This document shows positions 1 through 64,000 of a stretch of 64,000 nucleotides of DNA, in pieces; within the stretch, counting starts at the first letter, position 1; the number at the start of each line of letters is the position of its first letter. The notes beneath the pieces are model-generated. The model did not search any database and had not been told where the DNA came from. It saw nothing but the letters and a program-made list of their open reading frames with translations. Made by a program: the position numbers and the translations under genes. Source of the stretch: Eledone cirrhosa (lineage: Eukaryota). Location: assembly GCA_964016885.1 (NCBI GenBank), contig OZ024740.1:121954001-122018000 (forward strand). Reading direction: 5' to 3'.

Positions 1-1294
1 CTCATGTATTCATTTATTAAAGGGTTAATTAAATAGAAATTAGCCTTTCGCGATATAAACTAACTAATAAGGTTTTCGTACTTAGTAAGCAAACTATTTG
101 TTTCAAATCCTCAGTGTATCACTGCCACTTATCAGGAACCATCATGAGTATATCTACGCTTTCACTTGATCTAAGGGAGGAAATAATTTTAGCTCGTTCA
201 TATACACATGGCCCAGCAGGTGGTGGATATTAAATTGTTGGATGCGTCGCCAGAATTGAATATCTGATGGATGCTAGCATTCGTCCAATTAGGGAAATTA
301 CAGTCCTCAACTCTTTGATAGTGTACGATTGTTTGGCTGTTATGATTTGACCAAAACAGATCTGATCAGAAATGTGCGTATGCTCTTTCATTTCTGGTGA
401 GAGACATTTACAATGTCAGAATGTCCATCATCTCTAAACAGAGAAACAACATACACTAAGCGCCACGGGATGATGTGACCTCTGAGGTGCAGGAAAATGC
501 GTTAGCGGACATGCCTGCAGAGATTCTTGAACAGGCACTTAATAAAGAGAATGATATCAATTGCACGTCAGTGCATTTGATAAAAGATAGGTAAGAATGG
601 AGGGTATGGTCTAAGTTGATGTATTTATATAAAACATGTACTGGTAGGGTGGATATTACAACAAAGAGAGCACTCTTATTTTTGGTAGCAAGGTAATCCG
701 TAATCTTTAGGCTTCCCAGATTTGAATCAAGTAATCGTTATACTGAGACACATTTTCCTTTCATCACTTTCTCTTCATTATTATAACTGTTTTCTTCTAC
801 TTGATGTATTACTTTTCCATCATTTTTGTATTGTCTCCTTGTAATGGATCTGCATCCATTCCCGTATGTCAACTTTGCCTTTCATTCTGCAATGGCGCAA
901 AAAAACATATCGGCTTGTATATGTCTAACATATATCCCTGCTGTTGTAGTTGTGTTTAGTTCTTTATCGATAGACATATGATCACCTAATTTTGTATATA
1001 CTGGCGTACAGTATGCCTCCGACGTATATGTCCTCTCTTACGTCGGTATTGATGTTATTGAACAATAAATCATCACGAAGAAAGCACTCTTAAACAGTGT
1101 TTGCATTTTAGTAAAACTTGTGCATATGTTTAACCTACAGTTGAACGAAGATTGCCTAATTATATTGAAAGCAATGTTCAACAATGTTACATAGAGATAA
1201 TAAAGAATGACACCTTATCGTACGGAAAACTTCAAGATACATTCGTCACAAAATTATCTTTTGCATTCCTATCTTCATTAATTTAATTATTATT

Positions 1295-1482
1295 ATAGGG
1301 CGGTGAATTGGCAGTATCGGTAGAGGGTTGGACGCCATACTTTCTAGCATAGTTACGTCCCTTTACAGTCTGAGTTCAAATCCCGCCGAGGTAACTTTGC
1401 CTTTCATCCTTACGGGGTCGATAAAATAAAGTACCAGTAATGTACTGGATAATTGTTGGCCTTGTGCCCAAAGTAGAAACAA
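1295..1482 (+). mobile_element. tRNA-derived SINE (~185 bp)
   Basis: A-box-like GGCAGTATCGGTAG and B-box GAGTTCAAATCCC, body AACTTTGCCTTTCATCCTTACGGGGTCGATAAAATAAAGTACCAGT; TSD TAATTTAATTATTATT at 1279-1294 and 1483-1498; about 8 copies in the window. Confidence 0.9.
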
Positions 1483-1498
1483 TAATTTAATTATTATT

Positions 1499-1683
1499 GG
1501 TGGATTGGCAGTGTCGGTAGAGAGTCGGACGCCATGCTTTGCAGAGAAGAGTTACGGTCCTTTATGGTTTGAGTTCAAATCCCGCCGAGTTTAACTTTGC
1601 CTTCCATCCTTATGGGGTCGATAAAATAAAGTACCAGTAATACACTGGGTTAAATGCTGGCCTTGTGCCCAAAGTAGAAACAC
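1499..1683 (+). mobile_element. tRNA-derived SINE, second adjacent copy
   Basis: Same consensus immediately downstream of the first copy. Confidence 0.9.
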
Positions 1684-1818
1684 TTATTTTAGTTCATGTA
1701 AAATATATATGGTCGACAACATTGTATAATAGCAAATGTGAAAATAGTTACTAAACCAACGTATCAATAAGGATACATGGGTTTAAATTTTAAATTGTCT
1801 TACACTTCCACAGGTTAT

Positions 1819-2115
1819 GATACACACACACACACACGCGCACACACAAGCGCACACACACACGTACCCACGCACACACGCACACACGCACATACACACC
1901 CACACATACACACACACGAACACACACGCACACATACACACGCGCACACACACATACACAAACATACACACACACGCACACACGCACACACACACACACA
2001 CACGCACACACGCACGCACACACACGCACACACACGCACACATACACACACATACACATACACACACACGCACGTACCCCCCCCCTATATATATATATAC
2101 ACATATATATATATC
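1819..2115. repeat. Imperfect (CA)n/(TA)n microsatellite
   Basis: Directly visible dinucleotide repeats. Confidence 0.95.
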
Positions 2116-3215
2116 ATTACTAATTTTTGCGTGAGACAAGTTTGAATGTCTAATTCTCTCTGAATTTAATTACTTCTGTCTTATCTCCTAAGCGAGATAC
2201 ATATAATTTAAGTCCTAGTGGTTTTCCGTAACATTTTACAAAATTAAAATGCGAAATCATCATGCTCGTGATAATTAGGGCTAACATAATATCATGGGTT
2301 TGATTTTTGAAAAGACTTTTGCGCAAGGGGCTTTATTTCATCTCGTTTTTAATGTAACCCTATCATTAATACAAGCGTAAAATCTATCATGGAATGCAAT
2401 TCATTAGAAGACCAGTTATAGTGTTAGCTGTAAATTATACGGTAGTAAAGATGTATATGGCCTAGTAACATCATGAAAGAAATTGCTAAGATGCTGGTTG
2501 TGTATTTCATTATTTCATAAACTAATTTATTTGAATACATTTTTTAAAACATTGCAATGTGCTTAAATGAAAAATAATTATTTTATAGAGTAAAAATGTC
2601 GATTTTAATTATTTCTCAAAATGCGAGCGACAATTTCATGTCATTGATACAGCCCTCACTTGTTCAAACCTAAATTTTACAAAATTTGTCGTTTCTGTTT
2701 GGTCTTTTATCAAATGAGCCAATATCCCGTTAGTCATGTATTGTGTTCATAAATGTATGTTTCTGTCAACTACTTTTGTTCGTTGACTTTAGTACACGGT
2801 TGCTTCATAGACTATTAAGAGCAGCGTATTCAACTGGCTATACATATTTCCTTAGTGGTATGTGGTGTGATAATATCAAATAACTTTGTGATGTAAATCA
2901 AGTAGTTCATAAATAGGAAATAATAGATTATATGATGATTAATATCACCGAAATTTCTAAGCAATCTTTCAAAGTAAACAAACTAATCCTTTCTATACAA
3001 AATTAAATCGATTAGTCGTAGTTTTCATAAATCGGATAGGCATTGGGTTGGGATATAAAAGCTGTCTCTAATTTGGTGCAGTCTATAAAACATAATCGAA
3101 CCATTAATTATTATAAAATTATATAATTCTGAAAAGCCTACTTAATTAAAATACTCTATCGAATAACTTGCGGCTAATAACCCTCAAAAGAAAAATCGAA
3201 TCAGGAGATAGCATT

Positions 3216-3304
3216 ACACATACATACATACATATATACATACACACAGACAGACATGCACATCCACACACACACGCGCGCGCGCACACACACACACACA
3301 GACA

Positions 3305-3395
<91 letters not shown>

Positions 3396-3400
3396 GTATA
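3216..3400. repeat. (CA)n microsatellite
   Basis: Directly visible. Confidence 0.95.
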
Positions 3401-3859
3401 TAACTGAAATGAAATCGCATTTCAAGACATAAAACAGTAGCCTTAAGCAAATTAAGTTCATGCAAACAACCCATAATAAAATCCGTATAAATAATGAAAG
3501 ATGATTTCAATTGAGCAAATTGGAAGGCAACAATACCGTTAATTATTTACAACAGATATATACAAAACATCTGCTCTTCACCTCAATAAAGCATTCAGTG
3601 AAGGATGACTACCTAGTCTCCTCACTAAAATTATCTTTGTATAGCAACCACTTAAATATTCCTACTGGCTAGTTAGCAGAGCTCTTCTTAACTCTGTCCG
3701 TTAAGTACTGCGTCGTGATATCATTGTCTGGTATTTGCGACACTTGGTCAAAAAGGTAGAAAACTACTAAAGCTATTACAAAAGCAATAATCACAACAAC
3801 TACTACTACTGCTACTACTAATGATACTACTAGTACTACTGCTAATAATAAGGCTGTCT

Positions 3860-4040
3860 AATATTGGCACAAGCCAAACAATTTGGGGGAGGGGAGGGTA
3901 GATTAAATCGATCTCAATGAATTACTGGTGCTTTATTTTATCGACTGCGTAAGGATGAAAGGCAAATCTAACCTCGGCAGGATTTGAACTCAGAACGTAA
4001 AGGGTAATAACTCAATGATGCAAAGCACGATGTCTGACGC
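3860..4040 (-). mobile_element. Older SINE copy
   Basis: AAGGATGAAAGGCAAATCTAACCTCGGCAGGATTTGAACTCAG is the reverse complement of the SINE core. Confidence 0.8.
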
Positions 4041-4671
4041 TGTACCGATACTGCTAATCCAACAAAGAAAAGGCATAAAAATACACATGGAATCAATCAA
4101 GTTAATTAGGATCACATTCAATCAACATTCAATCAATACTCACTTTTTCGTGGTAAATAAACATGAACATTCTCAAAACACTCTTCACGCCAACAGGTTT
4201 TCCGTGTTTATTGTCAATCTGAGTGAGTCAATCCAAATTTCATGTGAGATAATATGCAATATAAAAAAAGACTACATTTATTTTTATTTTTCAGCTAGAA
4301 TGTTCACCTTGTTGATATTATTCCATAACTTGTATTTAACACAGTATTAATGACAAATTAAGCGTTTAGTTCAATGTTTCGTGTATGCCTGTATGTCAAG
4401 CATTCCTATTCTTTGAACAACGGAGACTTTGTTCAAGAAGTGAATGGGTAACTTGTTAGACAAATTGCAGTCACGTGTAACGTTCATTTGGTATTCAGGA
4501 AGATTCAGTGCGGCACAAGTGTGACAAGACTGGCCGTTTCAATTATATATATATTCAAACGGCCTGTCAGTATACATTTGAAATCAGGAACATAGGAATA
4601 ATTACAAAAACATTACTCAAATAGACAATCATACGACTATATTGTTCCTTTTGAAATATATAACAAATAAT

Positions 4672-4860
4672 TGTTTCTACTTTAGGAACAAGGCCAGCAA
4701 TTACTCAGTGCATTACTGGTAATTTATTTTATCGACCCCGTAAGGATGAAAGGCAAAGTTAACCTCGACGGGATTTGAACTCAGACCGTAAAGGGACTTA
4801 ACTATGCTGGAAATCATGGTGTCCGACCCTCCACCGATACTGCCAATCCACCGCCCTTAT
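4672..4860 (-). mobile_element. tRNA-derived SINE
   Basis: Full reverse-complement copy; 17-bp TSD AATATATAACAAATAAT at 4655-4671 and 4861-4877. Confidence 0.92.
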
Positions 4861-5852
4861 AATATATAACAAATAATAGGACTATACTATCCTTTCCTTT
4901 CCTAAAGCGAATGCCAGATAGAATATTTCGCAATATTCATTCTGGTTGTTTGTGTTTTGAATTCAAATTTCTTTGAAATCAATTTTGAGGTCGAGAAATC
5001 GATTATCGATCCAGTAATAATATCAACTCAATCTCTTTTTCATTTCCTCTCCTATTCTCTTGAAGAATTAACCTGTGATCCTACAACTCGGTGAAGAATT
5101 AACGGCCCAAATGTCGGGATAATGCCTAATCATAGGAAAGCGTGTCCAATTTGTAACAGAAATTGAAATAACAAAGATGGAATGATATAGACATAGTCCT
5201 GGTCTAGCACTTACGAATTTATTTCAAGCTAGTGAATAAAGATGAAGTTCGCTCTCTACCTCAGAGAAATGTACTACGACAGCAAATGTAAGAATGTAAG
5301 GTCTAGAATGCTTTTGATCATAGATTTGTTCGACCAAAATAGACTTGCTTTTAAACAACAACTCAAAGCAATATTCACGATTTTCATCTATTTTGGGGAT
5401 ACAATTGAGAGAAATAATATTTTTAAAAGTGCTTAAATGCATGGTTAATATTTTTTGTTGAATGTTGCCGAAATTACGCTATACAAAACATTTTAACGTA
5501 TATTCTTTATCTATGTGAAATAGCAATATTAGGTCGGTATACTCTTACGTAAGAAATGGGATGATCTACTTATTCTTGTTTAGCGCCGTTGAGTCTCTTT
5601 ATTGGATATTGATATAAAAGATTTGTTTCTATTTACTTACTATGGATTCAAATAATTCTTCGATTTCATTCGTGTAATCAATTTCTAAGTAATTGAAATA
5701 GCAAATATAAAATACCATGTGGTCATATGGCAATGGCACCCATCACTAATAGTAATGAAAACTATATATATACGTATATCCACTGTATGTATGCATGAAA
5801 TTGATGTCTGTATGTAATATATATATATATATATATGTGGGCGTGTGTATGC

Positions 5853-5883
<31 letters not shown>

Positions 5884-6039
5884 TGTGTGTGAGTGTGTGT
5901 GTGTGCATGTGGTTGGCGACTGAGATAAATGAGTCCTGAATACCGAAATTTAATTTTAATATTCATTTATACAGAGGCTAAAATGTAACTCTTTTACTCT
6001 GGAGTTTCGCCTGTTTACCCAGGGTCATCATCATTGTCT

Positions 6040-6430
6040 TATGATAAGTAACAGGAGGCGAGAATTTAAAAATCCTATGGGATTTCCCAATGAACACTGA
6101 CCGAGCGCGAAGGCCAGCAGAACTGATAAAATTGAGAAGGACCATGAAGAGAAAACATGTCTTAATCGATATGAGCATTTTACCAGCTCGTTACATCTCT
6201 TCGACAGTGTTGGGAAAGCTCAGTATGTATAAATAGCTATCAAGTGAAATGGAGAAAATGTGGCATCATAATACCTGCACATTACTACTGATATTCGGTG
6301 CACTCGGAATAATAAAAAGGGTACTGAAAGATATTTGTGCAAGATAAATGGTAAGAAACCTCCGTAAGATATATAGGAAATAGTGCTGTCTGGCACTCAT
6401 CCTTCTCTGCGAACGATATTTTCAATTGAA
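6040..6430 (+). pseudogene. Decayed 3' end of an R4/Dong-like non-LTR retrotransposon (restriction-like endonuclease)
   Basis: Manual translation across frameshifts gives KILWDFPMNTDR, LIDMSI, EMEKMW, IFGALGII and IVLSGTHPSLR, motifs typical of RLE-LINE C-termini. Confidence 0.7.
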
Positions 6431-6569
6431 CAACATTGTTAATACATTTACTGTTGTGTGTGCCCGTGTTACATCATTTGTATGCCAACATTATATTGAC
6501 CTCTGACACCAATTGTACTTATGCAATATATATATATATACATGGATAAATATTGCCTAAAGGAAGTGT

Positions 6570-7000
6570 TCATCTAGAATGTGTCGCCATTCACTGCTTT
6601 CCATGTCAGGTGATTATTACCAATACGTGTATTGATGTCTCCCATTACTTTACATGACTCATTCTTAAATACATCAAACGCTTTTCTGACATCACCAAGT
6701 AAGGAAATGTATTCAGAGTCTGTTTGACGCATAAAATTGCACCATCCACTAAGACCGTTCTTTCACCCTAAGCTTTAAGACGCAATTCCTCCGTCCCAAT
6801 GGATCTATTCCATAGAACATTCCGACAGCCGGAGTATCTCCATTCCCACCTGAGTGTTTCATTTTAGCACCACACAATCTCAATCCTCTTCTACAGTGTA
6901 GGAGCCATGGAAATTTGATGATGAAACCCGGACTATACATAGTAGAACTCTATCTGTCCTCCACCAAGTTCCTACTACTTACCTCTAAGTGTTGTAATAT
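6570..7000 (-). pseudogene. Decayed APE endonuclease fragment of a LINE
   Basis: Minus strand reads AVGM...VLKLRV...VQFYAS...VMGDINTRIGN, resembling the APE motif GDFNARIG. Confidence 0.6.
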
Positions 7001-7867
7001 GGAAGTTACCAATTCTTAAGATTGGCTCTCTTCTTAACCTCGTTCCGTAATACGTTTCTTTGTGCGTTCATCCCTACGTGTGTACATAAATATACACATT
7101 AAGCATATGTAAACGTGTCAAATGTTAGGTTTTTCTTTGAAAATTGAAAACAATAATAAATACCTTTAATAAATTTTAGAAATGTGTTTGGTACTCATTA
7201 AAGTTATTTATTATTATCTGATTTTTATATTGCAGTTACCTAGCTTCATCTTGATATTTATCAAAATTAATAATGTCTCTTCAGGTTTGTAATAGTAATG
7301 CTAATTTTCTGAGTAACATCATATTTACGCCATTACATAACTATTGGAGCATAACGAATTAAGTAAGTAATTTTCATTAAATATTAAATAAGAATCCTTT
7401 AAATAAAACTTTTAAATTGGTGACATGAAAAATAATTTAAATGTTGGCATACTTTTAAATTGTTACACGGTGGGAAAGCGAATGATTTAACTAAATAAAG
7501 ACAAAAATCCAGAAAAGTTGAAATATAGTAATAGGAATGAGGCTTCTCTAAGTGATCTAATAGAAATCTTAGTTAAGTTTTCAAGGCAGAAACATACCAA
7601 AATATTATAAATATGATTGCATCGATATAGATTGTGCCGACATTGTGAAAGAGCAATTATATAATTTTATAATTATTTTATAACGAGCTTAGACGGAATT
7701 TGTTTTGTGAACATCATTATTCTTGTAGAAATTATTAAAAGATATGATTTAAAAACGCACATTTACCGTAGAACAATGAGACTCCCTGTTATTTATATGC
7801 ATAATCTACAATGTATTAGGATTTGCATGTGCATATGTGATTACATCATGTGCACATAAAATTTTAA

Positions 7868-7931
7868 ATTATATATATACACACACACACATATATATAT
7901 GTGTGTGTGCGTATGTATGTATATTTTTGTG

Positions 7932-7969
<38 letters not shown>

Positions 7970-7977
7970 TGTATATA

Positions 7978-8022
<45 letters not shown>

Positions 8023-8030
8023 TGTATATA

Positions 8031-8127
<97 letters not shown>

Positions 8128-8150
8128 TGTATGTGTGTGTGTGTATATAA
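7868..8150. repeat. (TA)n/(TG)n compound microsatellite
   Basis: Directly visible. Confidence 0.95.
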
Positions 8151-9614
8151 ACCTGTATATGATTTTGTATCTTTGTTGTGTCTTTATATGTGATAATATA
8201 ACATTGTATTTAAATACATTTATCATTGACTTAAATATTTGTGTGCCCCCAGTTATATGAGAAAAATACAAATAATTGTATAATTATGTCTGCGCCAATA
8301 TATTCTTGACTATATTCATGTTTAACTTCAATTATACATTCATATTGATATGTATACGTAAATACTTGCATGCGTAATATATACATACCTATATGCATAT
8401 ATACAAATGCACAGAACTATATAATCACACACAAACAGTAGAATACATACATAATATAACCATTCATACACACGTATGTATATTTATATACATACGTACT
8501 TATAATTACATATATAATTACATATATGATAACAAAAACATACGTACATACATAAATGCATACATATATACATAAATACACACATATACATACATATATA
8601 CATATAGTTATTCATATACATGTATTTCAATTGAAGGTTGTGTACATATTCGCATATTAAAATTAGAAAATTCAGCAAACATATTTATAAATGACACAGC
8701 AACAAACACATGTACGTATCACGTCTTTGTGAAATAACTTCAAGATGCATAATTTCATGGGCGTGTGCTATACTATATTTAAATTTTTCCTCTTGTTGAC
8801 GTCTTTCCGTTTTTGTTTGTTTGTTTCTTTTACATAGGAAGCTAATGAACTGAGTAAGCTAATGAACTCTCGAAGTACGAGATGAAAAGTTCCATATGAA
8901 TTCTAATTTGAAAATACTGGTTGTTTACAAAGAATTGCTGTCTTCGAAATTCCTCCTCTGTGCTTTGTTTAGATTAGATTTGACTAGCATGTAATATAAC
9001 AATTCTATTATTTATATGCATTAATCATGATAATCGAATAAGTACAATTACGTTTTTTTTTTATAAAAACATGTTTCCAAGTTATGAGCATGATAATAAT
9101 CATCAAATATTTGATAGAGAAAACCGAGCAGACATTTAAAAGGTAACTTCCGTTTAAAATTATTTATTTTTTCCTAAACATATTAATTATCATTCATGAT
9201 TAAAAGTTTTGGTTTTAGTGGATTGATATTTTGTGCTGGTGTTGTCGTTCTGAGTTCCTTGTCTTTCCTGAGCGAGTAGAGCTTTATTCAAACGATTTAA
9301 AGCCGTTATCATCTAATAGTTTTTTAACAAAGTATATAACGAACTAGATTTTAATTTTCGTCCATTCTTTCTTCATCAGTTGGAGTTTGTATGGTTTGAG
9401 ACGTTAATAATTAGAGTAGTTCCAGTGACCAAGTTGAGTTGCTGTCACTTTTTCCGTTTGTATTGCGTATTTAGAGGATGAAGACAAATGAATCCAGGGA
9501 GCTGGAATAGATCGCCTCATTTGACTTTGAAACCGTTTTAATACTTAGACATCTAAACTATAGTAAAGGGAGGAACGCGGCATTGCGTACGGTTTATAAT
9601 TTGTTATCCCATTA

Positions 9615-10643
9615 GTAAAATAAGTTGGATTACTTTGAATAAATAATTGTTTCTACTTTTGGCACAAGGCCAGCAATTACCCAGTGCATTACTGGTACTT
9701 TATTTTATCGAACCCGTAAGGATGAAAGGCAAAGTCAACCTCGGCGGGATTTGAACTCAGAATGGCAAGGGCCGTAACTCTATGCGTCGAAGCATGGTGT
9801 CCGACCTACTACCGATACTGCCAATCCACCGCCCTCTTTGAATAAATAATGATTAAATAATGAATAAATAATAAATAATGAATGAATATTACATAATCTA
9901 TGTACTAAATTTCGTGATTGTTGATTAAATATATTTTGTATATTTAAAGATTCACTTCTTTAAAATTTCTGAAATGTCAACACTTCCGGTTGGTCATCGC
10001 TTAAATCAACATACTAATTTTATGTCACTAATTTTCTCCTAGTGCAGTTTACATATAATATCGTCTTTTTTAATGTATCATGGACTACGTTACTGATTAC
10101 ATAAGACAGTGTAACACAGTCTACGTTCAATTTCTGTGTGTATTGTCAATTTAATTTTATTTGATCATATCTACATGCGTATATACTTGCATATAATATC
10201 AATATACACACTACACATACTATCAGAAAAACCTGGTGGTTTTCTGCTAGTCTTAACTATAATAAAGAAAGGCGTGCGGGACTGCGTCCAGAATATATTT
10301 TTTTACCCTGTTTGTAAAATAAGTTGGATTATTTTGAATAAATAATGAATGAATATTACATAATTTATGTGCTAAATTTCGTGGCTGTTGATTAAATATA
10401 TGTTATAGCTTATTTAAAGATTCACTTCTTTAACATTTTCAAATGTCATATCCATGCTATATTAGGACCTTATAAAAATATCGCATATATTTCTGTCACT
10501 AATTTCCTCCTAATGAGGTTTATATATAATACCGTCTTTTTTTAATATAGCATGGATTACCTTACTGATTACATAAGAGAGTATATTTGTGTATAATATC
10601 AATGCTAGCAGAAAACCACCCGATGGGTGGTTTTTCTGCTAGT
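9615..10643. repeat. Diverged local direct duplication (~9615-10252 vs ~10314-10643)
   Basis: GTAAAATAAGTTGGATTA...TATTTAAAGATTCACTTCTTTAA...TTACTGATTACATAAGA...GGTTTTCTGCTAGT occurs twice; only copy 1 carries the SINE. Confidence 0.8.
9648..9835 (-). mobile_element. tRNA-derived SINE
   Basis: Reverse-complement copy; 15-bp TSD CTTTGAATAAATAAT at 9633-9647 and 9836-9850. Confidence 0.92.
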
Positions 10644-10924
10644 TGAATTTAATGTTCAATGAAGAAGGCATACCACATATACACACTCCACACACACACA
10701 CACGCATGCATACAAATACACACACGTGCGCGCACACACACAGAAAGACACACACATGCATGCATACAAATACACACACGTGTGCGCACACACACAGAAA
10801 CACACACACATATATAACGAAGATCTAGTTGTCAAAACGGCCGGAGCCCAGCCGTCGGGATCCTGACTCTTTTCCCATACGTATATGCGTATATATATAT
10901 ATATGCATATATATATATATAGTT

Positions 10925-12743
10925 GTTATATAGTAAGGTGCAATATTGGTTGTGTAAAATTAATAGAAGAGCACATTTTTTTTGCAACTGCCAACATAGA
11001 ACCTCGAAAACCTTCCGCGGGATTTTTGGAAGGTAACCTACCAATAACTCCTCCCTCTCTACTTTAGCCATAGTGTCCTCTCAATAAACGGACAGTCACA
11101 CACTTAGGTAGTTAGACGGCTAAGATTGTTTGCACACTTGCAAAGATACTCGGCATGTTTCCACGGAGTTCTCATAGCTGAGTGCTCTCTTTTAGAATAC
11201 CTAGCTAGTAAATAGTTAGATTGATTACACACTTAGTTAGGACCGATTACGCTCCCTATACATCGTTCTACACACAATACCCGCTTCCTTTAGACATTGA
11301 GCTCCAATATTTACGAATGTCACGTTCCTACAGACTGAACACTACACCAGGTTTTGATGCGTGACCATCTAACCATGGAGGACTCATTGTTACGGATTGA
11401 ACAATGATATTGACTCACAATTAATGGGCCTACACGCATTCACTGTCCTGTATTTTCTTACTTCACCTTCTATGCTGAATAACACACTTCCACCACTCAA
11501 ACAAATATCTTAAAAGCTCATTGGCCCATGTGGCGGGAGATCGCAGTTGCGGACTCAAATACCCTATACCCAACACTACATAGAGCCCTTTGCCGGCCCA
11601 CACTGCAGTTGCTTGCACGCACGGATTTGGTGATTCTGATTCTCAACTGGACAGCGTTACACAAGGAGTTCGACATGGGCTGATTGCTTGCTCTTCACAT
11701 GGATGTGTATATACCCGGACATCCCCCCACCCATTTTTGGACGATTCGGCTGTGTATACCTTTTACGATAATACACACATGAAGATATGGATGTTACAAT
11801 TGGATCTATACACGTATAGCAGAACATTGAACTGAACTTACTTGCGCGCACGCGCGTGTGCGTGTGTGTGTGTATGTGTGTAGCGTTGGTTAACCCAATA
11901 TTTCCAATCTACATCGTCAAATTGAGCTCTTCAAATGGATGCGTATATAACCAGAGCTCCCCTCCTCCCCCCAACATTTTTTGGCTGATTCGGATGTGTA
12001 TATACCATTTACCATAACACACACTTGAAGATATTGATGTTACAATTGGATCTATACACGTACAGCAGAACACTGAACTGAATTTACTTGCGCGCACGCG
12101 CTTGTGACTGTGTATATGTGTGTGTAGCGTTGGTTAACCTAATATTTCCGATTTACATCGTCAAATTGAGATTTGACCGACATAATTTCTGTTGCTTTGC
12201 GAACTAACTTTTCGGTGATTGCTGTGTTGGTACATTCTTATATGTGCTTTTTCTCGAATATCGCCTCGGTGTGTGTTGGAGTGTGTGTGTCCCACGCTAA
12301 TTCTGCGGGTTTAATACCGTGTTGATGTGTGTATATATATGTATTTATTTTTATGTTTATTTTTATTTTTATTTGACCTCGAGCCGATGTATGCGGGTGT
12401 GGAGTGTGTGTGTACCCACTCACTTCTAACTGTGACTGACTGCATCTCTACTGATTTGTTCGATGTCCAGCGTCTTTTGCAGTGATAGAAGTCTGAAAAC
12501 ATTTATGACCTCAATTTAAGCTAATAGCAGTCGCCTTTTCTCTGACTGACTGTATGAGGGAATGAATTATGTAAGGAAACATCGTTATTTTTTTCTCCCT
12601 CATATCAAGAATTTGAAGACAATTCATTATCACCTGATGTGATCAGTGATAATCGATCGTGGCTTCACAATCGATCTATCTATTATTGAAACATGTGTCG
12701 TGATTAAATGATTGGAATGTTACCTGCCTTCGGATTTTCATTT

Positions 12744-12750
<7 letters not shown>
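10925..12750 (+). mobile_element. Probable 3' UTR/pLTR remnant of a Penelope-like element
   Basis: Bounded by (TA)n, ends in an HHR-like motif at 12629-12704, internal ~240-bp tandem duplication (11690-11925 and 11926-12169); no ORF. Confidence 0.45.
12629..12704 (+). ncRNA. Type I hammerhead-like motif (A9>U, probably decayed)
   Basis: ATCAC-CTGATGT-long stem II (GATAATCGATCGTG/CACAATCGATCTATC)-GAAA-CATGTG-TC-GTGAT. Confidence 0.65.
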
Positions 12751-12773
<23 letters not shown>

Positions 12774-12779
<6 letters not shown>

Positions 12780-13420
12780 TTCAGCAAGCGTTCCTTAAAT
12801 ATATATATTTAAGGAACGCTTCCTGAACCATCAGTTGACCTTTAGGTACCCGGAATAACGATCACCCAGGAAAATCGTGAGCCACGTTTGGTCTCTCAAG
12901 AACTCAGGTATAGACTACTCCATTCAATGGAAAGCCATCCCTAAGTCCAACCTATACGCTAGGGGCAATCCGTCGTGTGGACTGTGTATTGAAGAAAAGA
13001 TAAATATGCTGAGGAGATTACGCAATAGCGATTGCCTAAAATCAAGCTATGAAATCTTCTTACGCTGTCCACATGTCTGGAAACACCTCTTGATTAATTA
13101 CAAAGCGCCGGTTGAATAACAGCAACATTCTAATTTTCTAATAAACTCGAACATATTATTCCGGACACTCGCAGTTATCTCCCTAACATCTTTCGCCCGT
13201 GGTTTTCCATCGCCTGGGTGATGTGACGTTTTTTGCGCATGCGCACTCATACGGTTGTTCTTCCTGGTCCGTATAACATTTACCAGTCCGACAGAAGATC
13301 CGCTCAAGGTGAAATAATTGTTCTCGGTATGGGGAATTAACTGTTGTGATTTCTTCTACCAAACTCGTCCCATGGACTGAGTGCTCTACCACTACGGATA
13401 TTAACGTCTATTGTTCTACT
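12774..13420 (+). mobile_element. 5'-truncated PLE family A (GIY-YIG C-terminus + pLTR)
   Basis: FKERFLNH...HVWSLKNSGIDYSIQWK...CGLCIEEK...CPH; palindromic 5' junction around TA at 12774-12832; decayed HHR at 13288-13327; homologous to 28058-28636 and 29240-29793. Confidence 0.85.
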
Positions 13421-13498
13421 TATATATGTTTCTATATATATATATATATATTAAGGAAAAAGAACAAAGGAACTGTTATGACATTATAACAAGTTTAT

Positions 13499-13545
13499 TG
13501 CCGAAAGCCGTTTCGTCCGACCATATTGTGGGACTTTTCAAGGCA
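13499..13545 (-). ncRNA. Type I hammerhead, U3-A8 core variant
   Basis: Minus strand TGCC-TTGAAAA-GTCC..GGAC-GAAA-CGGCTT-TC-GGCA. Confidence 0.7.
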
Positions 13546-16500
13546 TATAACAGGTAATTGTAAGTTCATTATTGTCATCAACGTTTCACTGAAGATTAGC
13601 AGTTTGAAATCGTGGTATACATCAACAGCTCAACTTGTTTATCTGGGGTCTATATTCTAAGGGGGCTCTTTTATAATAGTTGTAGGAGTTGTAAAAGGGA
13701 TGGGTCAGAGGGAGTTAAGAGAATTTGAAAAGGGCCTAAAGGTTAGGGATTGAAGGTTAAAAATTAAAGAATTTAAAAGTTACGCATTAAAAGTAAAAGA
13801 CTTGGGATCCCTTAAAAGCACCTTAAAAAGCACCTCAATAAGCGCATAAAGCTTATAAGCCCTAATAAACCTAAAAAAACAGAAGAGATTTAGGGAATAA
13901 AGAAATTAAAAGTTTCCTAAAAAATTCCTTCAAAAAAATTTTTATAAAAATTCCCTTAAAAATGTTAAAGAAATTTACGAAGATTTAATAATTCCTACGA
14001 ATGTTCTAAACTTAAAAGTTAGGGGAAAAAAATACTTTCAAAAAGATTTAAGAGGTTAATAAAGTTAATGATTTAGGGAATCCATAATATACAGATTAAG
14101 ATTTAAGTTAGGATTTGAAGTTTAAGAGTTCCAAACTCAGAAATTTAGAAATTTAATGAATTTAAGATTAAGAAAACTTATATATCCAAGATTAAAAATT
14201 AAAGATTAAGAGGTTGAACATTAAATTTAAACATTAATAAATAAATAGTTGAAAGAAATAAATCAATTAAAGGTTAATTCAAAAAGCCTTCAAAAAGTCC
14301 TTCAGAAAAGGTTTATTTAATATTTTTAATAGAAACCTCTTCCGAAAGACCCTTGAAAGAATTAAAAATTTAGAGAACCCTCAAAAATATATATAAATGA
14401 ATTGAGGAAAATTACAAATTAAAAATACGGAATTTGGGAGGAATTTCAAAAGGGTTGCTTCAACAGATACAACAACTTAGGTATAATACATAAAAAAATA
14501 AAGTAATTTAAGTAATATAATTAAGGAGCAATTCAAAGAGCTTATCAAGTTGGGCTCGAAGATATATAAGAAAATATAAGATATATAAGAAAATATATAA
14601 GTAAAAAGACAATAATTATAAAATGTATTTTTAAGAAGGTATTAAATAGCTTAAGTAATCTAATAATGTATTATCAAAAAATTATTAATATAGGATTAAT
14701 AATGATATTAATAAAGATAAGCATGCACAGACTTAACCGGGAGATGACATGCGAATTTGAAAATGCCACAAGAGAGATCCTTTAGATAGCATAGACGCCG
14801 GACCATACCCGCAAATATCTACATATACACCGTGATCTATCTTGAATATGCATAACTGACAGGATATAGAAGCAACATGAATAATACGACCACCATCTAA
14901 GCTAGAACCGACCCCTACTACATATAACAACAAACAAAGAGGGGACAGTCCTTAGCATTTAACCAATCGCGTGTGAACTTGGAATTGGTGAGAGGAGGGG
15001 ATAATAGCGATAGACACAATATACCACCCCAGTCAAGTTCAAAACTGGACTTTTTTTACCAATATATCCTATACACCAATATACCCTATACAACAAAACC
15101 TTGGATTTAGAACCTGCAGGCTGATCTATCGCAAACGCGTGCGATCCCAAGCATGGCTTAATAACTGGCACGACCGAAACTACATGGAAAGGATCGAACG
15201 GAGCATACCCTGCGACCACTAGCTGTTTGATCAGCAGGTCCATCTACCAGAGAGTGCACACAGCTGATAGTGAATCCCAGTTGATTCGTGAACTCGGAAC
15301 TTTTCAACAAGACCAAATGTGCCCGGAGCTATGCAGGTGATTGCATGCGCACAATGGATATCGCACCTACAATGTCACCTATATTGTTCATCTTGCTGTA
15401 TATGTGTAAAGTATCCATGTGTTGGACATCCCTGAGTAAATTTGCATGACTGTTAATTGTTTGTTAAATAGGCAGGAATATAATTTTTTTGATAATACAT
15501 TATTAGATTACTTAAGCTATTTAATACCTTCTTAAAAATACATTTTATAATTATTGTCTTTTTACTTATATATTTTCTTATTTATCATTTTCTTTCATCT
15601 TCGAGCCCAACTTGATAAGCTCTTTGAATTGCTCCTTAATTATATTATTTAAGTTACTTTATTTTTTTATTTATTATACCTAAGTTGTTGTATCTGTTGA
15701 AGCAACCCTTTGGAAATTCCTCCCAACTTCCGTAATTTTTAATTTGTAATTATCCTTAATTCATTTATATATATTTTTGAGGGTTCTCTAAATTTTTAAT
15801 TCTTTGAAGGGTCTTTCGGAAGAGGTTTTTATTAAAAATATTAAATAAACCTTTTCTGAAGGACTTTTTGAAGGCTTTTTGAATTAACTTTTAATTGATT
15901 AATTTCTTTCAACTTTTTATTTATTAATTTTTAAATTTAATGTTCAACCTCTTAATCTTTAATTTTTAATCTTGGATATATAAGATTTCTTAATCTTAAA
16001 TTCATTAAATTTTTAAATTTCTGAGTTTGGAACTCTTAAACTTCAAATCGTAACTTAAATCTTAATCTTTATATTATGGATTCCCTAAATCATTAACTTT
16101 ATTAACCTCGTAAGTCTTTTTGAAAGTATTTTCTTCCCTAATTTTTAAGTTTCGAACATTCGTAGGAATTATTAAATCTTCGTAAATTTCTTTAAATTTT
16201 TTTAAGGGAATTTTCAGAAAAATTTTTTTGAAGGAATTTTTTAGGAAACTTTTTATTTTTTTATTCCCTAAATCTCTTTTGTTGTTTAGGTTTATTAGGG
16301 CTTATAAGCTTTATGCGCTTATTGAGGTGCTTTTTAAGGTGCTTTTAAGGGATCCCAAGTCTTTTACTTTTAATGCGTAACTTATAAATTCTTTAATTTT
16401 TAACCTTCAATCCCTAACCTTTAGGCCCTTTTCAAATTCTCTTAATTCCCTCTAACCCATCCCTTTTACAACTCCTACAACTATTATAAAAGATCCCCTT

Positions 16501-16614
16501 TAGAATATAGACCCCAGATAAACAAGCTGAGCTGTTGATGTATACCACGATTTCAAACTGCTAATCTTGAGTGAAACGTTGATGAAAATAATGAACTTAC
16601 AATTACCTGTTATA

Positions 16615-16660
16615 TGCCTTGAAAAGTTCACCATATGGTCGGACGAAACGGCTGTCGGCA
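16615..16660 (+). ncRNA. Type I hammerhead, U3-A8 core variant
   Basis: TGCC-TTGAAAA-GTTC(ACCATATGGTC)GGAC-GAAA-CGGCTG-TC-GGCA, with AATAAA starting at its last base; stem III ACGGCTGT is self-complementary with G-U pairs. Confidence 0.8.
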
Positions 16661-16813
16661 ATAAACTTGTTATAATGTCATAAAAGCGCCTTTGTTTTTT
16701 TTCCTTAATATTTCTGCTCTGCTTATACGCATAGAGCTGAACTAGCTACCGTCCCATATTTGGTAGGTCAGGCGTGATCATCGTGATTTACGTACGACCT
16801 ACCATACATTTTG

Positions 16814-16850
<37 letters not shown>

Positions 16851-17016
16851 GAATGGATTCAGTTAGAAACTAACAATTACTCATCAGAGTACATGATAGT
16901 AGAGTATAATTATTTGAAAAAATCGGGACACTGACAGATCAGCTCTTGCTATTTCAGCAGCTAGTCCCGGACGCTGTTGGATAGGCATGAGGTCGGCCTT
17001 CGGGTCCCGACTATTT

Positions 17017-17088
<72 letters not shown>

Positions 17089-17193
17089 TATATTTATATA
17101 TATATATATATAACGAAGGAAATGTGGTAAGGAACCAGGTGGACCATAACGCACCAAAGTACTCAATAATTAGGGTAGTGAGTGGGTAACAGG

Positions 17194-17962
17194 AACGAGT
17201 AGGACCCCGACGGCTGAGCTAAGGCCGTTTCGACGGCTAATTCTGGACTAAACGAAAATGTATATCCTGGTATATGAATAGCCGAGCTTCTCAGCGGGTA
17301 ATTCCATATATGGAAAAAGTGATTGTCACAAGGATTGGTCAAAAGTTTGTTGTTGAGACACATAATTCTATCATGGCAATTTGTGAAGGGAAGTGGTAGC
17401 TGAACCTGCCAGTAGAAGAAAGAGGGAGAGGGGGTGGAGGAAACCCAGTCGTGCGTTGATAGTGCCAACTACAGCTGGGCAGGAGGTCAAAGAACTATAC
17501 TAGGGAGGGCGAGGGGAGGAAGTTGAAACAATAAGTAAAACAATATGGGGTAAATATATAGAAAAATGTTTTTTTAACATTCTCGGTATTTGTCTATATA
17601 TTTACCCCATACTGTTTTACTTATTGTTTCGACTTCCTCCCCCTCCCCCTCCCTAGTATAATTCTTTGACCTCCTGCCCAGCTGTAGTTGGCACTATCAA
17701 CGCACGGCTGGGTTTCCTCCAGCCCTTCTCCCTCTTTCTTCTACTGGCAGGTTCAGCTACCCCTTCCCTTCACAAATTGCCATGATAGAATTATGTGTCT
17801 CAACAACAAACTTTTGACCATTCCTTGTGACAATCACGTTTACCATATATGGAATTATCCCCTGAGAAGCTCGGCTATTTATATACCAAGATAAAAATGT
17901 TCATTTAGTCCAACATTAGCCGTCGAAACGGCTTGAGCTCAGCCGTCGGGGTCCTACTTGTT
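17194..17962. repeat. ~370-bp-arm foldback of a PLE pLTR
   Basis: 17194-17567 is the reverse complement of 17588-17962 (mirror ORFs MALSTH.. on both strands); fragments of the same family at 10832-10865 and 22338-22430. Confidence 0.9.
17857..17952 (+). ncRNA. Hammerhead-like motif with full stem III and core CUGAGAA
   Basis: ATCCC-CTGAGAA-GCTCGGCTA...TAGCCGTC-GAAA-CGGCT TGAGCTC AGCCG-TC-GGGGT; mirror copy on the minus strand at 17204-17299. Confidence 0.6.
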
Positions 17963-18224
17963 GCTATATATATATATATATATATATATAAATTACACAA
18001 TTATCAAAATTATGTTCAAATCATTTATTTGCTGACAATCGTTTCTTCCAAACTTTCGTTTGGAATCATCGGAGCATTAGCAGTGTTTGTACATATAATT
18101 AAGCTCCTATTCAACTGAACAATCATGTAGATACATATATATTGATGGTAATAAGGTAGTAAGAATTTACTGACCTTTCCTGTTTATAGTTGTTTATAGT
18201 ATATACATGACTATAAATAGTATC

Positions 18225-18308
<84 letters not shown>

Positions 18309-18344
18309 TATATCCAAATATGTGCATATTCTTGATTATACCAT

Positions 18345-21300
18345 CTGCCGTATACAGGATCCTCATGAGTTGTGGTGTGTGCGAGACAGAATATGCTCTA
18401 ATACGTGCCAAAATGATATTTCACAACAACGGTAAAATACGATCTAATGCAACAAGGTTTCATTGACGAGTAGACGTGTCGATGTTGCGGGATACGGTGG
18501 TAGGTAATGATCCGAGGAGGGCCTTTAAAGAAACTGAATTTACTGACACATAGGATCGGTTTAACACGACCGTCTTCAACACCATTTTTGAAGTACTAGG
18601 TCTCAGAAAAAAGCAACATCGGAAATGGCTTGATGAACATTATTCTCTGAACAAACAGCTATTGAAGGCAAAATAAAAAAAAATAAATGATGCTTATTCA
18701 TCGTTTCTGAGTGCTTCAGATAAAAATCGTTTTGCTTGGCTTCAGTCCTTCGAGTATACAAACCTTTGCTCGAGGGCGGAATCCCTCCGATGAAAAATAA
18801 ATGGATGTCAGATATTTTAAAGCAGATTTAGTGTGCTTACGATCGAAAGACTCCAAGGAAAAGTACCACCTGATCAATCAGGCATTTGTCCCTGGTACTG
18901 CGTCCATGGTATCACTTTGGTCCAAGGACGGGTCAGTCCGTTTCAAAATCTCGGACAGTATGGAATAGAACGTTGGAATGAGCTTTTTATTAATCCCTTT
19001 ATAATCCCTCAGAATTTAATCCAGATATTTTCATTAATGTGACTCAATTGAATATAATTCATGAGGTGACAGATCATCCTATACTGGCAGCGATCCAACA
19101 GACATTAGCGAAGATTAATTCTGGGAAGGCACGAACATGTTATTCCTATCGAAGTGTTGGTTCATGGAGGTGACAAAATTGCTGCAGAGATTTACCACTT
19201 GATTTCTGATATTTGGTCTGGTACAACTGTTGTTCAAGTCCGGATTGATATGAACCTTGTTTCCTTGTTCAAGTGAATGGCTGTCAAAATCGGTGTGTGG
19301 AAACTATGGGAGAATTTACATTGGGGCAGTGGGTAATGATTTTGAAAAACATCTCCTTAATAGGCTTACTAAGTGAATTTGCACTCCAGTGATTACGGAG
19401 AATAATTTGGCTTTTGGTCAGGCAGGGATATAATGGACATGATCATTTACTGGAGAATGATTTAGAACATCATGTGGCTTTGTACCTGAGTATTTGTTTG
19501 CCTCCATGAACAGAGCTGCTCTCTGGACCATTCCTAACAAGGTAGTATGCCCTCTGATTATCGTTAGTTTGTCCAAATAGCTAGATTGAGGGATGAAAGG
19601 GAAGATTAATTGGAATGCTTCACTGTCTGAACCATTATTCAATGTAGATAAGCAAGGGAACATTCCAGTACCAACACTGTTCTCTATCCTCTTTGTTGTG
19701 ATTCTCATGTATGTTTTTCAGAATTGTGATGCGGTAGGTTATCTGCGTTTCAAGACCATGGGAAAGGCTTTTAACTTGACACAATACAGGGCCAAATCAA
19801 ATACTTTCTTTATGTGCAAACGTTTCTTCACAAGTCTCACGTCGATGGAGGAGTGGAATGATATGCCACCTCGATCGGTTCCAAGTACATAATCAGAAAT
19901 CCACACGTGGGTGGCCCAAATCTTATCCTAACGTAGCTGCACTGTTAACCTGAACAACAACATGCTTCGGTGAATTATTTAGCATCTGAGTTGCTCTTTC
20001 TGTGGATGCACTGCTCACCAACACCTCATGGGGAGAGTCTATGAATCGTGAACCAAATAAGGCCTGTTTAGTTATCAAACTGGCCAACCCTCTGCAGTTG
20101 GTGGTTGTTCATACTAGCAGGGCAAAGGCCAAGTTATTCTATAACAAAAAGTACATTAAACCTGAACATCGGGCTTGTTTCAGAGCGAAGGAATTAAATC
20201 GGTATGGTATACACATAGCTGCATTCTCTAAATCTCAGAGAGTTGTTCTATGCTGACGATGCAGACATTATTGTTCATACCCAGGAGGATATGCAGAGAG
20301 TTATGCACTTTATTTCTGTTTTTTGTACTGCATTGGGGCTTCATATCAACACAAAAATCAAGGTCATGTACACAAACTCCTGAGCAATATTACGCTGAGC
20401 CCAACATCTTTTTTCTGGGTCACAGGTTGATGGTTGTTGATACATTTGTCAACCTTGGTAATGCACCATCCAGCGATGGTTCATTGGACTCCCAAACAGA
20501 ACTATCGATTGAAAGAGCCAGGAAACCATTCAGTAGGTTGGAAGTATGTGTCTAGCTTGACATGTTGACACTAAGATATAAGTCTAGCAATCATGTGTCC
20601 CGACTGCTCTCATGTACTCTCCTTCTGTAACTTTGGCAACATACTGACATCATATCAATACTTTAGAGAGATTCCTCCAGATCAGCTTAAAGTATATTTT
20701 GAGCATTGTGACAGTGATGACATTGTTATTCTTCAGCGGGTCTATACATCCAGCTTAGAAAAACTAATCATTCGAAACCAAATGCGTTGGGCAGGGTGTT
20801 TACATCGGATGGTAAGTGAGTGCTTCCCTAGTGAATTTGGTATGGTGAGTTAACTCATGGTAAAAGTTCCAGACACAAATCCAAGAAACATTTGAGGAAT
20901 ATTGTGAAAAGCAACCCCAACACACTTGGTATTAGAGTTAAGGATTGGGAAGACAATGCAGAGAGTAGATCTGGTTGGAGAATTCTAATTTATGATGGTT
21001 GTGATCGTTTTGACATCACAATGATGGAACGTTCAGTGTTTAAAAGAGCTCTCGAGAAAGATGATGCAGATTCGGTCATAGAAGATAACCTGTTGGATCA
21101 TGTCTGTAACATCAACGAACATGTTGTTTATTCTTGTGCCGATCTTGCTAGCAATTTAAGAGCTCACAGCCTGTGCGGTATTTGTGTCAGTTTTGCAACA
21201 AAGCATGTAGGTCTGCTATTCGACTCAAGCAGCACATGAGAGTGTAGAGGGACGAAGTTACGTTCTGGAATGTTCGAGAGCCTTGTGTGTGCCGCATCTG

Positions 21301-21350
21301 TAAAACAGTGTGCATGAGCGTAGCAGGATTGCGGAGACCTACATGCATAC
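18345..21350 (+). pseudogene. Decayed RTE-clade LINE (RT region and 3' end), rearranged
   Basis: INSGKA..IPIEVLVHGG, KQGNIPVPTLFSILF, ELFYADDADII, RNQMRWAGCLHRM, ELTHGKSSRHKSKKHLRNIVK; many stops and frameshifts. Confidence 0.85.
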
Positions 21351-22445
21351 ATACTTACACACATACACACGTACAAACATATGATTTAATAGCTTACAAA
21401 GACAAAAACATAAATCAATACAGTACAATACATTGAAACATTCGAACTCTATCACATGTTTCTGTAATCATTACATTAGCAGGTCAGTTATAATTTACTT
21501 TAATGCATCCATTATTATCCAAGTAATGCAGACTTAGTCGAATATATTAAAGTCAATTATCTGATCTTCGATGTCGAAAGGTTATGTTGAAAATTTGCCT
21601 GTGATTATTGTGAAAAGAAACATTGCAAATGGCTTGAATGGAATCCTCTTGAGAATGCTGGATTTACAAGTGCTTCGGGAAAATTCATTGCACAAAACCA
21701 ACAGTTTCGACGCATCATGAAAGGTATTATACTTAAATGCACTTTTATTGAGTGCTACACGTAATTGCAATGACGTAATACGAAAATTATTTCTTCCAAA
21801 TTACCTGAAAAATATCAATCATTTTCAACGTTATATTTGTTGTTGTTGTCATCGTTAATGTCACCGTTATTCTCGTAGCGGCTATAGCTCCATTGCTGCT
21901 TCATAAAATGGAATTTCAATCTTTTCAAAGATGATTGGTACTTCTTTATTGTTCTACATATTTCTAAAAATTTACCACACCATGGGTTGATATTTCAGTA
22001 TTACGCAATGGTGATTTACAATTATTAGGAAGGAAACAGGGCATTATATTCCACTATAGGAATATGTCCTCTAGCATTAAGTATGAATGATATCACATAG
22101 TAGTATGTTAATAGAAACAACCTTAACATTACCAGAATAATGAATGCAAGCGTGTAAAAAGAGTATGTATATATATATATATATAAATATATATATATAT
22201 ATTTATTTTATAGAAGGAGCTTCTACAGGACTAGTACTGTTTCATTCAGATGAATGAACGAGTATATATATAGGAACGAGTGGGAGCTTCTACATGACTA
22301 GTACTGTTTCATTCAGATGAATGAACGAGTATATATATAGGAACGAGTGGGACCCCGACGGCTGAGCTCAAGCCGTTTCGACGACTAATGCTGGACTATT
22401 TTAGTCCAGAATTAGCTGTCGAAACGGCTTCAAATTACTGATCTT

Positions 22446-23912
22446 GTGGGCCTCTTTCTCCTTTTCAACATAAATGCCTCCTTTCCCCACCTCAAAGGTG
22501 GTTTATATCGTGATGACTGTCTTCTTCTTTCTAACAACCTTAGCCTTTCAGAAATTGAAAAAAACAAAAAACATATTAGAACTTTCCTTAAAGACTATTA
22601 TAATCTTCATATTACTTTTGAAAAAACAAGTAAAGTAGTAAATTTCCTAGATATAACTTTAGATTTAGCTACGGGTATCTACCAACCTTACCATAAACCA
22701 AACCAAAACTTACATTACATACACTCACAATCTAATCACCCTAAATCTATCCTTAAAAACCTTGCATATAATATATCACTTAAAATTTCTAACCTTTCTT
22801 CTAACCAAGATGTATTTGATAAAAATGCGACCTTCTATAACGAAGCTCTAGATAGAAGTGGCCACAAAAATAGATTAGAATATATACCTTCTACTAAAAA
22901 TACTAAAAGCATACAACCTAATATTACCAACAAACACCAAATGAAAAGTACACACCTAAATGCCACCCACACTATACCCCAAAATACCAAATCTTCTAAT
23001 ATAAAATATAGTAACTCTCAAAAAACTACTCATCATACAACTCTAACAAATATTAATAATAAAACTCCTAATAAAAAGGATAAAACACCTAAATCTACAA
23101 ATATAACTAAAAATGGTTGTGGTGAGATCATTAACATTAATCCTCCTAGTAAACATCACGATACAACCTATAAAAATAATAAAAATAATAAACAACATAG
23201 AAACCGTAATAGACGGGTTACTTGGTATAATGCTCCATTTAATTTACAAATTAAGGATAATATTGCTAAAAAAATTTGTTATATCCTAGAGAAAAACTTC
23301 CCGCCAAACCACAAATACCATCAAATCTTAAATAGGTCTACAGTTAAATTCTCATGCTCTACAACAAATAACATAAAACAAAATATAAGTGCCTATAATG
23401 CATATAAATGTAAGAAAACCATAAGTATACCACCAGTACATCAAATTAACCATAATATCTCCTCAAATACAGAATTAACGAAAGGTTGTAACTGTAGAAA
23501 CAAAGCAAACTGCCCATTAAAAGGGAATTGTCTTGTTAACAACATAGTCTATAAATCTAATGTTAAAACTAAAGATTCTATTTGCTCATATATAGGAGCT
23601 ACCTCTAACAATTTTAAGACAAGGTTTAATACCCACAAGCATAGTTTTAAAAATGCCGCACTGGCTAATACAACATCTCTAGCAGAAAAAATCAATAGTT
23701 ATAAAAATAAGAATATAGAATATGATTTGACCTGGAGTGTGCTCAAAAGAGCCACCCCTTATAAAAATAATAGAAATGAATGTAGATTATGTTCCCAAGA
23801 ACTATTTGAAATAATGAAATCTAAGGATATCCTATTAAATAAACGACAGGAATTAATTATATCGTGTAATCATAAACTAAAAAAAATATTTAAATATTAT
23901 AAACCTAATTAA
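22446..23912 (+). CDS. PLE polyprotein C-terminal part: RT (YRDD), thumb, Cys linker, GIY-YIG endonuclease
   Basis: GGLYRDD, VNFLDITLDL, YIHSQSNHP, WYNAPF, CNCRNKANCPLKGNCL, NIVYK..YIGAT..FKTRFNTHK, CRLC; 488 codons without a stop; no true start (5' truncated). Confidence 0.92.
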   Translation: MGLFLLFNINASFPHLKGGLYRDDCLLLSNNLSLSEIEKNKKHIRTFLKDYYNLHITFEKTSKVVNFLDITLDLATGIYQPYHKPNQNLHYIHSQSNHPKSILKNLAYNISLKISNLSSNQDVFDKNATFYNEALDRSGHKNRLEYIPSTKNTKSIQPNITNKHQMKSTHLNATHTIPQNTKSSNIKYSNSQKTTHHTTLTNINNKTPNKKDKTPKSTNITKNGCGEIININPPSKHHDTTYKNNKNNKQHRNRNRRVTWYNAPFNLQIKDNIAKKICYILEKNFPPNHKYHQILNRSTVKFSCSTTNNIKQNISAYNAYKCKKTISIPPVHQINHNISSNTELTKGCNCRNKANCPLKGNCLVNNIVYKSNVKTKDSICSYIGATSNNFKTRFNTHKHSFKNAALANTTSLAEKINSYKNKNIEYDLTWSVLKRATPYKNNRNECRLCSQELFEIMKSKDILLNKRQELIISCNHKLKKIFKYYKPN

Positions 23913-24400
23913 TAACATTATTTTAGAAATTAATTTAATTTAAATGTTAGTTAACCGATAAATTTAATTTAATTAAAATTCTACTACAGATGAGAATATA
24001 AAATATTGTGTAATCATAAATTGTGAAAAACCTTTAAATATTACTAATATATACTTAGTAATTTGATTTATAGATTAATTTTAATTTATTTAAACCTTTT
24101 ATTAAAATTCCTTTACAGATAAAATATAACAAAATATCGTGTATCCAATGACAGAGAAATAATCTTTAGTATTATAGACCTAATTAATATACATTTTAGA
24201 AATATATTTATAATTTGGTTTTAAATTTAGTCAACCTAAAAATTTAATTTAATTGGCTTAAAATTAGTATCCTTATACAGACGGATTGCAGAGTGTCATG
24301 TAATCATAAAATGGGATGTGTTTTGGATGTATACCTAGTTAATATATTCTTTGCAATTTTTGAAAAAATATGTATATGTATGTATGTATATGTATGTGTA

Positions 24401-24434
<34 letters not shown>

Positions 24435-24436
24435 CA

Positions 24437-24495
<59 letters not shown>

Positions 24496-25216
24496 TAATT
24501 TTGATTTCTATTTGCATATAATTATATTCTGCTATTGATAAAATACAATATCTGTTTTATTTATTATATACCTAATTAACATATACTATAGAAATTAATA
24601 TATAATTTTTAATTTAGTTAACCTATAATTTATATTCTACTACCGATGTAATACTTTATTTGTTTTTTCCCTATTACTAAATTCATTTCCTAATATTGAT
24701 ACCATAACGTTAATAACTTTAATTTAGTTATACTATAATTAATACTCTACTACTATTTAACTTCAAAATTCTGCTTCAAATATTATAAACCTAACTAATT
24801 TACACCTTAGAAATCAATATGTTAACTATCTTTAGTTTAGTTAACATATAATTAATGGTATACTTATTTTGAAATGCATAAATTTTGCCTTATTTCTTGT
24901 ATTTCCTAACACTGAAACTATGTAAAAACATACATTGGATCCAGATACAGATAATATTCTATGTTTCTTGAAACATATATTTACTATAATCCCCTTCTCC
25001 ACCCCCACCCCCCCTTTCCCCCATACTATTATCATCTGTGTTTGTAAGCGTGTATGTATGAATATATATGTAGGTAGATGTATATATGTTTGGGTATTTA
25101 TATCTGAATATAAAAATACACATATGCGCATGCAAATAAAAATGTAAGATTGTGTGTATATATATGTGTGTGTGTGTATATATGTGTGTATATATGCATG
25201 TGTATATATATGTGCA

Positions 25217-25247
<31 letters not shown>

Positions 25248-25291
25248 GTGTATATGTGTATATGTGTGTGGGCGTGTATGTGTATGAGTGT

Positions 25292-25325
<34 letters not shown>

Positions 25326-25574
25326 ATGTATGTATGTATATATATATATATGTGTGTATATATATGTATGTCTTTCTATATATATGTCTATATTCGTATC
25401 TATGTGGGTATATGTGTGTATGTACATGTATGCACATGTATGTATGTGTTTATGTGTATATGTGTGTATGTGTATATGTGTGCGTGTGCGCACATATATA
25501 TGTGAGTGTGTGTGTGTGTGTGTGTATATGTATATATATATGTATATCTATGTGTGTATATATGTCTATATTCG

Positions 25575-25611
<37 letters not shown>

Positions 25612-26168
25612 TATTATTATAATATAACTTATGTGTATGTGTGTATATGTGAGGGTGTGTATATGTATATATATGTGTATATATATGTGTAAAAATATAT
25701 ATGTGTATGTGTGTTTTTTGTGTGTGTGTATATATATGTATGTATATATGTGTGTATGTGTGTGTTTGTATGTGTATTTATGGTTGTATGTGTGTGTGGG
25801 TCTATATATATAAATGTATGTGTATATATATATATATATATATGTGTATATGTATCTCTATTAATGTGTGTATATATGTATATGTATATACCTTTTCCTT
25901 TGTATGTCTGAGTTGTGTGAGAGTGTAGTGGTGTTTGTATGTATATACGCATATATGGATGCGTATGTATTTATATATATGAGTATATGTAAGTGCGTAT
26001 GTATGTATGAATATATATCTTTGTCTATGTATGAGTATATATGTGTGTGTATGTTTGGTGTGTGTGTATGTATGTATGTGTCTATGTGTGTATATATATA
26101 TATATATATATGTGTGTATATGTACGTATGTATGTGTATGTATGTACATGTATGTCTATGTATATGTG

Positions 26169-26201
<33 letters not shown>

Positions 26202-26728
26202 TTATTTTATATATATGTGTGTGTGTGTATGTGTGTGTGTGTATATATATCTTTATATATGTGTATGTGTATGTTCGTGTAGGTGTATGTGTGTGTATGA
26301 CTATATATGTATGTGTGTATGTGTGTATGTATGTATATGTATGTGTGTGTACATGTATGTATTTGTATGTATATGTATGTGTGTATATGTGTATGTGTAT
26401 GTATATATATATATATATATATACGTGTATATATATATATATATGTATATGTATCTCTATTTGTATATGTATATGTGTATAGGTATATACCTTTTTCTTT
26501 GTATGTCTGAGTTGTGTGAGAGTGTAGTGGTGTTTGTATGTATATACCGATATATGGATGCGTAAGTATTTGTGTGTATGTATGTATGTATGTCTGTATG
26601 TATTTGTGTGTATATATAGGTATGTATGTATATATCTGTATGTATATAAGTATGTATGTGTATGTATATGTGCGTGTATGTGTGTATATATATGTGTGTC
26701 TATATATGTATGTGTGATTATATGTGTA

Positions 26729-26759
<31 letters not shown>

Positions 26760-26847
26760 TTATATGTATGTGTGTATATGTGTGTATGTGTGTATATGTA
26801 TATGTTTATATATGTGTGTGTATGTATGTTCTAAGTGTAGATGTGTG

Positions 26848-26888
<41 letters not shown>

Positions 26889-27550
26889 ATATATATGTAT
26901 ATATATATATATATTTTCTTGATATATTTCTTTTTTTTTTTTTTTCTCTTCTTTCTTTTTCTTTTCTTTCCTTTTTAATTTTTATTTTTTATTTCTTAGT
27001 TTATAGATACATCTATAAATAAGCAGTCTGCCCAAACCGTTGAATACTGACCTCTCCCCCCCTCCCACCTAATTTCTGTATCTTGATCTAAATGTGTGTG
27101 GCAGTGTTTATGTGAGTGAATTAATATCCATGTGCTTATGATAATATTATATCCACATATATATATATGTGTGTGGGGGTATGTGTGTGTGTGTGTATGT
27201 TCGTAATTATGTGTATGTTTATGCATATACGCGCGCGTGTGTGTGATTGTAAGGATATGTGTGAGTATGAGAATATGTGTATACACTTATTTCATATTTA
27301 TGTGTCTATACGCATCTTATCTGTGCATTATAAACTTACAGATACATTAACCTTGAAATTTTGTATTTGCATGCATCTTTTTGGCAAGCGTATGCATGTT
27401 GAGTATACATTTTTGTATAAATATGAGTACGGGGTAGTTACATGTATATACACACACCGAACTGCATAAAATCTTTTGTATTTTCATTGGTCAATTTTGT
27501 TCCCAAACGGACCTGAAATTTTGAATTGTTGTTATTATCAATAAATATAT

Positions 27551-27704
27551 TTCATTATTTCTGAAGACGGCGTATATATGTGTTGGTATGTATGTTTAAT
27601 CTTGATAGTTTGTATAATTTTGTATAATTTTATACATAGATCTGTTGAATATGCATGCTAATTCTAACACATATATATCCTAGAAACGATCGTTAAATAA
27701 TGAA
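27551..27704 (+). ncRNA. Type I hammerhead with long stem II
   Basis: Perfect 10-bp stem I TTCATTATTT/AAATAATGAA, CTGAAGA, stem II TATATATGTGTTGG/CTAACACATATATA, GAAA, palindromic ACGATCGT, cleavage triplet GUU. Confidence 0.85.
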
Positions 27705-27901
27705 CTTTTTTTGTTTAATATAAGGAACTGTTTCATTGTTTTATTCATTATTTGTTTAATATTTTATCTTGACTCTGTATACCGTTTATCTTTCACCGAA
27801 AGTGATTTTTCATTACATCTCTTCTTTCCATGATATCCGGAATACATTGAGTTCTTCATACGGATTGGACACTACCGTAAACTCTTGGTAGATTTATCTA
27901 C

Positions 27902-27932
<31 letters not shown>

Positions 27933-28057
27933 CTAGTTTTACCCGCTTGCATTCATTATTTTGGTAATGTTAAGGTTGTTTCTATTAACATGCTAATATG
28001 TGATATCATTCATACTTAATGCTAGAGGACATATTACTATATATATATATATATAGG

Positions 28058-29791
28058 TAGAACCCTAGAGACTAATTTCTGTAGTAGTAGAACACTCAGT
28101 CCATGAGGGTAGTTTGGTAGAAGTAATAATCGAACAGTTAGTTCACCATACAGAGAACAAATGTTTCACCTTGTGGATCTTCAACTTGGACTGAGAATGG
28201 TTGTATGAACATGAAAAGGAGAAACAACCGTATGAATACACATGCGCAGAAAGAGTCACTTCTACCAGGCGAGACAAATCCACGGTCGAAAGGTGTAAGG
28301 GAGATAACTGCGGGTGTCCGGAATAAATTGTTCGAGTTGATTAGAATATTAGAATGTTGATGTTATTCAATTCGGAGCTTTATAATTATGCAAGAATTGT
28401 TTGCAGACGTAGGACATCGTGAGACAAGATCATTCTTGAATTCAGGCAATCGCTATTTCGTAAACTCCTCAGAATATTGATCCTTTCTTCAATGCACAAT
28501 CCACAAGACGGATTACCCTTTGCGTATAACTTGGTCTTAGTGATAGCTTTCCATTAGATGGACTAGCCTAAACTTGAGTCGTTGAGGGACCATACGTATC
28601 TCGTGAGTTTCGTGGGCGATTGTTTGTCCGGGTACCTTGAGGTCAACTAAGTCAAGAAGTTCCGCTTCGAAAGGAGCGAGTTCACTTACCTTAGGAGGGT
28701 AGGCTCTCGATTTCAGGTTGAAGGTGTTATTGGTGCCTGCAATGTTACCGTCAAGAGCTAGAGCATGCCATCTCAGGTGATTGACGACATCTTCCACTTT
28801 TTGTAGGAGAAGCTTTAAGTAAACATGGTTGGAGGGAGTGTGAATATTCTTTAGAGAGTAATCCAGTTCGTACAAATCAATTTTGACGTTGGTGAGACAC
28901 CAGAAAAAAATGTCTGGTTCTATCCGCCCTTCTCACTCAACGTTAAAACTAATGTAGGAAAATAATGTTTAGCCCGCTTAGATAGACACTTCCTATTAGG
29001 TCACAAATACCGCTCTATCTTTAACAGACACATGGTAAAACGAGGATACTCCAGCGCTAAGAATGTGAGGGCCCACAACCACGAGCCCTAAAAGAGGCAT
29101 CCCACCAGGATGCTCTTTCCGAAAGCTTGAAGCTTTTCCCCTTCAACAACAATACAACACACCCGCTGTAGTTTATGAAGATATGGTCACTTCCAGCCGA
29201 CCAAATCAACATCAGGATGTTAAATCCTATGTAGGTAGGGTGGAGTGCCGGTTGAAGGAACGCTTCCTGAACCAACAGTCTGATATACTGGGACAAACAA
29301 TCGTCCACGAAACTCGCGAGCCACGTATGGTCCCTCAAAGACTCAAGTGTAGATTACTCCATCCAACGGAAGGCTATCACTAAGGCCAAGCCGTATGCAA
29401 GGAGTAATCTGTCTTGCGTACTGTGCATTGAAGAAACGGTAAATATTGAGAGGGGATTACGCAATAGCGATTGCCTAAATCAAGATATGCGCTTTTCTCA
29501 CGTTGTTCACACGTTTGCAAACATCTCTTGCATAAATACAAAGCTCCGGATTGAATAACATCAACATTCTAATATTCTAATCAACTCGAACAATTTATTC
29601 CGGACATTCGCAGTTATCTCCCCTACACCCTTCGACCATGAATTTTTTACCGCCTGGGGGAAGTGACCGTTTTTGCGCATGCATATTCATACTGTTGTTA
29701 CACCTCTTCATGTTCCGTACAACTATACTCTTTCCGATCTGCAAGGTGAAACAATTGTTCTCGGTATGGAGAAATAACTGTTGTGTTACTG

Positions 29792-29793
<2 letters not shown>
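28058..29793. mobile_element. PLE family A in inverted arrangement: internally deleted minus copy (28058-28900) + plus copy (28905-29793)
   Basis: Minus: N-terminal YSLKNIHTP..LLQKVEDVVNHLRWHA fused to the GIY-YIG end and pLTR; plus: WFYPPFSLNVKTNVGK..YVGR..LKERF..CVLCIEE; HHR remnants near 28150-28190 (-) and 29733-29764 (+). Confidence 0.85.
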
Positions 29794-29864
<71 letters not shown>

Positions 29865-31990
29865 ATAATAAAATTGAAGACTAAAATCCAAAGAGGGCTC
29901 GATAAGGAAAATATATATCACATATATAAGAACCGTAGAGCAAATATTTATTAAAATAACAGATTAAAGTTTAAGCAAAGAATCGCTGCTTTCACCCTTA
30001 ACGGGATCTTCTAAAACTAACAAAGTCAATCTGTAAACGCAGAACTGGATATTTCAAAAAACGTTGCAAGCGGAGGAAGACAGGAAGACGATACTTTGGT
30101 TCGTGGTAACGTTCGCTGGCAAAGAACGGGAAAAAACGAATAATACGTCATTAATAGGAGCGGTGAAAAACAATTACGCGCAAAGACAAAACCACGTTTA
30201 TGGTATAAAAGAGGTCGTAGACTAATGTTCTCTTAGGTGGTGCATAGAGACGTTCTCTGGCAATGAACGAAAAAACGAAGATAATAAGTCATATGTGGTG
30301 CGTGGAGAACAATAGCACGCAAAGACAAAACCACGTAAATGGTATAGCAGAAATCGTAGACTAAAATTCAAACTAGGAGACCAAATGAATCTCCGCTACA
30401 GAGTTAAGAACAAAGTAAATAAATACAATACAGAAGTAATAGAAACAAATAAATACATACATGCAAACAGTTACGTACATACACAAGCATACGCAAAACC
30501 TTACCATGGGTATACAAAACCACGCAAATATAAATCTGTGTGTGTGTGTATGCTTGTGTACAAATAAATAAATAATTATATAAACGTATATAAGTAAATA
30601 AATACGTATATAACAAGTGCACGCGCATACCTACATATAAATACACGAATGTTCGGAGACGTAAGTCAACTAAAACAAGAAGTACACATATACACACACC
30701 CACCATTCGTACGAACCTGCACACTCACGCGGACGCAAAACTCCCGTATACACATAGCCAAACCCTAAATACAAGAATATGTAAAAATTATACGCTATAA
30801 CAGTCAAATATACGTACGAGAAGGTATACATACCTTCACAAAACATACGGGTAATATATACTTACCTATGCAAATAAGTAAAGGAATAAACAAAACATAT
30901 ACTTAGCTCCCACATCAAGACGTAAAATATCCACGTATAGATCGTGCTATCCGTTAGGGTATAACGTGGGGCTGTAATACAGGAAAGTGTTGTGCAATTT
31001 ATGTTTACAAGCCGAAATTTCCTCAGATTTTTTGTTTAATATGTGGTCTGTAGCGTAGAGTATTTCCAGGGCCTCAGCGGCGCAGAGGTCACATGGTCTT
31101 TTATTTCCGTTATACGATCTAGCCCTAGCTAGGATCTCCCAGTGTAACTTATATTTGGTGTGGTTGTCTTTTAGACTCCAGATATAAGCTGAAAGTGACG
31201 TCATATTCCTTCTTAGAGGGTAACGAAAAGAATGGGTATGCATGTAAAGACGCTGCTTGAAACTATTGGCGGTTAACCCTATGTAGGCCCTACGGGACGT
31301 GGGTGTTACAACCTTACATTTATAGACAATGTTACTAGAGAGGCATTTCCCGGATAGAGGGCAATCAGCCCGATTCCTACAATTACAGTTAGTACTAACT
31401 ACAGGGTTGCACGTGTTCCTACGGCTGGGTAGTTTAGCTAAATTTGAAGCTGTGATGTTATGTGCAAGGTTAGGAGTCGTAGAGTAAGACATTTTAATAG
31501 TATTTCTATTAAAAATGTTATTATATTTATGTGTAGGGGGAAAATGCTTCGTAATAAGGGAAAGAAAGATCTTAGCTAATGGTGTGGCCACCTCCATATT
31601 ATATGGTGGGTTAAACCAACAAATGCGACGTGATCTATTTCTTCTAGGTCTATTTTCGTACTCTGTATATGCTACCTTATCGACAAATCCACTTCGAGCA
31701 AGAGCTTCATTGTAATAAGTGGAATGGTCGTTGAAAATGCGCTCGTTGGTTTTGTCTTTGCGCGTAATTGTTTTTCACCGCTCCTATTAATGACGTATTA
31801 TTCGTTTTTTCCGGTTCTTTGCCAGCGAACATTACCAAGAACCAAAATATCGTCTTCCTGTCTTCCTCCGGTTGCAACGTTTTTTGAAATATCCAGTTCT
31901 GCGTTTACATATTGACTTTGCTAGTTTCAAAAGATCCCGTTAAGAGTGAAAGCAGCGATTCTTTGCTTAGACTTTAATCTGTTATTTTAA

Positions 31991-31995
<5 letters not shown>
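29865..31995 (-). mobile_element. 5'-truncated PLE with inverted pLTR copy
   Basis: GIY-YIG ORF on minus; 31740-31995 is an inverted copy of 29945-30195; (TA)n at both ends. Confidence 0.9.
30947..31720 (-). CDS. PLE C-terminal region with GIY-YIG endonuclease (5' truncated)
   Basis: Frame is open upstream of the listed ATG: YYNEALARSG..WFNPPYN, then KHFPPTH, CNCR..CPLSGKCL, NIVYKC..YIGLT..FKQR, CDLC. Confidence 0.9.
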   Translation of the reverse strand, partial: TYYNEALARSGFVDKVAYTEYENRPRRNRSRRICWFNPPYNMEVATPLAKIFLSLITKHFPPTHKYNNIFNRNTIKMSYSTTPNLAHNITASNLAKLPSRRNTCNPVVSTNCNCRNRADCPLSGKCLSSNIVYKCKVVTPTSRRAYIGLTANSFKQRLYMHTHSFRYPLRRNMTSLSAYIWSLKDNHTKYKLHWEILARARSYNGNKRPCDLCAAEALEILYATDHILNKKSEEISACKHKLHNTFLYYSPTLYPNG

Positions 31996-32021
<26 letters not shown>

Positions 32022-32642
32022 TAGACACGAAGTGACTAACAACAGAATGTTTTAGTCCCTTTAGTGTTCTAACATATATGTGTAGATCATCAATTTTAGT
32101 TTCATGGTCTGACTGTCGCCGTGGTGATTACATGCAATTGGCTAATTTTCAACCAATCAGAGTAAGTGTTGCTCAAAAGCATCCGCCATGTTTTTGTGTT
32201 TGTTTTCCTAGTTCACTTACTTTTGTTATTTCGTGGTTATATGATTTTTTTAAATTCATATTAACTATTTTTAAAATAAATGTAATATATTAACGTTAGG
32301 GTTAGGGTTAGGCGGTCAATAGATAAGATGAAAGTCTATCGTAAAAGTTTGTACAAATATCTTTAAATTTATCGTTTGTACAAAACGATTCTAAATTTTT
32401 GTTTGTAATAAATGTTTAAACATTTCAAAATACCCTATATTCATGTTCTGTAATGTCCCATTTTTTTGCGCCCTTGTGCCAAATAAAGAAATATATCTTT
32501 GTATCTTGTTCCTCTTTATATATTGCAATCGAGTATAGGCAGAGTTCCGATTGTAATACAAACTGTACTTTGTTTGTAAATATTTGTAAAAATAATTTTT
32601 CTAAAACATTGTAAAAATTTGTCACGCGCGTTTAAAAGTCTT

Positions 32643-32678
<36 letters not shown>

Positions 32679-33010
32679 CAAACTGAGGTTGTCTGTCTCT
32701 CTGTCTTTCTAATAAATGGTTGCCACACATCAAACTTATAGATTAAGCTCCAGCGGAGAGATCGGTCAAAACAAATTTCAAATCGAATGTGCAATATAGA
32801 TGTTTCAGTTAAAATGTATGAATATAGTTGAGAGACGAGTTATTCCCCTTTAATGCAACGTGAGCAGACGATAAATTATTGAAAAGGCGCAAATTTGTTC
32901 ACCCTTACGGGGTCGATAATATAATGTACCGGTAATACACTGTCACTATAAGTAGATACCCATTCACAAGCAGTATTTTCAAATATGTTCTTCGACAAAT
33001 AAAAAGGTTG

Positions 33011-34534
33011 GCACTACATCGAAATTGGCAGTCAGAAGTGAAAGTAGAAGAATGTGACGTCAATCTGACGTCATTCGTCAACCTTCGTTTATTTCCGCAT
33101 CACCACTACCACCATGTGTAAATAAATAAACTTTGAAATCACCACGTTGATGCAAAACTTGGTTTTTCACTTTGGGATAATACACGTATTTGCAACTTTT
33201 TTATGTTTATTTACGTTTAGCGTAATCGATTTGTTTCCATATCACCACGCGTTTTATTTCATAGTCATAATTATCAGATTAGAAAACAAATGAAGTTCAT
33301 GGGGCCGACACTACCGACTTTCTTAAAAAAAAAAAACAATTTAACGCGGGTAACCTTGTTTTGTAATACTGGCAGAAATTGAAGAACATTTTCCCATTGA
33401 GATTCTTAGCGGGTAAAAATTATTTATGGATGGTTGATACTCAGCTACCAGCTGCCACGAACACAGAAAGAAAGGAATTAGTATATAAAGTCCTTGACGA
33501 TTGCTTGTGCTTTCGCAATATTTAAAATTCTCTATATAATTTCATTTTTATCACGGCCGAAGCAGTAACGCTTCGAATATTTCAATAAATATTAACGAGC
33601 TACTCCCGATTTCATTCTTTCTTTTTTTAATGTGGTAGAGGGTATACGATTTGCCTGCTATTTCTAGCAACTTCAATGACCACATAATTGGTTTGTAATT
33701 CTGTTTTAAAGTGTAAGGGTTTACACAGCCATTTATGAATTTCTAAGAGATACGTTTACGATCAGATACACTTATTAAAAATACTTTCATTGCATAGTTC
33801 CGTTCGTAAAGGCTTTAATTTACTGAACTATTCGGGAACCTTTTAATAACATACAGAATTAAGAAAATAAATTCAACATCCGTAGTTTAATAATTATAAC
33901 TGCTTCTCGATGTGATGTCCAATGACTACCAAATAACCACCTAATTTTCCATAGTTAAAACAAAACGATAATATACAATCTTATTTAACATGTGCATTAA
34001 AAACTACACTAGCTGTTACAATTGTAATTAACGTGTAAGCAAAAGCTTAGATATTAACTTACGCAAGGAAATAGCAATAAAGCATATCAATGTAAGTGGA
34101 GTTAACTTCAATATCACGGCAAAACTGTCGCCAATCTGCTACAGCTACATTCGCGATACGAGATTCCTGTGAAATCCCCTTGGCTAAATCTACTTTTGCC
34201 CCAAAATACAATGTCAATTATTTGTTCACACTTCAATTTATTATTTTCAAGAAATGTGCCTTTCTAATCGACACCATTAGCGGTAGCGATGGAAATATCG
34301 CGATGATTAATTCCATTTACGCTGGGGTATAATGTAGAATTCATATTTTTCAAGTTGCAAATAAGTGTATTATCCCAAAGTGAAAAACCAAGGTTTGCAT
34401 CAACGTGGTGATTTCAAAGTTTATTTATTTACACATGGTGGTAACACGGAAATACAGAGAAGGTTGACGAATGACGTCATCTTGACGTCATGTTTTTCTA
34501 CTTTCACTTCTGACAGCCAATTCCGTTGTAGTGC
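33011..34534. mobile_element. Non-autonomous DNA transposon with ~185-bp terminal inverted repeats
   Basis: 33011-33197 is the reverse complement of 34352-34534; ends GCACTACA...TGTAGTGC; no transposase ORF seen; TSD unclear. Confidence 0.75.
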
Positions 34535-34619
34535 TAAAATGTTTGGTTCATACTATTTCGACTAGCGCTTGTTGTTCTACTCCACGCACGACCACCACAA
34601 ATTGGTGACCAGCTCAACA

Positions 34620-34790
34620 CAAGTATTGGTAGAGCGTCAGAAACCATGCTTTGCTGCATTGTTATGGCCTTTTGCGTTCTAAGTTCAAATCCCGCCAAGG
34701 TTAACTTTGCCTTTCATCCTTACCAGTTCGATAAAATAAAGTACCAGTAATGTACTGCGGTAATGGCTTTGTGCCGAAAAATAGAAACAC
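34620..34790 (+). mobile_element. tRNA-derived SINE
   Basis: GTTCAAATCCCGCCAAGGTTAACTTTGCCTTTCATCC...ATAAAATAAAGTACCAGT. Confidence 0.85.
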
Positions 34791-35351
34791 TATTAATGTG
34801 CAATGAGAGCAAAATCTCACGAGGTTGCTCAATTATTTTATCTAATGTTGCAACAATACAGGGAAATGTAGTTTGTGTACTTTTTTAAATATTTGCTCAT
34901 AGGCTTTTCCAATTTCGCTCAGCCAGCAACTATTAAAAAGAGAGTTGCTAAAGATAACAATTTAATCACAAATTGTGATTATCTTTTAATACACTCCAAA
35001 AAGTCATCAGATTATGTGCAATAAGAACAAATCTCATTAATCTCATTGCTCAGGGAATAAAGAAAATGTATATAGACTGATAATTGCAATTGTATGTAAA
35101 TATTTTATTTTTATATTCTTTATTTATTTTATGTTTTCTATTATGTATAATATATTCATTTAATATTGATTGTTTTTTGTTGTTGTTTATATTAAAAGTC
35201 TGAAAATATTTTTATACATCTTACACTAATATTTCTAAGATCATTTATAATAACAATTATATAATCTAATTACATTACAACGATAATTTATTATTAATAT
35301 ATACCATGTTTAACTAGAGTTATTACAAGCGTTGCCTTAGAAAAATATTAA

Positions 35352-35713
35352 ACTAGGCATGAAAAATGCGCAAGCTCAAAAGAGCCACAGAATGTTATAA
35401 TAAACCTTCAAAAGTGTGGGACTAGAGTTGTTACTCAAAAATATTGTAATCATTATCTATCGTACATTCTGTGGCGTCCTTTATAAAAATATCACAATAA
35501 ATACATATATGTTTAATATAATAACAGCTATAAATAATTACGTAATATTATTAAACATAAATGTATATATTGTGATATTTTTATAAAGGATGCCACAGGA
35601 TGTACGATAGATAATGATTACAATATTTTTGAGTAACAACTCTAGTCCCACAATTTTGAAGGTTCATTAGAACATTCTGTGGCTCTTTTGAGCTTGTGCA
35701 TTTTTCATGTCTA

Positions 35714-35715
<2 letters not shown>
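35352..35715. repeat. Foldback with ~165-bp arms abutting (TA)n
   Basis: ACTAGGCATGAAAAATGC... vs ...GCATTTTTCATGTCTAGT; near-perfect reverse complement. Confidence 0.9.
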
Positions 35716-35805
<90 letters not shown>

Positions 35806-35813
35806 GTGAGGTT

Positions 35814-35952
35814 GAGAAACCACAGACCCTCCATCTCAACCCTACTTTTGGAAAGCAGAAGAACTGCGAAACCGGTAAAGGAACCAAAGAAAATTATATA
35901 TATTTTTCTAAATAAGACGCCAGTTGCATTTTCGATTTCATCTTTTTTTCTT

Positions 35953-35955
<3 letters not shown>
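35814..35955 (+). repeat. Dispersed ~140-bp repeat, second copy at ~37524-37655
   Basis: GAGAAACCACAGA..CCTCCATCTCAA..CCAGTTGCATTTTCGATTTCATCTTTTT in both. Confidence 0.8.
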
Positions 35956-36045
<90 letters not shown>

Positions 36046-36048
<3 letters not shown>

Positions 36049-36499
36049 GAAATTTCGTTTCATTTTTTCCGTTTATCGTTTTCGGTGCACCCGGCCGATT
36101 AACCCACTCAATATGCAAATTGGGCTACTCAGCCGTTAATATGCATAAGGTAAGTATATACGTTCAACAATCTGGCAGGAAGGTATACGTTGCTGACAAT
36201 AGCTAATAAGCTTGAAACTAGAACAGCGTTCCTTTGTCAGTGTTGAACAAACGAGCAACTATGATTGCTGGACACTACGGCTTAATACGGGATGTTTATT
36301 TACAAACTCACCGAGCATTATAATAAATGTTCGGTGAATCCATACGTACATATACATATATGTGTGCATGTATGTATATATATATATACATACTACTGTA
36401 CGTCTGTATACATATATGTATGTACGTGTACATACTTATATTTAAGTAACAGCCGTACTAAGAGTGGGAAATGAAATTTCGTTTCATTTTTTCCGTTTA
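36046..36499 (+). mobile_element. Retrozyme-like monomer: 424-bp unit + 30-bp terminal direct repeat, inserted in (TA)n
   Basis: AATGAAATTTCGTTTCATTTTTTCCGTTTA at 36046-36075 and 36470-36499; decayed HHR at 36187-36229; collinear with the 467-bp unit at 52-53 kb. Confidence 0.75.
36187..36229 (+). ncRNA. Decayed type I hammerhead
   Basis: ACGTTG-CTGACAA-T AGCT AATA AGCT T-GAAA-CTAG-AA-CAGCGT; G8>A and U16.1>A relative to consensus. Confidence 0.65.
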
Positions 36500-37239
36500 A
36501 ATATATATATATATATATATTATAAAACATGTCTATAAAATCACAAGAGAAAATATATACTATTTCCTCTCCCAATTAGCATAATTAACTATATAAAGAA
36601 TCGAATAGACCAGGCTATACGAATGAGGCTTCTATGAAAGAATCTCCGACAAATAACCAAAACTAGCGCTTCGCGTCGGCCGTAGCGGAATATTTATCGA
36701 ATATTTCGACAGCGTAATCGCCTAGATACAGTCAACTAAACAGAATTAGGTTTAAAATAAACTAGGAGAAAATAGAATACATTTAAAACCTCTGCCATGG
36801 TTTCGTCCGTGTTTTGAGTTTTCCAATAATTATGTAATAATTATATAAACTCGAGCGCCGGATTCTTCAGGAAGCTCGCTCATATCTAGACATTACATTT
36901 TCCAAAGCGATCGCGCCAAGAATTCATTTCAAAATGGCTAAAAATCGTGACGTTGTCGCAGTCAAGTTGGAAGAGGTGTGGTAGTTGCTTACACAGGTGG
37001 AATTTTTGCTAGAAAGCACAGCACAATACAGCCAAATTTGTATCTCAACCTAGTGGGAGATTATTACATATAAAAGTTTACATATATATATATACATACA
37101 CATACATATACGTGTTTTGCAACTGGTCACTTTGTGGCTCAATGAAAAATTAATAAATTAAACAATCAGAGCTATATATCATAAAAAATGTCTCTCTCTC
37201 TCTATATATATACATATATATATATATATAAATTGGTAA

Positions 37240-37385
37240 ACGGAAAAGAAAATGCTGACAAATTGTTCAAAGTGAAAAATAGTTTAATTAGGTATAAGTG
37301 AGAATTAGTAATAGTATTGGTTAGTATTCAATTTTGGTTTTAAGTCTCACCGGTTGCGCATTTCTAATGCTTTTCAAAAATAATT
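37240..37385 (-). mobile_element. Short HHR-like element, minus copy of 60705-60870
   Basis: Reverse complement shares TTTTTGAAAAGCATTAGAAATGCGCAACCGGT..AACCAATACT..AATTAAACTAT. Confidence 0.7.
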
Positions 37386-37417
37386 TTGAGATAGAGCGTC
37401 CGTGATGTTTGCTCTGA

Positions 37418-37477
<60 letters not shown>

Positions 37478-37478
37478 C

Positions 37479-37515
<37 letters not shown>

Positions 37516-37716
37516 TGAGAGAGAGAGAAACCACAGAACCTCCATCTCAATTCTACTGTTGAAAAGCAGAAAAACTGCGAAAGGAACCAAATAAATATAT
37601 TTTTTTATTTTAAAATACTCCAGTTGCATTTTCGATTTCATCTTTTTTCTTTATACTTCCACGCATGTAGGACACCTCGTTTATTTTCCTTTTTGTGAAA
37701 AAAACGTCACACTCTA

Positions 37717-37759
<43 letters not shown>

Positions 37760-37762
<3 letters not shown>

Positions 37763-38690
37763 TCATGTTCCTCCTCGACATTTTTTCATCTTTTCGACCC
37801 TGCAACAACGAATTTACCACTTGGATATCGACGTGATTTTACATCCGGATGTTATCATCCACAACCATACACCGACATCCATTCAGAAAATTAGACACAC
37901 ACAGCCACTTCCACCATTTACGCACGCACGCAACCACACTACACATTGGACAATAACACACATCACCTATATACATACAACGTATCATCCTTTCTTAGCC
38001 ACACGAACACACATACACACCTACACATCTATACATAAACCCCCACTCCATGCCACACCAAAACCGGATTTAGCACGATCTCATCTCACCCCATCCAACC
38101 CTTTCCATACACACATACACACACACACTTACGCCCACACAGATACTATACACACACAGACACACACTCCACTCCAACACGCACAATGGTTTTTCAAAAC
38201 CCACAATCACATACACTCACTTTCTCCCAGACTCTCACACTTACATCCACGCATACACACACATACTTACTCTCTCTCTACACACACATCACCTTCCACC
38301 ATACCCATTCGGACTCCAATTTTTCTTTCCCCTAATCTCTCCCCCTCAAACCATCCCTCACGCATCACCACACCTTTGCCTTCCCACACCTCCCTCACCT
38401 TTTAATATTCTGTTTTTTTTTTTTTATTCTGTGTTTTCTTTATATATTCAGTTTAATTCTGTTTCTATTTATTTTGACTTTATGTTTTATATTTGTTTTT
38501 ATTTCTATATTTCTCGTCCTTTCATATTCTTCCCGCTAACTCCCTCCTCACTCCCTCTTGGAGTTCCTCCCCCCTCTCTCCTGGTGAAGTATTTATGTCT
38601 GAAACATCGTAAACAACACCCTCCCTCAATGCGTGAAGCTAATAACATTTTGTAACAATGACTTCTGCACTCGTTTGTTTGTCATTTTGA
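37760..38690 (+). mobile_element. Possible old PLE 3' end
   Basis: Between TA tracts; QQRIYHL..LHPD weakly recalls GIY-YIG ends; CA-rich UTR; CTGGTGAAG..CTGAAACATCGTA resembles an HHR relic. Confidence 0.3.
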
Positions 38691-40566
38691 AATATATATA
38701 TATGTGTGTGTGAGTAAGTATTTGTGTGTGCGTATGGATGTATTTATACAAACACACATAAGCACACACATATAGACTCGCACCTGTCCACGCTTAGATA
38801 CTTAATGAATATGTTCATTTAGTAAGGAAATCAGAATAAATTTAATTTATGAAAGTATTGTAACCTCAAAATTAGAAAACAAAAATAAACGACACTAAAT
38901 AATCTTCTAACAAGTATACCAGTGAAACCTTAGCAGCTGATTGTTAACCAGGTTAGCAGTAGGATTTCACTGATATAGAGATGATTGAGCTTTAATAACT
39001 TATTGTTTTGCTCTAATTGCAACACTACATTCTTATCTTACTATTCATAATATTGCAATAAATTAAGTAAAATGAACAAATCATTGCTGTTATTGAAGAT
39101 TATATACATATAGATTAAATATATAAATGTATACGGTGACATAGATAGGTCTGATACACAACGCGCAAATTACATAAAAGCATCTAATTGAAGAGTGATC
39201 AAAAATTGACCTTCGATTTGACATATATTGGAAATAGTATTCCTAGGAACCTCATGGCTTATTGGTGAAAGTAATGAAGATTAGTACCAATCAGAATTGA
39301 CTAATTATCTGAGGTGATGACAATGACTTCAGTTAATCCTTTTTGTTTAATTTTGTGTAATTATAAACGGAAATCAATAGAAATCGTTAGGCGGTAAATT
39401 AAAACTTTGATTAGGCTATATTCATTAACCACTTCAATTAGAGATAAATTTCAATGAACAATTTTAGTTTTCATTAATTCTATTCACTGGATTTAAGTAT
39501 ACTGTTTTAGAATTCTAATACTTCAGAAAGTGTTACACACAAAGATGGGATTATTGTAATCATTATTGGATTATTATTTGATATAGATAATTTTGTTAAT
39601 CTTGTTGCATCGTTTTGATCGTGCATTAGCGACTATATATGTTTATTTGCAGGTAGCTGAATCCAGGTCCATGAATGAGATGATAATAAATTAGTAGTGA
39701 TTATAGCCAATGTTCTTTAGTGTATATCTTATATGCAAACCTATATACACATTAATACAAATACTGGAATTGCAGATTAATTATAAAAAGGAAGAGAATA
39801 TCAAATCCCCAAATCGGGAAGATTATGTATCACCATCTGAAGTAATTAAACACAAGATAGATTTTTAGTGTCAGTAATTGTGGATGATTCAACGATTTAA
39901 ATCCTTAGATATAGCGATGTGGATGTGATCAAAATGTCATATATCATCTCTCGTCACATCATCGAAACATATTGGCAAATACAAAATCTATTTGGTTTAA
40001 TCTCCTACACTATTTCTGCAATTTATGGCGTCGTATTTCCAAGATTTCTTAAAGCATACCTTCAGAATATAATGCGATCTATGCGTCTTTAGACACATGT
40101 GTTGATACGAATATAAAATGATGCCTATATACAATATGAAATTTGTACTTAATTTTTATAATCTATTTATAGAAAACGAAATAATAAATGGGCAAATTTA
40201 CTTTCAACACTAAATAAAAAAAATTAAAATATCTAGCAGCACGGTATTCTATGCAAATCAAAAATTTAGAAAGATATTGGTGTCAATCATTATGAGAAAA
40301 ATAAAATCCGTTCTCGTTTCAAGGCAACCACCGAAGCATTCAAACTGATCTATCAGGCATTTTGAGTAAAAGCAATTGGAAACCAGTTTAACTGAAATAT
40401 CACAATTAGAAACGTCCCGACTATTATACGACTACAAGTATGTTTCCAGCTTGCACTTATGTTATGAATACGGCACCTGTCTTTGATATACTGAATTAAG
40501 GACTTTACTGTTAATTCTCAAGAAGGATAAAACTAATTTCTGTCTCTATGTTCATTAATATATGTA

Positions 40567-40610
<44 letters not shown>

Positions 40611-40799
40611 TGTACGTGTATGCACATACATATATACATATATGTATGTGTCCTGTGATTGAAAATTAAAAAAAAAATGGCTTGACCTACAAATTCAACA
40701 CCAAATGAGGGAAACATGTTCAACCTTTCCACATCTTCTCTGTCTCAATGTTCTCTTAACGTAACATCTGCTCCAACCTCTTTTTTAAGATTTGTTTAC

Positions 40800-41870
40800 T
40801 ATACATTGATGATCTTACGCTTGGATTACTCACTACACGAATACTTTTGCGTTCCAAACATTCGCGGAACTAATTCACTGTCTAATACAAGATTCCTGGA
40901 ATCATAATGTGCTGCTATGATGGAATACATCCTAGAATGGAAACATAACCACAAATAATAAATGCTATTAACCATTGATAGGAACCTCACAAATATAACG
41001 CACCAAAATATACGTGAAGTGCGAGAGAAAGAAAGAAAATAAAAGGAACGGAAAAAACGACTATCAATTCACTGCTAAATAATTGTTTGAATCACATTAG
41101 ACAGAGAGAAGAAAAAAATAAATAACACCAACACGTGTTGCTCCCCACACGGATATAGTTTGTATATATAGTTTGTATTTGACATACCAACACACATATG
41201 TACGTGGGCATACGTATATGTGTATATATGTATGTGGTATGCTAATATTATACCATTCCTTGGAGCAAGCATACCCATTTACAGACTTTTTTATCCCATT
41301 GCAATGAGAGCCGTACTGAGCTGTTATAGTAGTCGCGAATTATTAAACATTATAGTTCGCCATATGTAACCCAACACACGAAGTACATAAAGATGTTGAA
41401 TTTGACATCGATGAAGGAAATTTGCTTGCATCAGATACCAATCATCTTGAGTTAATGAATGTTTACATTAAACATTTACCACGCTGCTTCATCAATTCTA
41501 ACGCATCCTTTAATCCAGCAGACTCTATCCATATCTTCATTGATGAGTTTACGCTTGGATTATTTGATTTCCCAATAGTCAAACATTCGCCCCAAATATT
41601 CGCGGCATTAACTCACAGTTTAATCCATGATGCTGGGAAGCAGAATGTGCTGTTATGATGGAATACATCCTAGAATTGAAATATAACCTCAAATGATAAA
41701 TCCTATTAACCATCGATAGGAACCTCACAGATTTAACGCACCGAAACATACTTGAAGAGCGAGAGAAATAAATAAAAACAAATGGAAACATAAAACAAAA
41801 CAAAACAAAACCGACCAACAATTCACTGCCAAATAATTTGAATCGGATTAGACAGAGAGAAAAAAAAAAG
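40800..41870. repeat. Diverged direct duplication, period ~735 bp
   Basis: CATTGATGA..TTACGCTTGGATTA..ATGATGGAATACATCCTAGAAT..GATAGGAACCTCACA..CAATTCACTGC at ~40800-41115 and ~41537-41865. Confidence 0.8.
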
Positions 41871-42299
41871 AGAATATATTTATTTGCTGTTGTACTGCCA
41901 AATGATGCCGAAAGCCACTTACCCTCATCTTCGGTCAAGAAGGCGACAGCAACAGGACGATACAACGCCCCGCATCTTCGGTAAAAGGAGGCACTCGAGC
42001 CTCAGCCCGAATTGGTAGCAGTTTCATATACCACCACCATTAACAAGACATGTGTGTATACATCAACATCTTACCAGCAATCACTACCATTACCTTTAAC
42101 AAGAAGAAGCCAACTCCAGCATCAGGAACAGCAGCAACAACATATGTTTTCAGGATTGTATGACTTAACTCCAGCCATAAGGTCCTACGAGAAACTGCTA
42201 ACATGCTCGCATGCGTGCGTGCTGAATTCTGGATCTTTCTGCTGGGAACAATCCCCTATTTTCTACCCCCGCTCTTAGTTTTTTTGTTTTTTTTTATAC

Positions 42300-43740
42300 A
42301 TTCATCCATTCACTCAGTCATTCGCTAACATTCTACCTTCTTGTGTATCCCCCTCCATGCACCCCTTCTTTTTTCTCTTGTCTTCTGACGCCTCTATATC
42401 TGATGTAGGTGAGCTATGAGGCCTTCTCACCAGCATTTTCCCTTTCACCCACACACGCCAGCCACTCACCTCTGATGCCACTCGGTGCCCCATTCCCAAG
42501 CCCCACGCCCCATCACCCATCCGCCCAAACCGACACCTGCAGCACTTGCAGCACCACTAACAGACGGAAGAGGGGCCTGAACTGTTAAGGGTGCGGCTGT
42601 TTCCACCACCTCACCTGTGTTGGCTTGACACGTCGAGCTTCCAGTGCTCTCAGTGCTCTCAGATGCAGAAACTGCCTCTTCCACGCGTCTGCCCAGCAAC
42701 GGCCGTCTGGCACACCACCAGATGAGACAGCGAGCTTGCCTGACGCCCAAGCCTCAGTGGTCAATATCGCTCGGCTCAGGCGGCTCCGAAGTATCCCACT
42801 CATGATTCCGAAAGCGGTCCGGATGCCGGTAACCGATGCCCTCACTTCCTCGATTGAGAGAGCCCTGGAATCCAATCGAGCAAGCTACTGGGAGCGACTC
42901 TTTAATTTCGCCTCACTCGCCCTCAGCCTCCCCAGCTCTGGCGCTGACCGGGGTTGCCGGTCGACAGCAGCCTTCGCCAAGAGCAATGTTTCGTTCTTTG
43001 GGCAAGCGCCCATTCCAAGCGTGCCTAGGGACGCCAACCCCCCACCCCGAGTACCCCCAATCCTCCAGCCTTGAGGCCAGTGCCAAGCGTTTGCGTGACC
43101 GCGTAAATGCTAAATTAATCATGGGTGATGTCTCGGCCGCCGTCAGAGTAATTGCCTCAGAGGACACTGTCCTCCAACCCACCGAGGAGGTCCTGGCTGC
43201 CCTGCGATTGAAGCACCCTGAGCCACCCACTGATCTCAGACCCATACACCCACCCGTCTACCACTTGCTCCATGTGGCTTGGACCCTCACGCCCGAGGCC
43301 TCTTTTTTTCGGCTAGCCTCACCGCTCTCAGGAAGAAAGAGGGTGGCATACGTCCCATCGCTGTGGGCAATGTCTTCCGGAGGCTGGCTGCCAAGGTGGT
43401 CTGCAGGTCCATAACACCTGAACTGGGTAAGCAATTCAGTCCGGTTCAACTGGATGTCAGCGTATCCGGTGGCTGTGAGGGAGCCGCACATTCAACCAGG
43501 CAATTCTTCAACAGCTGCCCACCGGAACCGGCATATAGGGAATCCAGGCACCTCACTGTTCTCGGCTCTAGGGCTACCTCCCTACTCACTATCATAGGCG
43601 CTGTGTTGGCCAGCCGCAGGTGTGAGACCCGCGAGTTGGAGTGGCTTTCCCAGCGCGTCTTCCTTGCCGTCCTCCGTGGAAGCGCCATCTCCATTATGTC
43701 CGCCGGGGCTGTGATGGTGGGGCTCCCTCACGTATAATTC
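42300..43740 (+). pseudogene. Internally deleted CRE-like non-LTR retrotransposon
   Basis: GC-rich island; IPKAVR, GDVSAAVRVIAS, LRLKHP, FFSASLTALRKKEGGIRPIAVGNVFRRLAAK, GGCEGAAH, then jumps to C-terminal WLSQRVFLAVLRGSAISI. Confidence 0.8.
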
Positions 43741-46612
43741 CACTGAATCAAGTTTTTAAAGCAAGCACGTTGGTTACATATAGGTCACGATTATGTTAAC
43801 AGTAGCATTTTGGCTCACTAACCACTCAACACCAAACCAATAAGCAGAACTGATCTTCTTACAGTCCATTTCTAATCATCCACCTTTTACATCCACCTAA
43901 TTACGAACGATTATTTTACCGTGTTCTGATCCTACTCGTTAATTTTTATCACAAAACTAAGTTACAATAAATGGAGTCACTTCGACTTTATAGCTGCTAT
44001 AATTATGTGCAAAATTTCAGCTAATATTTTGGAAGTTTATGACACTATATAAATGTATGAATACAATTGAAAGAGACAATTGATGTTTCTTGAAAGAAAT
44101 ATGATTGATGTATGTTTTCGTGAGCTTACAGCTAATACCAATGCATTTCGACGAATTAATTTTGTGATAATCTATTATTAAAGCGATCTATTTAACATAA
44201 TTTTGATGACAGCATAAACATGTTTGGGAATCTTCTACTCTGTGAGACAACACTTTATAAAATCATATGTAAATGCTTACACAGCACACCATTATTACTG
44301 ATATGGTATTAAAGCCAGATAATCTAATAGTACCTGGCAGAGAAAGATTCTAGAAGGGCGACGACTTAAATGTAAGATTGGAAAAGGAAAGTAAGTTCAT
44401 GAACAATATATTATAGAAAACATTGATATGTATGTTAGTTGCCATATTTAAGTTTACAATAAAACACAAAGAGGGAGAGAGAGAGATAGAGAGAGAGAGA
44501 GGGGGAGAGAGAGAGAGAGAGAGAGGGAGGGAGGGAGAGAGAAAAAGGACAGAACATAGTACGTGGTACCAATGTAACAGACATACTATTTAGGACTTTC
44601 ATTTAATAAATCACGTAAATGTTACTCTTTGTAGCAATAAAAGTTTAAATTTGAGAAACAGTCAACAATGATTTCAATTAAGATGTTGTGATATATATAT
44701 ATTTATATATGTCAGGAGTATTTAATATGATTTTGTTCATATTTACCGATTCGTACATTAATTCACATCAATAACAATTATTATCAGTATTGATTCAAAT
44801 TGTCTGGCACTTATAGAGTGAGGTCGTTGTTCATATTAAGATGAGGTTGACATTAAAGTGCGTTTTGATGACATGGATACATGGGTACATGGGTGTCAAA
44901 TTATTTACAAAACGAAGAATCCGTTATGGGTCCTTGGAATACGAATGTCAGTTGGAAAACTTAAAAAATAATTCACAGGTTGTATAGAACATGGAGGTTT
45001 GTGTAAAATCCTCAGATAGCATGTTAAACATTCTCAAATGTCGTGAACAGAATAGTAAATATTTCATTTATGAACCTTCAAATACTTGACATTTTGATTA
45101 TTTTCAGTTACATTAAATAATATATTTATATATAATCGAGATATATTTGAGTATTATGATATCTAACAACTAGAAAAATAAGCAATTAAAATTCTTGCAG
45201 TATTTCATTCAACATTAATGTACACCACTTATTAATAAATATTTCGTCCAGTTGTTTAAGACAAGAATACTGCTTCCTCATTTAAGTGTGACACATCATT
45301 CGTATATTGATAGTATCATTATTTTAATGATATGAAATGTTCTAAATTTATAATTGAAAATGGGGAGATATGATTTGAGTCGATATATTTCGATAAAAAC
45401 AAAAAAAAAGAACTATTTCCGTATATTAGGCTTTTAAAAGATGGTAGTGATTCTTTTATAATTATCATACATTAAACAGTATTTAAAACACATGAGTGCC
45501 CATGGTGTCTATAGTGCTGAAGTATTTAGTCATTAAGTGTGTTATCAAGTTATTATTTTACATCGAAACATATATGGAGGAGTTAATTAGCTTTGATTAG
45601 TTTGACTTACTAATAGAGTTTTAACTGTACGTTCAGCAAGTGTACATAGAAAATGATTAGTATCAATCTTAACGAGGGCGTCCTGGGAAATGGAAACTTC
45701 GAATGTAACCTAATATATTTTAGGTGCTGCTTTACCTTAAAATGATGAGTAATTTACTTTTCTCAACAAAACAATTTCTATTTAATTCATTAAGTATCTA
45801 ATAAAATGTGAATTCTTCATTGAACCATTACATCTATAAATACATCGTTTATACAATTTTAGATTCATAAAATTTCCTAGGTCATCATCACTAAAGATAA
45901 AGAACAAGGCATTATTTACAGATAATTACGTATATCTATTCCATTCGTTATTTCAGGCAATATTTCGAAAATACATGACACTACATAAAGGTTTGAATAA
46001 AATTGGAATATAAGGTGGAGGTTTGTAAATTGGGAAACGTGATCGATGTATACTTTCTTGACCTTAGAGCTAATATCAAGTTATTATGACGAATTAATGT
46101 TCTGATAATCCATCTATAATGTGATCTTAACTTAAATTCTACGGAAACATCTGTGCGAATTGTCTTTTTGTTATACAGCAATTTTGTAAAAATAAAAGTT
46201 AATGTTTAGTTGATACACCATTACTTGTTATATTGTCTCAAAATTAGATATAGTAATAGTACGTTCCATGCAAGTGTTAAAGGATGCTGACATTCTAAAA
46301 GTGAGATTAGCATGAACATACTTGGGAAAGGACAATACGTTCGACAAGAAACATTTAGTGCAATCATTGGAAAGTAAGTTAGTTATATGATTTCAGTTGA
46401 CGCTAAATCATAAATGGACATTGACAACGATATGGGTAACATAGATCAAACTGGCTCTTGCAGAAATATGTTATAAACGGTACAAACATGGCACAGCAAT
46501 GTTTATTTATTCTAGACGTTTATTTTATAATTCACGGATATATTCTTTTTGGAAGCATGTTACGGATAATTGCGTACATCTATTATATTGTTTTCAGTTG
46601 GTTTCTCGCTAT

Positions 46613-46775
<163 letters not shown>

Positions 46776-46776
46776 A

Positions 46777-47745
46777 AGGGGGAAGAAAAAAATGGCTTCA
46801 CTTGTGCTTTCAACAAATTTATTTTCTTCACAAAATCCAAAAATAATTTTTTTCCGGATTAGAACATTTTTTTTTTCTTAAAAAAAATATTTTTATAAAT
46901 TAAGTTGTTGGTTGTTGGTTAGGTCTTGGGAGTTCTTGGTTAACGTAGGAGGTATTGTTTCGTTTTTAGAAAGACCTTTCACTCTGTGGTGCGCTTGTCA
47001 AACTGATGTGTATGTGGTGTGTTGTTCTATATATAGGGATTTAACATGTATGTGGTGTGGTGGGGGGGGGGGTTCTCCCCCTTTAATAAGTGTAGGGGTG
47101 TAGGTGTGTAGAAAAAATGTTAATAACAATAATGAGTTGAGACAGTGAGTAGGGTTGGGTGGGGAGAAATATAGCAAGTGCGGCCTGCCCCGGTCATTCT
47201 CGAAAAATTGCTTTATTCAGTGGAAAAAGATTTTAGTATTCCTTTGTTTCGAAGATGGTCATAGGCAAACCGCACCTGCCAAGCTTGTAAACAATTTTTT
47301 TTTTCTGAAGAATTTTTCTACATCCATCCCCAAATTAGTCCTTTGTTCAATACACACATATGTGCGTATATACGTACATACACACACGGGCATATGCAGG
47401 AATATATAGGCACCCAGCATCAATCACACACCCATGTACATATACATCCACATACATACATAAAAACATATAAAGACACATATAAAAACACATATACACA
47501 TACGTACACACACGAATATGTACTCATACCTCCACATGGGTATATATATATATATATACATACATACATATACATACATATACACACATAAATATACATA
47601 ACTAAATATACATATATACACATACACGCACACATACACACACACATACACACACGTGTGCACACACACACACACACACATATACATATGTCCGTATATA
47701 TACATCCGTTCACACATCCATGCATACACAAACACACATACACAC

Positions 47746-47783
<38 letters not shown>

Positions 47784-47787
47784 GCAT

Positions 47788-47818
<31 letters not shown>

Positions 47819-47881
47819 CATATATACATATATATATACACATAAACACATACATACACATACACACATATACATACATAT

Positions 47882-47974
<93 letters not shown>

Positions 47975-48032
47975 CACATACACATACAAACACATACATA
48001 CACACATACATATATACACATACATATACATA

Positions 48033-48064
<32 letters not shown>

Positions 48065-48129
48065 CATACATACACATACATACACACATATATATACATG
48101 TACACACAAACACATAAAGACACATATAT

Positions 48130-48180
<51 letters not shown>
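46777..48180 (-). repeat. ~1.3-kb inverted repeat, left arm (partner 57876-59183)
   Basis: Unique part 46777-47540 and the microsatellite pattern are reverse-complemented at 57876-59183 (mirror ORFs MGGEK.., NVGGIVSF..). Confidence 0.9.
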
Positions 48181-48189
<9 letters not shown>

Positions 48190-48190
<1 letters not shown>

Positions 48191-50934
48191 ATATAGATAA
48201 CTATGGGAAAGACCAAGAATATGAAGATAACTATGGGAAAGACCAAGTAAAACCCAGAAAACAAACCCATAGGAAACCCCAGAACTCAGGAAAATACAAC
48301 AACACAAGAAATGAAGCACCCACACACAATAAACCAACAACAACCAGATATTGGGTAACCCCAAACACACAACTACATACAGATCCAATACTCAACACCA
48401 CAACCAGATACAACAACTGCCATAACACCAAGAACAATTACCGGAGACAAAATCAAAGACACATGAATACTGAACGGAACAACAGAAGAAGCAGACCCCC
48501 ATACAGCAACGACCACGCAAGAGTCTATCGCCCACCCACTTACCGGCATGAAGTTCCGGCGGGCCAAAAGTTTCACCACAACAGAAACAACCCTATCCCA
48601 AATGGCACCCGTTTTTTAGGACTAGGAGCCTCGCACCAAATGAAAGAAAAAAAGAAAAAAAGCACCACCTTTCAAGTGGCAGCTGACGAGAAAGAACCAA
48701 TCGAACCAAAAATAATCAATATATCAGCCAAGAAAATAACACAACCAGAAATACAACTGTTAGAAAATGGACTGAAGTTCACTCCCACTCCGAAAGCAGA
48801 TACAGCCGATGTTATAAAAGACACAGAAGAATACTGTCAAAAATTACGCTTAGGAGAATTCTTCCAGGGTGTACAATACGAGGAAGAATCACTGGTGAAA
48901 AACAAAAAGAACTTCACACCCCCGCTAAATAGAGATAGATACCTGGAGGAGTACATAACCTGCCTTCGCCGATCAGCACGTACAAATACGGCCGAGACGA
49001 AACACAAACGCAACATCCCTACAGACCAACTACTAGCATTGAACAAGCTACAAAGGGGTTCCTCAATAATAATAAAATAAGCGGACACAGGTGGAGCAAT
49101 CGTCATCATGGACATAAACCACTACACAGATATGGTTCTAGCACACTTGAATGACGAAAACTTCTACAGGAAAATCACTAAAAACGAAGAAAGGAAATCG
49201 AGGAACCAAATAGGCAAACTAACAACAAAGTACCAAAACAACCTAACACCAAAGAAGTAGATTACCTTACCAACTTCGAAATGAAAACCAGCAATTTCTA
49301 TGGATTACCAAAAATTCACAAATCCATAGAAATCTAAAACAACATAAAAGGGAAAAATACATCATACTTCGAAGTACCAAAACCGACAGACTTAAAATTA
49401 CGCCCCATTATTGCTGTCCCAGCCTCAAGCACACAACGTCTAAGCAACCTATTAGACATCATACTCAAACCCCTATGTAAAAAAGTTCCAAGCTACATCA
49501 GAGATGATGTGGAATTCCTTAACTATATCCCCCAAAAAGTACACCAGGATACAATCCTAGTCAGTTTTGATGTGATAAGCCTGTACACTAACATCCCACA
49601 CGACCTAGGGATTGAAGCTGTGGACTTCTGGATTACAAAACACTCAAGTCACATTTCAGAAAGATTCCCCAAAGAATTCATCTTGGAAGGACTTAAATTA
49701 GTATTGGAAAACAACCAATTCCTCTTTGACAACGAACTTTATCTACAAATAAAAGGAACAGCCATGGGTACCAAAGCGTCCCCTACATATGCAACGCTCG
49801 TACTTAGAGGCAAAATTATATTCACAACTGCAGATAACATTCAGTCACGACTTCGCCTTCTACATTAATAAAAACTGGAAACATTACCTAGATGACTGCT
49901 TCATCTTCTGGAACAGAAGCCAAACAGACCTACAAAAATGTTATTCGATCTTAAACAGGCTTCATGAAGCTATACAATTCACCATGGAATGTAACGAAAA
50001 GGAACTGCTCTTTCTAGATATCCTCATCATCAAAGAAGGGGAAAATATCATAACGGACCTATTTTGCAAACCCACTGACACACACCAATACTTAAATTTC
50101 CGGTCAGTACACCCCTCACATACGAAAAGTAACATTCCCTTCAACATGGCGAGGCGCATCTGCACTATAGCAACACACCCCGTACTACAAGAAAAAAGAT
50201 TATGTGACCTGAAAAAATTCCTTAAAAAACAAGAATACCCGATGAAACTCATCAACGCAGCCATCTCCAAGGTTAAGAACATCCCAATAACAACACTGAG
50301 AAAACCAAACCCACAACATAAAAAAGAAAACCCTGCTATCTCTTTTGTCATCACTCACAACCCAGGGAACATCAACATTGTGAAAACTGCTAAGCAGTAT
50401 CTCCCGATTCTACAGCATTCTACCAAAATGAATGCACTCTTAAAAAAGACACAGATAATTTATAGCAGACGCCAAGCACCTAACCTTAAAAAACTAATTA
50501 CCAAGGCAAAATTTACGACCAACATGGAATCAATGCAAGTGACGAAATGCGGGGACCCTAGATGTGGAACCTGTGAACTCATCGAAGAGGGCAAACAGTT
50601 GTCCTTCAAAAACCATGATAATTTCAAGGTCAATGCAAACATGAACTGCAAAACGAAAATCCTAATATATTGCGCAACATGTCCACAGTGTAAAGAGTAT
50701 TACATTGGGGAAACCGGAACGGGACTACATGATAGAGTCCGGGTACATAAACAACAAATTAAAGACCCAACAGTCAGAAATACCACATATAGCTCACACT
50801 TTGCATCATGCGGGAAGAGAAAATTCACAATCTTCCCTTTCTTCAAGATATGGTCGGATAACGAACATTTCCGCAGATATAAAGAGGAATTCTTCATTGA
50901 AAAATTTAAACCACCACTGAACACGAAAAAATGA
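48190..50934 (+). pseudogene. PLE polyprotein (RT + Cys linker + GIY-YIG; Neptune-like), lightly decayed
   Basis: LLENGLKFTPTP, IIIK*ADTGGAIVIMD, FYGLPKIHK, SFDVISLYTNIPH, QIKGTAMG, YLDD, CGDPRCGTC, LIYCATCPQCKEYYIGETG; a few stops and frameshifts. Confidence 0.93.
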
Positions 50935-51448
50935 ATTAACACTCGGTGGTAAAATTCCATTTCACTACCCCCCACCCTCTTCGTATGTATACACATGAAT
51001 ATCTGAGTGAACGGTGAGACACACACATATATATGTCTAGGTATGTATGGATGTATGTACGTGTGGGTATATATGTGTGTATGTGCGTGTATATATATGT
51101 ATGGATGTGTGCATGTTTGTATTGTGTGTGTATATATATATATATATGTGTGTATGTGTGTATATATGTGTATGTGTATATGTATGTATGTGTATATTTG
51201 TATATATATATATGTATATATATATAATTAAGTTAAAGATGTACATCCATATATGTATACTGAAATACTAGTATGTATATGAATACACACACGTATACAT
51301 ATGTAGATGTACCAAGTTTTTTCACTGGTCACTTTACTGTGAGTGGCCAGCTATTCTGTATGTAAGCACACAGACAAACCGGTTTTTAGAGTCATATTGG
51401 TCTTTGAGGAAACACCTTTCCTCTATTCTCCAGAAAGCCAGACAAGGA

Positions 51449-51491
51449 ATATTGAACTAGTTTCGTTGTTGTTACAACTCATCAGCAATAT
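51449..51491 (-). ncRNA. Type I hammerhead ribozyme
   Basis: Minus strand ATATTG-CTGATGA-GTTG TAACAA CAAC-GAAA-CTAG-TT-CAATAT. Confidence 0.88.
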
Positions 51492-51915
51492 TTACCTATC
51501 TTCCGGCCTTTCTAGAGAATCGTAAAAGCACATATCGTTATATGATTTTTCTATGAAAATTAGTAGTGGGCAGACTAATTTGCATAGAGTGTGAGTAAGT
51601 GCCGGTTCAACGGAGACGATAAAAACAAATAAAGAAACGAAATTAAATTTCGTTTCGTTTGTAACTCACTTTTGTATGACTGACGCTTAAACAATTAAGT
51701 TAAAGATGTACATCCATATATGTATACTGAAATACTAGTATGTATATGAATACACACACGTATACATATGTAGATGTACCAAGTTTTTTCACTGGTCACT
51801 TTACTGTGAGTGGCCAGCTATTCTGTATGTAAACACACAGACAAACCGGTTTTTAGAGTCATACTGGTTTTTGAGGAAACACCTTTCCTCTATTCTCCAG
51901 AAAGCCAGACAAGGA

Positions 51916-51958
51916 ATATTGAACTATTTTCGTTGTTGTTACAACTCATCAGCAATAT
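51916..51958 (-). ncRNA. Type I hammerhead (stem III palindrome mutated)
   Basis: As above, but GAAA-ATAG-TT. Confidence 0.75.
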
Positions 51959-52284
51959 ATACCTATCTTCCGGCCTTTCTAGAGAATCGTAAAAGCACAT
52001 ATCGTTATATGCTTTTTCTATGAAAATTAGTAGTGGGCAGACTAATTTGCATAGAGTGTGAGTAAGTACCGGTTCAACGGAGACGATAAAAACAAATAAC
52101 GAAACGAAATTAAATTTCGTTTCGTTTGTAACTCACTTTTGTATGACTGACGCTTAAACAATTAAGTTAAAGATAACTTACTCACACTCTATGCAAATTA
52201 GTCTGCCCACTACTAATTTTCATAGAAAAAGCATATAACGATATGTGCATTTATGATTCTCTAGAAAGGCCGGAAGATAGGTAT

Positions 52285-52327
52285 ATATTGCTGATGAGTT
52301 GTAACAACAACGAAACTAGTTCAATAT
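52285..52327 (+). ncRNA. Type I hammerhead ribozyme
   Basis: Intact core CTGATGA at 52291-52297, GAAA at 52312-52315, palindromic ACTAGT; predicted cut after 52321. Confidence 0.9.
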
Positions 52328-52751
52328 TCCTTGTCTGGCTTTCTGGAGAATAGAGGAAAGGTGTTTCCTCAAAAACCAGTATGATTCTAAAAACCGGTTT
52401 TTCTGTGTGTTTACATACAGAATAGCTGGCCACTCACAGTAAAGTGACCAGTGAAAAAAATTGGTACATCTACATATGTATACGTGTGTGTATTCATATA
52501 CATACTAGTATTTCAGTATACATATATGGATGTACATCTTTAACTTAATTATTGAAGCGTCAGTCATACAAAAGTGAGTTACAAACGAAACGAAATTTAA
52601 TTTCGTTTCGTTACTTGTTTTTATCGTCTCCGTTGAACCGGTACTTACTCACACTCTATGCAAATTAGTCTGCCCACTACTAATTTTCATAGAAAAAGCA
52701 TATAACGATATGTGCTTTTACGATTCTCTAGAAAGGCGGGAAGATAGGTAT

Positions 52752-52794
52752 ATATTGCTGATGAGTTGTAACAACAACGAAACTAGTTCAATAT
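52752..52794 (+). ncRNA. Type I hammerhead ribozyme
   Basis: Identical motif 467 bp downstream; predicted cut after 52788. Confidence 0.9.
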
Positions 52795-53084
52795 TCCTTG
52801 TCTGGCTTTCTGGAGAATAGAGGAAAGGTGTTTCCTCAAAAACCAGTATGACTCTAAAAACCGGTTTGTCTGTATGTTTACATACAGAATAGCTGGCCAC
52901 TCACAGTAAAGTGGCCAGTGAAAAAACTTGGTACATCTACATATGTATACGTGTGTGTATTCATATACATACTAGTATTTCAGTATACATATATGGATGT
53001 ACATCTTTAACTTAATTGTTTAAGCGTCAGTCATACAAAAGTGAGTTACAAACGAAACGAAATTTAATTTCGTTTCGTTATTTG

Positions 53085-53130
<46 letters not shown>

Positions 53131-53258
53131 TATGTGTTTATATGTGTGTGTGTATGTATATGTATGTATATATATATATGTGTGTGTATGTATGTGCATA
53201 TATGTATATATGTGTGTACATATATGTATGTTTCTGTATGTGTATATGTATGTAGACG

Positions 53259-53371
<113 letters not shown>

Positions 53372-53583
53372 TTCGTTTCTGAATTTGTTTAGCAAGATTC
53401 TTTATCTGAAATCGTCTGTTGAAACCGATATTGTTATACTTTGGGAGGGTCATGTTGAAATAAGAAACACACGCACCAGTTACTTTCACTTCAATTTATT
53501 ATAATAAATTTATAATAAATTTATAAATTTATTATAATAAATTGAAGTGAAAGTAACTGGTGCGTGTGTTTCTTATTGGCAAC

Positions 53584-56500
53584 ATGACCCTCCCAAAGTA
53601 TAACAATATCGGTTTCCGCACACGATTTCAGATAAAGAATCTTGCGAAACAAATTCAGAAACGAAATATCGTAAGCCTTAGCCAGGCTAACAAGATACTG
53701 AAAACCACCATGTTCTGTTGTCTACGAAAACCATAACATCTCGACAACTGCACTTCATAAAAGAAAGTGCCTCGTCCTGAGTTTACACCAACACCATCAA
53801 CACCGACGTAAGAAGATTACAACTTACCAAAAAACAAGCAGATAGGCTAAAACGAACACTAATTCTAAACATAAAAAAGAAGATCTATAAAGAAATAAGT
53901 CATCAAGAAAAACATAAGCGTAACCTAATACAAGAAATAGCTAGGATCACCACACCAAGAGAGAAACTAATATTTATAAGCCTTATACGTCCTGAAGAAC
54001 AGTACATTACTCAAGAATGTGATAAGCACTTTAACAAGAAACTAAAGTGGCTTAAGCAGATAAAGCTAAATCAGGATACTATAGAGAATACCAATAGATA
54101 TCCCGACAAAATTGACGGTATAAATATGGCCGACACCTCATTAACGGATGAGTTCAACAACAACAACAACACCAATATATACGGCAACACAATAATAGAT
54201 AATTGTTTCTACTTTAGGCACAAGGCCAGCATTTACCCAGTACATTACTGGTACTTTATTTTATCGACCCCGTAAGGATGAAAGGCTAAGTCAACCTCGG
54301 CGGGATTTGAACTCAGACCGTAAAGATACGTAACTATGCTGGAAAGCATGGCGTCCGACCCTCTACCGATACTGCCAATCCAACACAATAACAGATAATG
54401 ATGAGTTATCTGTATTATGTTTGCCCCCGCGATTTGCGACATTGAAGAAGGTAAATATGATTAGTTGTCTGTCAGAAATAGAAACATCATTAACAAAACC
54501 ACGCTGGAGCCTCAAAAACAAAAGCAAAAACAAAAGCAACAATATACGCACACACATATACAACACACATCCCAACAACAACAGACACACAGACACAAAC
54601 AACAATAACAATAACACACACACCAACAACAACAACAATAATAACATACCCAGAAACAACAACAACAGACACACAGACACAAACAACAATAACAACACAC
54701 ACAACAATAATAACACACACGGAGACAACAACAACACACATCAACAACAGCACACATCAACAACAACAACACACACACATTCAATGACTCCCACCACCAC
54801 CACAATCTTAACAAACACACAGACAGAGAGAACAAGTAATGACAGTAGCACAGAAATCACAGAAATAAGGGAAAGCAATAGGATTAAAAGGAGAAGGGAG
54901 ACTAAGGACAAAGAAAATAACCAAGACGAACACACAGACACACAAAATAGGGTAGATAACAACAATGAGCCAGTGGAAAGAGACAGGAGTAATTATGAGA
55001 GACATAGAAACAACCATGAGGCTGTTGGAAATAGAAATAGAAACAACACAACTAACAATAACAATAGCACTAGTACACATAAAGCAGCAGCCTGGAACTC
55101 TACGTTTTATAATCCCTCCGATAAATCGTTCGACCTTCGACGAGTCCACGCCACGACTCTACCATTTAACAAACGCACGCAATTGCCGTCGCAGTTCGAT
55201 GAACAAACAGAAGCACAATTTAGTATAGCTCGATCCGAACTTAGAAATATTATAGAACAGTATAGCAAGAAGCATAATAGAATGGAGGCCCAGCAACTGG
55301 GAGAAAAATCTGCAAATGGCTTGCCTAAGCTCATGCAGCGCTCGCGTAATGGAGAGATAGCATGCTTTCCAACAGACAAGTCTGGCAGAATGTCGGTTGA
55401 CAGCCTGCCAAACTACATCCAGGCAATGCAACCCCACATCACTAACACAAGAGAGGTAACACCACAGGAGCATGAGGATAGAGATAAAGCCCTCAGTGAC
55501 CATATGGTGATGTGGACGAATATAATGCAGCCCAACAAAAGGACTGCCAACAACTTTCAAGCCTGGAACAATGACGTGCCGGCGTTGTATGGGCTTCGAA
55601 AAGACCATAAAACGGGCAGTGACCCTGTCGCGGGACCACCAACACGGCCAGTCTGTGCAGCTAACATTGCTAGTAACTACAGACTGTCCTACTTCCTCTC
55701 CCTGATCATACGCCCTATCATTGAAATGTCCCCAGATGTATGTGACAGTACGGAGGACTTCCTCAGCAGAATCGGCGTGAGTAACCGATCTAGGGACCTA
55801 ACAAATTGCATAATAGGTAGTATGTATGTTGTGTCCCTGTACCCATCTATTGACGTGGATTTTGCTGTGGAGAAATGCGTAGAAATGATCAGTGAGAGCA
55901 ATGTTGAGTTCCGTGGGATTGATACCAGTGAGCTGGGACTCCTACTTAAACTTACCTATAGTAATAATTACCTAGACACATATGACCTTAGCAACCTGTA
56001 CCCTACAAGAGCAGCAAGAGGCAGACCACCTACCATTACCTCAATGGCCAAGAAAACCCACATAGATAGATGGAACGTGTGGACCAGATCCATACGGACA
56101 CCCGAAAACCACGATGAACTGAAGAAAATGATTGCACATGCGGTAGGGGCCAGCATAAAACTAACCCTTAAGGAACATATGTTCAAATTTAGTGGAAAAA
56201 CATATTCCCAAGAGGAAGGAGCAGCCATTGGTTTTAGCATTGCAGGTGACATAGCTAACTTATTCATGGTATGGTGGGACAGTAGACTTAAACTTAAACT
56301 TAAAGAACAACTAGAAGACGCCTTAACCCTGATAATGTACTCCCGCTACGTTGATGATATAAAGATCGTAGTTAAGACACCCCCACTAGAGAACAGTCAG
56401 GAACTAGAGAAAAACACAATGGAAAGCATCCAGCAAATAGCAAACTCCATCCACCAGAGCATTAGAGTTACTATAGACTACCCAAGTAAACACCCCAACC

Positions 56501-57430
56501 ATCTATTACCTGTACTAGACACAGAGCTCTGGTTAGATACCATTAATAACAAAAAAACAAATCCTCCGTTCCCATTATGCCAAACCCATGACTTCCAAAC
56601 ATCTGATCCACCGAAACTCGGCCGTTTCGAACCATACCAAAATCAACATACTGATTGCGAATTTGGTACGGGTGATGAGAAACGTGTCCCGCATGTGCAA
56701 CCCCGAAGAACTAGAGAGACACATACAACACTTCATCCACCGTATGCAGTTCTCTGGCTACAATCAGAGAGATAAAATCAGAGTGTATAGAGGAGCCAGA
56801 ACTAAATGGGAAAAAATGGTAAATAATGATATAAATGGGACCTGTCCCTTGTATAGGAGCAAATTTTGGAATAGAATAGAACGAACTAGGAATAAGGCTA
56901 ATAGAATAAACTCATGGTATGATAGCAATAAATACTAGAGTGTAATGTTCATCGATACAACCCCTAGAGGTGAATTAGCTTACAAATTCAGAAGGGCCCT
57001 AAATAAACATAAACTCAAAATTAAGATAGTAGAAAGTCCAGGTACCTCCTTAAAACACTTATTAGCAAGACATACCCTTTCCAAAGACTCTCATGTATAG
57101 ATAAGAAATGTATAACCTGTAAAATAAGCCCCCATATTAACTGTAAAACTAGAAATGTAGTGTATAGCATAAGATGTACTGAAGGACAATGTAGAGACAA
57201 AAATATAGTGTACATAGGTGAGACAGCTCGTAGTGTAGGGGAATGGATAAATGAACACTGGTGAGACCTTCAAGATAGTAAAGAATCATCTATAATCTAC
57301 CAACATGCTAAAATAGAACACAAGGGTAAATTAGAGAACATAGAAATAAAAATAGAATCTACTCACAGAAAAGGCGCAATGTTTAGACAAATTACAGAGG
57401 CAATAAACAAAAGAATTACAACCAAAAGTA
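53584..57430 (+). pseudogene. PLE polyprotein RT + GIY-YIG, disrupted by a SINE, stops and frameshifts
   Basis: PTDKSGRM, LYGLRKDHK, PTRPVC, VVSLYPSI, QEEGAAIG, YSRYVDD, LPVLD, NVVYSIRC..YIGETAR; longest open part 54421-56775. Confidence 0.92.
54204..54380 (-). mobile_element. SINE inserted in the PLE ORF
   Basis: 19-bp TSD CAACACAATAAYAGATAAT at 54185-54203 and 54381-54399 (1 mismatch). Confidence 0.92.
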
Positions 57431-57675
57431 AATAGAAAATATGAGTGGAACAGCAACATCACAACTTACAATTAAGGACAAAATGAAAACACACACACAC
57501 GTAGAACAAACAACCAACCAGTAACATGTAAATAAACAAATAAATAAATGAACATAAACGCACACAGACACCCGGATGTGGCGCATGCGCAGACTGAGCA
57601 CACAACACACACACAGAAACAAAATGGCGTAGGACAGAACAAAGGAGAGGCACAGAAACAAAGAAAGGAATCCCC

Positions 57676-57720
57676 AGTCCCTGAAGAGGTCACAGAGTGT
57701 GTGACGAAAGAACTATGACT
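57676..57720 (+). ncRNA. Type I hammerhead in the PLE 3' region (slightly decayed)
   Basis: AGTCC-CTGAAGA-G-GTCAC AGAGTGT GTGAC-GAAA-GAAC-TA-TGACT. Confidence 0.75.
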
Positions 57721-57875
57721 ATATATAAACAACTATCTGGTTGTGGAACCAAGCAACCAACCAGAAATTTATAAATTTATAAATTTATTATAAATTTATT
57801 ATAATAAATTGAAGTGAAAGCAACTGGTGCGTGTGTTTCTTATTGGCAACATGACCCTCCCAAAGTATAACAATA

Positions 57876-57941
57876 TATATGTATATATATATATATATAT
57901 GTATATGTATGTGTATATATGTATGTGTGTATGTATGTGTT

Positions 57942-58004
<63 letters not shown>

Positions 58005-58007
58005 CTT

Positions 58008-58046
<39 letters not shown>

Positions 58047-58085
58047 GTATGTATATGTGTGTATGTGTATGTATGTGTTTATGTG

Positions 58086-58149
<64 letters not shown>

Positions 58150-58367
58150 TATGTGTGTGTGTATGCCTCTATATATATATATATATGTGTGTGTGTGTAT
58201 GTGTGTGTATGCATGGATGTGTGAACGGATGTATATATACGGACATATGTATATGTGTGTGTGTGTGTGCACATGTGTGTGTGTGTGTGTGTGTATGTGT
58301 GCGTGTATGTGTATATATGTATATTTAGTTATGTATCTTTATGTGTGTATATGTATGTATATGTATG

Positions 58368-58423
<56 letters not shown>

Positions 58424-59183
58424 CATGTGGAGGTATGAGTACTTATTCGTGTGTGTACGTATGTGTATATGTGTTTTTATATGTGTCTTTATATGTTTTT
58501 ATGTATGTATGTGGATGTATATGTACATGGGCGTGTGATTGATGGTGGGTGCCTATATATTCCTGCATATGCCCGTGTGTGTATGTACGTATATACGCAC
58601 ATATGTGTGTGTTGAACAAAGGACTAATTTTGGGATGGGCGTAGAAAAATTCTTCAGAAAAAAAAAATTGTTTACAAGCTTGGCAGGTGCGATTTGCCTA
58701 TGACCATCTTCGAAACAAAGGAATACTAAATGTTTTTTCCCCTGAATAAAGGAATTTTTTGAGAATGACCGGGGCAGGCCGCACTTGCTACATTTCTCCC
58801 CACCCAACCCTACTCACTGTCTCAACTCATTATTGCTATTAACATTTTTTCAACACACCTACACCCCTACACTTATTAAAGGGGGAGAAAAAAACCCCAC
58901 CACACCACATACATGTTAAATCCCTATATATAGAACAACACACCACATACACATCAGTTTGACGAGCGCACCTCAGCGTGAAAGGGCTTTCTAAAAACGA
59001 AACAATACCTCCTACGTTAACCAATAACTCCTAAGACCTAACCGACAACCAACAACTTAATTTATAAAAAAAAATTTTTAAGAAAAAAAAAATTTTTCTA
59101 ATCCGGAAAAAAATTTTTGGGGATTTTGTGAAGAAAATAAATTTGTTGAAAGCACAAGTGAAACCATTTTTTTCTTCCCCCCT
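57876..59183 (+). repeat. ~1.3-kb inverted repeat, right arm
   Basis: Reverse complement of 46777-~48060. Confidence 0.9.
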
Positions 59184-59223
59184 GTCTTAATATACCTAAC
59201 TGAACCAAGGATTACACACATTT

Positions 59224-59314
<91 letters not shown>

Positions 59315-59391
59315 ATATTTATATATATTTATATATATATATATATATTTATTATTATTATTATTATCATTATTATTGATCCCCTTTATGA

Positions 59392-59504
59392 TCTGAGTTG
59401 AAATCCCGCCGAGATTAACTTTGCCTTTCATCCTTACGAGGTCGATAAAATTAAGTACCAGTAATGTACTGGTTATTTTCTGGCCTTGTGCCTAAAATAG
59501 AAAC
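59392..59504 (+). mobile_element. 5'-truncated SINE
   Basis: GAGTTGAAATCCCGCCGAG..AACTTTGCCTTTCATCC..GGCCTTGTGCCTAAAATAGAAAC. Confidence 0.85.
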
Positions 59505-60152
59505 TAACGCGAAAAAATATCGATGATTCCTAGCAGACAACTCTTTCGCTCGTAACTTTTTATTTTCAATATACTTAAACGCAATCACACAGCCATCCGT
59601 TATATTCATATAAGTTGCCATCTCCGCAGTGACCCGTTTTTTCTCTTTATTTGTTGCTATCAAGTTTCCCCCTTCTCTCTCTTTCTTCTTCTTACTTTCG
59701 CTCATCCCCTCTGCTAGCCTGACACTATAACTATCTCTTTCTCGCTTCCCCTTACTTTCACTCACTCCCTCTCTGCTAGTCACCCTCTCTCTGCTAGCTC
59801 ACTTCCTCCCTTGTCCGCCACTGCAAGCAGTCTCTTTTTTCGTTCACACTACTTCAGTCAAGATGTGTCTGTTTTTCTCGTCACAGTTGTCAGGACTTAT
59901 GTCCGACAAAAGTTTTTTTTCCCTCTCTTTACGTTGCTTTACTTTTCGTGTTTGTTTACGCATTTTTTCTCTCGCTCTCCCCCCTTTTTATCCCAATAAC
60001 TTATTTTAGTTATTGATCGCACAAGGTTGAGAAATATTGTCTCTAAAGCGAAGAAATATCGATGATTCCTAGTAGACAACTAATGAATAATAATACCCTC
60101 TTTCGCCCGTAACTTTTTATTTTCATTATATATATGTGTTACCTTCCTACAT

Positions 60153-60159
<7 letters not shown>

Positions 60160-60195
<36 letters not shown>

Positions 60196-60206
60196 GTGTG
60201 TGTGTG

Positions 60207-60262
<56 letters not shown>

Positions 60263-60317
60263 GAGAGAGGGAGAAAGAGAGATAGTCTGTGATGCTGAGC
60301 TGGGGGTGACCAAACGC

Positions 60318-60348
<31 letters not shown>

Positions 60349-60568
60349 AATAATAATGAATTTGAAGACTAAAACCCAAAGACGGCTCGATAAGGATAAA
60401 TATATATCAAATATATAAGAACCGTTCTGTTATTTTAATAAATAAATATATATATATCTCTCTTTGGATTTTAGTCTTCAAATTTATTATTATTACTATA
60501 TATATATATATATATAAATGTATTTGGTCTCCCTCAGCTCAGCATCACAGACTCTCTCTCTTTCTCTC

Positions 60569-60660
<92 letters not shown>
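60160..60660. repeat. Nested palindrome around a mini-foldback of the 29.9-kb PLE terminus
   Basis: (GA)n-GTCTGTGATGCTGAGCTG mirrored by CAGCTCAGCATCACAGAC-(TC)n; core 60350-60495 matches 29865-29962. Confidence 0.8.
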
Positions 60661-60662
<2 letters not shown>

Positions 60663-60704
60663 AAAAAATAGAGTTGTCACACACGAGTTGTGATATATTA
60701 GAAA

Positions 60705-60870
60705 ATGGAAAAGAAAAAGCTGACAAATCATTTTTGAAAAGCATTAGAAATGCGCAACCGGTAAAAACTTAAAACTAAAACTGAATATTAACCAATACTT
60801 ATTACTAATTTATACTTATTACTAATTAAACTATGATTCACTGGGAAAGGTTTGTCACCATTTTCTTTTC
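60705..60870 (+). mobile_element. Short element with ~20-bp inverted ends and an HHR-like motif
   Basis: GAAAAGAAAAAGCTGACAAA...TTTGTCACCATTTTCTTTTC; TTT-TTGAAAA-GCATT AGA AATGC-GCAA-CCGG-TA-AAA at 60731-60766. Confidence 0.65.
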
Positions 60871-60877
60871 TTTTTTA

Positions 60878-61027
<150 letters not shown>

Positions 61028-62660
61028 TATCGAATGTAGGAAGGTAACACACGAGTTGATATATATAAAAAACAAATAGTAGAAAGGAAAAATATTTTTT
61101 TCTGTAGAAAATGTTGAAGAGTTATTTTTGGTCAAATTTCAAAGCTTTCATTTTTTTACAATACCGGTTTCAGCACTAAATGCATTTTCTATTGCGGATA
61201 TGTAGAATATTGTTAAGTTCCATATTTGTACAAATAGTGAAAAATAATGATAATAACAAAAAAAGAAATAAAAGAGAAAAAATATAGAGAGGAGAAACGT
61301 TAATTTTCACATACGTGGTCCTTCACAGAAAGAAGTTATTTTGTCTGCCCATCCTTCTCTGCTAATGGCTTTGTTGTGACTGGAGAGGGTAGAAGCAGAG
61401 TGGGATAGGAGAAGAAGAAGGAGGGGGAGGAGGTAGGGATTGTTTTTTGTGGCTGCAAACTGCTTTGTGGGACACTTTGAATAGTGGATACTGGTATTGA
61501 TTTGAAAGGCTGGGTGACCTTAGTGTTGACCGGCTGGGAGGTGAGTGCTTCTAAAAATATCCATCTTGGTATTTTTTTCTTAGAAGAAATCAATCTTGAC
61601 TTTGATTATTTTGCCACAAAGAGTATTTAGAGCTATTGAAATATAATTCTATCCATAGCAGGAATTTTAGATTTATGGTGATGGAGAACATGTTGCTACA
61701 AAGAGGGTTTCAGAGCCACTGGAATACCCATTCAGCAGAAGCTTCAGCAGAAGCTTCCAGATTCAGGGGAATGTAAATCATTTAGTTTGGCACCTGAAGG
61801 TTTCCATTTATCCGATTATCTTCGTGGAGGTCCTCCAGAACTGCTGATGTGGGTATTACTATATGGTTGCTTGGTCTGCATTTTATAGTTGTTAGAGGTT
61901 GCTGGAATATTGGAGAAGGATACATTGCTAAAGTGTTAATTTGTCTACGGTGTTGATTTTAAAGTGTGCCAGCTTTGGTTTAGTCCGAAGGGAAAGCATT
62001 TAGAAGGGGTTCGTATTTGACGTAAATTGTGATTCCTTGCTAATGCGTTGGGTGTAGGAAGCGTTGTCTTTGAATTTGTAGATGGGAAATATTCTAAAAT
62101 TGAGTTGTTCATTAGATTCGCAGGTCACGGTGTGTTCATTTAGTGCTATCTTTCTTTATTCCCGTATTTTGAGTTTTGATCATATGTGCATCAGAAAACT
62201 TGATCTATGTGTTAACCTGATCGGGTTGTCGATAGCACTATAGAGGACTGACCAAAACAGCCTCTGACAACGTATGACCGTCCATAGATTCCAAATCGAG
62301 AAAAAATACCAAAATAGATATTTTCAGCAGCCCCCCGGTCAACTCTAAGGTCACCCTGCCTTTAAACCAATCCCAGCCAAACCTTGTATCCACTATTTAA
62401 AGGGTCCGACAGAGCAGCTGCAGCTACAACAACCATCCCTTACTTCCTCCCCTCCTTATTCCTCACCTCTCCCATCCTGCATAGTCACAACAAAGACATT
62501 AGCAGAGAAGGATGTACAGACAAAATGACTTCCTTCTCTGAAGGACTACGTATGTAAAAATTAACTTTTCTTCCCCTCTTTATATATTTTTCTATTTTTT
62601 TGTTATCATTATTTTTCAGTATTTGTATAAATATGCAATTTAAAAATATTCTGCATATCC

Positions 62661-62698
62661 GCAATTGAAAATGCATTTAATGCTGAAACCGGTATTGT
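62661..62698 (+). ncRNA. Minimal type I hammerhead, U3-A8 variant
   Basis: GCAA-TTGAAAA-T GCAT TTA ATGC T-GAAA-CCGG-TA-TTGT; decayed homologues near 61158-61196 (-) and 63056-63093 (-). Confidence 0.8.
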
Positions 62699-62797
62699 AG
62701 AAATATGAATGCTTTGAAATTTGACCAAAAATATCTCTTCAACAATTTCTACAGAAAAAAATATTTTTCCTTTCTACTACTTGTTTTTTACACACAC

Positions 62798-62920
<123 letters not shown>

Positions 62921-63847
62921 ATGTTGAAAAGTAAAGTAGAAAAGTAACACACGAGGTGATATATATATAAACAAATAGTAGAAAGGAAAACATACTTTCA
63001 GTAGAAAATGTTGAAGAGATTTACTTCAGTGAAATACTAAAACATTAATCTATTTACAATACCTGTTTTTGCATTAAATGCAATGTCAGTTGCGGATATG
63101 CAGAATATTGTTATGTTGCATATTTTTACAAATAGTGATAATAGTTATAATAATGATGAAGGCAATGAAAATAAAATAAAAAAAGGGGAAGAAAAAAATT
63201 AATTCTCAGATACATGCTCCTTCAGAAACGTCATTCGTCTGTGTCCGTCCGACTGTGCTTCTAGCTTGGTTGTGACAGGTAGAATGAGAGGGTAGAGGGG
63301 TGAGGTAGAGGAGGAGAGGAAGGCTGTTGTTTGTAGCCCCTTGAGGAGTGGATACAAGTTCCAGCTGGGATTGGTTTGAAATGCCAGGTGACTTTAGAGT
63401 TGACCGTGTGTGTGGGGGGGGGGGGAGTGCTTCTGAAAATATCTATCTTGGCATTGTTTCTTAGAAGAAATCATCAACATTGACCTTGTTTTTTGCCACA
63501 AAGAAGATTCAGAGTTATTGAACTACTAATTCCATCCATAGTAGGAATTTAAGATTTAGGAGAATAGAGAAAATTCTGTCACAAAAAGGGGTTCAGAGCC
63601 ATTGGAATGCCCATTCTGTCTACACCAGAAACTTCCAGATTCAGAGGGATGTAAAGCATTTAGTTTGACACCTGAATGCTTCCATTTATCCGATTATGTT
63701 CGTGGAACTGCTCCGGGGCTAGCTGACTTGGATGTTTCTATGTGGTTGCTCGGTCTGCATTTTATAGTTGTCAGATGTTGCTGGTAGGATACATTGCTAA
63801 AGGGTTATTTTGTCTAGGGAGTTAATTATAAAGTGCTCCAACTTCAG

Positions 63848-64000
63848 TTAGTCCGAAGCGGAAGCATTTAGAAGGGGTTCGTATCTGGCGATAAATTGTG
63901 ATTCCTTACTAATGCGCTGGATGTAGGAAGCGTTGTCTTTAAATTTGTAGATGGGAAAAATTCTAAAATGTGCTTTTACATTAGAAGCGCAGGTAGCGAT
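63848..64000 (-). CDS. C-terminus of a PLE GIY-YIG ORF entering from the window edge
   Basis: IATCASNVKAHFRIFPIYKFKDNASYIQRISKESQFIARYEPLLNASASD*, compare FTIFPFFK..KEEFFIEKFKPPLN at 50.9 kb. Confidence 0.75.
   Translation of the reverse strand: MATCASNVKAHFRIFPIYKFKDNASYIQRISKESQFIARYEPLLNASASD

What the first reader, a model, noticed from the sequence alone, without database searches (positions are those of the whole stretch)
36046..36499. Diverged 424-nt relative conserves the whole RNA fold by compensatory change and has terminal redundancy
Seen: collinear with the 467 unit in HHR sense but different in sequence, with helices kept in order. (1) GGAAATGAAAT/GTTTCATTTT vs AACGAAACGAAAT/ATTTCGTTTCGTT. 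(2) TATGCAAATTGGGCT/AGCCGTTAATATGCATA vs TATGCAAATTAGT/ACTAATTTTCATA. (3) HHR stem I ACGTTG/CAGCGT vs ATATTG/CAATAT, extended by GTTCAACA..CTGGCA/TGTCAG TGTTGAAC. (4) TCACCGAGCATT/AATGTTCGGTGA vs CTGGCCACT/AGTGACCAG. The insert is one unit plus 30 bp and starts at a different phase from the 51-kb left arm. Inference: selection acted on RNA structure, and 'monomer plus a bit' fits reverse transcription round a circular template. This points to an old, diversified structured-RNA parasite family.
Basis: partly seen in the sequence, partly recalled or inferred. Interest (0 to 1): 0.8.

Follow-up and report, generated by a model that had tools for sequence, protein, structure and literature searches.

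The report
Ribozyme repeat carrying Penelope insertion signature
This is a likely dead copy of a very abundant, non-coding repeat with a hammerhead ribozyme motif (a known kind of animal retroelement), and thousands of its copies end at the same two points inside TA repeats, which likely shows that the enzymes of Penelope-like retrotransposons copy it into the genome, probably from a circular RNA.

Summary
The observation largely holds. 36046-36499 is one 424-bp unit plus an exact 30-bp repeat, set in (TA)n. It is a true homologue of the 467-bp unit (70% identical in ungapped columns, z=15). This copy deviates at G8 and U16.1, while most relatives are intact. The genome holds 40,569 intact-core matches. 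The 30-bp repeat is not a target-site duplication, but ends are not randomly permuted either. 3' ends fall at two fixed sites about 60 nt apart (3,857 and 4,033 exact (TA)n junctions, against 2 at a control site), and 5' ends are scattered. In head-to-head insertions one arm uses each site (27 of 27). That is the 'tail' signature of Penelope-like elements. 5' ends show no pile-up at the ribozyme cut, so the template was a circle or an uncut multimer. Verdict: a new member of the known non-LTR retrozymes, with junction evidence for the enzyme that moves them. No autonomous partner was found; RNA was not tested.

The parts
36046..36499 (+). Whole insertion: 1.07 units of a ~420-430-bp hammerhead repeat (family A); single arm, 5'-truncated, 3' end at start site 1
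   Evidence: best other copies 96-97% identical
35953..36046 (.). Left (TA)n target tract
   Evidence: (47 copies of TA)
36500..36521 (.). Right (TA)n target tract
36046..36075 (+). First copy of the 30-bp redundancy: element-internal sequence where the cDNA stopped, not a target-site duplication
   Evidence: the read-through form occurs 4,972 times in the genome
36470..36499 (+). Second copy of the 30-bp redundancy, ending at fixed 3' end 'site 1' (inferred start of reverse transcription)
   Evidence: 3,857 exact site-1/(TA)n junctions
36103..36109 (+). 3' arm of long-range helix P5; pairs with 36462-36468 across the unit junction (predicted)
   Evidence: G-C to A-U change between family-A subfamilies visible
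36112..36147 (+).
36162..36248 (+). Extended hammerhead stem I: outer helix 36162-36169/36241-36248, inner helix 36172-36177/36235-36240, stem I 36187-36192/36224-36229
   Evidence: 2+2+4 two-sided changes between families A and B
36193..36223 (+). Type I hammerhead core: C3-A9 36193-36199, stem II 36200-36213, GAAA 36214-36217, palindromic CUAG stem III 36218-36221, cut site after 36223. This copy has A at G8 (36198) and A at U16.1 (36222): predicted inactive
   Evidence: 52 of 61 family cores have G8, 60 of 61 U16.1, 45 of 61 fully intact; Rfam HH9 matches the 467-bp relatives at E 4e-6, below its gathering score
36253..36271 (+).
36276..36282 (+).
   Evidence: 3 of 5 counted pairs two-sided
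36308..36337 (+).
36340..36432 (+). Long purine-pyrimidine-repeat hairpin (predicted); its length varies between subfamilies
36434..36447 (+). Small hairpin whose loop holds fixed 3' end 'site 2' (second inferred start of reverse transcription)
   Evidence: 4,033 exact site-2/(TA)n junctions
36439..36499 (+).
51226..52174 (-). Family-B relative, left arm (2.0 units), 3' end at site 2 in (TA)n
52176..53091 (+). Family-B relative, right arm (2.0 units), 3' end at site 1 in (TA)n; head-to-head with the left arm

Best explanation
This is a single, likely inactive copy of an abundant non-coding hammerhead repeat (a non-LTR retrozyme) whose copies end at two fixed sites inside (TA)n tracts, and it was likely inserted by the reverse transcriptase and endonuclease of a Penelope-like element (PLE) copying a probably circular RNA monomer. 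Steps: (1) loci with two or more tandem units are transcribed and the hammerheads cut out monomers, which a host ligase closes (inferred from described retrozymes; not tested here). (2) A PLE protein, probably a dimer, binds the structured tail region and nicks both strands of a (TA)n tract (inferred). (3) One nick primes at site 1 and the other at site 2, with 1-5 nt of pairing (the fixed ends and the one-of-each pairing are shown; priming is inferred). (4) Each cDNA runs back through the cut site without pausing, stops at a random point, and the two ends join, often by short microhomology (the end distribution is shown). The window copy is such a product with one arm of 1.07 rounds and the other absent or 1 nt long. 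It holds one mutated ribozyme, so it cannot yield a monomer. Confidence by step: retrozyme class 0.95; PLE-type machinery 0.85; circular template 0.65.
For: Fixed 3' ends: 53 of 65 arm ends in 43 insertions from the first pattern hits on C1 lie at site 1 (28) or site 2 (25) (hand-classified, one borderline). Genome-wide exact junctions with (TA)n: 3,857 (site 1), 4,033 (site 2), 2 at another TTTA of the unit. One-of-each pairing in head-to-head insertions: 27 of 27 from listed coordinates, p=6.5e-9; 25 of 25 hand-curated across families A, B, D and E (at least one locus shared). The same sites are used at (CAT)n targets (L006, L065). PLEs are described with a tail on one end, an inverted 5'-truncated copy and microsatellite targets (10.1101/2021.04.23.441226, passages). 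A PLE protein starts at two internal RNA sites that bound the tail and nicks and extends both strands (PMC11167929). The genome is rich in PLE-type ORFs, many open for 796 or 830 aa. A PLE-like element in this window shows the same tail-on-one-arm layout. 5' ends: 1 of 62 within 5 nt of the cut site against 1.5 expected, uniform overall (KS p=0.34). Arrays reach 31 units, and young ones are near-identical on both arms (L197, L209). The catalytic core is kept in 45 of 61 A and 55 of 55 B cores examined; a cut linear monomer could template only about 280 nt from site 1, so a cut RNA must be closed (or jumped across) to give a full unit.
Against: No autonomous PLE with a terminal repeat homologous to these units was found (18 candidate stretches, best z 2.6, against 13 for A vs B). 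The tail is longer than the 30-40 bp usually quoted. Stem III is weak (palindromic CUAG), so uncut multimers probably exist and could be the template; in vitro the PLE hammerhead was not needed for insertion (PMC11167929). Several long arrays carry variants shared by non-adjacent units (L091+L092, L198+L199, L201, L204), so array length partly reflects growth after insertion. In most multi-unit loci the units are no closer to each other than to the nearest unit at another sampled locus. Covariation rests on three deep lineages and on helices chosen from these same sequences.
Confidence: 0.62

Rival explanations
1. Same PLE machinery, but the template is an uncut linear multimeric transcript; long arrays grow afterwards by unequal exchange. 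The hammerhead would only trim read-through transcripts.
For: It also predicts no pile-up at the cut site. The weak stem III suggests partial cleavage (axolotl parallel, PMC7229834). Hammerhead mutants did not affect PLE insertion in vitro. Non-adjacent shared variants and period-like patterns occur in arrays.
Against: An active ribozyme in every unit destroys this template, yet the core and its stems are conserved with compensation. Arrays of 15-17 near-identical units span both arms (L197, L209). Some arrays share private variants on both arms (L204: 1.0 between arms vs 4.7 to the nearest other locus; L206: 1.2 vs 4.9), though only 78 loci were sampled.
Confidence: 0.25
2. The inverted arm arises by fold-back copying of the first cDNA (self-priming), with the second end cut at the DNA level, not by a second priming on RNA.
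For: Palindromic junctions were read this way for rotifer PLEs (PMC3846280, passages). 7 of 35 junctions have 5' phases within 20 nt, against 3.2 expected.
Against: 28 of 35 junctions are not palindromic; 18 of 29 show a 1-9-nt overlap. Either arm can be the far longer one (30.7 vs 0.7 units at L091+L092; 2.4 vs 7.5 at L098).
Confidence: 0.08
3. A conventional LINE (for example RTE or L2 type) mobilises it by 3'-end recognition, with L1-like twin priming making the inversions.
For: 5' truncation, 5' inversion and microsatellite-joined 3' ends are also LINE features (recalled).
Against: Both starts are internal and fixed, and they pair one-of-each. In L1 twin priming the inverted arm ends next to where the first arm starts (recalled), which holds for only a few loci here.
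Confidence: 0.04
4. It is a DNA satellite or DNA-level palindrome whose 'compensation' comes from conversion between hairpin arms, with no RNA function.
For: The opposite strand also folds well (z about -7 to -9.5); no RNA was examined.
Against: Canonical hammerhead core conserved across 70%-identical families, G-U-tolerant changes on one strand, long-range helices, dispersal on many chromosomes with fixed 3' and truncated 5' ends.
Confidence: 0.01

Closest known systems
Metazoan non-LTR retrozymes (PMC7229834; coral, mussel, axolotl)
   Same: Short AT-rich non-coding tandem units with one type I hammerhead each, highly self-paired predicted circle with the ribozyme free to fold, thousands to 10^5 copies, co-occurrence with PLEs; weak palindromic stem III like axolotl HHR_Amex1.
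   Different: Units of 420-500 bp are at or above the 150-450-bp range quoted there. In the parts read (parts 2-4 of 6) that paper leaves the priming site and the enzyme open and reports no fixed internal ends, tail or head-to-head arms. Cleavage and circles are shown there, untested here.
Vertebrate non-LTR retrozymes as PLE derivatives (bioRxiv 10.64898/2026.07.22.740005)
   Same: Proposes PLE origin and PLE-driven mobilisation; monomers, dimers and multimers.
   Different: Its evidence is co-occurrence and pLTR homology in Xenopus; it did not analyse junctions or molluscs in the text read (parts 1-3 of 5; supplements closed). Here the junction signature is present but pLTR homology was not found.
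Penelope-like elements (Poseidon PAc, PMC11167929; Neptune/Naiad structure, 10.1101/2021.04.23.441226)
   Same: Two internal start sites bounding a tail, tail on one end only, inverted 5'-truncated arm, partial tandems, AT-rich/(TA)n targets, type I hammerhead.
   Different: No ORF; tail 56-74 nt instead of 30-40; canonical hammerhead with a long stem I. In vitro PAc showed no difference in start site between strands, whereas here the two ends of one insertion always use different sites.
Non-autonomous Chlamys PLEs such as MRC1 (10.1101/2021.04.23.441226, passage)
   Same: [quoted passage not shown]
   Different: Chlamys elements mostly lack hammerheads, and the non-autonomous ones resemble their partners at the 3' end; no such partner was found here.

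Membership tests
Non-LTR retrozyme | Type I hammerhead with canonical core in each unit | tested here: met
   Met for the family: 45 of 61 A cores and 55 of 55 B cores examined are intact; 40,569 genome matches vs 7 for the reversed pattern. The window copy itself deviates at G8 and U16.1.
Non-LTR retrozyme | Short units in tandem arrays, dispersed in many copies | tested here: met
   Units of 420-500 bp; arrays of 1 to 31 units on many contigs
Non-LTR retrozyme | No protein-coding capacity, low GC | tested here: met
   No stop-to-stop frame of 120 aa or more overlaps 36046-36499; regional GC 0.33
Non-LTR retrozyme | No LTR, primer-binding site or polypurine tract | not tested
   No LTR layout in the mapped copies, but no explicit search for a primer-binding site or polypurine tract was run
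Non-LTR retrozyme | Highly self-paired predicted circle with the ribozyme free to fold | tested here: met
   z -7.8 and -12.1 against 40 shuffles each; same helix order in 5 of 5 natural units folded
Non-LTR retrozyme | Target-site duplication longer than 4 bp when present | tested here: inconclusive
   Targets are (TA)n on both sides, so a duplication cannot be seen; the 30-bp repeat is element-internal
Non-LTR retrozyme | Self-cleavage of the transcript | not testable with these tools
   Needs in vitro transcription
Non-LTR retrozyme | Expression as linear and circular monomers | not testable with these tools
   Needs northern blot or RNase R-treated RNA
Penelope-like element (autonomous) | ORF with RT and GIY-YIG endonuclease | tested here: not met
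   No ORF in the unit; it is not filed as an autonomous PLE
PLE-mobilised element (works like) | Two fixed internal 3' ends bounding a tail, tail on one end only | tested here: met
   27 of 27; 25 of 25
PLE-mobilised element (works like) | Inverted 5'-truncated arm and microsatellite target | tested here: met
PLE-derived element | Sequence homology to the terminal repeat of an autonomous PLE | tested here: inconclusive
   None in 30 loci of one PLE family, none seen in 20 loci plus one whole unit of a second (read by eye and by hammerhead scan), none in 18 other hammerhead-linked stretches; only a small part of the genome's PLE families was sampled
Viroid-like replicating circular RNA | RNA-to-RNA replication | not testable with these tools
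   No data; not claimed

The most novel reading that the evidence does not exclude
These thousands of insertions record, in vivo, a Penelope protein dimer priming both strands of a cut microsatellite at two different sites on one circular ribozyme RNA and rolling both cDNAs round it. That would name the enzyme class and the priming sites for animal retrozymes, show the circle is the template, and explain the PLE tail and head-to-head structure as coordinated two-site priming.
Probability: 0.5. Interest if true: 0.7.

Novelty: new member of a known kind. Interest (0 to 1): 0.48.

Why it matters
Animal retrozymes are described, but which reverse transcriptase moves them and where it primes was left open in the papers read. 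This family gives junction-level evidence: two fixed start sites, always paired one of each, in a PLE-rich genome. It also sharpens the PLE mechanism, since the in vitro study saw no strand difference in start site. It supplies a small (420-470 nt) natural substrate with a covariation-supported fold for a direct test. Intact-core copies alone would cover roughly 0.6% of this genome (40,569 x about 440 bp; rough inference). The locus itself is ordinary: one dead copy among thousands.

Tried and rejected
Target-site duplication: rejected; the 30-mer is internal sequence. Random permutation of both ends: rejected for 3' ends. Priming at any TTTA by microhomology alone: rejected (2 junctions at the one control site tested). 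Linear HHR-cut monomer as sole template: disfavoured, no 5' pile-up at the cut. Rfam: 171 matches at E up to 1, of which 150 were listed; mostly microRNA models on TA/TG repeats, none at its gathering score; no hammerhead match among those listed for the window copy. Search for the autonomous partner: the 796-aa and 830-aa PLE-type families, 30 GIY-YIG loci and the other hammerhead families in the fetched flanks gave no homology to the units. Within- versus between-locus divergence as a test of circle versus multimer was not decisive: 78 loci sampled out of thousands, with mixed patterns. Sequencing runs: no RNA holder listed; 15 of 18 rows hold part of the stretch under 11 organism labels, but none was laid, so presence in related species and expression remain open. 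Earlier scan findings: three look-ups, nothing. Literature searches that found no description of this family or of junction mapping in retrozymes: (open-access library only; Repbase and Dfam not searchable). R-scape and LocARNA were not available.

Full report
Observation. The stretch 36046-36499 is 454 bp: a 424-bp unit followed by an exact repeat of its first 30 bp, between (TA)n tracts. The unit is homologous to the 467-bp unit at 51.2-53.1 kb: 286 of 482 columns identical, 70% of ungapped columns, z=15 against 200 dinucleotide shuffles, while the reverse and reverse-complement controls score at shuffle level. I call these families A and B. The genome is 3.0 Gb and rich in microsatellites. 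It resembles an octopus genome, which is my recollection of size and chromosome pattern and was not tested.

The ribozyme. Each unit holds a type I hammerhead with a palindromic CUAG stem III. Rfam's HH9 model matches the family-B copies at E 4e-6 to 2e-4, below its gathering score. The window copy has A at G8 and A at U16.1. Among 61 family-A cores from 26 loci, 52 have G8, 60 have U16.1 and 45 are fully intact; 55 of 55 family-B cores from 12 loci pass. A tight core pattern has 40,569 matches in the genome against 7 for the reversed pattern. Further subfamilies (D, about 484 bp; E, 466 bp) appear among the first hits.

The fold. Folded as circles, A and B reach z -7.8 and -12.1 against 40 shuffles each and are more stable on the ribozyme strand. 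Five natural units of A, D, E and B give the same order of helices. Four further helices predicted by RNAalifold have 9 of 31 (slid 1-2). A hand registration of one A and one B unit gives 72 pairs: 41 same, 6 one-sided, 21 two-sided, 4 broken. Against this: helix 2 has no two-sided change, helix 1's register is ambiguous, helices were chosen from these sequences, and only three deep lineages contribute. The pair-count measure did not clear its shuffle control (197 and 29 of 500 shuffles as high). Selection on RNA structure is well supported for the hammerhead arm and the long-range helix P4, not proven for 'the whole fold'.

The ends. I mapped 30 best A hits and 30 best B hits and the loci covering 99 of the first 100 pattern hits on C1 (43 insertions). 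In that last sample 53 of 65 arm 3' ends fall at one of two sites, site 1 just 3' of helix 1 (28) or site 2 in the loop of a small hairpin 56-74 nt upstream (25); 12 fall elsewhere (classified by hand, one borderline; one supposed second arm was dropped). Most abut (TA)n, a few (CAT)n. Genome-wide, exact junctions with (TA)n number 3,857 at site 1 and 4,033 at site 2, against 2 at another TTTA of the unit; the read-through form at site 1 occurs 4,972 times. 5' ends are uniform round the unit (62 ends, KS p=0.34), with 1 within 5 nt of the ribozyme cut against 1.5 expected. The window copy ends at site 1, as does the right arm of the 51-kb array. Its 30-bp redundancy is a cDNA that stopped after 1.07 rounds, not a target duplication.

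The pairing rule. Many insertions are head-to-head, with both 3' ends outward in (TA)n. From the listed coordinates of 87 site-1 and 100 site-2 junctions on C1, all 27 head-to-head neighbours within 6 kb pair one site 1 with one site 2 (p=6.5e-9; one 5.2-kb pair may be two events). The hand-curated set gives 25 of 25 across four subfamilies. Of 29 central junctions, 18 overlap by 1-9 nt, 2 are blunt, 8 have a gap and 1 overlaps by 16; 7 of 35 are near-palindromic against 3.2 expected. Either arm can be the longer one, and some single-armed copies show a second arm of only 10-25 nt (L080, L101, L110, L138).

Comparison with what is known. Non-LTR retrozymes are described as short tandem units with type I hammerheads, expressed as circles in coral, mussel and axolotl, with PLEs proposed as the mobiliser (PMC7229834, parts 2-4 of 6 read; PMC7761336, passages). 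A 2026 preprint adds co-occurrence and terminal-repeat homology in Xenopus (10.64898/2026.07.22.740005, parts 1-3 of 5 read; supplements not seen and may list further species). PLEs show a tail on one end, an inverted truncated copy and microsatellite targets (10.1101/2021.04.23.441226, passages; PMC3846280, passages). A purified PLE protein nicks and extends both strands and starts at two internal RNA sites that bound the tail (PMC11167929, parts 1-3 of 4 read). The ends mapped here match that signature. The genome has abundant PLE-type ORFs (RT and GIY-YIG hits), and one PLE-like element in this window shows a tailed inverted arm on one side and an untailed end on the other. I found no PLE terminal repeat homologous to A or B, so descent from a PLE is not shown. 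Searches found no account of this family or of junction mapping in retrozymes.

Circle or multimer. The lack of a 5' pile-up at the cut site excludes a plain linear monomer but not an uncut multimer. For the circle: a conserved cutter in every unit, arrays of 15-17 near-identical units spanning both arms (L197, L209) and private variants shared by both arms (L204, L206). Against: a weak stem III, long arrays with variants shared by non-adjacent units (growth or conversion after insertion), and within-locus distances often no smaller than to the nearest other sampled locus. I put the circle at about 0.65.

Verdict. A real feature and a new member of a known class. The locus is a dead copy. The value lies in the family's junctions, which tie an animal retrozyme to PLE-type two-site priming and make the mechanism directly testable. 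Interest 0.48.

Noticed in passing
window 48118-50934 (+): Frameshifted PLE-type element with RT and C-terminal GIY-YIG hits; its family has many copies with 796-aa open frames. The family-B array at 51.2 kb sits in a TA tract of its repeat-rich 3' region.
   Followed up: partly
window 22416-23912 (+) and 30947-31774 (-): PLE-type ORFs with no Pfam hit. The first belongs to a very young family with 830-aa open frames, a unit of about 6.6 kb, tandem and head-to-head copies and no hammerhead found by my scan.
   Followed up: partly
window 53369-57880: PLE-like element with an inverted left arm carrying a tail of about 60 nt, a broken ORF, and a right terminal repeat with a degenerate hammerhead (core at 57681), both ends in (TA)n.
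   Followed up: partly
L007, L012, L015, L026, L027, L058, L059, L070, L085, L097, L103, L107, L110, L125, L133 (flanks): Several other hammerhead families, often as short head-to-head inserts in (TA)n with a tail on one arm; in L085 the tail runs into an ORF start like that of the 830-aa family.
   Followed up: partly
L210 about 4950-6050 (also L063/L064): An unrelated tandem repeat of about 402 bp directly abuts a family-B arm; no hammerhead found by my scan.
   Followed up: no
L201 (G000:C11 3295500-3304500) and L091+L092: Arrays whose units share variants with non-adjacent units in partly periodic order; unequal exchange, conversion or switching among several RNA templates are all possible.
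   Followed up: partly
window 13533-14426 with 15735-16627: Long inverted repeats (90-96% complementary) round a 1.3-kb core; element type not examined.
   Followed up: no
window 47073-48097 with 57865-58889: 1-kb inverted repeat pair, 82% complementary, enclosing the two PLE-like elements and the family-B array.
   Followed up: no
window 17479-17677: A 200-bp near-perfect hairpin, matched by chance to plant microRNA models below their gathering scores; possibly a very short head-to-head insert.
   Followed up: no
window 22216-22352: Two 67-bp tandem copies just upstream of the 22.4-kb ORF, resembling a short repeat end that recurs beside (TA)n in many fetched flanks.
   Followed up: no
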